A stretch of DNA of 64,000 bases from Thermodesulfobacteriota bacterium (GCA_963667625.1 OY763921.1:1132359-1196358); one strand, 5' to 3'. Shown: positions 1 to 64,000, numbered from the stretch's first letter. The notes: a model not told the origin generated them from the sequence alone. Made by a program: numbers and translations.

Positions 1-3000
1 CTTGAAGGCACGCCGAGTGGGTTAAGCACCATATCAACCGGCCTCCCGTCGGAAAGATAAGGCATATCTTCCTGCGGAAGTATTTTCGATACGACACCCT
101 TGTTGCCATGCCGTCCCGCCATTTTGTCACCGACCTGAAGCTTTCTTTTAACCGCAATGCGGACCTTAACCACTCTTAAAACCCCGGGAGGTAACTCATC
201 GGGCTTTTTCAGTTTTTCTATGCGTTGTTCATAGGCAGCGGACACGTAATCAATGCGTTTGAGAACTCTGCCAATTATTCCAGTCAGTTCTTCACCCGCT
301 TCGGGAAAGTCCTTTATCCTGACATCAACAAGCTTTTCTAAGGGAATAGCATCAAGAATCTCTTCGGTAATCTCCTGTCCGCTTTTAAGAATCGTCTTTC
401 TGTTAACCGTTATTTTGGAAAGCGAAGTTTTGCCGAGAACAATATGCTTTACTCTGTCAACCGCATCCCGCCTGAGAATACTTACCTCGTTTTCTCTCTC
501 TTCCATCAATTTTGAGATTTCTTGGTTCTCAATGTCCTGACTCCTCTCGTCCTTATCTACGGAGCGGGACACCAGAGTTTCAACATCTATCACGGTACCG
601 TATACCCCGGAAGAAACCTTGAGGGAGGAGTCCTTGACATCCCCGGCCTTATCTCCGAAAATTGCCCTTAAGAGCCTCTCTTCCGGAGAAAGCTGAGTTT
701 CGGCTTTTGGAGAAATTTTTCCAACCAGTATGTCCCCAGGCTCGACCTCGGCACCTATCATTATTATTCCGCTTTCATCCAGGTTCCTAAGTGCCTCTTC
801 GGACACATTAGGTATATCCCGGGTTATATCTTCTCTCCCGAGTTTTGTCTCCCTTGCCGTACACTCAAACTCCTCAATATGGATTGAAGTAAATGCGTCG
901 TCCTTTACAACCCTCTCGGATATCAAGATTGCGTCTTCAAAGTTGTATCCTCCCCATGGCATGAAAGCGACAACCATATTCTGTCCGAGCGCGAGTTCGC
1001 CACGGTCCGTCGAACATCCATCAGCTATTACCTGCCCTTTCTTCACCCGCTGCCCCTGGCGAACTATAGGATTCTGATTCCAGCAGGAGCTCTGGTTTGA
1101 GCGGTGGAACTTTATCAGGGGGTAGATATCCACCCCGCCTTCGCGGCTCCTTTCCGTAGACTTAACCACAATCCTAACCGCATCTACAGACTCCACTACG
1201 CCATCCCTGCGTGCGACAACCGTAACCCCGGAGTCCTTGGCCACCTTGCTTTCAAAACCCGTCCCCACAAGCGGCGAGACACTTTTTATCAGCGGCACGG
1301 CCTGGCGCTGCATATTGGAACCCATAAGGGCCCTGTTCGCGTCATCATGCTCAAGAAAGGGGATAAGAGAAGCCGAAACTGAGACAAGCTGCGAAGGGGA
1401 CACGTCCATAAACTCAACCTTCTCCCTCTCAACCATCATAAATTCGCCATTCCCCCTGGCGGAGACAAAAGGCAGTTTGAAAGACCCGTCCTCTTCAAGG
1501 GGGGCGTTTGCCTGGGCTACAATGTAATCCTCTTCCATAAGCGCGTTCATATAAACTATTTCGTCCGTAACACGCCCGTCCTTCACTTTCCTGTAAGGAG
1601 TCCGGATAAATCCGGATTCATCTATCTTCGCATAAGTGCTCAAGCTGGATATAAGTCCGATATTAGGACCTTCCGGAGTTTCTATAGGGCATATTCTTCC
1701 ATAATGGGAAGAGTGAACATCCCTTACTTCAAACCCCGCCCTCTCTCTGGTAAGACCACCTGGACCAAGCGCGCTCAGCCTTCTTTTATGGGTTATTTCC
1801 GACAGAGGATTGGTCTGATCCATGAACTGGGAAAGCTGACCCGTGGTGAAAAACTCCTTGAGAACCGATGTAACGGTTTTCGGGACGAGTACTTCATTAG
1901 GCATGAGGTTCTCTATAGTCTGGTACCCCATTTTTTCCTTTACGAACCGGGCAAGCCTCTCAAGACCATGATAAAAACGGTCCTCTATCAGTTCCCCGAC
2001 AGTTCTGACCCTTCGGTTGCCAAGATGGTCTATGTCGTCAGTAGACCCCCTTCCACCTTTCAAATCAAGCAGGTATTTCACGGTCAGAAGGATATCTTCC
2101 CTGTCCAAAGTAAGATGATCATCGCTCACGCCCTTCCTCTTGAGCTTGTAATTGATCTTGATCCGACCTACCTTCGAGAGTCTGTATGCATCTTGGGTGA
2201 AGAACATGTTTTCAAAGAAAGTCCGCGCGACTTCATCAGAAGGAGGATCCGTAGGCCTGAATTTCTTGTATATCTCCGTTATGGCTTCCTCACATGAATC
2301 CACCTTATCGGAAAGAAGTGTGGTCCGAAGAGAAGTCACGAACAAGGTCTTGTCTATGTAGTAGACTCTGAGGGTTTTTTTACCGACTCTGCGCAGTTCC
2401 TCAAGTTTCTCTTCTGTTATTTCCTCGTTGAAATCTAGTATTACTTCCCCCGTTTCGGGGTCGGAAACCACTTCGGCCGAGGGTTTTTCCATTATCTCTT
2501 CATTTGAAACGGGTATGGAAGTCATGTCGGCTTCTTTCAATCTTGGAAGGAGATTTTTCAGCCTTCTTCCCTTTCTACCTACAAGTTCGCCCGTTTCCGG
2601 GTGGTTTATATCCACAGTCACCTTCTGATAGGAGATTATTTCGGTGGTCGCTTCCTTTTTAAAACCCTCCTTCCCCACGTCGAAAACTTCCGCGGTTATT
2701 TCTTTTCGAATTTCTTGTGGTTCTATATGGAAAGTCTCCACGGGATAGAAAAAATCCATTATCTGCTGCTCATCATAACCCATGGCCTTGAGAAGGACGG
2801 TGACGTGGAATTTTTTCTTTCTGTCTATCCGAACATGGAGCATGTCTTTCAGATCATATTCAAAATCAAGCCAGCGACCGTTCTGAGGAACGATTCTCGC
2901 TATAAAAGATCCTTCCTTTCCGGACAACTGGCTCTTGCTTTTGTCCCGATCAAAAAATACTCCGGGAGATCTGTGGAGCTGGTTTACTATTACTCTTTCG

Positions 3001-3458
3001 GTTCCGTTTACTATAAAAGAACCGCTGGGGGTCATAAGCTGTACTTCCCCAAAGTATATCTCTTGCTCCTTAATGTCGCGGAACTGTCTTTCGGTATCTT
3101 TCTGTCTTTTTTCACCTTCAGGAATGTCCCAAATTATAAGACGGAAAGTTACATAAAGAGGAGCAGTGTAGGTATAGCCCTTAAGTCTGCATTCGGCAAA
3201 ATTGTACTTGGGTTCATCCAGCCTGTAGCTGAGATATTCCAAAGAAGCCTTGCCATTATAATCCTCAAGAGGAAAAACAGCCTTGAAGGCTCCGTGAAGA
3301 CCGGTGTCCGAACGCTCATCCGGAGGGACATCGGCCTGCAGAAAATCTTGGTACGATTTTATCTGTACATCAAGCAGGTGGGGGATATCCAGAACCTGGG
3401 GGATCTTCGAAAAATCTTTCCTTAATTCCTGAGACTCTATACTCTCTATGCTCAACAC
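1..3458 (-). CDS. rpoB: DNA-directed RNA polymerase beta subunit. N-terminal ~1150 aa; the gene runs off the window start.
   Basis: Minus-strand translation from the GTG/TTG at 3455-3458 gives VLSIESIESQELRKDFSKIPQVLDIPHLLDVQIKSYQDF. Window positions 1-80 encode ...EDMPYLSDGRPVDMVLNPLGVPS. It lies downstream of rplL as in the conserved rplKAJL-rpoBC order. The ORF track shows no minus-strand ORF here only because no stop codon falls inside the window. Confidence 0.9.
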   Translation of the reverse strand, partial: MLSIESIESQELRKDFSKIPQVLDIPHLLDVQIKSYQDFLQADVPPDERSDTGLHGAFKAVFPLEDYNGKASLEYLSYRLDEPKYNFAECRLKGYTYTAPLYVTFRLIIWDIPEGEKRQKDTERQFRDIKEQEIYFGEVQLMTPSGSFIVNGTERVIVNQLHRSPGVFFDRDKSKSQLSGKEGSFIARIVPQNGRWLDFEYDLKDMLHVRIDRKKKFHVTVLLKAMGYDEQQIMDFFYPVETFHIEPQEIRKEITAEVFDVGKEGFKKEATTEIISYQKVTVDINHPETGELVGRKGRRLKNLLPRLKEADMTSIPVSNEEIMEKPSAEVVSDPETGEVILDFNEEITEEKLEELRRVGKKTLRVYYIDKTLFVTSLRTTLLSDKVDSCEEAITEIYKKFRPTDPPSDEVARTFFENMFFTQDAYRLSKVGRIKINYKLKRKGVSDDHLTLDREDILLTVKYLLDLKGGRGSTDDIDHLGNRRVRTVGELIEDRFYHGLERLARFVKEKMGYQTIENLMPNEVLVPKTVTSVLKEFFTTGQLSQFMDQTNPLSEITHKRRLSALGPGGLTRERAGFEVRDVHSSHYGRICPIETPEGPNIGLISSLSTYAKIDESGFIRTPYRKVKDGRVTDEIVYMNALMEEDYIVAQANAPLEEDGSFKLPFVSARGNGEFMMVEREKVEFMDVSPSQLVSVSASLIPFLEHDDANRALMGSNMQRQAVPLIKSVSPLVGTGFESKVAKDSGVTVVARRDGVVESVDAVRIVVKSTERSREGGVDIYPLIKFHRSNQSSCWNQNPIVRQGQRVKKGQVIADGCSTDRGELALGQNMVVAFMPWGGYNFEDAILISERVVKDDAFTSIHIEEFECTARETKLGREDITRDIPNVSEEALRNLDESGIIMIGAEVEPGDILVGKISPKAETQLSPEERLLRAIFGDKAGDVKDSSLKVSSGVYGTVIDVETLVSRSVDKDERSQDIENQEISKLMEERENEVSILRRDAVDRVKHIVLGKTSLSKITVNRKTILKSGQEITEEILDAIPLEKLVDVRIKDFPEAGEELTGIIGRVLKRIDYVSAAYEQRIEKLKKPDELPPGVLRVVKVRIAVKRKLQVGDKMAGRHGNKGVVSKILPQEDMPYLSDGRPVDMVLNPLGVPS

Positions 3459-3508
3459 GCACCCCCTCGTTTTTTAATTTAAGTGAAAATAACCGAAGAA
3501 AATTATGG

Positions 3509-3892
3509 TCAGTTAACTTCAACGGTCGCCCCGGCGTCTTCAAGCTTTTTCTTGATATCTTCAGCCTCATCCTTGCTAACTCCCTCTTTTACGGGTTTGG
3601 GAGCTCCTTCAACAAGCTCTTTGGATTCCTTGAGTCCAAGACCCGCAATTTCCCTTACCGCCTTTATGACCTGTATTTTCTTGTCTCCGAAAGAACCGAG
3701 AATTACATTAAACTCAGTCTTCTCTTCGGCCGCAGGAGCGGCTTCGGCACCGGCAGCAGCGGCAACAGCGACTTGCGGCACAGCGGCCTGAACACCAAAC
3801 TTTTCCTTTATTTCCTCTATCAGTTCGGATATCTCAAGCATGCTGGCTTGTTCAAGATAGGTGACAACGTCTGTTCTACTAATATCGGGCAT
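3509..3892 (-). CDS. rplL: 50S ribosomal protein L7/L12
   Basis: 127 aa with an Ala-rich hinge ([13 protein letters not shown]) and the C-terminal [11 protein letters not shown] typical of L7/L12. Position matches the conserved operon. Confidence 0.9.
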
Positions 3893-3928
3893 TTTTATTC
3901 CTCCTTGATAAAACAGTTCTACATCTTT

Positions 3929-4450
3929 TTATTTAGTCTTCTTTTCTTTTAAACCTTCTAGTACATTGACAATATTTGAGCGTGCCTGCTCCAAGACTCC
4001 CACAAGGTTGCCCATCGGAGCACTAAGCAGGCCCACAAACTCGGAGATAAGCTCCTGTCTTGACGGAAGCTTTGCTATCTGCTCTATTCTGGATATATCG
4101 ACTACTTCTCCTTCAAATATCCCGCCCTTTATCCTGATTTCCGGGAAATCCTCGCTGTAATCAACAAAAACCTTCGCTACCGCGGAAGATTCCCCATCAC
4201 AAATAGCAATCGCTGTGGGACCCGAAAAAAGATCTTTCATTTTTTCTATATCCGTTCCTAGTGAAGCTTTTTCCAGAAGGGTGTTCTTTACAACCCTAAA
4301 CTCCGTATTAGTCTGCCTAAGTTTTTTCCTCAGGACGTCCATCTCGTTTACCTTAAGTCCTTGGTATTCGACAACGAACATCGAAGAAACGGATTGGAAC
4401 CTGGATGCCAAGTCGTCAACTACTTTCTGCTTTTCGGCTTTACTGAGCAT
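3929..4450 (-). CDS. rplJ: 50S ribosomal protein L10
   Basis: 173-aa ORF immediately upstream of rplL in the conserved order. N-terminal MLSKAEKQKVVDDL is L10-like. Confidence 0.85.
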   Translation of the reverse strand: MLSKAEKQKVVDDLASRFQSVSSMFVVEYQGLKVNEMDVLRKKLRQTNTEFRVVKNTLLEKASLGTDIEKMKDLFSGPTAIAICDGESSAVAKVFVDYSEDFPEIRIKGGIFEGEVVDISRIEQIAKLPSRQELISEFVGLLSAPMGNLVGVLEQARSNIVNVLEGLKEKKTK

Positions 4451-4486
4451 AGTCTCTCTCTTCTCGTATCTAGTTTCGCGTTACGT

Positions 4487-5212
4487 TCACGCGGCAATTC
4501 CCATACTTTTAAGTTCGTTTCTAATATCCGGCACACTCACTCCGATACCAGGACCCATGGTCGCCGACACCGAAACTCTCTTCAAGAAAACGCCCTTAGA
4601 AGCAACAGGTTTTTCTTTGATCAAAAAACTCATAAAGGCAAGGAAGTTCTCTTTCAGGTTCTGTTTTCCGAAAGAGACTTTTCCAACAGGAGCGTGTATA
4701 ACCCCGCTTTTGTCATTTCTGATTTCAACACGACCGGCCTTCGATTCTTTGACCATGTTAGCAACGTCCGAAGTTACAGTACCTACCTTTGGACTCGGCA
4801 TCAGTCCTCTTGGCCCCAGAACTTTTCCCAGTCTGCCAACTTTCGACATCACGTCAGGAGTTGCTATAGCGACGTCAAAATCAAGCCAGTTCTCCTTAGA
4901 AATTTTCTCCACTATATCTTCAAGACCCACATAATCGGCCCCGGCATCTTTTGCCTCGACTGCCTTGTCATCCGTTGCAAACACAAGGACCGTCATTTTT
5001 TTCCCGAGACCGTGAGGCAACACGAGTGCGGAACGAATCTGCTGGTTCGCATGTCTGGGGTCTATGCCGAGATTTACGGCTATATCCACCGTTTCATCAA
5101 ATTTCGCGTAGTGGGCCTGCGCCACAAGCTCCATGGCCTCATCAACCGTGTACTCTTTGCGGGAATCCACTTTGCCACTTACGTCAATATATTTTTTTCC
5201 TCTGGTGGTCAT
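4487..5212 (-). CDS. rplA: 50S ribosomal protein L1
   Basis: 241 aa, MTTRGKKYIDVSGKVD...; operon context. Confidence 0.85.
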   Translation of the reverse strand: MTTRGKKYIDVSGKVDSRKEYTVDEAMELVAQAHYAKFDETVDIAVNLGIDPRHANQQIRSALVLPHGLGKKMTVLVFATDDKAVEAKDAGADYVGLEDIVEKISKENWLDFDVAIATPDVMSKVGRLGKVLGPRGLMPSPKVGTVTSDVANMVKESKAGRVEIRNDKSGVIHAPVGKVSFGKQNLKENFLAFMSFLIKEKPVASKGVFLKRVSVSATMGPGIGVSVPDIRNELKSMGIAA

Positions 5213-5228
5213 GAAGTCTCTCCAAACT

Positions 5229-5648
5229 TTATCCTTCTATATCAATTCCCATGCTTCTCGCGGTACCACGCACAACCATCAAGGCCGCATCAATTTCATC
5301 AGTATTGAGATCCTCAAGCTTTCTTTGCGCTATCTCCCTTGCTTGTTCCTCCGTAATCTTGCCGGCTTTGGTCCTCGGAGTGGACCCTGAACCTTTTTCT
5401 ACACCCGCAGCTTTTTTCAGCAGGTAAGAAGTAGGAGGAGTCTTTATCTGAAGATCAAAAGACCTGTCCGCATAAACGGTCACCGTAACCGGAAGAAGCC
5501 CTTCGGAAGAAGACGTCTGGGCATTAAAAGCCTTGCAGAATTCCATTATGTTCACGCCTCTTTGTCCGAGCGCGGGACCCACCGGAGGCGAAGGGGATGC
5601 TTTTCCCGCCTCAATCAGCAACTTTATGTAACCGCTTATTTTCTTCAT
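5229..5648 (-). CDS. rplK: 50S ribosomal protein L11
   Basis: 139 aa with [23 protein letters not shown], the L11 signature. Confidence 0.9.
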
Positions 5649-6209
5649 CTAGATTTTCTCCACCTGATTAAAATCAAGCTCTATGGGTGTGGTTCTGCCA
5701 AAAATGCTGACCAGCACCTGCACTCTGGCTTTTTCGGGTTTTACATCTTCTATAATTCCAGAGAAATTGGCAAAAGGACCTTCTATAACTCTTACAGGTT
5801 CTCCCTTTTCAAAAGCGACACTCGGCTTGGGCTTGAGCGTGCCCTCTTTTGCCCTTGTCTTTATCTCATTAATTTTTTCTTCGTCAACTTCGGGAATGGA
5901 ATCAATATTTATCTTTCCATCAACCGGGCGGCCTCCCACGAAACTTATGACTTTCGGTATCTCCCGTACAAAATCTAGGGTTTCCTTGTTAAGTTCCATT
6001 TTAAGCATTATATATCCGGGAAAGAATTTCCTAATAGACGTTCTCTTCCTCCCGCCTTTCTGTGTTTCAACTACTGTCTCAGTAGGAATAAAAACCTCGT
6101 CAATGGCAAGGTTTTCATTGTTCATGCTCTCTATCCCGTTTTCTATCTGGGTTTTAACCCTTTCCTCAAAACCGGTATTTACGTGTACTATGTACCACTT
6201 GCTCGGCAT
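5649..6209 (-). CDS. nusG: Transcription termination/antitermination factor NusG
   Basis: 186 aa with MPSKWYIVHVNTGFEE and a C-terminal KOW-like region. It lies between secE and rplK. Confidence 0.85.
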   Translation of the reverse strand: MPSKWYIVHVNTGFEERVKTQIENGIESMNNENLAIDEVFIPTETVVETQKGGRKRTSIRKFFPGYIMLKMELNKETLDFVREIPKVISFVGGRPVDGKINIDSIPEVDEEKINEIKTRAKEGTLKPKPSVAFEKGEPVRVIEGPFANFSGIIEDVKPEKARVQVLVSIFGRTTPIELDFNQVEKI

Positions 6210-6234
6210 CCGAAAACTGCTCCCGATTCGTTCT

Positions 6235-6438
6235 TTAACTCAATATAAGACCAAACAGAAAAGAGAACACGTAATCGGCCAGCATAAAAAAGAGTGCAAA
6301 AAACGCGGTAATAATAACAACCACTAAGGTTGATTTAACCGTATCTTTACGCTCGGGCCAGGTTATTCTTTTCAGTTCTGTAGCAACACCGCTGAGATAC
6401 CTGGTCGTATCAACTTTGATCCTGTCAAATTTTTCCAT
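6235..6438 (-). CDS. secE: Preprotein translocase subunit SecE
   Basis: A small membrane protein upstream of nusG. The ORF-track start at 6480 would overlap tRNA-Trp, so the internal Met (MEKFDRIK...) at 6438 is the likely true start. Confidence 0.75.
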   Translation of the reverse strand: MEKFDRIKVDTTRYLSGVATELKRITWPERKDTVKSTLVVVIITAFFALFFMLADYVFSFLFGLILS

Positions 6439-6453
6439 AACTTGGCTTTTCTG

Positions 6454-6526
6454 CAGGGCAGGAGGGTCTCGAACCCCCAACCTGCGGTTTTGGAGACCGC
6501 TGCTCTACCAATTGAGCTACTGCCCT
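6454..6526 (-). tRNA. tRNA-Trp (anticodon CCA)
   Basis: Minus-strand sequence AGGGCAGTAGCTCAATTGGTAGAGCAGCGGTCTCCAAAACCGC...GGTTCGAGACCCTCCTGCCCTG has a cloverleaf and anticodon loop CUCCAAA. It sits between tuf and secE as in many bacteria. Confidence 0.85.
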
Positions 6527-6549
6527 GTAGAGTCTTCTCTTATTACTCA

Positions 6550-7734
6550 TCACTCAATGATCTCAGTTACTACGCCTGCCCCAACTGTTCTTCCACCCTC
6601 TCTTATCGCAAAACGCAACTGCTCTTCCATCGCCACAGGCGCTATCAACTCCACTTCCATACTCACATTGTCCCCAGGCATCACCATCTCTACCCCCTCA
6701 GGCAATATCACCGACCCCGTTACATCCGTCGTCCTTAAATAAAACTGCGGCCGGTACCCTGGAAAAAACGGCGTGTGCCTTCCCCCCTCTTCCTTCTTTA
6801 ACACATACACCTCAGCCTTGAACTTCCTGTGCGGCTTTATGCTCCCTGGCGCACTCAACACCTGCCCCCTCTCTACATCTTCCTTCCCCGTCCCCCTGAG
6901 CAACACTCCCACATTGTCCCCTGCCTGCGCATCATCCAGTATCTTGCGGAACATCTCCAAACTCGTCGCCACAGTCTTTGTCGTCTCTTTAAACCCTACT
7001 ATCTCTATCTCGTTCCCCGCCACTATCCTTCCCCTCTCCACTCTCCCAGTTACCACCGTGCCCCTCCCAGATATCGTGAACACATCCTCTATCGCCATCA
7101 AAAACGGCTTGTCCATGTCCCTCTCAGGCTCCGGTATGTAACCGTCTATCTGATCCATTAACTCCACCACCTGCTCCCCTGCCCCAGCATCCCCCTCTAT
7201 CGCCTTAAGCGCGCTTACCTTCACCACCGGTATGTCATCCCCTGGAAACCCATACTCGCCCAGCAACTCCCTTATCTCCAACTCAACCAACTCCAACAAC
7301 TCCTCGTCATCCAGCATGTCTATCTTGTTTAGCGCCACCACTATGTACGGCACTCCCACCTGCCTCGCCAACAGTATGTGCTCCCTCGTCTGCGGCATCG
7401 GCCCATCCGGTGCACTCACTACCAACACTGCCCCGTCCATCTGCGCCGCTCCCGTTATCATGTTCTTTACATAGTCAGCATGCCCAGGACAGTCCACGTG
7501 AGCGTAATGCCGCCCTTCCGTCTCATACTCCACGTGCGCTATGTTTATCGTTATCCCCCGCTCCCTCTCTTCAGGCGCCTTGTCTATGTTGTCAAACTCC
7601 ACGTACTCCGCCTGCCCACGCTTTGACAGTATGTTCGTTATCGCCGCCGTTAACGTCGTCTTCCCATGATCCACATGCCCTATCGTCCCTATGTTTAAAT
7701 GCGGCTTCCCCCTCTCAAACTTAGCCTTAGACAT
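6550..7734 (-). CDS. tuf: Elongation factor Tu
   Basis: [33 protein letters not shown]... is unmistakably EF-Tu. The ORF-track extension to 7779 is an artefact that runs into the tRNA region. Confidence 0.95.
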
Positions 7735-7785
7735 CTCTTGTTGACCTCCGATCTTTTCTAATATTTTGCAAACCGCCAAGCATCA

Positions 7786-7858
7786 AGCCCACGAGCGGAC
7801 TTGAACCGCCGACCTCGTCCTTACCAAGGACGTGCTCTACCGACTGAGCTACGTGGGC
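7786..7858 (-). tRNA. tRNA-Thr (anticodon GGT)
   Basis: Minus-strand cloverleaf with acceptor GCCCACG/CGTGGGC and anticodon loop UUGGUAA. Confidence 0.8.
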
Positions 7859-7871
7859 GTTTCTAAAAACG

Positions 7872-7945
7872 AGCGGGAGACGGGGCTCGAACCCGCGACC
7901 CTCAGCTTGGAAGGCTGATGCTCTAGCCAACTGAGCTACTCCCGC
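7872..7945 (-). tRNA. tRNA-Gly (anticodon TCC)
   Basis: Acceptor GCGGGAG/CTCCCGC and anticodon loop CUUCCAA on the minus strand, with GGTTCGAGCCCCG as the T-arm. Confidence 0.8.
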
Positions 7946-7955
7946 GCGAAATCTT

Positions 7956-8038
7956 TGGGGAGGGCAGGATTCGAACCTACGTAGGCTTTCGCCGGCAGAT
8001 TTACAGTCTGCTGCTTTTGTCCACTCAGCCACCTCCCC
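7956..8038 (-). tRNA. tRNA-Tyr (anticodon GTA), long variable arm
   Basis: Acceptor GGGGAGG/CCTCCCC, anticodon loop CUGUAAA, T-arm GGTTCGAATCC, ~83 nt. Confidence 0.8.
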
Positions 8039-8058
8039 GTCATATTCATCAAACAGAG

Positions 8059-8130
8059 AGCTGGCGAAGGGATTCGAACCCCCGACCGGCTGATTACAAA
8101 TCAGCTGCTCTACCCCTGAGCTACGCCAGC
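8059..8130 (-). tRNA. tRNA-Thr (anticodon TGT)
   Basis: Acceptor GCTGGCG/CGCCAGC, anticodon loop UUUGUAA, T-arm GGTTCGAATCC. Confidence 0.8.
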
Positions 8131-8305
8131 TTTTTATTTTTATGAATTCTGGATTCACTTGTCTGACCAACTTGGAATTGGGTAAAACAACCCTTTTTAC
8201 AGTAAACAATATATACTATTGCTATAAACGGAAATGTCAATAATCAACAAGCGAAAAAATAATTAAAAAGTTGCGGGAATCCAGGGTGAGAAAACCGACC
8301 GGGAA

Positions 8306-8746
8306 TCATACTAGGCAAGCGGAAATCTCTGCCTGTGCCACTTCTTTTCCATCCACAGAAGCCTTCGCTGAAAAAAATATTATTCTCGATCTTCTTCTCA
8401 CCAGTTCCACCTCAAGAATCACCTTGTCACCCGGAACCACCGGGGCTCTGAACCGGCAACGATCAAGACCCATCAAATAGGCATTGTCAAAACCCTCTTT
8501 TTTCAGCTCTTCTCCAAAAGAATAATTAAAGAGCACTCCCCCAGCCTGGGCCATTGCTTCGGTAACTATCACTCCTGGAACTATAGGGTTGCCGGGGAAA
8601 TGTCCTCTGAAAAAAAATTCCTCTGGGGAAAACAGCTTCTCGGCGGCAATCTTTTTGCCCTTTTCAATTTCCAAAACAGAGTCAACGAACAGAAAAGGTT
8701 CTCTGTGAGGAATAAGTTCCTTTATTTCATCTACACCCAACTTCAT
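8306..8746 (-). CDS. fabZ: 3-hydroxyacyl-ACP dehydratase FabZ
   Basis: 146 aa with HFPGNPIVPGVIVTEAMAQ and LMGLDRCRFRAPVVPGD, the hotdog-fold FabZ signatures. Confidence 0.9.
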   Translation of the reverse strand: MKLGVDEIKELIPHREPFLFVDSVLEIEKGKKIAAEKLFSPEEFFFRGHFPGNPIVPGVIVTEAMAQAGGVLFNYSFGEELKKEGFDNAYLMGLDRCRFRAPVVPGDKVILEVELVRRRSRIIFFSAKASVDGKEVAQAEISACLV

Positions 8747-9256
8747 TTATCTGGAAGCGTCGTAAACCGATATGACTTTCTTGGTTATGTCTGTAGCTGG
8801 GCTGCCGAAGAGAATACCTGCCTCGGTTTTTTCGACGATAATGTCGAATCCTTCCTCCTGACCTATTTTGTTAACTATAGCTTCTATATCCTTAAGGACG
8901 TTCTGGGTCAACTGGAGATCCTTCCTCTGAAGTTCAATTCTTATGTCCTCTCTAGTCCTCTCCATATCCTTCTGCTTTTTCTCTATGGTCTCGGCAAGGT
9001 TTCTTCTTTTGCTTTCGCTCATCACCGCTCCGTTTTGTATGACATCCTGCCTCATGTCTTCAAGAGCTTTTCTCTTCTGCTCTATTACGGCCCTTTTGGC
9101 TTCAACTTCCTTCTGGAACGAAGCATTGGCGGCCTTTCCGGCCTTTGAATCCCTGATAACCTGCTTAATATCTATGTAAGCTATTTTCTGCTGAGCGTAA
9201 GCAGAAAATGTAAATAACATGAAAAATCCGGCAGCAAGTAAAAAACATCTTCTCAT
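8747..9256 (-). CDS. skp: Periplasmic chaperone Skp/OmpH
   Basis: 169 aa with a signal peptide and coiled-coil K/E/Q-rich sequence (OmpH family), directly downstream of bamA. Confidence 0.8.
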   Translation of the reverse strand: MRRCFLLAAGFFMLFTFSAYAQQKIAYIDIKQVIRDSKAGKAANASFQKEVEAKRAVIEQKRKALEDMRQDVIQNGAVMSESKRRNLAETIEKKQKDMERTREDIRIELQRKDLQLTQNVLKDIEAIVNKIGQEEGFDIIVEKTEAGILFGSPATDITKKVISVYDASR

Positions 9257-9292
9257 TTAATCCAATGCCTCCTTAAGAAATAAATTGCCTGA

Positions 9293-11623
9293 TCAGAATA
9301 AATTCCCAACTGTAAACTGTACTTCATATTTTTCCTCATCCCTAAGCCTTTCGCCTATCGGGAATCCGATATCAAGCTTCATTGGCCCCAGAGGAGATAT
9401 CCACCTGATACCGAAACCAGCATCCTTTCTGAGATTCGAAGGATTAAGACTGAACTCATCCTCGTCAAAAGCATTACCTACATCAAAGAAAGCTACGGCC
9501 TTAAGCCCGACAGTTTTGCTTAATGGAACAACAAAGTCAAGTGATGCCAGAACTTGCTGAACACCACCAATTATTACATAACCCTCCGTGTCGGTAGGCC
9601 TTCTGGGGCCCACCCTTCTGTAGCGGAAGCCTCTTAGTGTGTTCGGACCGCCGAGAAAGTACCTCTCTTCCACGACAAGATCATCGCCAGCATCTATGAG
9701 ATGCAAGAGCCCATAATTCGCCTTTGCGGCGAAATATGTACCTTTCCAGAACGGAATCCAAGATTTGGCCGTGGCGTTGTACTTTATAAATTCGGTGTTG
9801 CCCGCAAAAAGCCCGGCGTACTCAACCGCCGTACTCAGAAGAAAACCCTTCGTGGGATCGAGATAATTGTTTCTTTTATCCCAAGATAGCCCTACCCCGG
9901 TCGAAACTATAGTTCTTTCCGTTTCGGACAGGACGAGCTGTGCATCCCCCCGGACATTGTGGATGTCCTGTTTTGAGAATTCCTGGAAAACCCGGACTTG
10001 GAAATATCTCTTTATCCTTCTTCCCACTCCCAGAGAAACACCCCTGGCCGCTCTCTCAAAATCCCTGTAATCTCTGTCATGAGCATACATGCTGATATCC
10101 AGGAGCCAGTTGGTACCGAAAAGATACGGATCCCGGTAGTTAAGACTTAAGGTCTTGGTTACGCCCCCGATCTGGGCATCCAGAGAGAGGGTTTTGCCGT
10201 ATCCGAAAAGGTTGGATTCCTGTATCTGACCCGCAAAAAGGAAATTCTCCACGGAACTTACTCCCCCGCCGAAGCTGAAAAATCCGGTGGGACGTTCCTC
10301 AACCTTTATGTCGACGTCCAGAAGATCCTCTGTTCCCTCAACCCTATGGGTTAGCACCTCAATGTTATCCTCAAAGTAACCGAGGCGAGCAGCCTCGTAG
10401 CGAGCAGCCCTTAGATTGGAAACGCTGTATAGGCTTTGTTCCTCAAGTGAAAGTTCCCTTCTTATAACATGGTCTCTAGTCCTGGTGTTATCCAAAATAT
10501 TTATGTTTCTTATGTGTACTTCCCCGCCTTTTTCAATCGAGTAATCGATACTGACAAGGTTGTTTCCCTTATCAAGCCGCACATCAGGAGTTACGTTAGC
10601 AAAAGCATATCCTTTGTCCCCGTAGAAATCGGCTATTCTCCCGATGTCGGCCTGAAGAACGAAACTACTGAAAACAGAGTCCGGCGAGAGCTCGAGTTCC
10701 GGGCGGATTTCATCCTGGTCTCCAGCCAGTTCCCCGGAGAAAGTTATTCTGGATACCCTGTACTGAACCCCTTCTTCTATTGAGAAACTCACCACATAGC
10801 CGTCTTTTCCCTCATCGTAACGAATTCCAGGTTCAGAAACCCCTACGTCAAGATATCCGTTATCAATGTAAACCGCTTTTATTCTGTCGGAATCCCTCTT
10901 TATCTCTTCAATTTTGAAAAGCCCTCTCTTCGTTATAAAAGAGAGAAAATATTTGGGCTTTGAATACATGTTTTTTCTGATCTTCTTCGTCTCAATTTTG
11001 CTGTTTCCGACAAGCTCGACTTCTTTTATGTACTTTCTATCTCCCTCGTCAATCCTGTAAACAACGTCAACGACTCCATCTCCTCTGGGTTCGATCTCAT
11101 ATTCGACCTCAGTTCCAACCAAACCCTTATCGGAAGCAAGGGCAAGTATTATCTCCCTGCCTTCCGTTATCTTCCTCAGGCTTACGATGCGTCCTTCTCT
11201 AAATGCCACAGCTTCCTTTATGTCATCTTCCTTTAGTTTGTCGTTTCCAGAAAGCTTAAGGTCAGCGAGTACCGGGTTCTCTTCAACGATAAACTCAACC
11301 CTGAGGCCATCTTCAATTGGCTTAACGTCAACAAGAACCTGCTGGAAGAAATCAAGTTCGTATATCCTTTTCAGATCCTCTTTTACCATCTGCGAGGAAT
11401 ATTCATCGCCCTGCTTGGTCTCTATATTGAGATCTATAAGGGAGGTTTCGGTTCTCCGGTTGCCAGAAACTGCCACCTCGGCGACTGTGCCCTTGAAGGA
11501 CTGATATTCCTCAAGTTCTTCTCCGGCAGGGGGGGGTTGCGCCATGGGACCCGCGGTTGAAAACGTCGCCATGACAAAAAAAACAGCCAAATAAAATAGA
11601 AGACTTTTAGTTCGCATCGGCAA
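9293..11623 (-). CDS. bamA: Outer membrane protein assembly factor BamA
   Basis: 776 aa with a signal peptide, repeated POTRA-like segments and a C-terminal beta-barrel ending ...FTVGNLF. bamA-skp synteny. Confidence 0.9.
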   Translation of the reverse strand: MPMRTKSLLFYLAVFFVMATFSTAGPMAQPPPAGEELEEYQSFKGTVAEVAVSGNRRTETSLIDLNIETKQGDEYSSQMVKEDLKRIYELDFFQQVLVDVKPIEDGLRVEFIVEENPVLADLKLSGNDKLKEDDIKEAVAFREGRIVSLRKITEGREIILALASDKGLVGTEVEYEIEPRGDGVVDVVYRIDEGDRKYIKEVELVGNSKIETKKIRKNMYSKPKYFLSFITKRGLFKIEEIKRDSDRIKAVYIDNGYLDVGVSEPGIRYDEGKDGYVVSFSIEEGVQYRVSRITFSGELAGDQDEIRPELELSPDSVFSSFVLQADIGRIADFYGDKGYAFANVTPDVRLDKGNNLVSIDYSIEKGGEVHIRNINILDNTRTRDHVIRRELSLEEQSLYSVSNLRAARYEAARLGYFEDNIEVLTHRVEGTEDLLDVDIKVEERPTGFFSFGGGVSSVENFLFAGQIQESNLFGYGKTLSLDAQIGGVTKTLSLNYRDPYLFGTNWLLDISMYAHDRDYRDFERAARGVSLGVGRRIKRYFQVRVFQEFSKQDIHNVRGDAQLVLSETERTIVSTGVGLSWDKRNNYLDPTKGFLLSTAVEYAGLFAGNTEFIKYNATAKSWIPFWKGTYFAAKANYGLLHLIDAGDDLVVEERYFLGGPNTLRGFRYRRVGPRRPTDTEGYVIIGGVQQVLASLDFVVPLSKTVGLKAVAFFDVGNAFDEDEFSLNPSNLRKDAGFGIRWISPLGPMKLDIGFPIGERLRDEEKYEVQFTVGNLF

Positions 11624-12290
11624 CCATCCCGTCTGATATTTTAACAGTTTTTTTCATTCTCTTCGCAAATTCGTCGTTGTGCGTAACCATGATGACCGTA
11701 ACCCCGTAATCCTCGTTAAGCTTGCAGAACAGATCAAGAACCGAGAATCCTGTTTTTTTATCAAGATTCCCGGTGGGCTCGTCGGCAAGTATTACCTTCG
11801 GTCCCCTGACAATTGATCTGGCGATCGCCACTCTCTGCTGCTCTCCCCCGGAAAGCTCGCCGGGAAGATGATTAAGGCGCTCAGAAAGTCCCACCCTCTC
11901 AAGCACTTCACAGGCTTTCTGTTTCGCCGCGGCGGAACTCTGCCTGTCTATAAGACACGGCATCATGACGTTTTCAAGTGCAGTGAATTCTATAAGAAGG
12001 TAATGAAATTGAAAAATAAATCCAATTTCCGAGTTTCTGAAAACCGAAAGTTCTTCTTCATTTTGGCTGAAAAGATCTTTCCCACGGTAGAAAACAGAAC
12101 CTTCTGTCGGGGGCTCAAGAGTACCAAGTATGTGAAGAAGGGTGCTTTTCCCCGAACCCGACACCCCCACGACTCCGAGGGTTTCTCCTGCAAAAATATC
12201 CATATTCACTCCGCCAAGAGCGCACACGCTGCTGCCCGACTTATTGAAAACCTTTCCAAGTCCCCTGACCTTGTACAGCATCTCACTCAT
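11607..12290 (-). CDS. lolD: Lipoprotein-releasing ABC transporter ATP-binding protein LolD
   Basis: Walker A GVSGSGKSTLL, ABC signature LSGGEQQRVAIAR and Walker B ILADEPTGNLD. Adjacent to an FtsX-like permease. Confidence 0.85.
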   Translation of the reverse strand: MSEMLYKVRGLGKVFNKSGSSVCALGGVNMDIFAGETLGVVGVSGSGKSTLLHILGTLEPPTEGSVFYRGKDLFSQNEEELSVFRNSEIGFIFQFHYLLIEFTALENVMMPCLIDRQSSAAAKQKACEVLERVGLSERLNHLPGELSGGEQQRVAIARSIVRGPKVILADEPTGNLDKKTGFSVLDLFCKLNEDYGVTVIMVTHNDEFAKRMKKTVKISDGMVADAN

Positions 12291-13578
12291 ATCTCAATGA
12301 CTCCACGGGGTTTTCTCTCGAAGCCCTGTAAGACGGGTAGAGAGTCGCAAGAAAGCATATAAGCAGGCTTGATACCGCTACGACGAGAAAATAAACTGGC
12401 TCTATCCTAACAGGGAATTCGGAAATAGGATATACGTTATCATCAAACGGAATCGCTTCCTTTATAAAATTGCTGGTCTCAAGAAAGCGACAGATCAGGT
12501 ATCCGAAGAGCGTCCCTAGAAGTGTTCCAACGGTCCCTATTATCATTCCGTCGTAGACAAATATCCTTCTGATACCGCTTTTGCGAGCTCCCATGGACAT
12601 GAGCACGGCTATGTCTCTTTTTTTCTCCATAACGAGCATTGTAAGCGTGCTGACTATATTCAAGGCAGCGACAAGAACTATAAACCCGAGAAATATTCCT
12701 ATAGCCATTCTCTCAAGACGAAGCGCCCTGAAAAGGCTTCTGTTCGAGTCCTCCCAGTTCTTCGCATAGAAAGGAAAGCCGAGAGTTTCGGCTATTTTAT
12801 TCCCCGTTTCGCGTGCCTGGTATATGTTATCCACCCTGACTTCTATGCCTGTTATCTTGCTTCGGGTTTCGAAGAAATCCATGGCATCCTCAAGCGATAC
12901 GTAGGCGGTAGACGAATCGTATTCAATCATGCCGTAATCAAAAACTCCTATCACACCGAATTTCCTTATCTTGGCAGTCGGGCCGAAAGGACCGATCTTT
13001 CCGTAAGGAGAAACAAGATTGACAGTATCCCCCGTTGTCGCGCCAATCAGATTCGAAAGTTCTCTGCCTATGATGATCGGAGGGTGCCCGGAAGCAGTTT
13101 CATGTAAAAGCCCCGAAACAATCCGAGAACCTTCTTCAAGAAGGGCGTCACTGTTCTTACTTGTCTCCGGCAAACTGCCTTTTCCCACCGCTTCAGCCAC
13201 GGCGGCAACCGAGGCTGAATTGTTTGGGTCTATCCCCCTTATCACGGAACCCGAGACAGCATATTCCGTAACGAGCATGCCGTGATTGTAAATAAAGGGG
13301 CTTGTCGAGGTTACACCGGGAAAGTGTTCAAGTTTCTTCTCCACATCCGCAAAATCTCCGAAATCTCCTTCGTAGCTCATTACGATTACGTGGGAACTTG
13401 CGCCGATTATCTTGTCCCTGAGTTCATCCTCAAACCCCTTCATGACCGAAAGCACCACGTCAAGCGAAGCCACTCCCAAGAAAACACCCAGAATGGAGAT
13501 AATACCGATTAGGGAGAGAAAACCACGCCCAGTTCCCGATTTCAGATACCTAAGGGAGATTAGCGATTCGTAACTCAT
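12283..13578 (-). CDS. lolC: Lipoprotein-releasing system permease LolC/LolE (FtsX/MacB-like)
   Basis: 431 aa with an N-terminal TM helix, a large periplasmic domain and C-terminal FtsX-type TM helices. Paired with lolD. Confidence 0.8.
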   Translation of the reverse strand: MSYESLISLRYLKSGTGRGFLSLIGIISILGVFLGVASLDVVLSVMKGFEDELRDKIIGASSHVIVMSYEGDFGDFADVEKKLEHFPGVTSTSPFIYNHGMLVTEYAVSGSVIRGIDPNNSASVAAVAEAVGKGSLPETSKNSDALLEEGSRIVSGLLHETASGHPPIIIGRELSNLIGATTGDTVNLVSPYGKIGPFGPTAKIRKFGVIGVFDYGMIEYDSSTAYVSLEDAMDFFETRSKITGIEVRVDNIYQARETGNKIAETLGFPFYAKNWEDSNRSLFRALRLERMAIGIFLGFIVLVAALNIVSTLTMLVMEKKRDIAVLMSMGARKSGIRRIFVYDGMIIGTVGTLLGTLFGYLICRFLETSNFIKEAIPFDDNVYPISEFPVRIEPVYFLVVAVSSLLICFLATLYPSYRASRENPVESLRYE

Positions 13579-13579
13579 A

Positions 13580-15040
13580 CTAGGGTCTGAGGTGAGGGAA
13601 GAAAATGACCTCTCTTATGGAAGAGGAATTGGTAAGCAGCATCACAAGACGGTCGATCCCTATACCGGCTCCGGCCGTGGGAGGCATTCCGTACTCAAGG
13701 GCCGACACGTAGTCATTATCCATTTCGTGATATTCATCCTCGCCCTTTTCCTTCATTTCGACTTGGTCCGTGAACCGTTTTTTCTGATCAATCGGGTCGT
13801 TAAGCTCAGAAAAAGCGTTGGCTATCTCCCTTCCGTAGATGTAAAGCTCGAATCTGTCAACCACTTCAGGATCATCGTCGTTTTTTCTGGCAAGCGGAGA
13901 GACATCAAGAGGAAAACCATAAACAAAGGTCGGGTTAACGAGACTATCTTCGAAAAGCGCCTCAAAAATCTCCGTGAGAGCTTTTCCCTTAATTCCGTTA
14001 TGGTTTATTCCCATGGAATCCGCTCTCCCAAAAAGAAACTGGTCATCTTCCGTTATTTCGGAACCGAATTTCTCCCGTAGAGCCTCATAAATGTTAATTC
14101 TATTCCAAGGTCTCTTGAAGTCTACCTTTTTATCTTCGTACTCAAACAGCGTGTCTCCGACCGTATTTTCCACCACGTAGCAGACAAGTTCCTCTATGAG
14201 GTTCATAAGGTTCTCGTAAGTCGCGTAAGCCTGATAGAACTCAATCATGGTGAATTCTGGGTTGTGCTTGGTGGACACTCCCTCATTTCTGAACGTCCTC
14301 CCAAGTTCATAGACTCTCTCAAGTCCTCCGACGACAAGTCGTTTCAGGTAAAGCTCAGGCGCTATTCTCAGGTAAAGATCCATATCAAGGGCGTTGTGAT
14401 GGGTAATAAAGGGTTTTGCCGTTGCGCCTCCGGCAATCGGATGGAGCACCGGGGTTTCCACCTCAAGAAAATCCCTTTCGTCAAGAAACCTTCTTACGAG
14501 ATTTATCACCTTTGACCTTGTCTTGAAAATCTCCTTAGTTCTCTGGTTAGCAATCAGGTCCAAGTAGCGCTGGCGGTATCTTGTCTCCACATCCTGGAGG
14601 CCATGCCATTTTTCAGGAAGCGGCCTCAGGGCCTTTGTGAGGAAAAAAAGTTCCCGGACCCTCACTGTAAGCTCCCCGGTCCTGGTCTTAAAAAGTTCTC
14701 CGCGGACGCCGGCAAAATCTCCTACGTCGAGTAGTTTGCGAAACAGCGTATAGGTTTTCTCGTCAATGGAGTTTTTCTGCATAAACCCCTGAATTCGCCC
14801 CGTGCGGTCTGAGAGATGAAAAAAAGCGCTTTTTCCGAAGTCCCTCTTTGAAACGATTCTTCCGGCCAAGCTGAAGAGGTCTTCCACCTGTTCAAGTTCT
14901 TCAGGAGACTTCGAAGCGTGCAGGGAGACCAGCTCTCCGGCGGTATGCTCCGGTGTAAAACCGTTTGCATAAGGGTCAATGCCCATTGCCCTTAGCTCTT
15001 CTAGCTTTGATTTTCTTAGTTCAAACTGTTTGTCTTCCAT
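13580..15040 (-). CDS. lysS: Lysine--tRNA ligase (class II)
   Basis: Class II aaRS motifs, N-terminal anticodon-binding domain, ...TFRNEG..., [12 protein letters not shown]. The true start is probably the internal Met ([10 protein letters not shown]) at 15040, because the longer ORF overlaps pyrC. Confidence 0.9.
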
Positions 15041-15084
15041 TGCGTTGGAATCTCTTTTCCATTGGCTATCGCAAAAGATAAAAC

Positions 15085-16365
15085 CTAATTGCGACTGAAA
15101 ACAACCTTCCCCGAAACTATCGTATTGCTCACCACCCCTTTGAGTTCCCACCCGGAAAACGGAGTGTTTCTACTCTTTGAGAAAAACTCCCCAGCGTTTA
15201 CCGTACGGCTCATGCCGGGATCGAACACCACGAGATCGGCGATTGAACCTGGAACAAGCGTTCCTCTTTCTATGCCCACTATCTCTGAAGGAGCAACTGT
15301 AAGCTTTTTTATCATCTCATCAAGAGTAATGATTCCTTTTTCCACCAGTTCAAGCGAAAGTGAGAGGGCAGTTTCAAGACCAACTATACCGAAAGGCGCT
15401 AAGTCAAATTCAACGTTTTTCTCATCCTGACTGTGAGGAGCATGATCCGTGGCTATCACGTCAATTGTTCCATCGGCAATGCCTTCTAGTATAGCATCCA
15501 CGTCTTCCTGGGTCCTAAGCGGCGGATTCATCTTGGCATCGGTGTTGTAACCATATACCAACTTGTCCGTAAGAGTGAAATGGTGAGGAGTCGCCTCCGC
15601 CGTAACCTTCGCGCCTCTTTTTTTTGCTTCCCGCACAAGTCTTACCGAACCCTTGGTAGAAACATGGCAGATATGAAGAGGAGTGCCAGTGAGTTCGCAG
15701 AGAATTATGTCCCTGACCACCCCAATCTCCTCAGAAGCGGCGGGAATTCCCCGAAGGCCAAGTTCGGTTGAAACGAAACCCTCGTTCATAACGCCGCCCG
15801 CAGAAAGCCCGGTGTCTTCTGCGTGCGTGATAACCGGAATCCCGAAAGGTCTTACGTATTCCATTGCCTTTCGCATAAGTCCCGAGTCAGTGACCGGCAT
15901 CCCGTCGTCGGAAATACCCACGCACCCGGCTTCGCACATCTCGCCTATGTCGGCAAGTTCCTCTCCCTTCTCTCCCTTGGTTATCGCGCCTATGGGAAAC
16001 ACGTTGACTATGCCTTCAGTCCTGGCTTTTAAAAGTATGTACTCGGTCACCGAGGCATTGTCGTTTATGGGGTTCGTGTTGGGCATACACACTATGGAAG
16101 TAAAACCGCCCGCGGCGGCGGCAAGACAACCCGTCTTTATCGTCTCCTTGTGTTCATACCCAGGCTCCCTTAGATGTACGTGAATATCTATGAATCCGGG
16201 AGCCACAATCTGCCCGCTTGCATCTATTACCGTGTCTGCCTTGCGCGGGGTGTCTATGCGCTTTGATATTTCCCTCACCCTGTCTTCCTGGATATATATG
16301 TCCGAGACAATGTCTAGGGACTGCGAAGGGTCAATAACGCGGCCGTTTTTAATGAGCACTCCCAT
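15085..16365 (-). CDS. pyrC: Dihydroorotase
   Basis: 426 aa with [10 protein letters not shown] and HxH metal ligands. Sits in the pyrR-pyrB-pyrC operon. Confidence 0.9.
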
Positions 16366-17292
16366 CTATAAGCTCTCTCCCAAGGCAACAAGATATATCA
16401 TGGCCATTCTCACAGCAATTCCGTTTGCAACCTGTTCAAGTATAACGGCCCCCGGATCATCGGCTATCTCCGAAGTAAGCTCAACTCCCCGGTTGATCGG
16501 ACCCGGATGCATCACTATCACGTCTTTTTTCGCAAGCCTGAGTTTCTCTCTGGTAAGTCCGTAAAGCCCAGAGTATTCCCTTAACGAGGGAAAGTATTCC
16601 AGGGTTTTCCGCTCGCTCTGAACCCGCAGCATTATTACCACGTCCACATTCTCAAGTGCATGTTCAAGCGAATAAAAGATCTCCGCTCCCATATCCCTGA
16701 AATATTCGGGGACTATGGTCGCCGGCCCCGCTATTCTCACCTTTGCTCCGAGTTTGCGAAGACCGAAGATATTGGACCTGGCAACTCTGCTGTTGAGTAT
16801 GTCCCCGACAATAAGGACATTGAGACCCTTGATCCTTCCTTTTTTCTCCCTGATCGTGAAGATGTCAATAAGGGCCTGGCTCGGGTGTTCGTGGGAGCCG
16901 TCTCCAGCGTTTATCACAGAGGCGTTTATCTCCCGGGCCAGAATAAAGGGAACGCCGGACATTCCGTGTCTTATGACCATTATGCTCGCGCCCATGGCCT
17001 CAAAAGTCCTGGCAGTGTCCACCAGGCTCTCGCCTTTTACAATGCTGCTTTGCGAAGCGGAAAAATTAAGAACATCAGCACTGAGCCTTTTCTCCGCTAT
17101 CTCGAACGACGAACGGGTTCTTGTGCTGGGCTCGAAAAAAAGATTTACTACCGTCCTTCCCTTAAGGGTCGGAACTTTCTTTACGTCCCGAGTGGAAATC
17201 TCCTTCATGGACTCCGCGGTATCGAGAATGATTTTTATTTCCTCGGCCGAGAGTTCCCCAAGACCCAGTATGTGCTTTTTGTTAAACGGCAT
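16366..17292 (-). CDS. pyrB: Aspartate carbamoyltransferase catalytic subunit
   Basis: STRTR motif (FFEPSTRTRSSFE), HPGP and carbamoyl-phosphate binding motifs. Confidence 0.9.
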   Translation of the reverse strand: MPFNKKHILGLGELSAEEIKIILDTAESMKEISTRDVKKVPTLKGRTVVNLFFEPSTRTRSSFEIAEKRLSADVLNFSASQSSIVKGESLVDTARTFEAMGASIMVIRHGMSGVPFILAREINASVINAGDGSHEHPSQALIDIFTIREKKGRIKGLNVLIVGDILNSRVARSNIFGLRKLGAKVRIAGPATIVPEYFRDMGAEIFYSLEHALENVDVVIMLRVQSERKTLEYFPSLREYSGLYGLTREKLRLAKKDVIVMHPGPINRGVELTSEIADDPGAVILEQVANGIAVRMAMIYLVALGESL

Positions 17293-17824
17293 CTTTTCTG
17301 GTTATTTCGATTTCCTCCCTCCCGTCCACTTCTTCTAAGTAAACGTTGACCATCTCGTCGTCTAACGTTTCGATGCTGATTCCCGAATAGTCGGGCTGAA
17401 CTGGAAGTTCCCTTCCTCCCCTGTCCACGAGCACGGCTAGCTTCACCGAGGCCGGCCTTCCATAATCCATGATTGAATTTATTGCGGCCCGCACAGTGCG
17501 ACCAGTATAAAGGACATCGTCAACAAGTATTATGTTTTTCCCCTGCACGTCGTCGGGGATGCTGGTTTTGCGCAGTTGCGGCCAGTTTTTCCTGTTCTCG
17601 AAATCATCCCTGTAGAGAGTAATATCGATCGTTCCAAAGGTAACATCCTTTCCAGTCCGCTCGCTTATGCGCTCAACGAGCCTCTTGCCCAGATATTCCC
17701 CCCTTGTCTTTATTCCTATGACAATAAGGCTGCTTAGCCTCTCGGGCGGTATGTCGTCTATGATCCCGGAGAAGAAACTTTCGGCCCCGTCTTCAATCGG
17801 CTGTATTTTTTTCCTGGTCGCCAT
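17282..17824 (-). CDS. pyrR: Bifunctional pyrimidine operon regulator / uracil phosphoribosyltransferase PyrR
   Basis: 180 aa with the PRTase motif ILVDDVLYTGRT. First gene of the pyr operon. Confidence 0.9.
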   Translation of the reverse strand: MATRKKIQPIEDGAESFFSGIIDDIPPERLSSLIVIGIKTRGEYLGKRLVERISERTGKDVTFGTIDITLYRDDFENRKNWPQLRKTSIPDDVQGKNIILVDDVLYTGRTVRAAINSIMDYGRPASVKLAVLVDRGGRELPVQPDYSGISIETLDDEMVNVYLEEVDGREEIEITRKDAV

Positions 17825-18167
17825 AATTCAGGGGAATTATACAGGAAAGTTTAGGGAATTACAGATATGCGTCACAAAGACAATCTTGCTCTTGCTTCGG
17901 AGCCCTGATCAGACAGCGGGAAGACTTCGCCGCAGGAAAAAGTGGTCTCGGCAAGTGCAAGGTGGATACACAGTCATATCCGTGCGGACCGCAGAGCCGG
18001 AGGAACTCTGCTCTACCCTCTGCAAAGACGGGGCAGGCCGGACATAAGCGAGCATCCGAAGGAAGTTAAGGAGAAAAGCAGGGTCGGACTGTGAGGCAGA
18101 CACTATATCCGGCGGCAAGGGGCTCAGAGTGATTGTTTCCCTTTTTGATTGAACCCTCCGCAGCAAA
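17825..18167. other. 343-bp structured intergenic region upstream of pyrR. Candidate pyr leader/attenuator or small RNA.
   Basis: No credible ORF. Several GC-rich hairpin-forming segments, e.g. GCGGGAAGACTTCGCCGC. See findings. Confidence 0.25.
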
Positions 18168-19439
18168 CTAGCGCCAGAGGCGTTTTCTCAAGAAAACCAC
18201 CGAGAACAAAATGGACGCTACAAAGAGCAGGTTAAGCAAAGGACTTTGATGCGTACTGCCGGTTGCGGCGATGGAGCACCCGTCATCATCGTCTTCCGCC
18301 GAGGCGTTCCAGTAACGAGCGCGTTTAAGGAAAACTTCAGGATCCTTTACCCACTCCGCAAAGCCGATGCGCCGGTTACTGGTTAGATAGTTGATCAGGG
18401 CATCAACACAGTCAGCGAGGGCTCGGTCATTCTTGTCAAAGGCAAAGCCACCGTACTCCACCTCCGGGTCGAGGGCCGTCACGACGAAGCGGGAATTGGA
18501 ATTTCGGGAGGCCTCGTGGTTGCCCAAGGCGCCACGGGCCACGGCATCCACCACCCCATTGTCCAAGGCATCAAGCTGCTCCTGATCCGTTGACATGATG
18601 AGCACTTCCCTGACGGTTCCCCGAGTCCCCTCAACGCGCGTACGGCCCGATAGGTTCCCGGTTGAAGCAGCAGCGGTGATCCTATAGTCAGTACTGCCGT
18701 CGGCAGTGAGTCTCGTGCCGTCGCCCAAGTGGACCACTGTGCCGGCGGCCAGATTGCCTTCGGCACCCACCACCCCGGTTAACTGCAGTAAGCGATGTTC
18801 GCCGGTCGAGCCACCCAACACGGCGACCCGCGCATCATCCAGATCGTCATGTGAGCCATAGCGTTGGGCATCCTCCGCGCGCACTAAGAGTGACTGGCGG
18901 AAGGTGATGTGGCCGGAAGTGAACGTGACCTTCGTCGTCCCCGTTGCGTCGCGGGTGCGAGACTCAAGTATAGTGATGCCACCGCCCACCAAGTCATAAC
19001 GAGGGGTAGCAGGCAACAACCAAATGTCCGGCCATTCCTTGATGGCGCTACGGTTGAACATAAGCCCCGCGCCCTCCAACGTCTCAAGTGCGGTCAAGAG
19101 GTCAGCTTCGTAGCCGAGGTGACTGTTGAACCCAGAGCTGTCCGGGTCCAAGTTCTCGCTGTAGCTCACGGGTCTGAAGTCGGCGAAAAATCCGTACTCC
19201 AAGCGGCGACCGTCCTCGACACAGGCTTCACGCAAGTGCTGGGGAGGGGCCTCCGTTCGTGCAATTGCGGTGCCCGCCGCCCAGACGCACAGGACAACGC
19301 AAAAGCAGAAGCCGCCCCGAACCCCGGGTTTTATTCCCGTAGCAATTGTGCGTATGGTGTTCTGAAATGAGATGATTCGTGCAACCCCCAAGTAAAAAAC
19401 CACGCAATGAGCAAACTGTCTAACCATCGAGAAACTCAC
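18168..19439 (-). CDS. Solute-binding protein family 3 (periplasmic substrate-binding domain) protein with C-terminal hydrophobic anchor
   Basis: 423 aa. Signal-peptide-like N-terminus, SBP_bac_3-like segment RLEYGFFADFRPVSY...GFNSHLGYEADLL, C-terminal LLNLLFVASILFSVVFLRKRLWR. GC content visibly higher than neighbouring genes. Confidence 0.6.
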   Translation of the reverse strand: MSFSMVRQFAHCVVFYLGVARIISFQNTIRTIATGIKPGVRGGFCFCVVLCVWAAGTAIARTEAPPQHLREACVEDGRRLEYGFFADFRPVSYSENLDPDSSGFNSHLGYEADLLTALETLEGAGLMFNRSAIKEWPDIWLLPATPRYDLVGGGITILESRTRDATGTTKVTFTSGHITFRQSLLVRAEDAQRYGSHDDLDDARVAVLGGSTGEHRLLQLTGVVGAEGNLAAGTVVHLGDGTRLTADGSTDYRITAAASTGNLSGRTRVEGTRGTVREVLIMSTDQEQLDALDNGVVDAVARGALGNHEASRNSNSRFVVTALDPEVEYGGFAFDKNDRALADCVDALINYLTSNRRIGFAEWVKDPEVFLKRARYWNASAEDDDDGCSIAATGSTHQSPLLNLLFVASILFSVVFLRKRLWR

Positions 19440-20407
19440 TCGATTCCCGAAAAAATTCTACCCCACCTTACCTTATCTGCAAAACCCGGGTTAGAGAGAT
19501 TCCACGACCAGTGAATCATAAATGCCTTGCCGTAAACATTCTCCACCGGCACGAATCCCCAGAACCTGCTGTCGTAACTGTTGTCCCTGTTATCGCCCAT
19601 GACGAAAATCCTGCCCTTGGGAACAACAAGGGGAAAGCTCATTTTCCCGCTCGTCGTGGAACTGTTCCCCTTTTTATATATAACGCTGAAATTTTTCCCG
19701 GAGAGAGACTGCTCGTATCTGTCGGTAACAGAAAAGAATTTCTGGTCCGGATACTCGTAGTTCCCGGTGTAGACCTGCTCCACAGCTCTGCCGTTTATAA
19801 GGAGGTCTCTGCCGCGTATGTCTATTTCATCCCCGGCAATACCTACGGCTCTTTTTACGTAGAAAGCCCCCTTGCCGGGCATGGGGAAACCCGCTGCGTT
19901 ATCTTCGCTGAGTTTGAAGACTACGACGTCGCCGCGGTCAATTTTGGAGAAGGGAAAAAATATCTCGTTAGTAAAAGGAATTCTTGTTCCGTAGACGAAC
20001 TTGTTTATCAGGATATGATCACCCACAAGAAGCGTCGGGAGCATTGAACCCGAAGGAATCTTGAAGGGCTGAAACACGAAGGCTCTTATGGCCAGGGCAA
20101 GAGCTACCGCTATCACTATGGCTTCTACGTTCTGCCGCAGAGCAGATTTGCCGTAGGACTTGAGATTGTCTTCAAAAAAAATCCCAAGGGCTTTCCTTGA
20201 TGCTCTTATTTCATGCAAGGAGCCCCGTTCTATCGCCTCTTCACAGGCAAGTATCCTTACTTCGGCATGATCGGCTTCCCTTGGGGCCATGAATCTCCCT
20301 TTTTTCCGGATGATACTTCTTACGGTGCGCACAAGTTTCTTTGAACTTCTTATGGCAAGCTTTTTTCTGATCCAGGTTACGATCATGGCAAAAATGTCCG
20401 AACGCAC
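19436..20407 (-). CDS. lepB: Signal peptidase I
   Basis: GDNRDNSYDSRFWGFVP, the Ser/Lys box motifs of LepB, plus an N-terminal TM segment. Confidence 0.9.
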   Translation of the reverse strand: MRSDIFAMIVTWIRKKLAIRSSKKLVRTVRSIIRKKGRFMAPREADHAEVRILACEEAIERGSLHEIRASRKALGIFFEDNLKSYGKSALRQNVEAIVIAVALALAIRAFVFQPFKIPSGSMLPTLLVGDHILINKFVYGTRIPFTNEIFFPFSKIDRGDVVVFKLSEDNAAGFPMPGKGAFYVKRAVGIAGDEIDIRGRDLLINGRAVEQVYTGNYEYPDQKFFSVTDRYEQSLSGKNFSVIYKKGNSSTTSGKMSFPLVVPKGRIFVMGDNRDNSYDSRFWGFVPVENVYGKAFMIHWSWNLSNPGFADKVRWGRIFSGIE

Positions 20408-20419
20408 GCGAATGCCGTT

Positions 20420-22600
20420 TTAGTTCAGGTCATTCGACTGCGGGTGTGAGGTTTCCGTTAATCTCTCAACCGAGATCACTCCCCCAAGATTCTTAAGCGA
20501 TTCAATGAGTTTTTCAAGTTGCTTGATGTTTTCCACCGCTACCTCAAACCTCGCATCTCCCTGTCCAATCTCATCTTCGCTCACATCGGCACTGACAATG
20601 TCGACATTGAGTCCCGAGACCGTGCTTGTTAGCTCAGAGAAAATACCTTTCCTGTTCTCACACTTCACCGAAAGACCGATCGGTATCCGTCCCGAATACT
20701 CGTCATTCCAAGCAACCTCTATTCTCCTTTCAGGAGCGACTTCAAGCAATTTTGGGCAATTGTAAACGTGCACGGTTATCCCTCTGCCTCTGGTTATGAA
20801 ACCTATGATCTGTTCCCCGGGAATCGGGTTGCAACATTTGCCGAACTTTATGAGTATGTTGTCATATCTTCTGACGAGCACGGCGTCTTTGTACTCGTCT
20901 TTGGAAATTCTGTTCATTATGCTTTTTATTCTTTTGCTTTTCTCGGCACCTTCGGCGAATTTCCTGGGATGCATCGCCTTGAGAAGATCATTTACCGCGG
21001 CATTGCCGAATCCGACCGCTCTGTAAAAATCCTTTATTCCCGGGAATTGAAGCTTTGCCAGAGGCTCGTCGAGCTTTTTCTTCTCCAGCAGGTTGCTCAG
21101 CTTGAGTCCTTTCAAGGCGAACTTCCTCTGGGCTATTGCTTCTCCAATCTGCTCGGCTTTGCGGTTTTCCTCCTGCCTCAGCCAGCTCCTTATCCTGTTT
21201 TTAGCTTTTGAAGTAACAACAAAATCAAGCCACTGCCTCTTAGGAACTCTGTTCTTGGAAGTCACCACTTCCACCATGTCTCCAGTTTCAAGCTTGTAGT
21301 TAAGGGGAACAAGCTTATGGTTAACAAAAGCTTGGGAGCAGTGGTTGCCTATGTCTGTGTGAATTGAATATGCAAAGTCAACCGGAGTCGCACCTACGGG
21401 AAACTCAAGGAGGTCTGCGTTGGGAGTGTAAACGTACACGACATCCAGTATCAGCTCCCCCTTTATGGCTTCTATGTACTCCGTCGAGTCTTGTATGTCC
21501 TTTAACTCGACGAGATGTCGGAGGTTTGAATAGATCTTGTCGTTTCCGTTCTCAAGCGAATTTCCTTCCTTGTACCTCCAGTGAGCAGCAACCCCGTATT
21601 CCGCGACCCGATGCATCCGCTCAGTTCGTATCTGTATCTCCATCTGTTCTCCGAAGGGCCCTATTACGGCCGTATGAATGGACTGGTAGTTGTTGGCCTT
21701 CGGAAGGGCTATGTAGTCTTTTATTCTCCCCGGAATCGGTTTCCACAAGGAATGCACCGCTCCCAGAACCTGATAGCATTCGTTTTCACTCGCGGTAACG
21801 ATCCGGAAACCCAGTATGTCATAAATATTGCCCAGGCTTATATTGCCTTTTTTCATCTTGCTGTAGATGCCGTATAAATGCTTGAATCTCCACGAGACAT
21901 CTCCGCGAACTCCGAATTCTTCCATCTTGTTGTTGATGAGTGAGACAATTTCGGTCGTGTACTTTTCCCAATCTTTTTTCTTCGTGGACACGGTTTGGCT
22001 AATACGCTCGTATTCACCCGGCTCAGAGAACTTAAACGCCAGGTCCTCTAGCTCAACCGATATCCAGTTCATCCCGAGGCGGTGGGCAAGCGGCGCGTAA
22101 ATTTCCATCGTTTCAACAGCAATCCTTTTCCGCTTGTCCTCAGGCAGATACTGAAGCGTTCTCATGTTGTGCAGCCTGTCGGCAAGTTTTATCAGTACAA
22201 CCCTTATATCCTCAGCCGTGGCGAGTATCAGCTTGCGAAAGCTTTCGGCCTGTTTCTCCACATCGGAAATATGGGGAAGGCGGCTTATTTTCGTGGTAGC
22301 GTCAACAAGAAAAGCTATCTCGCTTCCAAAATTTCGTTCGATTTCCTCGCGAGTCGCAAGAGTGTCCTCTATTGTGTCGTGAAGAAGTCCGGTAACTATG
22401 GAGGGAACGTCAAGCTTTAAGTTCGCGAGTATGGAAGAAACTTCCAGGGGATGACTCAGATACGGTTCTCCGGAAACTCTTTTCTGGCCCGAGTGAACCT
22501 TGGCCGAATACACATAGGCTTTTTTTATGAAGTCAAGATCTTCGTTCTCGATATCCGAGTAGGAAGAAACTTTATCAATGATGTCGTTTAGCCTGATCAC
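20420..22600 (-). CDS. spoT: Bifunctional (p)ppGpp synthetase/hydrolase RelA/SpoT
   Basis: 726 aa. HD hydrolase domain (HD...DT), RelA/SpoT synthetase domain, TGS and ACT C-terminal domains. Confidence 0.9.
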   Translation of the reverse strand: MIRLNDIIDKVSSYSDIENEDLDFIKKAYVYSAKVHSGQKRVSGEPYLSHPLEVSSILANLKLDVPSIVTGLLHDTIEDTLATREEIERNFGSEIAFLVDATTKISRLPHISDVEKQAESFRKLILATAEDIRVVLIKLADRLHNMRTLQYLPEDKRKRIAVETMEIYAPLAHRLGMNWISVELEDLAFKFSEPGEYERISQTVSTKKKDWEKYTTEIVSLINNKMEEFGVRGDVSWRFKHLYGIYSKMKKGNISLGNIYDILGFRIVTASENECYQVLGAVHSLWKPIPGRIKDYIALPKANNYQSIHTAVIGPFGEQMEIQIRTERMHRVAEYGVAAHWRYKEGNSLENGNDKIYSNLRHLVELKDIQDSTEYIEAIKGELILDVVYVYTPNADLLEFPVGATPVDFAYSIHTDIGNHCSQAFVNHKLVPLNYKLETGDMVEVVTSKNRVPKRQWLDFVVTSKAKNRIRSWLRQEENRKAEQIGEAIAQRKFALKGLKLSNLLEKKKLDEPLAKLQFPGIKDFYRAVGFGNAAVNDLLKAMHPRKFAEGAEKSKRIKSIMNRISKDEYKDAVLVRRYDNILIKFGKCCNPIPGEQIIGFITRGRGITVHVYNCPKLLEVAPERRIEVAWNDEYSGRIPIGLSVKCENRKGIFSELTSTVSGLNVDIVSADVSEDEIGQGDARFEVAVENIKQLEKLIESLKNLGGVISVERLTETSHPQSNDLN

Positions 22601-22615
22601 AGCAGCGCGAATACC

Positions 22616-23275
22616 TTACTTAAGGCCGAATTTCCTGAGAAAAACGGGGCCGTACACATTTTCCGTCCTCGCGTCCCGGGTAGCGGTGAGCATCCGCTGG
22701 CGGGAATCTCCACCATCCCCCTGTTTTTGCGAAAGGATAACGGCCTCGATTCTCCTAGCCGCAATATCCACCTCATCATTAATTATAATATAATCATAGC
22801 ACTTCGAGCAGGCTACCTCCTCCTTGGCAATCCCGAGACGAATGGAGATGTCCCCCTCTTCTTCCGATTTTCTGTCTCTTAGCCTTTGCTCGAGAATCTC
22901 TAGAGACGGCGGGACAATAAATATGAAGACCGCATCGTCAAACACACCCCTCAGCCTTCTTGCTCCCTGAACATCTATGTCCAGAATGACGTCAACACCT
23001 GTTTCGATCCATTTTTCTATTTCAGCCCTCGGCGTGCCGTAAAAATTTCCGTGCACCTCGGCCCACTCGGCGAAAAAACCCTGCTTGATCATGCCCTGGA
23101 ACTCTTCTCTGGAAATAAACTCGTAGTGCTCTCCGCGGACCTCCCCCAAGCGCATTAATCTTGTTGTGTAAGAAATGGAGAAACGGAGGTTCTCAACGTT
23201 TGACAGAACACGGGCGACAAGCGTTGTTTTTCCGCTTCCCGACGGACCGGAGATCACAAACAACTTCCCACTCAT
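22616..23275 (-). CDS. gmk: Guanylate kinase
   Basis: MSGKLFVISGPSGSGKTTL...TTR. Start taken at Met8 of the ORF-track product. Confidence 0.9.
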   Translation of the reverse strand: MSGKLFVISGPSGSGKTTLVARVLSNVENLRFSISYTTRLMRLGEVRGEHYEFISREEFQGMIKQGFFAEWAEVHGNFYGTPRAEIEKWIETGVDVILDIDVQGARRLRGVFDDAVFIFIVPPSLEILEQRLRDRKSEEEGDISIRLGIAKEEVACSKCYDYIIINDEVDIAARRIEAVILSQKQGDGGDSRQRMLTATRDARTENVYGPVFLRKFGLK

Positions 23276-23356
23276 AATATCAGAGTATAAATGCAAAAAC
23301 CTCGATGTTAAAACGGTACTTGTTGTCCTGCAATTGTGATTTTCCCTGATTCGGAA

Positions 23357-25576
<2,220 letters not shown>

Positions 25577-25711
25577 TTAGCACGTCGGGATGCATATGAA
25601 CGCATGGAGACGAAGTGAACTCAATATTGGTGTGCCCCACGCGCTCAAGCAGGTAAATATACCACTACCGCTATACAGGCTCAAGTTGCCGTATCGATAT
25701 TAGACTCCTGT

Positions 25712-26392
25712 TTAGAACATATTGAACGCTTCGGGGAAATCGTCGATGATCTCAGAAAAACTATCCGTTACCCGGTCAGCAAGTTCAAGTTCGTCACCGG
25801 AACATGAGTTAGTAATCCCAACGCATCTCATCCCGGCCCTTTTGGCCGCCAGAACGCCGTGGGGAGAATCTTCAAACACAATACACTGGGCAGCCGTTAT
25901 GGTGCTGTCGTAATCTATTCTGAGCCTCTCAAGGCATTTAAGGTAGACCTCGGGAGATGGCTTCGGGTTTTCCGTATCATCGGCTCCTATTACAAAACCG
26001 AAAAACTCGGAAAGCCCCTTACGCCTCAGTATGAGATTAATCTCTTCGGTTAACGCGCCGGAACCTATCGCCACATAAAATTTGCCCCGGATGGCCTCAA
26101 GAAACTCAACAACTCCGGGGAAAATTCTTATATCCTCCCCTATCATTTCTTCAAAACAGATGCCTTTTTCTCTGACAAGCCGGGCAATCTCCCGTTCCGT
26201 GCACTGTTGTCCGTTATCCTCAAGAAACCTCCTGAAAAAGCTTTTGTCATCGCAGGCAAGGTATCGTAAGTAATAATCGGTGGTCGAGAGCTTTAGTCCC
26301 AGGGTTTCCACGGTTCTCTGAAAGGCTCTGAGGTGCAGAGGCTCGCTGTCAACTATCACCCCGTCAAAATCGAATATGACCGCTTTTATCAT
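25712..26392 (-). CDS. HAD-superfamily hydrolase (beta-phosphoglucomutase-like)
   Basis: MIKAVIFDFDGVIVDSEPLH motif I; DSPHGVLAAKRAGM motifs III/IV. Confidence 0.8.
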   Translation of the reverse strand: MIKAVIFDFDGVIVDSEPLHLRAFQRTVETLGLKLSTTDYYLRYLACDDKSFFRRFLEDNGQQCTEREIARLVREKGICFEEMIGEDIRIFPGVVEFLEAIRGKFYVAIGSGALTEEINLILRRKGLSEFFGFVIGADDTENPKPSPEVYLKCLERLRIDYDSTITAAQCIVFEDSPHGVLAAKRAGMRCVGITNSCSGDELELADRVTDSFSEIIDDFPEAFNMF

Positions 26393-26487
26393 TCCGTTTC
26401 CCCGATTTCTGAGATATGGTATTTTACTGCCGCAAGAGGCCTATACAAAGAATCTGTGCACAACACAGAGACGGGAGAAGAAGAAAG

Positions 26488-26823
26488 ATGGATTACTATA
26501 ACCCCGAAGACCTCAAGAGATTTCCCGAGGTCGGGGAATTCAGAGAAGACCTTATGGACAAGTTTTTCGAGTATTACAACTCCGCAACGGGCGAGGAAGG
26601 GGCGCTTACGAAACGGGAAAAAGCGCTTATAGCCTTGGCCGTGGCTCATACCGAAAAATGTCCTTACTGCATAGACGCATACACTACGCAGTGCCTGGAG
26701 ACGGGAGCGGACCCGGAGCAGATGACTGAAGCCGTACATGTCGCCGCCTCAATGTCGGCCGGCATAAAGCTCATCCATGCAATCCAGATGCACAACACGC
26801 TGAAAAAGAACCGTGCCCTCTAG
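26488..26823 (+). CDS. Arsenosugar-biosynthesis-associated peroxidase-like protein (carboxymuconolactone decarboxylase/AhpD family)
   Basis: ~112 aa, alkylhydroperoxidase AhpD-like with a CxxC-type motif (EKCPYCID). Immediately upstream of ArsS, as in the conserved cluster. Start assumed at the internal Met (MDYYNPEDL); the ORF-track start at 26416 is an alternative. Confidence 0.7.
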   Translation: MDYYNPEDLKRFPEVGEFREDLMDKFFEYYNSATGEEGALTKREKALIALAVAHTEKCPYCIDAYTTQCLETGADPEQMTEAVHVAASMSAGIKLIHAIQMHNTLKKNRAL

Positions 26824-26901
26824 GAACACAAATGGGGAGGAAAGCCGCCACGGAACCAGGCAACGGAAATTCCCGAAGGATACTTCATGGTCTAAGAAAA
26901 G

Positions 26902-27888
26902 ATGAAGAGAACCAATCATAATTTTTCCCGCAAATTGATCGATCAAGGTCTCGATATTGACCCTATTACGGTTGAAACCCTCCAGGTAAACATAACAAAG
27001 CTTTGCAACCAGACCTGCACTCACTGTCACGTGGATGCCTCGCCCTGGAGAAGTGAGCAGATGAGCCTTGAGTGCGTAGAGAGATGTCTTGAGATACTGA
27101 GCGAAAACGACTGCATAAAAAATCTTGACCTGACCGGAGGAGCTCCAGAGTTAAACCCCCATTTTGACTACTTCGTGAAAGAGGCCAGGGATCTTGGAAA
27201 ACACGTGATGGTAAGACACAACCTGACCGTTACTCTCGACGGAAACCCCCGGACGGGAGAAGAGAAAACGTACATACCGGGGTTTTTCGCCGAAAACCGC
27301 GTCGAGGTTATATCCTCGCTTCCATATTACAGCAGCTACTTCACGGACAAACAGAGGGGAAAAGGAGTTTTTGAAAAAAGCATAGAATCCCTAAAAATGC
27401 TTAACAGCGAAGGCTACGGAGATGGGGCACTCAAACTCAATCTGGTATACAACCCGGTCGGAACCTTTCTTCCCCCGGACCAGAAGAGCCTTGAAGCAGA
27501 CTTTAAGGTAAAACTCAAAAAAAACTACGGGATAAGGTTCGATAATCTATACACTCTGACCAATATGCCGATCAACAGGTTCGAAAAGGAACTGAAGAAG
27601 CAAAGCACCTACGAGGAATACATCGAAAAGCTTGTAAACGCCTTCAATCCCGAAGCCGTAGACGCCATAATGTGCCGGAACCTGATCAGCGTAAGCCACG
27701 ACGGAAAAATTTACGACTGCGATTTTAACCAGATGCTTGATATGCAGGCCCAAAACGGAAACGGAGGGCTGACCATATTCAATTTCGACCTTCGCCAAGT
27801 GATCAAGAGAAAGATAAAATTCGGTGTCCACTGTTTCGGTTGCACAGCCGGGGCCGGAAGCAGCTGCGGCGGCCAGACGGTATCTTGA
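26902..27888 (+). CDS. arsS: Arsenosugar biosynthesis radical SAM protein ArsS (Cys form, not selenoprotein)
   Basis: Radical SAM CNQTCTHC motif and a Cys-rich C-terminal tail HCFGCTAGAGSSCGGQ characteristic of the rSAM/Cys-rich family. Flanked by the AhpD-like and DUF2064 genes. Confidence 0.8.
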   Translation: MKRTNHNFSRKLIDQGLDIDPITVETLQVNITKLCNQTCTHCHVDASPWRSEQMSLECVERCLEILSENDCIKNLDLTGGAPELNPHFDYFVKEARDLGKHVMVRHNLTVTLDGNPRTGEEKTYIPGFFAENRVEVISSLPYYSSYFTDKQRGKGVFEKSIESLKMLNSEGYGDGALKLNLVYNPVGTFLPPDQKSLEADFKVKLKKNYGIRFDNLYTLTNMPINRFEKELKKQSTYEEYIEKLVNAFNPEAVDAIMCRNLISVSHDGKIYDCDFNQMLDMQAQNGNGGLTIFNFDLRQVIKRKIKFGVHCFGCTAGAGSSCGGQTVS

Positions 27889-27905
27889 TTCCGAGGCTTT
27901 ACGGA

Positions 27906-28619
27906 ATGTCGCAAAAAAACGATAACGCTCTGATCGTTTTTCTTAAGTATCCGGAAACAAAGAAAGTAAAGACGCGTCTGGGAAAAGACATAGGGAACCA
28001 GAGGGCCATGGAACTCTACCGTCAAACGGCAAGCTTCGTCGCTGATTCCTTCTCGAGTTCGGAGAACTGGACGACTTTTTTCTTCTACACTCCCAAGAAA
28101 AGAAAAAAAGAGATTCTTGAGTGGCTGGGAAACAAGGAGGCCCTTTTTTTTCCGCAAGAGATAGGTTCTCTCGGGCAGAGGATGTCCCGCGCGTTCGGAA
28201 AATGTTTTTCGCTGAAATTCAGGAATGTCGTCATCATAGGCACAGACTGCGTGATGATAACCGAAAAAGACGTGGAAGCTGCGTTTTCGCTGCTCTCGGG
28301 AGGGGAATTTGAAGCAGTTCTGGGTCCGGCAACCGACGGGGGGTATTATCTCCTTGGGCTATGCAGAGAAACGGACGTGATTTTTCAGGACATTCAGTGG
28401 AGCACTTCCCATGTATTTAAGGAAACCGAAAAACGCATTAGGGAAAGCGGCATGCACCACGCGGTCATGAGAGAGCTTGCGGATATTGACGAGGAAAAAG
28501 ATATAAACATAAGGGATATAATGACAAGGGATGCGGAACTCGCGCGCAGACTAGAGCAAGTTCTTTTAAAAGACCAAAAAATCCGTACCGAGAAAAACGA
28601 GGAGAGGAAACCGGAATGA
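27906..28619 (+). CDS. DUF2064/TIGR04282-family glycosyltransferase (arsenosugar-cluster associated)
   Basis: ALIVFLKYPETKKVKTRL N-terminus and GGYYLLG motif typical of DUF2064. Start taken at MSQKNDN (27906), just after the arsS stop. Confidence 0.7.
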   Translation: MSQKNDNALIVFLKYPETKKVKTRLGKDIGNQRAMELYRQTASFVADSFSSSENWTTFFFYTPKKRKKEILEWLGNKEALFFPQEIGSLGQRMSRAFGKCFSLKFRNVVIIGTDCVMITEKDVEAAFSLLSGGEFEAVLGPATDGGYYLLGLCRETDVIFQDIQWSTSHVFKETEKRIRESGMHHAVMRELADIDEEKDINIRDIMTRDAELARRLEQVLLKDQKIRTEKNEERKPE

Positions 28620-29371
28620 ATTCCGAAATCGTAGATGTGGGAATAGTTGCTTCTTTTTTCGCCGGAGTGATTGCGTTTCTTTCTCCCTGCATTCTTCCGC
28701 TTATGCCGGGCTATCTTTCAGTAGTAACGCGTCTTTCATACGAAGATCTTTCAGACACTCGGGATTTGCCCAAATTCTCAAGGGTTATAGTACCAAGTCT
28801 CGTTTTCATACTGGGATTCTCAACTGTCTTCGTTTCCCTGGGCGCATTCTCCTCGCAGCTTGGGGGAATGATCTCCGGCAACAAGACTTTTTTGCTCAGA
28901 ATAGCCGGAATATTCATAATCCTTTTCGGAATATTTGTAATGGAGATCGTGAAGATCCCATTTCTTGAGAAAGAACACAAAATCTCCCTTCCGCGGGAAA
29001 GGGGAAATCTTCTCGGAACCTATATTCTCGGCTTGGCATTCGGCTTTGGCTGGACACCATGCGTAGGGCCTATTCTCGGATCCATACTCCTTTACGCAAG
29101 CACAGTGGAAGGAACACTGAACGCGGTGGGACTGCTTGCTGTTTATTCGCTCGGAATCGGTATACCGTTCATATTGGTCGGTCTTGCGTTTAACAGCGCC
29201 ATGGCATCCTTTGCAGGGATCAGAAAACACTATCCTTATTACAAGTACGCTATAGGCTCGGGACTTGTAATCATAGGAATAATGATGTTTTCAAACGAGA
29301 TTTACTATTTGAATATCTACGGTCAGAAAATATTTGACGCGGTGGGGATAGATTTCTGGAAAAGGTTTTAG
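28616..29371 (+). CDS. ccdA: Cytochrome c-type biogenesis protein CcdA (DsbD-family thiol-disulfide transporter)
   Basis: 251 aa with six predicted TM helices and the conserved Cys motifs (FLSPCILPLMPGY, GWTPCVGPILG). Its start overlaps the upstream stop (ATGA). Confidence 0.85.
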   Translation: MNSEIVDVGIVASFFAGVIAFLSPCILPLMPGYLSVVTRLSYEDLSDTRDLPKFSRVIVPSLVFILGFSTVFVSLGAFSSQLGGMISGNKTFLLRIAGIFIILFGIFVMEIVKIPFLEKEHKISLPRERGNLLGTYILGLAFGFGWTPCVGPILGSILLYASTVEGTLNAVGLLAVYSLGIGIPFILVGLAFNSAMASFAGIRKHYPYYKYAIGSGLVIIGIMMFSNEIYYLNIYGQKIFDAVGIDFWKRF

Positions 29372-29422
29372 CCAAAGAACAGAAACCACGTTAACTCTCT
29401 GCCTAGGAAATCAGGAATCCAC

Positions 29423-29830
29423 TCAGGCCACATCTCCGTCTAAAAACACAACACCCTCAAGCCGTGATAATTTCCGGTCCAATGTATGGAGTGACCTTAT
29501 TCCCGCTCTTCTGGCAGAGGCCATGATCATCAGATCAGAAAACTCTGCTCCTCCCTCGCTATACTGAAACGCCGCATGAGCAACATCATCGGCTACTTCA
29601 AAAACTAGAGTCTCGGTTATTAAAAGTTCTTTCAGTATCGTAGCAATCTGGGCACGGGAATAGCCATAGGCTCGCTTCAGTACCCAGACCACTTCAACCG
29701 CCACCTCCCTGCAAACATAACCGGGACGCTCAGCCGTAAGTGATTCCAACAACGCACGGGCAGCTTCTGACTGTTTTACGTCGTCACGTACCAGATAACG
29801 GATGATGATATTTGTATCAAGAGCGATCAC
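29423..29830 (-). CDS. vapC: PIN-domain toxin VapC
   Basis: 135 aa, MIALDTNIIIRYL... with the conserved acidic residues of the PIN fold. Overlaps the upstream antitoxin gene by 4 nt. Confidence 0.8.
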   Translation of the reverse strand: MIALDTNIIIRYLVRDDVKQSEAARALLESLTAERPGYVCREVAVEVVWVLKRAYGYSRAQIATILKELLITETLVFEVADDVAHAAFQYSEGGAEFSDLMIMASARRAGIRSLHTLDRKLSRLEGVVFLDGDVA

Positions 29831-30060
29831 TTTTCACACGCCCCGTCCGCTATGGCCTGCTCCATCTCCTCAAGCGTGACGGCAGGACCATCGTGCCGCA
29901 ATACGCCAAACAGCCTGTTGATACTCCGCACAGGCATAATACGCACTCCCCCGTCAACGATTATATAGCGCACTTTGTCTCCAGCACGCAATCCAAGCGA
30001 CTCCCGAACAGCTTTCGGCAGGGTTGTCTGTCCCTTTTTCGTTATAGAAGATTCAATCAT
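29827..30060 (-). CDS. vapB: AbrB/MazE/SpoVT-family antitoxin (VapB)
   Basis: ITKKGQTTLPKAVRESLGLRAGDKV swapped-hairpin motif. Start assumed at Met12; 30081 and 30093 are alternatives. Confidence 0.7.
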   Translation of the reverse strand: MIESSITKKGQTTLPKAVRESLGLRAGDKVRYIIVDGGVRIMPVRSINRLFGVLRHDGPAVTLEEMEQAIADGACEK

Positions 30061-30294
30061 AAGATTATCACCATGTTGCATTTCAATATACATATTGGCA
30101 TTAAATAATCAAGAAAGGAAGTCTTTAAGCTATTTCGCATTACTTTTATTAAATTTCTCTACTCATAATCCGCTCTAAGGACTGCGGGGGAATATACGGT
30201 TTTTCAAGCACACATTATCTTAAGAACAATATGTCTCGGGTCCGCGTTGCGCAGAGAGTAAAAACAGCCAAACCTAGGTCGCATACATCTCGGA

Positions 30295-31125
30295 TTACGC
30301 ATCTCCATAGCTCAGGATTCCGTAGCTGTACACGCCGGCAAGAGCGGCTACAGAATCTACGGCTTCCGGAGCAACTCGTTTTCCGACTTCAAGCAGTTCC
30401 TTCGATTCCTCTACCTTCATGCCGTGGCGCTTTTCAAAAAGGCTTAGGTCATCAAACCCGGTCACCCAAGTCACGTTGAAAGTCTGTTGAAACATATCAG
30501 TTGCCCTAACAACCTCAGGGTTTCCATAGGTCCTGTTAATGATGCTCAATGGGTAGTAGTCAAAAGCAATTTTGAACGAAGGAATTCTGGCACACAGACT
30601 GTCAAAGAAACTGTGGATCAGCTCAATGGGAAGATACATGCTGTTTCCTTCCCATAGAAAAAGCATCGGGGAGTTGATGTCAAAACCCGCCTTGATGAGT
30701 TCTTCCGGCAGGGCCGCTTCAAGATAGTTGCACGGTATGCTTGCGCATGGCGTAACGCCGTGGCTTTCAAGAACCTTGTGCTTGAATTCCAGAAGGGCCG
30801 GCTGATCAACGTCGCAGAAACGCACTCCCTCGGTCTGAAAGACCAGGGAACGCATGTCAAACCCGCAGCCGAGTATGACAATCTGTTTCATGCCGGCTTG
30901 AATCTCGCGTCTTGTGATTTCATCCAGTATGCAGAAGCGGTAACGGAGAATTTCGACCGATTCCGGAAGAATTTTTGTTACCCTGTCGACCTTTTCCCTT
31001 ATCTCGTCCGTAACAAACCAGTGGGCATACGGGTCGTTGAACACGCGGTGTTCACGGTTCTTTTCCATTTCCCTGTAACAGGCTACGGCAAACGCAGTTG
31101 TTCCAACTTCATTTATATCCGACAT
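30295..31125 (-). CDS. Class I SAM-dependent methyltransferase (leucine carboxyl methyltransferase / TcmP-like family)
   Basis: VILGCGFDMRS SAM-binding motif and overall LCMT-like architecture. Confidence 0.65.
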   Translation of the reverse strand: MSDINEVGTTAFAVACYREMEKNREHRVFNDPYAHWFVTDEIREKVDRVTKILPESVEILRYRFCILDEITRREIQAGMKQIVILGCGFDMRSLVFQTEGVRFCDVDQPALLEFKHKVLESHGVTPCASIPCNYLEAALPEELIKAGFDINSPMLFLWEGNSMYLPIELIHSFFDSLCARIPSFKIAFDYYPLSIINRTYGNPEVVRATDMFQQTFNVTWVTGFDDLSLFEKRHGMKVEESKELLEVGKRVAPEAVDSVAALAGVYSYGILSYGDA

Positions 31126-31329
31126 GGCAGATCCATATAAAATTACGGGGACGCGCATTCAGGAAAAACGGGATGCGGTGCCCCTGTTATCAAAATATGC
31201 TCTATTACGGCGTTGGCAAGCAAAAGATCTTTGCTGGACTTCGCATAAAAACAGCAATTATATACTTGATTACCCTTCATACAATCAAGTATATAATTCC
31301 ATATTTGTTATAGTTAATTGGAGGTAAAA

Positions 31330-31545
31330 ATGCCTTTATACGAATATGAGTGCTCCGACTGCGGAGAGGAATTTCAAGTCCTGGTACTTGATTCCGATGA
31401 AATCATAAAGTGTGTGAGTTGCGACTCGCAGAATATCGGAAAGCAGTTCTCGGCTTTTGGCCTTGGTAGCAGCAACGGAAATCTCGAAATTTCCGAGAGT
31501 GTGGATTCAGGAGGCTGCTCGCAATCGTCTTGCTGTTGCTGCTGA
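31330..31545 (+). CDS. FmdB-family zinc-ribbon protein with C-terminal Cys4 tail
   Basis: MPLYEYECSDCGEEF...CVSCDS, the FmdB-type CxxC...CxxC ribbon. Ends SQSSCCCC. Confidence 0.6.
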   Translation: MPLYEYECSDCGEEFQVLVLDSDEIIKCVSCDSQNIGKQFSAFGLGSSNGNLEISESVDSGGCSQSSCCCC

Positions 31546-31617
31546 TTTGCCGAGGTAATTGCACAAAATTTATCTCTGTATATAATTAACTCTTCATTTT
31601 AAAACACCCGATGGAGG

Positions 31618-32919
31618 ATGTGTTCACAAATGTGCGATAGCGACAAAGATATGAAGGAAGCCGCTCTCGAATATCATAGAAGCGGAAGAAAAGGAAAACT
31701 TGAAGTCATACCGACAAAGCCCTGCGATACAGCCTGGGAACTTTCCCTCGCGTACTCTCCCGGAGTCGCTGAGCCCTGCAGGGAAATAGACAAGGACGAA
31801 AACCTCTCTTATGAATACACCAACAGAGGGAATCTGGTTGCGGTAGCTTCAAATGGCACGGCAATACTAGGACTCGGAAACTTGGGGGCCCTCGCGGGGA
31901 AACCCGTAATGGAAGGAAAAGGAGTGCTTTTCAAGAAGTTCGCAGACGTTGATGCCTACGACATTGAAATAGATACCGAGGATCCCGACGAATTCATAAA
32001 GACCGTAAAATACCTCGAACCCACCTTCGGCGGCATTAATCTCGAAGATATAAAAGCCCCGGAGTGTTTCTACATCGAAGACAAATTAAAAGAAGAGATG
32101 GACATACCCGTCTTTCACGACGACCAGCACGGAACCGCGATAATATCGGGTGCCGGACTTCTTAACGCCTGCGAGATTACCGGGAAAAAGATGAGCGAGC
32201 TCAAAATGGCGTTTAACGGCGCCGGGGCGTCCGCAATCGCGTGCGCCGAGTTCTTCATATCACTCGGAGCAAAAAGGGAAAACATAATAATGTGCGACAG
32301 CAGGGGCGTAATCTACAAGGGAAGAAACGCGGGGCTTAATCCCCAGAAAGAAAGATTCCTTGTAGAAACAGACAGAAGAACCATAGGAGACGCACTGGTC
32401 GGAGCCGACGTGTTTGTCGGACTCTCAAACGGTGGAGCCATCAACCAGGAAAACGTAAAGAGCATGGCGAAAAATCCCATAATATTCGCCATGGCGAATC
32501 CCGATCCCGAAATACTCCCCGTAGACGCAAAGGAAGCCAGAAGCGACGTAATAACGGCCACGGGACGTTCCGACTTCGCAAACCAGGTGAACAACGTCTT
32601 GGGATTCCCCTTTATTTTCAGGGGAGCGCTTGACGTAAGAGCTACAAAAATAAACGACGAAATGAAAGTCGCGGCTGCATACTCCCTTGCAGCGCTCGCA
32701 AAGGAGCCCGTACCGGATAAAGTGGCGAGGGCCTACGGAGACCAGAAATTTGAGTTCGGTCCGGATTACATAGTGCCGAAGCCATTTGATCCCAGGGTTT
32801 TGGTATGGGAATCGGCCGCTGTCGCTCAAGCTGCGATGGAAACCGGCGTTTCCAGAATCAAGATCGATCTTGATACTTACAAGAAGTCCCTGGAAGACAG
32901 GATAAAAGATCTGCTCTAG
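31618..32919 (+). CDS. maeB: NAD(P)-dependent malic enzyme (short form)
   Basis: [42 protein letters not shown] and Rossmann-type GAGASAIAC. The start is uncertain; 31630 or 31651 are alternatives. Confidence 0.85.
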
Positions 32920-32975
32920 GAAAAAACCGGCATTTTACAAGATTACCTCAATCTTCCACTCATTTACTTTCCGCC

Positions 32976-33677
32976 TTGCGGACGGTTGTGCTCCAGTCTT
33001 TATCTGGTCCATTGATAAAAGCAGTCATATTTGACATGGATGGAGTCATAATAGACAGCGAACCCCTCTGGGAGAAAAGCGAGTCCATTATGCTCAAACA
33101 AAAGGGATTTGAGGGCAATGAAAATTACAGGAAGGAATACAGAAAGAAGATAATGGGTCTTAACCAGAAAGACTCCGTAAAACTTCTCAAAGAAACTTTC
33201 GGCCTTGATGAGTCCCCGGAGGAAATTCTCCACACCCGTCTCGGGATCCTTCTCGAACTTTACGAAAAGGAGCTTGAACTCTCCGATGGGGTCCCCGAGA
33301 TCCTTCAAATTCTAAGCACGGAGAAACATATAAAAACGGCTCTCGCCTCGGGCTCCCCGATGAAAGTGATAGAGTTCGTTCTCAGGAGATTCTCTCTTTC
33401 AGACACTTTCAGAATAAGGGTCTCCGGAGACTGCGTGGAAAACGGAAAACCTCACCCTGACATATATCTTGAAACCGCAAGACGTCTCGGAGTCAATCCC
33501 GGAGAATGCGTTGCGATTGAAGATTCCATAAACGGTATAGTGTCGGCCAAAGAGGCCGGCATGCGCTGTATCGCAGTGCCTGATCCGAGAATAGCCAAGG
33601 AAGATTATCCTCAGGCAGACATTTTCAGAAAAAGCGTTTCAGAAATCCGCCTTGAAGACATAAAGAGCTTTGCTTAA
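32976..33677 (+). CDS. HAD-superfamily hydrolase (beta-phosphoglucomutase family)
   Basis: AVIFDMDGVIIDSEPLW motif I and EDSINGIVSAKEAGM. Confidence 0.8.
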   Translation: MRTVVLQSLSGPLIKAVIFDMDGVIIDSEPLWEKSESIMLKQKGFEGNENYRKEYRKKIMGLNQKDSVKLLKETFGLDESPEEILHTRLGILLELYEKELELSDGVPEILQILSTEKHIKTALASGSPMKVIEFVLRRFSLSDTFRIRVSGDCVENGKPHPDIYLETARRLGVNPGECVAIEDSINGIVSAKEAGMRCIAVPDPRIAKEDYPQADIFRKSVSEIRLEDIKSFA

Positions 33678-34666
33678 AAAGGCCTCGGACCGGGAGCCAT
33701 GAATTCTGGGCCTATGGGATTCGGGACGAAAGTATCGAGTATCGCGTCTATTTCATTGATTGAGTCATCGTCTATAGCCCACCCTGCGGTACCCGCAAGA
33801 TCATCAAGCTGCCCCGGGCGTCTCGCTCCCCAGAGAGTGATATCGTTTTCGCATTTGTCGAGAACCCACCTTACGGAAAGTTCAAGTACGTTCTTTCCGA
33901 AACGCTCGGAGGCAAGTTCCCCGAGCTTTTCAACAGCTCCAAGATAATTATCATAGACGGGCTTTCGAAACTTGGGATCGAAATTTCTTATGTCGTCTCC
34001 CGGAAACTCCGAGTCAGTTTTCAGTTTCCCGCCCAGGAGTCCCCGGCACAGAGCCCCGTAGAGAAGCATCGTAACTCCTTGTTCTTCACACCAAGGAAGC
34101 ACGTCTTCTTCGATTCCTCTCTCAAAAAGATTGTAAGGAGGCTGACTTGAGTTAAGCGGGCACACGGAACGGAAAATCTCCATCTGATCAGCAGAATAGT
34201 TACTTACCCCAACAGCCCTTATCTTTCCGCTTTCAATGAGTTCCGCCATGGCTTGCGCGGTTTCCTCAACGGGCGTAAGCGGATCTGGCCAGTGAATCTG
34301 GTAAAGATCTATCCGGTCGGTGCGCAGTCTTCTGAGAGAATCGTCAACCTCCTTGCGTATCCTCTCCGGGAGGGAATTTCTGAATATTCCTCCCCTCTCC
34401 CACTCAAGCCCTACTTTCGTCGCAATCACAAGTTCATCCCTCATACCGCTCTGAGAAACCGCTTCCCCCACGATTTCTTCTGAGAGACCGAAACCGTAGA
34501 TAGGAGCTGTGTCAATCAGATTCACCTCGTTATCAAACGCCTTGTATATCGTTCTCACGCATTCTTTCCTGTCGCTTCCTCCCCAGAGCCATCCTCCCAT
34601 CGCCCAGGTTCCGAGACCTATTCTCGACGAATTTATTTCCGTACCGGCAATTTTTACAAACTCCAT
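33674..34666 (-). CDS. Aldo/keto reductase
   Basis: 330 aa with GLGTWAMGG and IDLYQIHWPD, the AKR signatures. Confidence 0.85.
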   Translation of the reverse strand: MEFVKIAGTEINSSRIGLGTWAMGGWLWGGSDRKECVRTIYKAFDNEVNLIDTAPIYGFGLSEEIVGEAVSQSGMRDELVIATKVGLEWERGGIFRNSLPERIRKEVDDSLRRLRTDRIDLYQIHWPDPLTPVEETAQAMAELIESGKIRAVGVSNYSADQMEIFRSVCPLNSSQPPYNLFERGIEEDVLPWCEEQGVTMLLYGALCRGLLGGKLKTDSEFPGDDIRNFDPKFRKPVYDNYLGAVEKLGELASERFGKNVLELSVRWVLDKCENDITLWGARRPGQLDDLAGTAGWAIDDDSINEIDAILDTFVPNPIGPEFMAPGPRPF

Positions 34667-36900
34667 TATTTCCGCCTCCTGTTCTTCTTGGCTTCAGAAG
34701 GCAAATCCTCCATCTCGCGGGTCTCCTCCACCAGGGAAAAAAGAAGGTCTCTCGCCTCGGCGGTTGAGCGGACTCTGTATTTGGCTTTTGACGGTCCGAA
34801 ACCTACTTTTATGGAATAGGCATCTTCGGGAAGCTGCTCAAAGATATCCTCATCCGTCCAATCGTCTCCTATCGATATGATAAGGTCCCATTTTTCCGCT
34901 TTTAGCCACTGAGTAGCCGCCTTGCCCTTGTTTATAAAAGAACCTTTGATCTCCACGACCTTGTTTCCTTCCAGAACACCGACCTCTAGATTCGCAGTTA
35001 TGTGCGACAGCATGTCCTTAAGCTCCCCTACTCTCACTATTGAGAGTGCCGGGTCAACTTTCCTGTAATGCCATGCCAGCGAAAAATTTTTCTCCTCGAT
35101 AAGCGACCCCGGAGTCCTGTCGACAAACACTTCCAGTATGGGCTTTATTTCTTCCTTCCATCCCTCCGGAGCAATCTCGGACATTTTCCACTTTTCGCGT
35201 CTTATCCAAAGACCGTGTTCGGCCGCAAGACCGTCCGTCACATCCCCAAGCCATTTGGCAAGAGTGTTTCTGTCTCTACCGCTTATGATGACAAGCTCAT
35301 TTCTCTCCCTCGAGGAAAGTTCCCTAAGCGCAGAATAGATTTCCGGGTCAGGTTTCGCATCCTGCGGATTATTTTTGAAGGAAACAAGAGAACCGTCGTA
35401 ATCAAGCAGAAAAAGACACTTTTTGCTCGTCCTGTATTTTTCAATCAGTTCGCTTGTCATTTCCGGACTGAATCTTCGGGCAAACATCTTAAGCTGCCTT
35501 TCCTTCGTTTCATCAAGTCTCTCCATGAAGTCCGTCGTCCATGTCCTGATATCGTATCTGCTGAGACGACTCTGCATCGCCTTCATCCGTCTTTTCTGCT
35601 CCGTTTTGGTCATGCCGAGGGCGGTTTCCAGAGCCCGTGAAGTAGAGTCGAGATCATTGGGGTTTATGATTATGGCTTCGCTCAGTTCCTGTGCGGTTCC
35701 TGCCATCTCACCCAGTATAAGCACGCCTGCCTTGTTCTGTCTCGCAGCCACGTACTCCTTGGCGATAAGGTTCATGCCGTCGCGAAGGGGGGTAATGAAA
35801 AGGATGTCCGCGGCCAGATAAAGGGAAATAAGATCCTCGAAACCGAAAGACCTGTACATGTAGTGAATCGGGTTCCAGCCGATCGTTCCGTAGCGACCGT
35901 TTATCGCACCGACCAGATTGTCAACCTCGTTTTTCAGTATCTTGTAGTGGACCACTTCTGTTCTTGAAGGCACCGCGACAAGCAAAAGAACCACCTTGCC
36001 CCTTATCTTCGGGTTTTTCTCAAGGAAAAGATCAAATGCCCTGAGTCTCTCCGGAATTCCCTTTGAGTAATCAAGACGGTCTATGGAGAGAATGATCTTC
36101 TGGTCGGTCTCCAGAAGATCTATGAACTCGTCTTTTCTTTTCTGAATGCTTCGTTTCTTTGGCGCGGAGGAGAATTTTTCATAATCGATTCCCATAGGAA
36201 AAGTATCGGTTCTTACTTCTCTTTCCCCGATTATAAAACGCCCCAAGGAATGCTCATGTCCAAGTATCCTTCTTACGCTTTCGGCAAAATGCCTTACGTA
36301 GTCAAAAGTGTGGAAACCTATAAGATCAGCGCCGGTAAGTCCCTGTATTATTTCCCGGCACCATGGAATAAGTCTGAAAATTTCTGAAGACGGAAAAGGT
36401 ATATGGAGAAAGAAACCAATGCTTGATCTGGGCAGCTGTTTTTTTACAAGCTCGGGGACAAGCATAAGATGATAATCATGAACCCAGATATAATCCCCTT
36501 CGCTGGCCACGTCCAGTATGGCGCTGGCAAACTTGCTGTTCACCCTTATGTATGATTCCCAGAACTCTTTTTTATAGGTTCCGTACTGGACGAAATAATG
36601 GAAAATAGGCCATATCACCTCATTGCAGAAACCCTGATAATAGTCTTTTACCTCTTCGGCGTTCAGGTTCACGGGATAGAAATTTTCCTCTGCGAGTCGC
36701 CGTTCCATTTCCGAAACCTGCTCCCCAGACAGACTCCCGTAATCTATTCCCGGCCATCCTATCCAGCATTTTTCGTAATCGGTATCAAGAGAACTCAACC
36801 CCGTAGCCACACCTCCCACGCTCGGTTCAAAAGAAAGCTTCCCGTTCTCCTCCCGTACGGTTGTCGGCAATCTGTTGGATACAATAATAAGTTTTTTCAT
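34666..36900 (-). CDS. otsA: Bifunctional trehalose-6-phosphate synthase / trehalose-6-phosphate phosphatase (OtsA-OtsB fusion)
   Basis: 744 aa. N-terminal GT20 domain (IIVSNRLP...GGVATGL) and C-terminal HAD phosphatase (LFLLDYDGSLV). Confidence 0.85.
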   Translation of the reverse strand: MKKLIIVSNRLPTTVREENGKLSFEPSVGGVATGLSSLDTDYEKCWIGWPGIDYGSLSGEQVSEMERRLAEENFYPVNLNAEEVKDYYQGFCNEVIWPIFHYFVQYGTYKKEFWESYIRVNSKFASAILDVASEGDYIWVHDYHLMLVPELVKKQLPRSSIGFFLHIPFPSSEIFRLIPWCREIIQGLTGADLIGFHTFDYVRHFAESVRRILGHEHSLGRFIIGEREVRTDTFPMGIDYEKFSSAPKKRSIQKRKDEFIDLLETDQKIILSIDRLDYSKGIPERLRAFDLFLEKNPKIRGKVVLLLVAVPSRTEVVHYKILKNEVDNLVGAINGRYGTIGWNPIHYMYRSFGFEDLISLYLAADILFITPLRDGMNLIAKEYVAARQNKAGVLILGEMAGTAQELSEAIIINPNDLDSTSRALETALGMTKTEQKRRMKAMQSRLSRYDIRTWTTDFMERLDETKERQLKMFARRFSPEMTSELIEKYRTSKKCLFLLDYDGSLVSFKNNPQDAKPDPEIYSALRELSSRERNELVIISGRDRNTLAKWLGDVTDGLAAEHGLWIRREKWKMSEIAPEGWKEEIKPILEVFVDRTPGSLIEEKNFSLAWHYRKVDPALSIVRVGELKDMLSHITANLEVGVLEGNKVVEIKGSFINKGKAATQWLKAEKWDLIISIGDDWTDEDIFEQLPEDAYSIKVGFGPSKAKYRVRSTAEARDLLFSLVEETREMEDLPSEAKKNRRRK

Positions 36901-37229
36901 GAAAACATGTCCGCCTATTCAGCCCATCTCATTCACAAGCAACAAAAGAGAGTGCGGTTTTTTAGATTAAGTTCAAGTTCTCAAATAATCTATAGAGGAT
37001 ATAATCCCCAAACAGTTTAATCTCAAGAAAACTTTGGGATTAATATACTGTATAATCGTGATAGTCGAAGCGCACGGAACTGATGCCACGCTGACCTAGC
37101 CCTCATTATGAAAACCAGAACCCCAAAAAATCGTTACAGCGCAAGCGCCTCTCTGTATCTGAGGATTGATTGATTCATCTAGCAATGGTATATCTTCTCA
37201 TGCCGTGTTGAAAATACTAGGATGCAAAT

Positions 37230-37781
37230 ATGTTTGATTTCCCGACACAAGTTTGTGAATTTCTTTTGACCAATCCGATTTTTCTTTTTGTTGGGCGCTG
37301 TCTGCTGGTTATTACGGTAGCTGGTTTCTTAATTACCGCTGTATCTTGGGCTTTTGGCCTAGCAACTCCCATTTGGCGATTGGGTCTAGGTTTGCGGAGG
37401 AGGAAAATAGCTATAGCTTCTGATGCTGATAGTTTTAGCAGTTTGAAAGCTGATTTGACGGCAACTCGTATTTTTCGAGAAAAAAATATCAAACATATAA
37501 CGAAAGACCACTTAGCAACGGTTAAGAATCATTCCTTGATTATTGTTCATTATAATTCTTTTTGTGCCGAAGAGATTAAACAAATGCTCAATAGCAAAGA
37601 AAGTATTAGTGGTATGATTTTTTACTTTCCAGAATTTGATCCTGCATCAGGAAACAGAATCCCAAATGAGATGATTCAGGAAATAGGGAAAAGAGAAAAC
37701 ACGACGGTCGTAAATTTCAGAGGACGGTTGCTTAACGATATCATCAACACTATAATCACTACGAGTTATCAGAAAAAATAA
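37230..37781 (+). CDS. Small membrane protein (two predicted N-terminal TM helices plus a ~120-aa cytoplasmic alpha/beta domain). Candidate effector or sensor for the downstream CD-NTase.
   Basis: 183 aa. Hydrophobic segments LTNPIFLFVGRCLLVITVAGFLITAVSWAFGLA. No recognisable catalytic motif. First gene of a three-gene CD-NTase operon in an AT-rich island. Confidence 0.5.
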   Translation: MFDFPTQVCEFLLTNPIFLFVGRCLLVITVAGFLITAVSWAFGLATPIWRLGLGLRRRKIAIASDADSFSSLKADLTATRIFREKNIKHITKDHLATVKNHSLIIVHYNSFCAEEIKQMLNSKESISGMIFYFPEFDPASGNRIPNEMIQEIGKRENTTVVNFRGRLLNDIINTIITTSYQKK

Positions 37782-37805
37782 CCTAAACACAAAGCTTCAG
37801 AGAAT

Positions 37806-38785
37806 ATGCCCGCAGATTATCTCCTAAAAAGGGCGAGGAAGGGGATTTCGACGAGAGGGGTTTCATTGCGGATGTATATGAGTCTTTTACCAATCTGCTT
37901 GGAGAAAGCAAATGTATTCAGGTCGGATCATATCCTCGTTATACTGCAATTACGCCTGTTCACGATCTGGACATTCTGTATGTCTTGGGCAACTGGCATA
38001 GTACTCCCGACCACGACCCGTCCGTTGTATTATCTTGGTTAGAAAACGAGATAATTAGAAACTACGAGAATCCTACTTCCTACAGAATAGATGTCTCCCA
38101 GCAAACGCATTCTATAACGGTTGCTTATCTTCTGAACGGCAAAGAAGTTTTTTCAGTAGACATAGTCCCTGCCTACGCTTTTTCAAAAAATGAATTCAGG
38201 GATGATGTTTATATGGTTCCGGAAATCCTGAGAAAAAAACATGGCAAAGACAGGACGGAGCATTACCAGCGAATTGCCATGGAACGCCGGGCGGCGCAAT
38301 GGATTTTATCGGACCCTCTCGGTTACATACGGATTGCCTCTCGAGTTGATCGGATAACCGGAGGAGAGTTTCGAAAAACCACCAAAATCATAAAAAAATG
38401 GAAAAACAACTTGGCGGAAGCCGACAGCAGCCTGAAACTAAAATCTTTTCACCTTGAGCAGGTTGTTACGGGGTACTTTCAAGCCCAGAACTCTTTGGAG
38501 ATATTTGATGCCATTTTCAAATTTTTTGTCGAACTGCCGGAAATACTGGAAAATCCGAATCAGATAGAAGACCGGGCCAATAAAGACAAGTTCATAGATG
38601 ACTATCTTGCTGAGTTCTCGGATTACCAGAAAGCAAAAATCAGATCTGCCAGAGATGGTTTTCTGGTTAGGCTGGAAAATTTTAAAGAGAGAAACTCGGT
38701 TGATGAATTATTGAAGATCTGGTTTTATCCCAGAAAACCTCACGAACAGTTTCTTTTCGATTTCAAGAAAAAAAATGCTGACTGA
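37806..38785 (+). CDS. cGAS/DncV-like nucleotidyltransferase (CD-NTase). The reading frame is broken near the 5' end: the ATG at 37806 is in one frame and the catalytic body in another, joined only if the A5 run at 37826-37830 is read as A6.
   Basis: The frame encoding GSYPRYTAITPVHDLDILYV (GS motif plus first two acidic residues), FSVDIVPAY (third acidic residue) and IIKKWKNN...LKSFHLEQVV has no ATG, GTG or TTG between the upstream stop (37784) and the GS motif. The ATG at 37806 is in the other frame. Restoring one A gives MPADYLLKKGEEGDFDERGFIADVYESF... Confidence 0.7.
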
Positions 38786-39131
38786 CGACAACTTCACATT
38801 CAGGGTGGACGGGTTTGTTGAGCCCTTGTCTGGATATCGCCACGGCTGGATCATGGAAACTCCTCATTTGAGAAAAGGGTTGACTCGTTGGCCGGGGCAA
38901 GAAAGAAGCATCAAATTTTCAGTCCAGAGAAACAACACTCCGGCAACGGAATACCTATGGAAAGTTAGAAACAGCGATGACTGCGCTGAACCAAGGGGTG
39001 AAATAACACGCAACCAGACGGCAAACAATCCGGAGAAGACAGCATATCCGGGCGATCACTATGTTGAATGTTACGCGATCAGGGGAGATGAATGCATCGC
39101 TCGTTCCAGGGTGAACGTCAAAATCGTTTAG
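38775..39131 (+). CDS. Hypothetical 118-aa protein translationally coupled to the CD-NTase (start overlaps the CD-NTase stop)
   Basis: The ATG at 38775 overlaps the TGA at 38783-38785. No TM segment. No motif I recognise. Confidence 0.45.
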   Translation: MLTDDNFTFRVDGFVEPLSGYRHGWIMETPHLRKGLTRWPGQERSIKFSVQRNNTPATEYLWKVRNSDDCAEPRGEITRNQTANNPEKTAYPGDHYVECYAIRGDECIARSRVNVKIV

Positions 39132-39239
39132 CTCTTGAGTATTTACGGTTTCGGAATCGAGATGAAAAACCTTCCCGCGACTTGGCAGAACTCGCGGACA
39201 TCCTACCTGACGGCGACTCGATTTCCGTTACTCAGGCGG

Positions 39240-39962
39240 TTACAGCCACTTTGCGTATTCCTGCAAGTCTATCATCGGTACCGTAGCTTTGCTCTGGAGT
39301 CTGGAAATGAGATAAAAAAGAAACATCGCTACGGCTTTGTCGGTATTGTGGAATTTGTAATCTTCTGATTCTCTCTGGTAGTGGAAATAACCGTGAGAGG
39401 CAATACATCCGAAATCCAGTGCGCCATTGTCCGCATTCTTGGAATTCATGTGTTTTTCGATCAGGCTGGCGGGGTCAGACTTCCATCCGTTTTCAAGAGT
39501 CAGGATTCCTCCCAGAATGCGGGCCGGTTCCTTTTTGCTGAAAGTGCCTCCCGCGTGAGGTATCGGCAGACTGGTTCTGTACAGTCGTCGAACGCTGGCG
39601 ACTTTCTTCTGGGCATACTTCATATTTTTTGCATTGACTGTTTGTCTGGTCTCAAACACTGCGTATATGCTTTCCGCAGGAATGATTAATTCATCCTTAA
39701 ACTTAAAAATTAGCGGAGAATACTGCCGGTCGAATATTACCACGTCAATCTGTTCGCTGAAATCCCCCTTGCTGTCAACTATGTGGGCTTTTTCTGTCTT
39801 GTAGCGTTTGGGCAAATATTTCTTGAGCAGGTCAATCCATACTTTTTCGCTGGCGTCCCCTTTTGTCCCGGGATGCTGCAGTGTCTCCCGCGCCGACTGC
39901 AGACTGCCTTGTATGTCGTCGTGCATACTCGACAGGATTCTGCTCAATGACCATTTCGTCAT
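39240..39962 (-). CDS. Type III CBASS effector, NucC-like restriction-endonuclease-fold nuclease (putative)
   Basis: ~240 aa from the Met (MTKWSL...) at 39962, which overlaps the upstream AAA+ stop (TAATG-type coupling). IDVVIFD acidic motif with an Asp at position 73 from that start. It is the fourth gene of a CD-NTase/HORMA/TRIP13 operon. The ORF-track N-terminal extension is rejected because it overlaps the AAA+ gene by 176 nt. Confidence 0.55.
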   Translation of the reverse strand: MTKWSLSRILSSMHDDIQGSLQSARETLQHPGTKGDASEKVWIDLLKKYLPKRYKTEKAHIVDSKGDFSEQIDVVIFDRQYSPLIFKFKDELIIPAESIYAVFETRQTVNAKNMKYAQKKVASVRRLYRTSLPIPHAGGTFSKKEPARILGGILTLENGWKSDPASLIEKHMNSKNADNGALDFGCIASHGYFHYQRESEDYKFHNTDKAVAMFLFYLISRLQSKATVPMIDLQEYAKWL

Positions 39963-39963
39963 T

Positions 39964-40896
39964 TTAATCCTCTTTGAATGGCGGAGTCGGCAGCATTTCC
40001 CGTGCGATCTCAAGCGCCCTTTCTGCCTCGACCGGTTTTCCCGGGTACGCGTCCAGAACGATGGAAGGCAGCAGTCGTTGCGTAAGGTCAGAAAAAGTAA
40101 ACCCGCAATCACGGTCATCCAAAGGACCGGTTGCGGCAACCAGTTCGTTTATTCGTTCATCCGAAAACCCGAGTCCTCCAAGATATTTCCGGAGCACGTG
40201 TTGGCGCTGCTCGTCGCCTGGACGTCTGAAGGGAAGTATGTCCGCGGCGCGCCTTTTCACTGCGGGGTCAAGAGATCCTAAGCGGTTCGTGCACATGATA
40301 ACCGCGGCGGGGACTTTCGCATTGGCGATTCGGTCAATCCCCCTGATGAATGCGTTGACGCCTGCACGGTCCTCATGGTGCATCTGCGCGGCTTCGCGGG
40401 ATTGAGCTAATGCATCTGCCTCGTCTACAAACAGAATAAGCGCACCTCTGTTTTTATCCCCAAGGCTTTTCAGCTTTTCGGCTTCGGCTAGCACATAATC
40501 AAAAGCGCCTGAGAGAAGGCGCGTCATTTCTCCGACCCTGCCCTGCCCGCGACTGGAAAGACTTAGAGGCAACAGGGTGATCTCTATATTTTCCTGTCGG
40601 GCGACGGCATCTCCTATTCCTTCTCCGAGTTCCGTTTTTCCCGATCCTACATCACCGGCAAGTATAACCAAAGGGGGCCTCCGCAGGACTATATTCACTA
40701 TAGCGGTTTGTTTTGGATAATGTCTGTCCACCCACCTCTTCAGACCTGCAGGGTTGACAAGCGTAGCCAGGATTTTAATCAAGCGTGTTTTGTGGTCGTC
40801 CAGACCGACAAGACCGTGCAGACGTTCCAGCGCGTCAGAGTTAGGGTAATTGATCCTGCGTTCAAACAGATCATCCGGGTTAATAGCGTTGCTCAT
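39964..40896 (-). CDS. TRIP13/Pch2-like AAA+ ATPase (CBASS Cap6)
   Basis: 310 aa. Walker A GDVGSGKT, Walker B ILFVDEAD, sensor/Arg-finger region. Between the HORMA-sized gene and the effector. Confidence 0.7.
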   Translation of the reverse strand: MSNAINPDDLFERRINYPNSDALERLHGLVGLDDHKTRLIKILATLVNPAGLKRWVDRHYPKQTAIVNIVLRRPPLVILAGDVGSGKTELGEGIGDAVARQENIEITLLPLSLSSRGQGRVGEMTRLLSGAFDYVLAEAEKLKSLGDKNRGALILFVDEADALAQSREAAQMHHEDRAGVNAFIRGIDRIANAKVPAAVIMCTNRLGSLDPAVKRRAADILPFRRPGDEQRQHVLRKYLGGLGFSDERINELVAATGPLDDRDCGFTFSDLTQRLLPSIVLDAYPGKPVEAERALEIAREMLPTPPFKED

Positions 40897-41411
40897 TGGA
40901 AGTTCACGAGGCTAGCGCGGTTAAGGGCGCGGCCGCCAGCGGAATAGGTTTTGTCATAACTCAGATATCCGTTTCTGGCCGGTTCGAGAGCGTGTGACCT
41001 CTTTACGGGAATCAGAGCTTCAAGTGCGTCCTGCTGGATTTTCGTCAGTTGGTACCAACCCGGACCGTAAACTAAATAGCTACCGAAACTTGCTCTGGAG
41101 ATATTCGCACCGGGATAAATACGGCCTGGGTCATTATCGTCTGCAGAAGCTCCTTCCAGATCCCGGGCTGTGTAGATGATCATAGGTTCTATCCACATAC
41201 CATTGCGCCGGAAGCCATATGTAACAGTTCCGAGACATCCGTATCGTAGCAATATTCTCAATTCCTCTTCAAACTCCGCAATACGCGCATCACTGGGCGC
41301 ATCGTAGAAACGCTGCATGCGTTTCAAGTCCGCAGCCACCTTAGCCGATATGTGCCTTGCGTGCGTGTAGGTGAATGTTGTTGTTTCTGTGGTGGTAAAA
41401 CTTGTGCTCAC
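40893..41411 (-). CDS. HORMA-domain protein (CBASS Cap7), putative
   Basis: 172 aa with no enzymatic motifs. Size and position between CD-NTase and AAA+ ATPase, with a 4-nt overlap, match type III CBASS architecture. Confidence 0.55.
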   Translation of the reverse strand: MSTSFTTTETTTFTYTHARHISAKVAADLKRMQRFYDAPSDARIAEFEEELRILLRYGCLGTVTYGFRRNGMWIEPMIIYTARDLEGASADDNDPGRIYPGANISRASFGSYLVYGPGWYQLTKIQQDALEALIPVKRSHALEPARNGYLSYDKTYSAGGRALNRASLVNFQ

Positions 41412-41421
41412 GATTTCCTCC

Positions 41422-42387
41422 TCATACTGAAAATGACGGTCCGAATATTTTTTGCCAGTAATAAACGGTTTCTCCCTTAGTCGGTGCGGCGAGTGCCGCG
41501 TCTATAGCGTCTCCCGCATCCAGAGCGGCATCAAAAATCGCGTTGGCCTGGATATCTGTATACAGATTGCCAACATTGTTGTCGGGGTTCACAGGGTCGA
41601 TAATCTGAACCGGTTCCGTTAGAGTTCCGACTTCATCTGGATTGTAGTAGTCGTCGAAAACAATGCGTTCACGCATCCGAGTTCTTCCTATATATGTAAA
41701 GAAATGCTGCAGAGCCTCGGGATAATCCGAAAAATCCAAGGCTGCATCGCAGAGGTGAGACAGTACCATCTCCACCATAAAGGATTTGAAGCGAAATCCT
41801 TCATGCTGCCTTTTCATGTTTCTTACCCAGAATTTTGCCAGTCGGACTACTTGCGCAAAATGTTTTTCCTGCGCTTGCTTGCGTCTGCGTATAAACTCCA
41901 GATGAAGCGGGATGCTGGTTTTGAGAAACGAACCGTCATCCTGATTGACCAAGTTTCCGTACCATTGAGGGTCTCCGTCGTAAAGAATCGGGACAACATC
42001 AATGTCCAGACCCGAACCGCTGAACGAAACTGTCACGCTGTAGGTTTGGGGTTTGATCTGTTCTTCGGTGAAATTGGGAAAAGCTTTGCGCAGACGCTCT
42101 ACAAGATATTCCAGCAGGTCCGAAACATCCTGTGGAGTATCTGCTCCGCTTATATAGCACGCCATGTCTATATCGTTCAGGGAGCGAAGCGCAGTACCTT
42201 TGGCCAAACTGCCGGAAAGCAAAATCTTTTTCAGGGAGAAATCGGGGTGTTCGTCCAGATAACTCTCCAACCGTTCGCGTAGTCTGCGCGCTTGAGCACG
42301 GTACTTGTTGGCCTTGTCTCTCGGCAGGTTTACTTTATCCTCAGCAAAGCGAACAATTTCTCCATGATCTATATGGTCACGAGACAT
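41422..42387 (-). CDS. cGAS/DncV-like nucleotidyltransferase (CD-NTase) of a type III CBASS
   Basis: 321 aa. GSLAKGTALRSLNDIDMA (GS motif plus DxD), LDIDVVPI (third acidic residue), RLAKFWVRN...FKSFMVEMV. Confidence 0.85.
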   Translation of the reverse strand: MSRDHIDHGEIVRFAEDKVNLPRDKANKYRAQARRLRERLESYLDEHPDFSLKKILLSGSLAKGTALRSLNDIDMACYISGADTPQDVSDLLEYLVERLRKAFPNFTEEQIKPQTYSVTVSFSGSGLDIDVVPILYDGDPQWYGNLVNQDDGSFLKTSIPLHLEFIRRRKQAQEKHFAQVVRLAKFWVRNMKRQHEGFRFKSFMVEMVLSHLCDAALDFSDYPEALQHFFTYIGRTRMRERIVFDDYYNPDEVGTLTEPVQIIDPVNPDNNVGNLYTDIQANAIFDAALDAGDAIDAALAAPTKGETVYYWQKIFGPSFSV

Positions 42388-42464
42388 TTCAGTTCTCCTC
42401 TTACAGAAAATCTATATATTGTTGTAGGGATTTTTCTTCCCACCACCCAATGGGTATAAATATA

Positions 42465-43544
42465 CGTGCTTTCAAGTTTGAAACGCAACAGGTGGATCAG
42501 CACCGAAGAGTACCTGATTCGGGGTTTTGAAGCCAAGGCATTGCCTCGGTCTGTTGTTCAATTTGTCCATAACTCTGTCTACATCTTCCTGGGTCAGTTT
42601 CCCGAAGTCCATTCCCTTTGGGAAGTACTGCCTTATAAGTCCGTTTGCGTTTTCACAGGACCCCCGCTCCCACGAGTGGTAAGGATGGGCGAAGTACCAC
42701 CGCGCCGAGAGCTCGCTTGATAGTTCCTCATGCAACGCGAACTCCTTTCCGTTATCGCACGTCACAGTCTCGAAGCGCTTGCGCATGGGTGTCGCCGCCT
42801 CGAGTATGGCCCGGGAGACGGAGGAAGCTTTTTTGTCCTCAGAGACCAGAATCATGCAATAGCGGGACTTGCGCTCGGCGAGGGTTACGAGCACCTTGCC
42901 TTTTTTTCTTGAGCCAAGCACAGTGTCGGCTTCCCAGTCTCCTGAGCGCACACGCTTATCCACCACTTCGGGGCGCTGGTCTATACAGACACGGTTTTTT
43001 ATATGTCCCCTGCGCGAGGGCGCTCCGTAGCGCTTTCTGCGCTTCTTGCGGCAGCGAAGGTGCGTGTGGAGATCTCCTCCATTAATCTTGTCTTCCCTTA
43101 CGTGATTGTAGATGCTCTGGTGGCTTACGCTGAGTCTTTCGTTTCGGGCAAGCCAGCAGCTTATCTGCTGGGGACTCCAGTCTTCTCCGAGCAGCAGCTC
43201 CACGCGAATCCAGGTTTGTTGGGGGATACGGTTTCCACAACAATTGCGCCTGCCCTCCGCAAGCCTCTGAGCCTGCTTGGGACGGTAACCCCGTTTGCCG
43301 CGGTTGCGGTGAAGTTCCCTGCTTATGGTGGATTTGTGCACGCCCAGGTGCCTTGCGGTCTGGGTCTGGTTGTGCCCTGCTTTGCGCAGGATGTAAATCT
43401 GGTATCTTTGTTCCAGGGTAAGTTGCTTTGGTTTTCTCATTCAAACGCTCCTTTTGATTTGGTCGTTAAAAGAGGGTTGCGAAGATTATCGCAACTTGCC
43501 CTTTTAATTTACATCAAAAGTTGCGTTTCAAACTTGAAAGCACG
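42465..43544. mobile_element. IS30-family insertion sequence (~1.08 kb) with 25-bp perfect terminal inverted repeats
   Basis: Left inverted repeat CGTGCTTTCAAGTTTGAAACGCAAC at 42465-42489. Its exact reverse complement GTTGCGTTTCAAACTTGAAAGCACG is at 43520-43544. A single transposase ORF lies between them. Confidence 0.85.
42472..43440 (-). CDS. IS30-family transposase
   Basis: 322 aa with an N-terminal HTH (LTLEQRYQIYILRKAGHNQTQTARHLGVHKSTISRELHRN) and a DDE core (WEADTV...D...E). Confidence 0.9.
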   Translation of the reverse strand: MRKPKQLTLEQRYQIYILRKAGHNQTQTARHLGVHKSTISRELHRNRGKRGYRPKQAQRLAEGRRNCCGNRIPQQTWIRVELLLGEDWSPQQISCWLARNERLSVSHQSIYNHVREDKINGGDLHTHLRCRKKRRKRYGAPSRRGHIKNRVCIDQRPEVVDKRVRSGDWEADTVLGSRKKGKVLVTLAERKSRYCMILVSEDKKASSVSRAILEAATPMRKRFETVTCDNGKEFALHEELSSELSARWYFAHPYHSWERGSCENANGLIRQYFPKGMDFGKLTQEDVDRVMDKLNNRPRQCLGFKTPNQVLFGADPPVAFQT

Positions 43545-43940
43545 ATACGATCGATAGGAAAATTTTCAAGTTTATTTTCGCATACATTCATATGTACATT
43601 ACAGGAGACTTCGAGTTAAGTATGGGCAAGTGAAAGAATCGCGGCTCAAGCCCTGTTTGCAGGGGTAGTGCACTTTAAAGTCAACGGGCGAATGAATTGA
43701 TTTGTTGTAAAATCGGAAGTAATCTTAATGTGTTAAAGAAATACACTTAACCTGTTGTGTAAATTTCGAGATCCACTTCTTACGCAGCAATTACGACAAC
43801 CGTTCTTGGGGCAAGGAGAAATTTGAAGAGCATCATATCGTATCCCGCAATGAAAACTGCATCCACATGGACAGAACATTCGGAAATAAGCCGGCAATTC
43901 CGAAAATAATAATCACAAAAAGAAAAAACAGGACTTTCTT

Positions 43941-44480
43941 GTGAAAATATCAAACACAATCTCGAAAATCCTTATCGTCTTGCTTATAGCCCTGCTTGCC
44001 TATACGCTCTGGAGCGGGCTTTCGGGAAAGGGAAATGTCGAAACCCCTTCCCAGCTTGTGGGAAAAACCGCACCCGAGTTCGCGCTGCAGTCATTTAACG
44101 GCGAAGAGGTAAAGCTTTCTGATTTTCGGGGAAAGACAGTACTTGTGAATTTCTGGGCATCTTGGTGTCATCCCTGCAGAGAAGAAGCCCCGGAACTTGA
44201 GAGAGCTTACATGTCGCTTTCAGGAAAACAGGTGGAATTCATAGGAATAAACGTAATGGACAACAGGAAAAGCGCCGAGAAATACATAAAATCGTTCGGG
44301 GGAACCTTCATCAACGTTCATGACCCGGAAAACAGAGTGCATCTCGATTACGGAGTAGGAGGGGTTCCAGAAACCTTCTTCGTAGACCCCGACGGTATCA
44401 TAACCGGCAAGCACAGGGGACCGATTACGGAGAAAATGATCATGCGCTATGTCGAAAATGCGGCTTCCTCTCGAAATTAA
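43941..44480 (+). CDS. ccmG: Thiol:disulfide interchange protein CcmG/DsbE (cytochrome c maturation)
   Basis: N-terminal TM anchor, VNFWASWCHPCREEAP and GVGGVPETFFVD, the CcmG signature motifs. GTG start. Confidence 0.8.
   Translation: MKISNTISKILIVLLIALLAYTLWSGLSGKGNVETPSQLVGKTAPEFALQSFNGEEVKLSDFRGKTVLVNFWASWCHPCREEAPELERAYMSLSGKQVEFIGINVMDNRKSAEKYIKSFGGTFINVHDPENRVHLDYGVGGVPETFFVDPDGIITGKHRGPITEKMIMRYVENAASSRN
44470..44479. repeat. Left copy of an imperfect 9-10-bp direct repeat (CTCGAAATTA / CTCGAAAATT) flanking the 14.3-kb restriction-modification + helicase/DUF1998 island
   Basis: CTCGAAATTA at 44470-44479 (the 3' end of ccmG) and CTCGAAAATT at 58834-58843 (just upstream of ccmH). Confidence 0.35.
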
Positions 44481-44494
44481 CTTTTGACCAGATT

Positions 44495-45718
44495 TCATCT
44501 AAGACTGAGAGAACGAACATCTCTTATGAAACTCTCAAATGATTGCAAGTGAGGTCGAACGTTTTTAGGAAAAGAAGAAATTATTGGCGTAGGTACAACG
44601 AGTTGAACTTTGGCTTTTACCATTTCCGCGAATTGATTTTCAGACACGCCTTCTTGAAGGGTTAGCAAATGCTTGATTTTAATTCTGTCGGCTTCGTTAA
44701 GAATTTGACGCCATCTGTCTTTGCAGGTCGTTTTGACTGCCAGCATTTTCAGCCGATTAGATAAATGGCTCTTCGATTTATAAGCCTTTTCTGAAGGAAA
44801 AAGGAAATCAGGTCTTTTCCCTTTCTCCGATTCAGGTTGGTGAGTAAAGTCCTCATTTTCAATTAATCCTTCTTCCAGAAAAATACGCTTGGCATGTAAT
44901 TCAAGCGATCGACCTGAGCGCGCTTTCCTTCTCTGTAAAATTGACTGAGCCTTTAAAATGAAATCATCCAAATTTGCAAATCCCTTTTTAATGAAAGGAA
45001 GCTCAACAGCTTCTTCCACACTTCTAAAAACCTCGAATTCATATTGTCTTCTTTTAACGAGCCTAGAATCAGGCTTAATCCCAAGTGCACCTTTGATATC
45101 GATAGTTTTTTGAATGATTTCCATACCAGTTGGAAATTTCTCCAACCATTGTTCGGGGATTTCATCCGGGTATAGCCAACAAGAGCTTCTATCTGTTGGT
45201 CTTTGTTTTTCTACTTCATCCGAGGACCACACCTTTCCTGCTCCGGGTTCGACGGGGCCAATTCGGTTCTCAATAAAATCTTCTTCAGTTTCATGTCGAC
45301 AAACCCAGACATGGCAAGAGACAGCTTCTCTATTACTATCCAACTCAAAAGCAAAAACGCTCAAGGCTCCGGTACTCTCAGGATCAAGAAGAGGTGAATC
45401 CTGTCCTCCAAAATTTGTCAGTCGAGCTTCATCCCTACCTCTTTTAGGATTTCCATGAAATTTGTTGTTATACCATATTGCTCTAATTCTCCGACAATCA
45501 GTGTGAGAATCCACATACAAATCAAACCAGAGATCAGGGTTTTTTATTTCCTTTCTGTTCAGTAACGGGAAAATATCAAACAAAAAGTCTTTTGGAATAT
45601 AGGGTCCTGCCTGATGGGAACCATTAGCCAGAGTGTCATTTCCAGAAAGACGCTTTACATACCAGATGAAATCCGAGTTAGAAACCTCAGCTACCCAATC
45701 ACTCAACTCCATCTGCAT
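44495..45718 (-). CDS. Type IIE restriction endonuclease, EcoRII family (likely CCWGG-specific)
   Basis: 407 aa, alignable by eye along its length to EcoRII: YVKRLSGNDT..GSHQAG, IWVC..TEEDFIE, RMLAVKTTCKDRWRQILNEADRI, PDFLFPS. Confidence 0.9.
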   Translation of the reverse strand: MQMELSDWVAEVSNSDFIWYVKRLSGNDTLANGSHQAGPYIPKDFLFDIFPLLNRKEIKNPDLWFDLYVDSHTDCRRIRAIWYNNKFHGNPKRGRDEARLTNFGGQDSPLLDPESTGALSVFAFELDSNREAVSCHVWVCRHETEEDFIENRIGPVEPGAGKVWSSDEVEKQRPTDRSSCWLYPDEIPEQWLEKFPTGMEIIQKTIDIKGALGIKPDSRLVKRRQYEFEVFRSVEEAVELPFIKKGFANLDDFILKAQSILQRRKARSGRSLELHAKRIFLEEGLIENEDFTHQPESEKGKRPDFLFPSEKAYKSKSHLSNRLKMLAVKTTCKDRWRQILNEADRIKIKHLLTLQEGVSENQFAEMVKAKVQLVVPTPIISSFPKNVRPHLQSFESFIRDVRSLSLR

Positions 45719-46169
45719 CTTTACCCCTTATTTCGAAGAAAGGTGAGCGCCCTTTTAACCACGCAACACATTCATCAATAATTCTTTTTAAGTCTTTTTT
45801 GTGTTTGCCTTTTATAGCACACTCCCAAATAATTAAAACTCTCCAGCCTTTTTCAGATAACATTTGAATCGATTCTTCATCGTGGTATTTGTTTCGAGTT
45901 ATTTTCTGTTTCCAGAAATCAGGTCTGGTCTTAGGCCATTTAAATAAATGACAATTGTGGAGGTGCCAAAAACAACCATGTATAAAGACTACGGCCTTAA
46001 ACTTAGGAAAAACGATATCCGGCTTACCAGGAAGATCTCGGACGTGAAGCCTGTATCTGTATCCAAGTGCATGGATTGCCTTTCGAATAAAAAGTTCCGG
46101 TTTGGTGTTTTTACCTTTAATGCCGGACATCATCCGGCTTCTTTTCTCAGTCGATACTATATCAACCAA
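45699..46169 (-). CDS. vsr: Very-short-patch-repair endonuclease Vsr
   Basis: 156 aa with KPELFIRKAIHALGYRYRLH and FIHGCFWHLHNC. Overlaps the upstream C5-methyltransferase gene as dcm/vsr do in E. coli. Confidence 0.9.
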   Translation of the reverse strand: MVDIVSTEKRSRMMSGIKGKNTKPELFIRKAIHALGYRYRLHVRDLPGKPDIVFPKFKAVVFIHGCFWHLHNCHLFKWPKTRPDFWKQKITRNKYHDEESIQMLSEKGWRVLIIWECAIKGKHKKDLKRIIDECVAWLKGRSPFFEIRGKDADGVE

Positions 46170-47430
46170 CTGCTCTAAGTTCCCTTTGGTTGATTTGGAC
46201 TAATTGTTCTTCACTTTCAAGTATCCAAGGAACCATATGTCTTGCAATGGCCTCAACAACTGGAACAACAACTGCATTGCCAAACTGTTTGTAAGCTTGT
46301 ATATCAGAAACGGGGATAACAAACCGGCTTTCTGTGGGTTCATCAAATCCCATCAGTCGAGCACATTCCCTTGGAGTCAATCTACGAGGATTTCTTCTAC
46401 CATGTTGTTTTACCAGAATTTCGGAACCGTCTTTGTAATATCTTGCAGAAAGCGTTCTAGTAGTATCGTTATGGCCAACTAGACTGTAACCGAAGCCGTT
46501 ACCCTTTTTTCGATGCTTTTCTGCATAAGCCTGAAGATAATTCCAGAGTTTATCAGAAAGCGTATATTTAGGGAGAACCTTTCCTTCTCCATCAAGAAAC
46601 TTCCGGTTTTGCTCATTGAAAGTTTCAGAACCGTCTTCAGTATGAAGGATGTTGCCCAGCCTTGGAGTATCTATAGAATTAGGTTGGACAAAATTTTCAA
46701 AACTGAAATCGTTTTCTTCCAGAAAGCCAACTATGAAGATTCGTTCACGATGCTGTGGTACCCATGATTTAGCATCAATAACACGACAATGGACCTGGTA
46801 TCCCAATTCTTCTGTCAAAGTTCTATGGATAACCTTAAAAGTATTTCCTTTGTCATGACTAACCAAGTTTTTAACATTCTCAAGCAAGAACGTTTTTGGT
46901 TTGTGGTACTCAATGATTCGTGCTACATCAAAAAAGAGCGTGCCTTGTGCTTCGCATCGGAATCCGTGAGGACGATTGAGAGAATTTTTCTTTGATACTC
47001 CTGCAATGGAAAATGGTTGACACGGAAATCCAGCTAATAAGACATCATGCTTAGGAATGTCTTTAGCTTCTATTTGAGTGATGTCACCTACTACCTCATG
47101 GTCGCACAAATAATTGGCTTTATAGGTTTGTTGTGCATATTTGTCCCATTCACTAGTAAACACACATTTACCGCCAAGAGGTTCGAAGGCTCTCCTCAAA
47201 CCACCGATTCCAGCAAACAAATCAATAAATTTAAAGGCGGACTTTACAGGTGCATCATATGTTCTGGCAAGTTCCCTTAATACACGAATAGCTGCTTTTC
47301 TAGGTTTTGTTTCTCCTCGCTCCCATCGATACAAAGTCCTAGCAGAGAACCCTAATTCCTTGGCTAGTTCTTCGATTGACAATCCTGTTTTTTCTCTTAG
47401 GATTGAAAATTCATTGTTAGCATTCTGCAT
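46162..47430 (-). CDS. dcm: DNA cytosine-5 methyltransferase (Dcm/M.EcoRII-like) with N-terminal XRE-type HTH domain
   Basis: Motif I DLFAGIGG, motif IV GFPCQPFS, ENV motif. N-terminal LREKTGLSIEELAKELGFSARTLYRWERGE helix-turn-helix. Confidence 0.9.
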   Translation of the reverse strand: MQNANNEFSILREKTGLSIEELAKELGFSARTLYRWERGETKPRKAAIRVLRELARTYDAPVKSAFKFIDLFAGIGGLRRAFEPLGGKCVFTSEWDKYAQQTYKANYLCDHEVVGDITQIEAKDIPKHDVLLAGFPCQPFSIAGVSKKNSLNRPHGFRCEAQGTLFFDVARIIEYHKPKTFLLENVKNLVSHDKGNTFKVIHRTLTEELGYQVHCRVIDAKSWVPQHRERIFIVGFLEENDFSFENFVQPNSIDTPRLGNILHTEDGSETFNEQNRKFLDGEGKVLPKYTLSDKLWNYLQAYAEKHRKKGNGFGYSLVGHNDTTRTLSARYYKDGSEILVKQHGRRNPRRLTPRECARLMGFDEPTESRFVIPVSDIQAYKQFGNAVVVPVVEAIARHMVPWILESEEQLVQINQRELRAVG

Positions 47431-47631
47431 TTTCTATCCTAGAAGGGGAATTTCTCTGCCATTATGGCAAAATGATATCTTTTTTTCTTCCTAGTCACAA
47501 GAAAAACTTTCTATAGTAATATATGGGAATTGATAGACTTGATCGGAAGAATGCTCAAATTACTATATTCGGTTATTAAGAAGTGGACCATCAATTATAT
47601 ATGCTTTTAAAATACTTCAAGGTGATTCCAA

Positions 47632-50600
47632 ATGAATGAATCAGGAATACTCACCTATAAAGACAGAGAATCTTTACGACGAAGGATCAGGGAGTCTAAT
47701 TCAGACTCATCAATTTCAAATGAAAAACTGATCCTGCATCTGTCTTCTGTTCTACAAAACCAAGGGGTAGAAAGTGAAGAGGAAAAAATATTTCAAGAAT
47801 ACACTTTTGATCTGATAAATGTTTTGAGGACAGCAGACAACAAAGAAGCATCTGAAATAGCCCAAGCAGTTTTAAATTTTATTGCAACAAATTTCCAAGC
47901 GGATGCTGAAGAACGATGGAAATTGCCAGCGAAACAAAGAGTTTATATCACGAGTGTAGCGATTAAAGAGATCTCGGAAATCATTAATTTGCCTAAAGCC
48001 AATGAAATACATGGATTAACTGTAAAAGAAAGGGCTGAAGCGGAAAAACTATTGTTAAGGTTTGCATCAGTTTCGGACAGTGTTGATTTAAAAAATCGCA
48101 ATCATGCCAAAAATTTTATTGAATTGTATGACAGGGAAAAACAATCCCGTTTAATGACTAGGTACTTAAAAAACATAAAACTTCTTGTTAGAGCTTTAGA
48201 GAGTGGTGATTTAAATACAGAGGACAGAGCATGGGCTAGGGGTGCTTTGAGTTATATCAGACTTAACAGAGATGTTATACCTGATGAGTATGGATTGATT
48301 GGGGTGCTTGATGATATGTACATTGCAAATTTGGCTGTTGGTCTTATTCGGCCAAGTGCACCACCGCTAACAGAACTAGTACTGGAATTCAGAAAAATTT
48401 GGCCGATTTTAAATGGACTGATTTTTTCTGAGGACAAGTCAGAGTATAGGTATACAGATATTGCATCCATTAATTCGGCGTTGGTCTGCATGCCATTGAG
48501 GGGTGAGAATCAATTACGAACAGCTCTTGTGCTTCCGTTTTCTGGGTGTACACCCAACATTATCGCAATTGCCGCTGTCTTTGGTGCAATATCTGTTCTA
48601 GCTAAAAAGGTGAAAGATGGTCCCGATTTCAAGATTGGAGACTTGGTTCGGGTTGATAATACAGCTGTCGCAACATATGGCGGAATATATGTATTTGAAG
48701 GGAAAGAATATATACGGTTGAATCAAGTTACTAAAAAGGCCAGCGAGAAGCAACCGGAACAAACAGTGACGAATCTAATTCCGTTGCAAGACAGTGCAAG
48801 ACTATGCCCGGCGAAGGCAGGATCCAAAACGCAAGGTGAAATTCAAACGTACTTGAAGAGTACAGAAAGAGAGCTTTCGGCAATTGAAAATCTTTTACAT
48901 TTGCCTCATCCACTTCAGTTTCACAGTATTGATTCTCATATATGGTTAATCTCATCTGCTGACAGAATGCGTTCTTTAGCAAAAGACTTAAGGGTCCACG
49001 GCCAGCGCCTTATTGATGTTTTCCCGATGGGACATATTAAAAGGGATGGAACTTGTGAAGCTTGGAGTGCAAGATTTGGAGAATCCGAATGTGTTCTGAT
49101 AACCGTAACTGATCTAGATTTAGCAGCAGAAATTTTGGAAGAAACAGAAGGAACAGATAGAGATTTGGTGATAGCTGATCTGTCAGGACCGAACAGGAAT
49201 CGTATCTCTTCCCTTGAAAGGGTTTTTGATCTTGATCTAAATGTCCTTTGTATTGCAGAAGAACGAGATGAGGGCTTAATTTCTATTGTCGAGCAATATA
49301 ATCCTGACATATGGGAGTGGAGCGGGGAGGAAGTAAGTGAGATAGGAAAATTCCCGCAATCTCAATCTGACAGCACCCACCCATTTTACAAAAATGACGG
49401 TCGTTTGATAAGAGCGATTTCAGGAAATACCTCTACCAGAGCAGTTCAACTTGAGTCTCTTGAGTGGTGCCATGCAACAATTTCAGCTGCGACCAAGAAG
49501 GTTCCCCTGGAAACTGAAGATAAGACTTTAGAATTTCATGAAATATACAGAAAATTGTTTTCGATATTCCTTCGATTGACGAGGATGCCTTTCCAGGTTG
49601 ATCCTGAGTGGTTTGGAAATGATGAGAAAGTTCTTTCCACCTTGAAAGAGCAACTGGTTTCCAGTGTTTTTATGACAGAGGAAGAGAAAAAATCTCTAAC
49701 TGATATAAGTATGCTTATACACAAGGCGGGTCAAGCTCTGGTTAATGCAAACCCTAAATGGACTGAGATGTATGAAATACTGAAATCAAATCCCAAAGCA
49801 AAAGTATTAATTCATAATCCCGCTGTTATCCCTGATGAACTTCAAAGTGAAAAAAAATATATTCTGATGAAAGAAGCGTGTTCGACAGCATGTGAAATTT
49901 TGATTGTGCCTTACTGGCCGGGGAAAGACAAAAGTTGGAAGTTGTTGACCGAAGCTGACGTTAAAGAAATAGTTTTTTTATTGTATCCCTATGAGGCTGA
50001 TTGGTATAAGAGTTTTGTTCGCCATAGAGAGTTATCACGACGTAGTAGAACCGAAAGACGCAATAGTCAGGCGATATTTCCAAAAGTTGGAACTTGGCCG
50101 AAAAAAACAGTAATGGAAAAACTGAGTGACAACTTGAGCCAAACCCCACATGAACTAGATCTTGTGGAGCTGAACAATAGCTACAGAAGAACCCGGATTA
50201 TCAAATCAATTGAATCAATGGAAAAAGATGTATCTGTTGAAACCCGTTTAGTTGGTTTTAGCGGAGGTGGGCATGCATTCTTGTCGTCAGGATATGAGGC
50301 TAGACTAGCCACTTACTTACTTGAAAGTGAAGCACATGCAAATACTGAAAATATTACTATAAGTTCTGCTGTGCTGGATAATCTTAATATAGGTGACGTG
50401 CTCATATTTCTAAAGGGGTCTGACAAAGATGCCATAAGAAAAATAGCGGATGAAAACTTACCTGAAGGGATGAGGAATTTGGCCAAGCTCTGGCAAACAG
50501 CACTTAAAGGTTATGTGGAAAAAGAAAAAGTGTCATTGGAAGAATTGGTATCGCTATTGTCTCAACAAGGCTGTAGAAAACATAGGGCAACGGTTAAGAA

Positions 50601-50934
50601 TTGGCTTGAGAGTGAAAATATTATTGGACCACGTAATGCCCATAGAGGGGATCTTGAAGCTATTGTCAATGTTACTAATGATAGTACGTTGTCAACAAAT
50701 TTACCACAATGTCAGAATGCAATCACCGAGGTATGGGGACAGCATTTAAAAGCAGCAAAGTTGTTAGCTAAAAATCTATTGGAAAAGATCAGCAGCAATA
50801 CAAAATTTGATATAGACATCGAAGAGCCTGTAGAAGTAATCGATGGGATACTGCTGGCGAAAATCGAGTTTATCGAGTCAGAAACAGTACATATCCCTCG
50901 ATCGAAAATAAACCGATTACTGGAGGAACTCTAA
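47632..50934 (+). CDS. Large hypothetical protein (1100 aa), first gene of a helicase + DUF1998 module. No P-loop or nuclease motif found. N-terminal DUF1232/YkvA-like segment.
   Basis: A long uninterrupted ORF in an AT-rich island. DVIPDEYGLIGVLDDMYIANLAVG resembles the YkvA/DUF1232 motif. No GxxxxGK[ST] anywhere. Confidence 0.5.
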   Translation: MNESGILTYKDRESLRRRIRESNSDSSISNEKLILHLSSVLQNQGVESEEEKIFQEYTFDLINVLRTADNKEASEIAQAVLNFIATNFQADAEERWKLPAKQRVYITSVAIKEISEIINLPKANEIHGLTVKERAEAEKLLLRFASVSDSVDLKNRNHAKNFIELYDREKQSRLMTRYLKNIKLLVRALESGDLNTEDRAWARGALSYIRLNRDVIPDEYGLIGVLDDMYIANLAVGLIRPSAPPLTELVLEFRKIWPILNGLIFSEDKSEYRYTDIASINSALVCMPLRGENQLRTALVLPFSGCTPNIIAIAAVFGAISVLAKKVKDGPDFKIGDLVRVDNTAVATYGGIYVFEGKEYIRLNQVTKKASEKQPEQTVTNLIPLQDSARLCPAKAGSKTQGEIQTYLKSTERELSAIENLLHLPHPLQFHSIDSHIWLISSADRMRSLAKDLRVHGQRLIDVFPMGHIKRDGTCEAWSARFGESECVLITVTDLDLAAEILEETEGTDRDLVIADLSGPNRNRISSLERVFDLDLNVLCIAEERDEGLISIVEQYNPDIWEWSGEEVSEIGKFPQSQSDSTHPFYKNDGRLIRAISGNTSTRAVQLESLEWCHATISAATKKVPLETEDKTLEFHEIYRKLFSIFLRLTRMPFQVDPEWFGNDEKVLSTLKEQLVSSVFMTEEEKKSLTDISMLIHKAGQALVNANPKWTEMYEILKSNPKAKVLIHNPAVIPDELQSEKKYILMKEACSTACEILIVPYWPGKDKSWKLLTEADVKEIVFLLYPYEADWYKSFVRHRELSRRSRTERRNSQAIFPKVGTWPKKTVMEKLSDNLSQTPHELDLVELNNSYRRTRIIKSIESMEKDVSVETRLVGFSGGGHAFLSSGYEARLATYLLESEAHANTENITISSAVLDNLNIGDVLIFLKGSDKDAIRKIADENLPEGMRNLAKLWQTALKGYVEKEKVSLEELVSLLSQQGCRKHRATVKNWLESENIIGPRNAHRGDLEAIVNVTNDSTLSTNLPQCQNAITEVWGQHLKAAKLLAKNLLEKISSNTKFDIDIEEPVEVIDGILLAKIEFIESETVHIPRSKINRLLEEL

Positions 50935-50992
50935 TCTAAGGATGATCCCCAAACAATTTACCCTGACATTAGACGATGAAGGAGACTAGTTC

Positions 50993-52909
50993 GTGAAGGA
51001 CAAAAAAGAAAAAACACTCTCACCTGTGGAGGAATTTCGTGCGGTGTTGATTGACCAGTTACATAAGGAACTGGTAGGCCCCAACCCCCTTCTGGGCGAC
51101 TTGGAAGAGATATTGGATGAATCTCCTAGGCAAAGATATTGTGCGGGCATACTGTTTCCTTCAAATGTTCTAAATAAGGAAACAGAAGATTATGACGAGA
51201 ATGGTAAGGAGATCAGGGAGATGGAAGGACATGAAATTGATCTTGCCAAAAAAGAAGTTCGTCACTCCAAGGCCGGAGAAGCAGAGACTCTGGATGAGTA
51301 TGATGACACAATCACAATGGCAAACACCTATATGCCTTCTGCAATGGGAATTTCCTTTTTATGCGATAATTCGCCTAGAGGTCTTAAAGTGGTGACGAGT
51401 GCTGCTATCTATAAAACAGCAAAGCGTAAAGTTGAAGAGCGCGAATTTAACACATGGATCCGTAATCCTCTGGATTTGCCGGTATTGACGATTAGTCTTG
51501 AGGTTGATAGCAAAGATATAAGAATCGTTGAGCAAAAACTGAGAGGAAACCTTAAAATTAAAGCTGTCATCAGACGCAGAAATGATGACTCACGGCTCGT
51601 GACAGTCTCTATGTATAACACGAAAGTTAATTCGAGCTCTGGTCCTGTCTCTGTTACAGATTGTTTTTTTCAGTCCAGTTTTAAAGTTTTCTCACCTGAT
51701 GGTTCAACTATTTTCAGAGCCTATCAAGAAATGGCAACAGAATCTGAAGATCCCGAAGAAACAAGCCTTCGTTTACTTTATAGAAACCGACTTTCCTTTG
51801 GGGTCGGGCATGGTTGTGCTGTCAAGTGGTCCAAGGCACAGGGTGGCAAGGTAGACTGTGTTGAAACAGACTCACTTCCTTTTCAAAAAATTCCACCTGT
51901 CGAACCCCGGGGTGGCCAAGGCGAAGAATTAAACATGGTTAGCTTGGCTGGAGGTCTGGATGGTAAGAAACAAGAAATAGTCCCAGACATATTACAGGCG
52001 CTTGTGAACGACTATTCGTCGTGGATAGAGGGCATTTTAACAGAAGCAGCTAGGTTTCAATCTCCCCTGAAGGAAGCAGCCGACAGACATATAGATCTAT
52101 GCCAGAAAGCCCGCGACAGAATACAAGACGGAATTGCCGTTCTGAAATCTAACCCGGTTGCGCTGAGTGCATTTTGTATGGCAAACAAAGCGATGCTTAT
52201 GCAACAGTATCACAACAAAAGAAGCTCTAGGTCTACCAATGAAGGGTGGTTAGATATCAGTAAGGACTATAACCCTGTAGAACCTTGGATGGGACGATGG
52301 CGTACTTTTCAGTTGGCATTTATTCTCATGAATCTTGGCACGGTAACACCCGATGCTAAAGGCAAATTTTCACCAGAACGTAATCTGGTGGATCTGATCT
52401 GGTTCCCGACAGGTGGCGGTAAAACAGAAGCTTACTTAGGTTTGGCGGCATACACCATATTTCTTAGGCGACTTTTACAACCCAAGAATGCGGGTTGCAC
52501 TGTATTGATGCGTTACACACTTAGATTGTTAACAGCTCAGCAGTTTCAAAGAGCGGCTGCTTTGATCTGCGCTTGCGAATCTTTAAGGTGTAAATCACCG
52601 GAATTGCTGGGTGAAGAAGTTATTTCAATTGGTCTATGGGTAGGTCAGTCTTTAACACCCAATACACGTAAAGAAGCTATAGGAGCACTAAATGAATTAG
52701 TAAAAAATCCTCATGGCGGTGAAAACAAATTTCAGTTATTAAAATGTCCATGGTGTGGTACGAGGCTGGATGAAGAAGGCAAGCTGGGTTACAGAGTAAC
52801 GGGAAAAACACCAAAAAGAATACTGTTTGTTTGTCCTGAAGATCGTTATAGCGCGACAATCAAGATTGAACTGTTGCGACAATCAAGATTGAACTCTGGG
52901 TGTCGCTGA
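50993..52909 (+). pseudogene. SF2 helicase (DrmA-like), N-terminal fragment, interrupted by an IS21-family insertion after helicase motifs I/Ia
   Basis: A large N-terminal domain followed by motif I WFPTGGGKTEAYLG and motif Ia LRLLTAQQF. The ORF then reads into the insertion-sequence terminal repeat and stops. Confidence 0.7.
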
Positions 52910-52941
52910 TTGTGAGACGATACCGGCATATCTGACAGATA

Positions 52942-53796
52942 TCAATCTCCAGTTTTCGAGGTCAAACCCTTCGAGTTTTTCTCGGTAGCGTATTTCGCGG
53001 GTCTGCCCCGTTTTTTCTTCACCTCCTCCTTCTTTTTCTCCATCGCATGACGCAACCTGTAGCTCTCCACGTTCATTTCAAGGATTACGCAGTGATGCAC
53101 AAGGCGATCCACTGCCGCCACAGCCGTATTTTCGTCAGGAAATACGTTTTTCCATTCCTCAAAGGGCTGATTCGCCGTAATAAGCAGTGACCTGCTCTCA
53201 TAACGGTTCGATATAAGCTCAAACAGCACCCTGGTTTCATCCCGATCTTTGCGTACGTACGCAAGATCATCGAGAATCAGCAGGTCATAACGGTTGAGTC
53301 GCTCAAGCATACTCTCCAGACGAAGCTCTCTATGGGCCATCTGAAGTCTCTGCACAAGGTCCGTCGTGCGGGTGAACATAACTCTTTTGCCCTGTTCCAC
53401 CAAGGCAAGCCCTATGGCCGAGGCAAGATGACTCTTCCCCACCCCCGGAGGTCCGAAGATTATCACGTTGTGACCTCCTTTGAGCCATGAATCGGTTGAA
53501 GCAAGCGCTCTTACCCTTGCCATGGATATAGTGGGAACCACAGAGAAGTCGAAGTTATCAAGACTCTTGCCGGCTATGAGATGAGCTTCGCTCAGGTGGC
53601 GCTGTATTCTCCTGCGCCCTCGCTCCGCGAGTTCGAGCTCGGCAAGCGCCCACAGCAGTCTTCCCGCCGGCCACCCCTCCCTGTCCGCCCGCTCGGCGAA
53701 CTGTTCCCAGGTGTTCTTTATGGCAGGCATTCTGAGTTCGGAGAACATCAGGGTAAGTCCCAGAGAATCTATTTTTGTGTTTTCTTTCGTGTTCAT
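52942..53796 (-). CDS. istB: IS21-family helper ATPase IstB
   Basis: 284 aa, Walker A GPPGVGKSHLA, DnaC-like AAA+. Confidence 0.9.
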   Translation of the reverse strand: MNTKENTKIDSLGLTLMFSELRMPAIKNTWEQFAERADREGWPAGRLLWALAELELAERGRRRIQRHLSEAHLIAGKSLDNFDFSVVPTISMARVRALASTDSWLKGGHNVIIFGPPGVGKSHLASAIGLALVEQGKRVMFTRTTDLVQRLQMAHRELRLESMLERLNRYDLLILDDLAYVRKDRDETRVLFELISNRYESRSLLITANQPFEEWKNVFPDENTAVAAVDRLVHHCVILEMNVESYRLRHAMEKKKEEVKKKRGRPAKYATEKNSKGLTSKTGD

Positions 53797-53822
53797 TGTT
53801 TTTCTCCTTTTTCTTCAATAAG

Positions 53823-55316
53823 TCAAAATAACGGCGTGTAGCTTGAAAGATCTCCCGCCTGGACGTCCACTTCCCTCATCGGCCCCGCTTTCATTGTGAA
53901 ACGCTCCTTGAGTCCGTCCATATCGGGCAGTTCTCCAGAGTTTACCGTGTCCCTTATCGCAAGCGCCAACTGGTCTTCACAGCTCTGCTCATGGGCCAGG
54001 GCAAGCAGTTTTACCGTGATTCTGCACGCCTCGCGCCTTCCAAGAAGTGAAAGAGCGAGCTCAAAACACTTTTTGTATTCCTCCCTTGGAAACAGTTCGT
54101 TGCGGTACACAAGATTCATAAGCGCTCCCGGCTTTTTCTTCAGAGAGTGAACCACATGATGGTAATTCACCTCGTAAACCGTTTTATCGCCGTCTTTTCG
54201 CCTTCTGGGAAGCGTCAGCTGATGACGGCCCCCGAAGTGCAGCTCTATGTTCGCATCATATACACGGGCCTCAAGACGGTGCCCTATGAGGCGGGAGGGA
54301 ACGGTATAGAACACTCCTTTGAGCAGAAAGCCGCCTGATGAGGTTACTGTCACGCTGTGGCGCTCATGCCAGGGCGCGGAACCCGCGGGAAGGGACCTCA
54401 GGGTTTTTCTCTCCGCTTCTATGCGCTCCGTTCTGCGGGCATTTATGTTCGAGGTCACCTCGGCAACAAAGTCGCGGTACTCTTCGATTTCCGCAAAGTC
54501 CCGGGACCCCCGAAGCTCTAAAGCGTCAGCTATTTCCCTTTTGAGATGACCGTGAGCCCCCTCTATGGCCCCGTTCTCATGGGCAACGCCCTTGTTGTTT
54601 CTCGTAGCTTCCATTCCGTAATGAGCGCAAAGATCCTCATATCTTCTGGTCATGTCTTTTTTCTGATCCTTGCTGAGGTTCTTGAATGCCGCGGAGAGTG
54701 AATCGGTGCGGTTCTCCGCGGGAGTTCCGCCGAGAGTCCGCAATGCCGCTTCAAGCCCCTGGGAGAAGGCGACGAAGCTTTCTCCTCCCTCAACTACGCT
54801 TGCGTGGACAAAGCCCGACCACGGGAGTCTGAAGTGAAAGAGCATATGATCAAACTGTCTTCTGGCGATTGTGACCTCAGCATCTCTCATCCTGGTAAAA
54901 TCGGAGATGCCCATATCTCCGGCTTTCTTGTTCTGGCGGAATATGACCTCTTTATCGGGGCCGTGTTCGGTTCTCCAGGTCCTTATACGCCTCTCAAGGG
55001 TGCGGCGAACCCCTGAGTCAAGCTCCGGATTGTTGCGAAGAAGCTCGTAAAAGACCGTAGAGGGCCTTATATCGGGACAATTACGAAGAATGGGGAGTAC
55101 CTGGGAGTCCCAGATGCCTTCAAGAGGGTCTGGGCGACGCCTCCCTCGGGGCTTTCTCTCCTTTTTCTGCTCTGTTCCAAGTTCTTTTTTGATCTGAAAG
55201 CCTGATGTGCGACCGAAGCCCGACTTGGCCGCAGCCGTTTCTGCTGAGAGTTTTTCTTCGGTGATGAGTTTCATGAATTTCCTCCTTTGTTCATCGGTTA
55301 TGTGTTGACCCGGCAT
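53823..55316 (-). CDS. istA: IS21-family transposase IstA
   Basis: 497 aa with an N-terminal HTH and a DDE integrase core. Confidence 0.9.
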   Translation of the reverse strand: MPGQHITDEQRRKFMKLITEEKLSAETAAAKSGFGRTSGFQIKKELGTEQKKERKPRGRRRPDPLEGIWDSQVLPILRNCPDIRPSTVFYELLRNNPELDSGVRRTLERRIRTWRTEHGPDKEVIFRQNKKAGDMGISDFTRMRDAEVTIARRQFDHMLFHFRLPWSGFVHASVVEGGESFVAFSQGLEAALRTLGGTPAENRTDSLSAAFKNLSKDQKKDMTRRYEDLCAHYGMEATRNNKGVAHENGAIEGAHGHLKREIADALELRGSRDFAEIEEYRDFVAEVTSNINARRTERIEAERKTLRSLPAGSAPWHERHSVTVTSSGGFLLKGVFYTVPSRLIGHRLEARVYDANIELHFGGRHQLTLPRRRKDGDKTVYEVNYHHVVHSLKKKPGALMNLVYRNELFPREEYKKCFELALSLLGRREACRITVKLLALAHEQSCEDQLALAIRDTVNSGELPDMDGLKERFTMKAGPMREVDVQAGDLSSYTPLF

Positions 55317-55487
55317 TGAAACCTCCTGTTCAAAGAAAATGAACAGAAGGCTTTACCAAATCAGCGACGAATACTGAAGGAAATTCTTCCCCCGGGATGG
55401 TGTCTGAAACTCCAGTCGGGCTACGCCCTCCTTCCGTTTCAGACACCATCCTCAGAGTTCAATCTTGATTGTCGCGCTAGTTCGAAG

Positions 55488-56972
55488 TTGATTGACGCGG
55501 TAGATCGTTGTGAGTTTAGTTCCTTAAAGAATCCATTGCCTGTTCTTGTTACGGATGAAGACATCTATGAGAACCCACCTGCATTACTTATAGGAACTGT
55601 GGATAAATTTGCCATGCTTGCTTGGCGTGGCCAAGCTTCCAGCCTGTTTGGAAAGGGTAAAAATGTCTTGCCACCGGAGTTGATAATTCAAGATGAACTA
55701 CACCTCATATCTGGCCCTCTGGGAACCTTTGTAGGTCTATATGAGGGAGTGATAGAACTGCTTTGTACAAGAAAAGATGGAACAAAGCCGAAAATTGTGG
55801 GTTCTACAGCCACAATAAGAAGAGCTGGTGATCAGTGTAAAGCACTCTATAATCGGGAAACTTTTCAATTCCCACCTCCAGGTATTGATTCCTCTGACTC
55901 ATACTTTGCTAAGGAGAATAATAACACTCCCGGTAGAATTTATATGGGCGTGTTTCCTACAGCCTCTCCATCTTTTGTCACAGCATTGGTTCGGACTGCT
56001 TCAAGTGTGTTGCAGGGAGTGAAAACTATAGATCTACCCGAGGGAGCGGATGAGAGCGTTCGGGATCCTTATTGGACTTTGGTTGAGTATTTCAACAGCT
56101 TGAGAGAATTAGGTCGGGCATTGACGTTACTACAGGCAGACATACCTGAATATATGTGGGTAGTTGCCAGTCGTTTAAAACTGCCAAAGGAAAAAGTTAG
56201 AAATCTTTACTCCATTGAAGAGCTTACTAGTCGCAAAAGCGCACAGGAAATTCCTGAAATCTTGGAAACGCTTAGTTTTTCTTGGCCTTTTGAAAAAGAA
56301 TCAAAAAAACGCCCCATTGATGCCCTGCTGGCCACAAACATGTTTTCTGTTGGTGTAGATGTCGATAGGCTGGGGTTGATGTCAATTGTGGGGCAACCTA
56401 AAAGCACATCTGAATATATTCAATCCAGTAGCCGGGTAGGACGTTCAAAGGATGCGCCCGGTTTAGTGATAGTTATGTATAATCCGGGCAAACCCCGTGA
56501 TCGTTCTCATTTTGAACAATTCCGAACTTATCACTCGGCACTTTATCGTTACGTTGAACCTACCAGTGTTACGCCCTATTCGATACCGGTTATGGAGCGT
56601 GCTTTACATTCATTGTTAGTGATTATTGGTCGTCATATAGCTGGTTGGAAAGATCCAGCAGATGCGGACTTTGATTCTCCCGAGGTCAATACAGCTTTGA
56701 GTGCTATAGTTGATCGATGCAAGGCAATTGACCCAGATCATCTTGAGATACTTGAAGAAAGATTCGAAGATTTAAAAAAACGTTGGTTAACTGCAGGTTT
56801 TGATACTTGGGGTACTCTTGGCAATCCTGATAAGTATAGACTACCGTTGATGTACCCAGCCGGCTCATCAGAATTAAGTGACTGGAACAGCAACAGTTGG
56901 GCAACTCCTAGCTCTATGCGGTTTGTCGACACAGAGTGTGAAGCAGAGGTTATCCATATTTACCCAGTATAG
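55488..56972 (+). pseudogene. SF2 helicase (DrmA-like), C-terminal fragment. Motif II DELH onward plus the helicase C-terminal domain.
   Basis: LIIQDELHLISGPLG (motif II), TATIRRAGDQ (motif III-like), LLATNMFSVGVDVDRLGLM and SSRVGRS (motifs V/VI). It continues the ORF interrupted at 52.9 kb. Confidence 0.7.
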
Positions 56973-56984
56973 AGAGGAAGTCTG

Positions 56985-58832
56985 ATGGCCAACAGAGAAA
57001 GAAGAATACGTAAGTCACAAATGATCTCACCTTACGGTGTTGGTGCAATAGTTGAATTTCCCAAAGAAACGTTAATGCATGCTGGCCTAGATGCTTGGAA
57101 TCCAGCAGAAGAACAAACCTTGTCTGATGATCGATTGGCTCGGCGACTTAAAGTCAAAATGTTTTACGAACCAGCACAAGCACCGGAGAAGAACAAACCG
57201 GGGAAGTGCATTCCTTTTGTCAGATTCCCTTTATGGCATGTTTGTCCTCGTTGTCGTGCCATGAAAAAGGTAGGATGGAATGCGAGACACCGACCCGTTT
57301 GTGACAGCGATCTAAAACCGCTATTTAACGGGTTGCCTTGCAGCAGATTTACTAAAAAGTGGCAAAAACCGATTATGGTGCCGGTGCGTTTTGTGATGGC
57401 TTGTAATCATGGCCATGTGGTTGACTTTCCTTGGATTGAGTGGGCTCATTCCTCCAAAGGGAAAAAGATTAGGAAAGGAACCGAGGTGTGTGACAGTCCC
57501 AAATTACGTCTCAGGGTTACAGGTCGGTCTGGATTAACAGGACTAAGTGTTAAATGTGAGAATTGTGGTACAGGTCGATCTCTGGCAGGTGCCACAGGTC
57601 CTAAAACGTTCATAGATTTCGGCTGTGGTGGTGAACGTCCTTGGTTAGGGCCAGAAGCAAGAGAAGACTGTAAGAGCGGAGTTCCACCTAGAGTTACTCA
57701 TAGGGGTGCAACCAATATTTATTTCCCAAAAGTAATTAGTTCAATTTTGATACCCCCTTATTCGACACATGTTAGACGGATAATCAGTAGACCCAAAAAC
57801 TGGAGCTTGATTAATAATAGCGTAGATGCTGACAGTAATATTAATGAAGAACAGGTCAAGTTGCTTTCTAAAATTTGGGAAATAGAATTTGATGATCTCT
57901 TGACAGCTATCAGAGACAAGCTAAGTGGTGAAACTCGACAGTCAGATCAAACAGAGGATGAGTATCGCCACGAAGAATACAAAGCTTTCAAGGTTGGGAA
58001 AAATCGCAAAACTACTGATGATCTGAATGTAAATCCACAAGATCTGTCCACCTATGACCAAGATATTGCACGGTATTTCAAAACCATCATTTTGGTGGAG
58101 AAGCTCACTGAAACCAGAGTCCTGACTGGCTTTACAAGAATAAATCCCCCTGATTCAGGGAACGTAACCGCCACTAGGACTGCTTCGCTATCAAAACAAC
58201 AGAAAGACTGGTTACCGGCAGTACGAGGGTACGGTGAGGGTATATTTTTCACAATTAAACAGTCGATTTTGGACGAATGGTCAAAGAATGACATGGTCTT
58301 AAAAAGGGTTAAGAAGCTAAACGATCGTCAGAATAAGATCCGTACTAGTCAGGGATATGCACCACGAGAGATTATGCCCGCATTCGTTTTGCTGCATAGT
58401 CTTGCTCATATCTTAATTAACCGTTTAAGCTTTAATTGTGGCTATGGAAGCTCGTCGTTAAGGGAAAGAATTTATTGTCGTCAAGAGGGAGAAGGAAAGA
58501 TGGCAGGGGTTTTGATATACACGTCTGCATCTGATTCAGAAGGAACTCTTGGTGGTTTGGTAAGACAAGGCCAACATGGGCGCTTCGAATCGGTACTTAG
58601 ACAGTCCTTGCTTGATGCTCTGAATTGTTCCTCAGACCCATTGTGTATAGAAAGTGAGGGGCAGGGGGCAGATGCACTGAACCTTGCAGCTTGTCACGCT
58701 TGCGCACTGTTACCAGAGACGAGTTGTGAAGAAGGCAATCGCTTGCTCGACAGATTGCTACTTGTGGGCATGCCTCAACAATATGATGTAGGATACTTTG
58801 GTAGTCTAGTAAATAATTTGTTAAGTGGCTAA
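56985..58832 (+). CDS. DUF1998-domain protein (DrmB-like)
   Basis: 615 aa. A Cys cluster CPRCRAMKK...CENCGTGRS and a C-terminal CHACALLPETSCEEGN. It follows the helicase gene after 12 nt, as in the DISARM drmA-drmB pair. Confidence 0.6.
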   Translation: MANRERRIRKSQMISPYGVGAIVEFPKETLMHAGLDAWNPAEEQTLSDDRLARRLKVKMFYEPAQAPEKNKPGKCIPFVRFPLWHVCPRCRAMKKVGWNARHRPVCDSDLKPLFNGLPCSRFTKKWQKPIMVPVRFVMACNHGHVVDFPWIEWAHSSKGKKIRKGTEVCDSPKLRLRVTGRSGLTGLSVKCENCGTGRSLAGATGPKTFIDFGCGGERPWLGPEAREDCKSGVPPRVTHRGATNIYFPKVISSILIPPYSTHVRRIISRPKNWSLINNSVDADSNINEEQVKLLSKIWEIEFDDLLTAIRDKLSGETRQSDQTEDEYRHEEYKAFKVGKNRKTTDDLNVNPQDLSTYDQDIARYFKTIILVEKLTETRVLTGFTRINPPDSGNVTATRTASLSKQQKDWLPAVRGYGEGIFFTIKQSILDEWSKNDMVLKRVKKLNDRQNKIRTSQGYAPREIMPAFVLLHSLAHILINRLSFNCGYGSSSLRERIYCRQEGEGKMAGVLIYTSASDSEGTLGGLVRQGQHGRFESVLRQSLLDALNCSSDPLCIESEGQGADALNLAACHACALLPETSCEEGNRLLDRLLLVGMPQQYDVGYFGSLVNNLLSG

Positions 58833-58844
58833 CTCGAAAATTTC

Positions 58845-59243
58845 ATGAACTCTCTTTTTCGTAAAATTCTAAGTATAGGACTTTTCTTACCCTTGGCTTT
58901 TTTTATCGCCTTCCAAGTGAATGCGGATACACTTGAGGATCAAATCGCCGAAATCTCGGGAGAACTCATGTGTCCCGTATGCGAGGGCCAGAGCGTCGCG
59001 GAGTCAAACGCCCAGCTTGCCAGGGACATGAGGGCCGTAATAAAAACAAAGCTGCTTGAAGGCAAGTCAAAGGAAGAAATAATAGATTATTTCGTCTCAA
59101 GCTACGGAGAAACTATTCTCGCATCTCCTCCGCCCAGAGGATTCAGCGTAATATTATGGCTCCTGCCCGTACTTTCCGTACTTATCGGCGGAGCGATAAT
59201 CCTGAGAACCGTTTACTCATACAGGGTTGAGGAAAAAAAATAG
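58845..59243 (+). CDS. ccmH: Cytochrome c-type biogenesis protein CcmH
   Basis: Signal peptide, LMCPVCEGQSVAESNAQLARDMR (the CcmH CxxC motif) and a C-terminal TM segment. Confidence 0.85.
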   Translation: MNSLFRKILSIGLFLPLAFFIAFQVNADTLEDQIAEISGELMCPVCEGQSVAESNAQLARDMRAVIKTKLLEGKSKEEIIDYFVSSYGETILASPPPRGFSVILWLLPVLSVLIGGAIILRTVYSYRVEEKK

Positions 59244-59255
59244 TCGCGGAGATGG

Positions 59256-60188
59256 TCAGCAGAAAAATTCTCTACATGCCTCAAGTATCGGGGCATTCCC
59301 TCTTTCGGAGTCAAACCACTTTATGTCTTCATCCGCGCGAAGCCAAGTGGACTGTCTTTTGGAAAACCTTTTCGTGTCCGTCTTTATTTTTTCAACCACC
59401 ATCTTAAAATCAAGCCGATCGTCCAGAAATTCGTTGATCCTCTTGTAACCTATGGACTTCATAGGCTTTAAGCCGGGTCCGTATCCCTTGGCCCTTATAG
59501 CTTTTACTTCTTCAACCCAGCCGCGGTCGATCATTGAGTCAACCCTTTCGTCTATAGCACGGCGCAGCCGCCCCCGGTCCCCGAGGAGGCCTATCTTAAG
59601 CGCGTTAAATCTCTGTTCCGCAAAACCGTGGCGTTGATGATGATTCGACATGCGCTCGCCTGTTGTGTGATACACCTCAAGTGCCCGTTCAATTCTCACG
59701 TAATCGTTCGGATTTATCCGCTCCGCGGATACCGGGTCTACAGCCTCAAGCTTTTTGTGAAGCCACACCACTCCTTTTTCATCTCTCTCCAGCGCGAGAC
59801 GCTTTCTGAATTCGCGATCAATCTCAACACCTTCGAGGAGCCCGTAAAGAAGAGCCTTGACGTAAAGAAAAGTTCCTCCGACCACGACTATTTTCCTGTC
59901 GCCCTCAACGAGCCTCCCGATGTGGTCAAGGGCAAGTCTCATGTACGTGCCGGCGTTAAAATCCTCGTCGGGATCCGCGACATCTATGAGGAAATGGGGA
60001 ATCTTCTGTCTTTGCTCCTCGGTGGGTTTGGCACTGCCTATATCGAAATGCCTGTAGACCTGAACGGAATCGGCGCTTACTATGCAAGCACCGGTTTTTC
60101 GGGCTATTTCCAGCGCCATTTCGGTCTTGCCCGAAGCCGTAGGTCCTAAGACAACTATCAGCTTCGGTTTTTCCCGGGAAAGACTCAA
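59256..60188 (-). CDS. miaA: tRNA dimethylallyltransferase
   Basis: LIVVLGPTASGKTEMALEIA P-loop and the IPHFLIDV motif. Confidence 0.9.
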   Translation of the reverse strand: MSLSREKPKLIVVLGPTASGKTEMALEIARKTGACIVSADSVQVYRHFDIGSAKPTEEQRQKIPHFLIDVADPDEDFNAGTYMRLALDHIGRLVEGDRKIVVVGGTFLYVKALLYGLLEGVEIDREFRKRLALERDEKGVVWLHKKLEAVDPVSAERINPNDYVRIERALEVYHTTGERMSNHHQRHGFAEQRFNALKIGLLGDRGRLRRAIDERVDSMIDRGWVEEVKAIRAKGYGPGLKPMKSIGYKRINEFLDDRLDFKMVVEKIKTDTKRFSKRQSTWLRADEDIKWFDSERGNAPILEACREFFC

Positions 60189-60197
60189 CTGTGCGGG

Positions 60198-62306
60198 TTA
60201 GTCGGAAACTCTGTAGTCTTCTATGTTCTGGTCAAGCACGGCTTTTCTGCTGAGCCTCACCCTGCCGTCACGCGCAACTTCGAGGCACTTTACGAGAACC
60301 TCGTCTTTTTCGTTCAGGATATCGGTTACTTTTTCGACCCTGCGGTTTTCAAGTTCGGAGATGTGCAGAAGCCCGTCTTTTCCAGGACCAAGCTCAACTA
60401 TCGCTCCGAAATCGAGAATGCGCTTAACCACGCCAACGTATAACTTGCCGGCGACTACATCTTCTACGATTCTCTTTATATATTTCTCAGCTTTCTTGCA
60501 GGCTTCATAGTCGGGGGAGAAAATCTTCACCAGACCGTCATCCTGTATGTCTATCTGCGCTCCGGTGTCCTCGACCAGCTTCTTTATGGTCTTGCCACCC
60601 GAACCTATCACAACCTTGACCTTATCGGGCTTTAACTGCATTGTAAGAATTCTCGGCGCGTAGTCGGAAAGTTCCTCTCTGGGTCCGCTGATTACCTCTT
60701 CCATCTTTCCGAGAATATGCATCCTGCCGTCTCTTGCCTGAGCAAGTGCGGTTGTCAGAATCTCTTCGGTTATGCCGGTTATCTTTATATCCATCTGCAG
60801 GGCGGTGATACCGCTTTGCGTTCCAGCCACCTTAAAATCCATGTCCCCGAGATGATCCTCATCACCGAGAATATCGGAGAGAATGACAAAATTGTCTCCC
60901 TCCTTTATAAGTCCCATTGCTATGCCGGCCACAGGAGCGCTTATAGGTGCTCCCGCGTCCATAAGGGACATTGAAGAACCGCACACAGTCGCCATTGAAG
61001 AGGAACCGTTTGACTCAAGGACTTCCGAAACGATCCTGATGGTATAGGGAAAATCCTCTTTATCCGGCAAAACGGGTTTTATCGCCCTTGCGGCAAGCGC
61101 GCCATGTCCTATCTCTCTTCTGCCTGGGCCCAGCCGGAAGCTCGTCTCTCCGACGGAGTAGGGAGGAAAATTGTAATGCAGCATGAAGCTTCTTGTCTGG
61201 TCGCCTTCAAGCGCGTCTATCCTCTGCTCGTCGTATGAACTTCCCAGGGTCGCAACAACTATGGCCTGGGTTTCTCCTCGGGTAAAAAGCGCTGAACCGT
61301 GGGTTCTCTCAAGAAGACCCACTTCGCCCCATATGGGCCTTACCGTCGTGTAGTCTCTTCCGTCGGGCCTCGTGCCCTCAACTATCCTCTGTCTGACGGA
61401 CTCTTTGAGCAACTCATCAAACGCCTTGTCAATCTTGGCTTTGTCTTCGGGATGGTCTTCGATCAGCTTGTTTACGGTGTCTTCATGAGCCTTTCTTATA
61501 AGTTCCTTTCTGCCGTCCTTTGAATCAGTCACTATCCCCTGCTCAAGCAAAGGCAGCGCCAATGAACGAACCTCGTCCTCAAGCGTTCCGTCAGTCTCGA
61601 CTGTGGGAACCTGCCTTTTCTCCTCCCCTAACCCTTCAACAAAACTGTTTTGGAAAGAAATGATTTCCCTGATCCCGGAGTGAGCAAACGTAAGAGCTTC
61701 AACCACCTCCGCCTCGCTTACTTCCCTTGCGCCGCCTTCAACCATCACGATGGCTTCTTCTGTACCCGCGACGGTTATCTCCATGGTGCTTGTTTCCAGT
61801 TGCTCGGGAGTGGGATTTACAACAAGTTTGCCGTCAACTTTTCCAACGGTAAGGGCCGCTATGGGTCCGGCAAACGGAATATCCGAGACCATAAGCGCCG
61901 CTGAAGACGCTATTACCGACAGAACATCCGTAGCGTTCTCGCCGTCAGCAGAAAGAACTGTCACTATGACTTGGGTTGGGTAACAAAAGGCCTTGGGTAT
62001 AAGAGGCCTTACGGGCCTGTCAATAAGCCTTGACGTAAGAATTTCTTTTTCGCTTGGGCGCCCTTCCCTCTTGAAATAACCTCCGGGGATTTTCCCGGCA
62101 GCAAAAGACTTTTCCTGATAATTAACCGTAAGTGGCAAAAAATCGTCTTCTATTTTTTCTTCCGAGGCAACTACTGTAGCAAGCACGGTAGTTCCTCCAC
62201 AGGAAGCGAGTACAGCCCCGTTTGCCTGCTTGGCAAGCCTTCCGGTTTCAAGACGCAGCTTGCTTCCGAACAGCTCCGCTTCCATATTTCTCATTTGTTC
62301 AGTCAA
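60198..62306 (-). CDS. pnp: Polynucleotide phosphorylase
   Basis: 702 aa with two RNase PH domains, KH and S1 domains. rpsO-pnp synteny. Confidence 0.95.
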   Translation of the reverse strand: MTEQMRNMEAELFGSKLRLETGRLAKQANGAVLASCGGTTVLATVVASEEKIEDDFLPLTVNYQEKSFAAGKIPGGYFKREGRPSEKEILTSRLIDRPVRPLIPKAFCYPTQVIVTVLSADGENATDVLSVIASSAALMVSDIPFAGPIAALTVGKVDGKLVVNPTPEQLETSTMEITVAGTEEAIVMVEGGAREVSEAEVVEALTFAHSGIREIISFQNSFVEGLGEEKRQVPTVETDGTLEDEVRSLALPLLEQGIVTDSKDGRKELIRKAHEDTVNKLIEDHPEDKAKIDKAFDELLKESVRQRIVEGTRPDGRDYTTVRPIWGEVGLLERTHGSALFTRGETQAIVVATLGSSYDEQRIDALEGDQTRSFMLHYNFPPYSVGETSFRLGPGRREIGHGALAARAIKPVLPDKEDFPYTIRIVSEVLESNGSSSMATVCGSSMSLMDAGAPISAPVAGIAMGLIKEGDNFVILSDILGDEDHLGDMDFKVAGTQSGITALQMDIKITGITEEILTTALAQARDGRMHILGKMEEVISGPREELSDYAPRILTMQLKPDKVKVVIGSGGKTIKKLVEDTGAQIDIQDDGLVKIFSPDYEACKKAEKYIKRIVEDVVAGKLYVGVVKRILDFGAIVELGPGKDGLLHISELENRRVEKVTDILNEKDEVLVKCLEVARDGRVRLSRKAVLDQNIEDYRVSD

Positions 62307-62332
62307 TTCATTTCCTCCAAAATATTACTTCC

Positions 62333-62602
62333 TCATTTCCTTAGCCCAAGGGTCTCAATCAGCTTTCCATATTCCTGCGGTCTCACCCTCTTTACGTAGT
62401 TGAGCAGCTTTCTTCTCTTGGCAACCATCGAAACCAGTCCTTTTCTTGAATGGTTATCCTTAGGCGCTCTTTTCACATGCTCGGATAGTTCCTGTATTTT
62501 TCCGTTCAGAATCCCTATCTGAACCTCGGCCGAACCAACGTCGTTCTCATGTTTTTGAAACTCCGTTATGATTCGCGCCTTTTCTTCTTTCTGCAAAGAC
62601 AT
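62333..62602 (-). CDS. rpsO: 30S ribosomal protein S15
   Basis: 89 aa, ...HENDVGSAEVQIGILNGKIQELSEHVKRAPKDNHSRKGL... Confidence 0.95.
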   Translation of the reverse strand: MSLQKEEKARIITEFQKHENDVGSAEVQIGILNGKIQELSEHVKRAPKDNHSRKGLVSMVAKRRKLLNYVKRVRPQEYGKLIETLGLRK

Positions 62603-62631
62603 AAATTACTTCCTCCTAGACCCTTGCCTGA

Positions 62632-63543
62632 TCAGTTAAACACTCTTAAATGCCGGAACACTATATCCTTATCTCCCATATACTCAAATTCATCCGAGTC
62701 AGCTTTCGCCTCGCAGATGGAAATAATCTTTTTCCGGCAAAATATGGTGATTATATCCCTATTTTTGAATTCGGGCAATTCCACGCCTGAAAGAATCTCC
62801 CGGCAAACAGGGATTCCGTTGCGCACACTCTCGCAGAGACTCTCTTCCAAATGAACCCTAGGATAGCTCCGGAGAACCTTCTCCAAGGAAAGAATACTGT
62901 AATCTCCGGATTCCACATCCTCAATACTGCTAGCGTCGCTCAGCGTGAAGGGACCACTTCTGAGTCTTCTCAGTTCGGAAAGATGAGCTCCGCAGCCCAG
63001 TTTCTTCCCGGCATCCGAGGCAATCACCCTTACGTAGGTTCCTCGAGAACACTTCACGTAAAAAGTCGCTTTAGGGTAAGAGAAATGAAGAAGTCTTATC
63101 TCCTCTATGGTGACTCTTTTCGGTTTCCTTTCAACTTCCTTCCCGGCTCTCGCGAGGGCGTAGAGCTTTGTACCTGAAACCTTGGCGGCGGAATACATTG
63201 GGGGAACCTGCATTATCTCCCCCGCAAATCCTTCAATGACCTCTTCAATCTCATCCCTGCCCAGGTGCTCTGCATTCACCCGGCCGGTGACCGTACCGGT
63301 CTCGTCCATGGTATCGGTTGATACTCCCAAGGTCATCTCGGCCTCATATTCTTTTATATCATCTCCTAGGTAAGGAATGGCTTTTGTCGCCTGATTAAAG
63401 CACACAGGCAACACTCCTGTTGCGAATGGATCCAGCGTGCCGGTATGACCCGCCTTTTTTGCTCCCAAGGCTTTTTTCACCCTGTTAAGCGCCTGAGCGG
63501 AGGTATAACCCTTGGGCTTATCGAGAATCATAACTCCGTCCAT
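62632..63543 (-). CDS. truB: tRNA pseudouridine(55) synthase TruB
   Basis: MDGVMILDKPKGYTSAQ...GHTGTLDPFATGVLPV with the catalytic Asp motif. Start taken at the internal Met (63543), which gives a TAATG overlap with the upstream gene. Confidence 0.85.
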   Translation of the reverse strand: MDGVMILDKPKGYTSAQALNRVKKALGAKKAGHTGTLDPFATGVLPVCFNQATKAIPYLGDDIKEYEAEMTLGVSTDTMDETGTVTGRVNAEHLGRDEIEEVIEGFAGEIMQVPPMYSAAKVSGTKLYALARAGKEVERKPKRVTIEEIRLLHFSYPKATFYVKCSRGTYVRVIASDAGKKLGCGAHLSELRRLRSGPFTLSDASSIEDVESGDYSILSLEKVLRSYPRVHLEESLCESVRNGIPVCREILSGVELPEFKNRDIITIFCRKKIISICEAKADSDEFEYMGDKDIVFRHLRVFN

Positions 63544-64000
63544 TACATCGCTTCCTGAATCGAACTGAGAAGTCTGCGCTTGACGGTGGCAAGCGGAGCG
63601 GGAATCACACACCCGGCCGCCTTGCGGTGTCCTCCCCCACCGTACCGTCTGGCGATCTGCGCCACGTCCACGTACTCCTTGGACCTGAGACTCACCTTCC
63701 AACCGATGGCGGATTCCTGCCTCAGAAAAACCGCGACCTCAATCCCTTCAATTGACCTCGCCATGCTTACAAGACCCTCGGTATGCTCCTTTTCGGTGCC
63801 GGTCTGCCGGAACATCTCGCTCGATACGTGAAGAAAAGCGATTTTCCCGGTTACCTCAAGGGTGTTCATTGCCAAGGTTCTAAGCATAACCTTTCTAAGA
63901 GGTTCATTATCATAAATGAATCTTGAGACCCTCTCGGGGTCGGCTCCGCAGTCAACCAGATCAGCAGCGATCGTGAACGTCTCAGAACAGGTGTTTGAAT
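63543..64000 (-). CDS. nrnA: DHH-family phosphoesterase (NrnA-like), C-terminal part. The gene continues beyond the window end.
   Basis: DHHA1 motif GGGGHRKAAG. The frame stays open upstream of 63887 (...DPERVSRFIYDNEPLRKVMLRTL...). The truB-rpsO-pnp neighbourhood is as expected. Confidence 0.65.
   Translation of the reverse strand, partial: SNTCSETFTIAADLVDCGADPERVSRFIYDNEPLRKVMLRTLAMNTLEVTGKIAFLHVSSEMFRQTGTEKEHTEGLVSMARSIEGIEVAVFLRQESAIGWKVSLRSKEYVDVAQIARRYGGGGHRKAAGCVIPAPLATVKRRLLSSIQEAM

What the first reader, a model, noticed from the sequence alone, without database searches (positions are those of the whole stretch)
52850..55480. IS21-family element inserted inside the helicase gene between motifs Ia and II, so the module is probably inactivated in this strain
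The helicase ORF runs through motifs I and Ia, then reads into a 22-25-bp sequence that recurs three times: two direct copies at 52851-52872 and 52877-52900, and one inverted copy at 55451-55477. Between them lie istA and istB on the opposite strand. The helicase frame resumes at 55488 with motif II (IIQDELHLISGPLG). IS21-family elements are known to carry multiple terminal repeats and to target sequences resembling their own ends. That fits the tandem left-end copies. Disruption of a defence gene by an insertion sequence suggests the system carries a cost, or simply ongoing decay.
Basis: seen in the sequence. Interest (0 to 1): 0.55.

Follow-up and report, generated by a model that had tools for sequence, protein, structure and literature searches.

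The report
IS21-type element splitting DISARM helicase
A 2.66-kb jumping gene of the IS21 family has recently landed, cleanly and precisely, in the middle of the helicase gene (drmA) of a DISARM anti-phage system in a Dadabacteria genome, almost certainly switching that system off; this is a well-documented but ordinary kind of event.

Summary
The finding is real and its main interpretation holds. Window 52847-55504 is a complete 2658-bp IS21-family element on the minus strand: istA 53823-55316, istB 52942-53796. Each end has a 3-nt tip plus two 23-nt direct repeats spaced 23 bp apart, so there are four repeat copies, not three. It is flanked by a 4-bp target duplication (TCGT). Ten other copies, at least 99.9% identical and lying in at least five other contexts, fix these ends. 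Removing the element plus one TSD copy restores one 1105-codon frame. That protein passes the NCBIfam DISARM DrmA model and aligns without gaps to 14 intact homologues; the closest found is 95% identical and the same length. The break falls inside the second knuckle of a conserved zinc ribbon (CPWC…CPEDR|C), between helicase motifs Ia and II. dN/dS shows no decay since the insertion, so it is recent.

Corrections:
- The right end is 55504, not about 55477.
- The "start" at 55488 lies inside the IS.
- The tandem repeats belong to the element; they are not a target feature.

Also noted:
- A sister strain has drmA intact but drmE split by a different IS (IS1595 type).
- The element's tips are TCT…ATA, not the usual TG…CA.

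The phenomenon is known; the IS is a new family member.

The parts
47632..50934 (+). drmE (1100 aa), intact
   Evidence: NF038316 DrmE_fam 246.8 bits, cutoff 80. Same length as DrmE in L005 and L015.
50993..52846 (+). drmA 5' fragment (codons 1-618): N-terminal region, motif I (52406-52435), motif Ia (52505-52543), first zinc knuckle CPWC (52745-52756), first part of the second knuckle
   Evidence: The ORF then reads 20 IS-encoded codons to a stop at 52909.
52843..52846 (.). target-site duplication, copy 1 (TCGT)
   Evidence: Flush with the shared 2658-bp block defined by 10 other copies. Single-copy in the intact alleles L014, L015 and L016.
52847..55504 (-). complete IS21-family insertion sequence, 2658 bp, 52% GC
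   Evidence: Ten other copies at 99.9% identity or more share exactly this block in different flanks. GC.
52847..52895 (+). istB-proximal terminal inverted repeat: tip TAT (52847-52849) plus two 23-nt direct repeats (52850-52872, 52873-52895)
   Evidence: Same layout in relatives L018 and L019.
52942..53796 (-). istB, AAA+ helper ATPase (284 aa)
   Evidence: PF01695 217.5 bits. NF038214 273 bits, cutoff 200. PDB 8q3w IS5376 IstB E=9e-45, with Walker A GPPGVGKS aligned.
53823..55316 (-). istA, transposase (497 aa)
   Evidence: NF033546 IS21 family transposase 188.8 bits, cutoff 160. The AF2 model's top four PDB fold hits are IS5376 IstA (8q4d, 8b4h), E 1e-8 to 2e-7.
55392..55455 (-). strong hairpin between the istA-proximal repeats and the istA start
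   Evidence: -47.6 kcal/mol, z = -8.7. Present in L018 with one compensatory change and in L019 with the inner segment flipped.
55456..55504 (+). istA-proximal terminal inverted repeat: two 23-nt repeats (55456-55478 inner, 55479-55501 outer and degenerate) plus tip AGA (55502-55504)
55505..55508 (.). target-site duplication, copy 2 (TCGT)
55509..56972 (+). drmA 3' fragment (codons 619-1105): Cys619 of the zinc ribbon, motif II QDELH (55689-55703), motif III, helicase C domain
   Evidence: PF00271 Helicase_C hit.
56985..58832 (+). drmB (615 aa, DUF1998/MZB), intact, 13 nt downstream of drmA
   Evidence: NF038324 496.9 bits, cutoff 240. PF09369.
44495..47430 (-). EcoRII endonuclease (44495-45718), Vsr (45699-46169), HTH-C5 cytosine methyltransferase (46162-47430); all intact. 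A complete R-M module whose methylase may also serve as DrmMII

Best explanation
A currently or very recently active IS21-family insertion sequence (2658 bp; istA then istB; each end a 3-nt tip plus two 23-nt IstA-binding repeats) transposed into drmA. drmA is the SF2 helicase of a class 2-like DISARM locus (drmE-drmA-drmB) in a Candidatus Dadabacteria chromosome. Integration used a 4-bp staggered cut at TCGT, between codons R618 and C619. That is inside the second knuckle of a conserved four-cysteine zinc ribbon, which lies between helicase motifs Ia and II. The gene is now two pieces. A 638-aa product carries the Walker A motif but no DEAH box, and ends in 20 IS-encoded residues. The 3' piece carries motifs II-VI but has no native start. 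Neither piece can form a complete ATPase site, so the DrmAB motor, and with it DISARM interference, should be lost. The antisense 2.66-kb insert is also likely to be polar on drmB. The neighbouring EcoRII/Vsr/C5-methylase module and two CBASS operons stay intact. Shown: the element, its ends, the TSD, exact restoration of the frame, intact alleles elsewhere, and the recency of the insertion. Inferred: loss of defence function and polarity.
For: IS identity:
- IstA: NF033546 188.8 bits against a cutoff of 160. IstB: NF038214 273 bits against 200, and PF01695.
- IstB aligns to PDB 8q3w at E=9e-45.
- The IstA model's best fold matches are IS5376 IstA, 8q4d and 8b4h.

Ends and mobility:
- Four 23-nt repeats at 23-bp spacing, matching the L1/L2 and R1/R2 organisation and 23-bp spacing described for IS21 (PMC10122671).
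- Ten further copies at 99.9% identity or more share exactly 2658 bp in at least five other contexts, with clean 4-bp TSDs at CAAC, ATTG and CAAT.

Insertion into one gene:
- Excision gives a 1105-aa ORF with no stop.
- That ORF scores 985.4 bits on NF038325 DISARM_DrmAS (cutoff 950), with one stretch (aa 16-669) crossing the junction at aa 618. It also matches PADLOC DrmA and PDB 7s9v DrmA at E=7e-227.
- The alignment to 14 intact homologues has no gap at the junction, and C585, C588, C614 and C619 are invariant.
- Intact alleles of identical length exist, up to 95.3% identity (P0364). P0367 reads CPEDRCEFSS exactly as reconstructed.
- The DNA of L004, L005, L014, L015 and L016 is colinear through the site, with overlaps equal to the TSD.

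Recency:
- One synonymous nucleotide differs from all other IS copies.
- drmA dN/dS is 0.13, against 0.15 for the intact-vs-intact control. Lineage-specific amino-acid changes are 24 vs 21.

Loss of function:
- DrmA ATP hydrolysis, DNA binding and the DrmAB heterodimer are reported as essential for defence (PMC9142583).
- No above-chance promoter signal was found at the IS boundaries.
Against: No functional data exist for this organism.

A split helicase could in principle reassemble, or the 3' piece could be expressed from an unrecognised promoter; Dadabacteria promoters are not covered by the consensus scan.

The only independent sighting of this exact insertion (P0366 and P0365, on a 1.86 Mb NCBI/ENA contig) is probably the same assembly as the window. 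Population frequency and assembly correctness are therefore not independently confirmed.

No same-strain (above 99% identity) empty allele was found.

The element's tips are TCT…ATA rather than the family-typical TG…CA.
Confidence: 0.9

Rival explanations
1. Selected, recurrent knock-out. DISARM is costly or auto-toxic in this Dadabacteria lineage, or it blocks useful DNA uptake. Different insertion sequences are therefore repeatedly fixed in its genes, and the drmA hit is adaptive rather than a neutral accident.
For: The sister strain L014 has the same chromosomal neighbourhood and an intact drmA. Its drmE, however, is split by a 2479-bp IS1595-type element with 29-bp perfect inverted repeats and an 8-bp TSD (TCATGAAA). 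L016 and L017 diverge from drmA at about aa 754, and both assemblies break 55 nt later, as happens at a repeat. L015 has a frameshift in drmA. The strain keeps EcoRII R-M and two CBASS systems, so DISARM may be dispensable.
Against: At least eight full-length DrmA alleles exist in the same clusters. The IS has also landed next to housekeeping genes, so the genome simply has a high IS load. The L015 frameshift sits in a homopolymer run and may be a sequencing error. The L016 tail is unidentified. No frequency or fitness data are available. The low-GC island may just be an easier target.
Confidence: 0.2
2. Assembly artefact. A multi-copy IS was wrongly threaded into drmA by the assembler, and the real chromosome has an intact gene.
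For: Other contigs with this IS are clearly chimeric or recombinant: L002, L003 and L011 mix the flanks of two sites. The window's own contig could not be confirmed independently.
Against: A flush 4-bp duplication of the target (TCGT) is present on both sides, single-copy in the intact relatives, and the reading frame is restored exactly. A mis-join would not create a TSD. The related contigs have long-read-assembler-style names, and a 2.66-kb repeat is easily spanned by such reads (an inference).
Confidence: 0.03
3. The insertion does not abolish function. The two DrmA pieces are both made, the 3' piece from the TTG at 55488 or an internal Met using transcription from within the IS. They then reassemble into an active, or differently regulated, split helicase.
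For: An ORF does start at the TTG at 55488 inside the IS end and runs in frame into the 3' fragment. The break lies in an inserted zinc-ribbon module rather than inside a RecA core motif.
Against: The break destroys an invariant four-cysteine motif: C614 and C619 end up on different polypeptides. No promoter-like signal above chance was found at the boundary. All 14 homologues, and thousands of hits of about 1100 aa, are single-chain.
Confidence: 0.04

Closest known systems
IS21 / IS5376 (prototype IS21-family elements; structures 8b4h, 8q4d, 8q3w)
   Same: The gene order istA then istB. An IstB AAA+ helper (E=9e-45 to IS5376 IstB). An IstA fold with two HTH domains, a DDE core and a beta-barrel. 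Terminal inverted repeats each built of two direct repeats spaced 23 bp apart. A short TSD. A size of about 2.6 kb.
   Different: IstA is too diverged for any sequence match to the solved IstA, even with a profile, and Pfam rve is not detected. The TSD is 4 bp, or 3 bp at two sites, against 5 bp reported for IS5376. The tips are 5'-TCT…ATA-3' rather than TG…CA. A strong hairpin (-47.6 kcal/mol) lies between the left repeats and istA.
Alphaproteobacterial plasmid IS21-family elements (one annotated as 'ISBj11 family') in PLSDB
   Same: They are the best DNA matches in the plasmid collection, covering the istA-istB coding region, and are annotated as IS21-family transposase and helper ATPase.
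   Different: Only about 64% nucleotide identity over 43-47% of the element, with no end similarity. The next-closest IstA in 5.8 billion proteins is 85% identical. By the usual ISfinder-type thresholds (from my own knowledge) this is a new IS.
Natural IS insertions that inactivate defence genes (e.g. IS transposition into cas genes, PMC10359306)
   Same: A simple IS insertion inside a core enzyme gene of an immune system, with the rest of the locus intact.
   Different: The system hit here is DISARM, in an uncultivated Dadabacteria lineage. No selection experiment or phenotype is available.
DISARM: class 1 Serratia DrmAB (PDB 7s9v/7s9w), and class 2 as first described in Bacillus (the latter from my own knowledge, Ofir et al. 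2018)
   Same: DrmA, DrmB and DrmE all pass NCBIfam cutoffs. The DrmA zinc-ribbon motif CPWCGT…C…RCEFS is conserved in the solved protein.
   Different: No DrmC/PLD gene is present in the neighbourhood. The adjacent C5 methylase belongs at least as well to an EcoRII/Vsr R-M module. drmA is interrupted.

Membership tests
IS21 family insertion sequence | IstA transposase matching the family model or fold | tested here: met
   NF033546 scores 188.8 bits against a cutoff of 160. The top four PDB fold hits of the AF2 model (pLDDT 70) are IS5376 IstA, E 1e-8 to 2e-7. Sequence-only PDB searches and Pfam rve were negative.
IS21 family insertion sequence | IstB AAA+ helper ATPase encoded immediately downstream of istA on the same strand | tested here: met
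   NF038214 273 bits (cutoff 200) and PF01695 217 bits. PDB 8q3w at E=9e-45, with Walker A and B aligned. The gap between the istA stop and the istB start is 26 nt.
IS21 family insertion sequence | Terminal inverted repeats each composed of at least two direct repeats (L1/L2, R1/R2), about 23 bp apart | tested here: met
   Units at 52850-52872 and 52873-52895, and at 55456-55478 and 55479-55501, with 23-nt spacing at both ends. The literature description is in PMC10122671. Relatives L018 and L019 have the same layout.
IS21 family insertion sequence | Short target-site duplication (4-8 bp) | tested here: met
   4 bp at four unrearranged sites: TCGT/ACGA, CAAC, ATTG, CAAT. Cross-matching 3-nt repeats at two sites that look recombined.
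IS21 family insertion sequence | Termini 5'-TG…CA-3' (3' CA is the cleaved dinucleotide) | tested here: not met
   All 11 copies end 5'-TCT…ATA-3' in istA orientation, giving 3' ends …GA and …TA. The 82% relative L018 is the same. The 68% relative L019 has TGT…ACA. This feature is typical of the family rather than defining.
IS21 family insertion sequence | Catalytic DDE triad intact | tested here: inconclusive
   D139, D205 and E247/E252 are invariant in 12 homologues down to 53% identity, and their spacing is plausible. They were not mapped residue by residue onto the solved IstA, and the model has low confidence at 239-255. Recent mobility to at least six sites argues the enzyme works.
DISARM (class 2-like) | DrmA SF2 helicase | tested here: met
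   Only after in-silico excision: NF038325 scores 985.4 bits against a cutoff of 950. Also matches PADLOC DrmA and PDB 7s9v. In the window as it stands the gene is split.
DISARM (class 2-like) | DrmB (DUF1998/MZB) next to DrmA | tested here: met
   NF038324 496.9 bits against a cutoff of 240, plus PF09369. It lies 13 nt downstream of drmA.
DISARM (class 2-like) | DrmE | tested here: met
   NF038316 scores 246.8 bits against a cutoff of 80.
DISARM (class 2-like) | DrmMII C5 cytosine methyltransferase belonging to the system | tested here: inconclusive
   The adjacent divergent MTase matches DrmMII (451 bits) but matches type II MTase better (519 bits). It sits in an EcoRII-Vsr-MTase module. Relatives L005 and L015 have a different MTase-Vsr arrangement.
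DISARM (class 2-like) | DrmC (PLD-family nuclease) | tested here: not met
   No PLD or DrmC hit among the ORFs from 37 to 60 kb, nor in the sister locus L014. It is reported as non-essential (PMC9142583).
DISARM (class 2-like) | Confers phage resistance | not testable with these tools
   Requires experiments.

The most novel reading that the evidence does not exclude
DISARM is being knocked out repeatedly and independently by different mobile elements in closely related Dadabacteria: an IS21-type element in drmA here, an IS1595-type element in drmE in a sister strain, and possibly a third element at drmA codon ~754. This would point to selection against an active system, or an on/off population-level immunity dynamic. 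In addition, the IS21-clade element doing it transposes efficiently with non-CA 3' termini (…GA and …TA), which would mean IstA end cleavage is less strict than the IS5376 model suggests.
Probability: 0.2. Interest if true: 0.5.

Novelty: new member of a known kind. Interest (0 to 1): 0.27.

Why it matters
For annotating this genome, the two "helicase" ORFs should be called one IS-disrupted drmA pseudogene, and the DISARM system scored as non-functional, while the EcoRII R-M and CBASS systems remain.

More generally, it is a clean natural example of an IS switching off a defence system. The ends, the TSD and the pre-insertion sequence can all be reconstructed to the base. Together with the independent IS1595 hit in drmE of a sister strain, it gives a small natural experiment on defence-system turnover in an uncultivated, small-genome lineage (about 1.8 Mb).

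The element is an undescribed, evidently active IS21-family member with atypical tips. That could interest people working on IstA end recognition.

None of this changes current concepts.

Tried and rejected
1. An 8-bp TSD. From the window alone I first read AGATCGTT (52840-52847 and 55502-55509) as an 8-bp TSD around a 2654-bp element. Ten other copies show the shared block is 2658 bp and the TSD is 4 bp. The extra AGA and T are chance identities between the target and the IS tips.

2. The genome-contig scan with the 20-mer gave one hit, L006 in a Sulfotelmatobacter MAG. It is a lone 22-mer with no Ist genes. About one chance 20-mer match is expected in 2 x 596 Gb, so I rejected it.

3. Two JGI metagenome scans both returned nothing: one for the exact empty site and one for the IS outer end.

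4. An exact-protein look-up of DrmB and a cluster look-up of PNPase found nothing on record. The window's own contig was therefore identified only indirectly, through P0365 and P0366.

5. PDB sequence searches with IstA alone and with a 12-sequence profile gave no hit even at E=10. This was resolved by structure prediction and Foldseek.

6. The promoter and terminator scan of 52600-57100 gave counts at the chance level, so no claim is made about outward promoters.

7. The L015 drmA truncation is one extra G in AAAGGGGGAAAAA and is not counted as a real disruption.

8. The tail of L016/L017 after the divergence point matches nothing I hold, so that element is unidentified.

9. I looked for a target consensus, or similarity to the IS ends, among the insertion sites. 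Nothing convincing emerged beyond a weak T-richness after the TSD (by eye only).


Full report
**1. What is in the sequence**

ORF listing and direct reading show a 638-codon ORF on the plus strand (50993-52909). It carries helicase motif I (PTGGGKTEAY, 52406-52435) and motif Ia (52505-52543), then runs into repeated sequence. Two minus-strand ORFs follow (52942-53796 and 53823-55316), and then a plus-strand ORF (55488-56972) containing QDELH (55689-55703).

The 20-mer GCGACAATCAAGATTGAACT occurs three times in the 64-kb window, all here, against 0 in 100 shuffles. The repeat finder adds a fourth, degenerate unit at 55479-55501. It also shows that the units are 23 nt long and 23 nt apart at both ends:
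- 52850-52872 and 52873-52895
- 55456-55478 and 55479-55501

Together they form a 55-nt compound inverted repeat.

**2. What the two minus-strand genes are**

- The 284-aa protein is an IstB. It scores 217 bits on PF01695 and 273 bits on NF038214 (cutoff 200), and matches the solved IS5376 IstB at E=9e-45 with the Walker motifs aligned.
- The 497-aa protein passes NCBIfam's IS21-family transposase model (NF033546, 188.8 bits against 160), but it is divergent. Pfam rve is not detected, and PDB sequence searches fail even with a 12-sequence profile.
- I therefore predicted its structure (pLDDT 70; two N-terminal helical bundles, an alpha/beta core, a beta-barrel and a helical tail). The four best PDB matches are all IS5376 IstA (8q4d, 8b4h; E 1e-8 to 2e-7), followed by retroviral integrases.

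The element is an IS21-family member by both proteins, by gene order and by end architecture. The IS21 literature describes TIRs made of L1/L2 and R1/R2 direct repeats spaced 23 bp apart, with two complete repeats needed for integration (PMC10122671).

**3. Exact ends and target duplication**

From the window alone, an 8-bp direct repeat (AGATCGTT) suggested a 2654-bp element. Exact-protein look-ups of IstA recovered ten other copies in ENA and Logan assemblies. All share exactly 2658 bp at 99.9% identity or more. Nine of them differ from the window copy by a single base (53242, synonymous in istB); L010 has two mismatches and one gap.

The flanks differ from copy to copy, and all four bases occur next to the block. 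The element is therefore window 52847-55504. In istA orientation it reads 5'-TCTACCGCG…GCGCTATA-3'.

The true duplication is 4 bp:
- TCGT here (52843-52846 and 55505-55508)
- CAAC, ATTG and CAAT at three other unrearranged sites

The apparent 8-mer is the TSD plus chance identity of the target (GAAGA|TCGT|T) with the element's last three bases and first base. Sister alleles read GAAGACCGTTGT and GAAAACCGTTGT at this site.

Counting the window, at least six distinct insertion sites are documented, plus one orphan flank. Some short-read contigs mix the flanks of two sites, either as assembly chimeras or as recombinants. Two inverted copies on one 1.82 Mb contig have flanks that cross-match by 3 nt, which looks like an IS-mediated inversion of about 330 kb.

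**4. Whether the two helicase pieces are one gene**

Yes. Removing 52847-55508 gives a 3318-nt ORF with no stop.

The evidence that this is a single DrmA:
- The 1105-aa product scores 985.4 bits on NF038325 (DISARM helicase DrmA, cutoff 950), with one aligned stretch (aa 16-669) crossing the junction at aa 618.
- It matches several PADLOC DrmA models.
- As a profile, it matches the solved Serratia DrmA 7s9v at E=7e-227.
- A homology search found thousands of single-chain relatives of about 1100 aa. The closest are exactly 1105 aa.
- In a 15-sequence alignment there is no gap anywhere near the junction, and C585, C588, C614, P615 and C619 are invariant.

The insertion therefore lies between R618 and C619, inside the second knuckle of a CPWC…CPxxxC zinc ribbon that sits between motifs Ia and II. 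The same motif is present in the solved DrmA (CPWCGT…YCGDKKGRCEFS).

Cluster members give closer intact alleles:
- P0364 is 95.3% identical, 1105 aa, with no gaps.
- P0367 reads CPEDRCEFSS, identical to the reconstruction.

At the DNA level L004, L005, L014, L015 and L016 are colinear with the window through the site. The two alignment blocks overlap by just the duplicated bases.

P0366 and P0365, on a 1.86 Mb NCBI/ENA contig, are the same two fragments, including the IS-encoded tail …YSATIKIELLRQSRLNSGCR. That contig is probably the window's source genome.

**5. Context**

The neighbours of drmA are:
- DrmE (NF038316, 246.8 bits) and DrmB (NF038324, 496.9 bits).
- Upstream and divergent: an HTH-C5 methylase, Vsr and a complete EcoRII endonuclease.

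The methylase fits type II MTase models slightly better than DrmMII, so its assignment to DISARM is ambiguous. No DrmC/PLD gene is present. DrmC is reported as non-essential.

GC content:

| Region | GC |
|---|---|
| DISARM block | 42% |
| R-M module | 40% |
| Flanking housekeeping DNA | 48-50% |
| The IS | 52% |

PNPase is 99% identical to a protein named Candidatus Dadabacteria.

**6. Age and consequence**

dN/dS of the rejoined drmA against the intact L014 allele is 0.13 (5' part 0.15, 3' part 0.08). That is the same as an intact-vs-intact control (0.15) and drmB (0.13). With L005 as outgroup, the window lineage has 24 unique amino-acid changes against 21 for L014. The fragments contain no stops or frameshifts. 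The insertion is therefore recent, and the gene has not begun to decay.

On function, the 5' product lacks the DEAH box and everything after it, and the 3' piece lacks Walker A. [quoted passage not shown]

Consensus promoter and terminator matches around the boundaries are at chance level. There is no evidence for IS-driven expression of the 3' fragment or drmB, and polarity on drmB is plausible but unproven. Loss of DISARM function is thus a strong inference, not a demonstration.

**7.

- There are four terminal repeat units, two per end, not three.
- The element spans 52847-55504.
- The TTG at 55488 lies inside the element. Helicase sequence resumes at 55505/55509.
- The tandem repeats are intrinsic IstA-binding repeats, found in every copy whatever its flank. 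They are not a sign that the element targeted a sequence resembling its own ends. IS21 is reported to lack strong target specificity.

**8. Beyond the finding**

- The sister locus L014 has the same AhpC-EcoRII-Vsr-MTase-DrmE-DrmA-DrmB-CcmH-MiaA-PNPase neighbourhood and an intact drmA.
- Its drmE is split by a 2479-bp IS1595-type element. That element has 29-bp perfect inverted repeats and an 8-bp TSD (TCATGAAA, single-copy in the window at 49536-49543), and carries an N6/N4 methylase gene.
- L016 and L017 diverge from drmA at about codon 754, and both assemblies end 55 nt later. This is probably a third insertion, by an unidentified element.

This raises the possibility of recurrent DISARM knock-outs, but the data do not separate selection from a high IS load. 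IS disruption of immune genes has precedent (PMC10359306).

The element's tips (TCT…ATA) are shared with an 82% relative. A 68% relative has the canonical TGT…ACA, so the 3' terminal dinucleotides here are GA and TA rather than CA. This is a minor curiosity, given the element's evident mobility.

**9. Verdict**

This is an ordinary but unusually well-resolved IS insertion into a defence gene. The IS is a new member of a known family: the next-closest IstA is 85% identical, and the best plasmid DNA match is 64% identical. Interest is modest.

Noticed in passing
L014 5981-8459 (equivalent to window 49536-49543 in drmE): In a sister strain with an intact drmA, drmE is split by a 2479-bp IS1595-type element. 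It has 29-bp perfect inverted repeats (CGCAATAAGTAGTTAGGGGCTTGACAATC) and an 8-bp TSD (TCATGAAA), and carries an N6/N4 methylase gene. This is an independent IS hit on the same DISARM locus.
   Followed up: yes
L016 4958-5012 and L017 tail (equivalent to window ~55921): Another relative's drmA diverges at about codon 754 into unrelated sequence (AGAAGTGGACCCCAAAAAATAGACAGCGTC…). Two independent assemblies break 55 nt later. This is probably a third mobile-element insertion.
   Followed up: partly
window 52847-52849 and 55502-55504; L018; L019: The IS tips are 5'-TCT…ATA-3', giving 3' ends GA and TA, in all 11 copies and in an 82% relative. A 68% relative has the canonical TGT…ACA. This is unusual for a family in which the 3' CA is the cleaved dinucleotide.
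   Followed up: partly
window 55392-55455 (minus strand): A very stable hairpin (-47.6 kcal/mol, z = -8.7) lies between the istA-proximal repeats and the istA start. It is conserved in L018 with one compensatory G-C to U-A change. In L019 the inner ~29 nt are the exact reverse complement and are followed by T8, which looks like a terminator. It may insulate istA from read-through transcription.
   Followed up: partly
L007 and L008 (ena:ERZ25084387:ctg36522c, ~1.006 and ~1.336 Mb): Two inverted copies of the IS sit on one 1.82 Mb contig. Neither has its own TSD, but their flanks cross-match (AGC and ACG). This is the pattern expected after an inversion of about 330 kb by recombination between the copies. 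The TSDs at these sites would be 3 bp, not 4.
   Followed up: partly
window 36906-43921: About 7 kb that is absent from the sister locus L014. It holds a type III CBASS operon on the minus strand: cyclase 41422-42387, HORMA 40893-41411, TRIP13 39964-40896, NucC ~39240-39962. It also holds a second cyclase (37985-38785) with a 1-TM effector (37230-37781), and an IS30-like transposase (42472-43440).
   Followed up: partly
window 44495-47430: EcoRII endonuclease, Vsr and an HTH-C5 methylase form a complete R-M module abutting DISARM. The methylase may be shared with DISARM or may have replaced its DrmMII. Relatives L005 and L015 have a different, co-oriented 512-520-aa methylase plus Vsr instead.
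   Followed up: partly
window 50935-50992 versus L004 6149-6445, L005 and L015: The drmE-drmA spacer is 58 nt in the window. It is about 297 nt longer in three relatives, and about 88 nt longer in L014. This is a deletion series in the intergenic region; a 79-aa ORF is called there in L015.
   Followed up: no
window 59246/59311 versus L014 15593-16233: The sister strain has an extra ~640 bp with an HTH_31 gene between ccmH and miaA, which the window lacks.
   Followed up: no
L015 ~9258 (equivalent to window ~55655): The drmA allele P0367 is truncated by one extra G in an AAAGGGGGAAAAA run. This is either a real frameshift or a homopolymer sequencing error.
   Followed up: partly
L002, L003, L011: Short-read contigs join the left flank of one IS insertion site to the right flank of another. 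They are assembly chimeras or recombinants, a caution when inferring TSDs from such contigs.
   Followed up: yes
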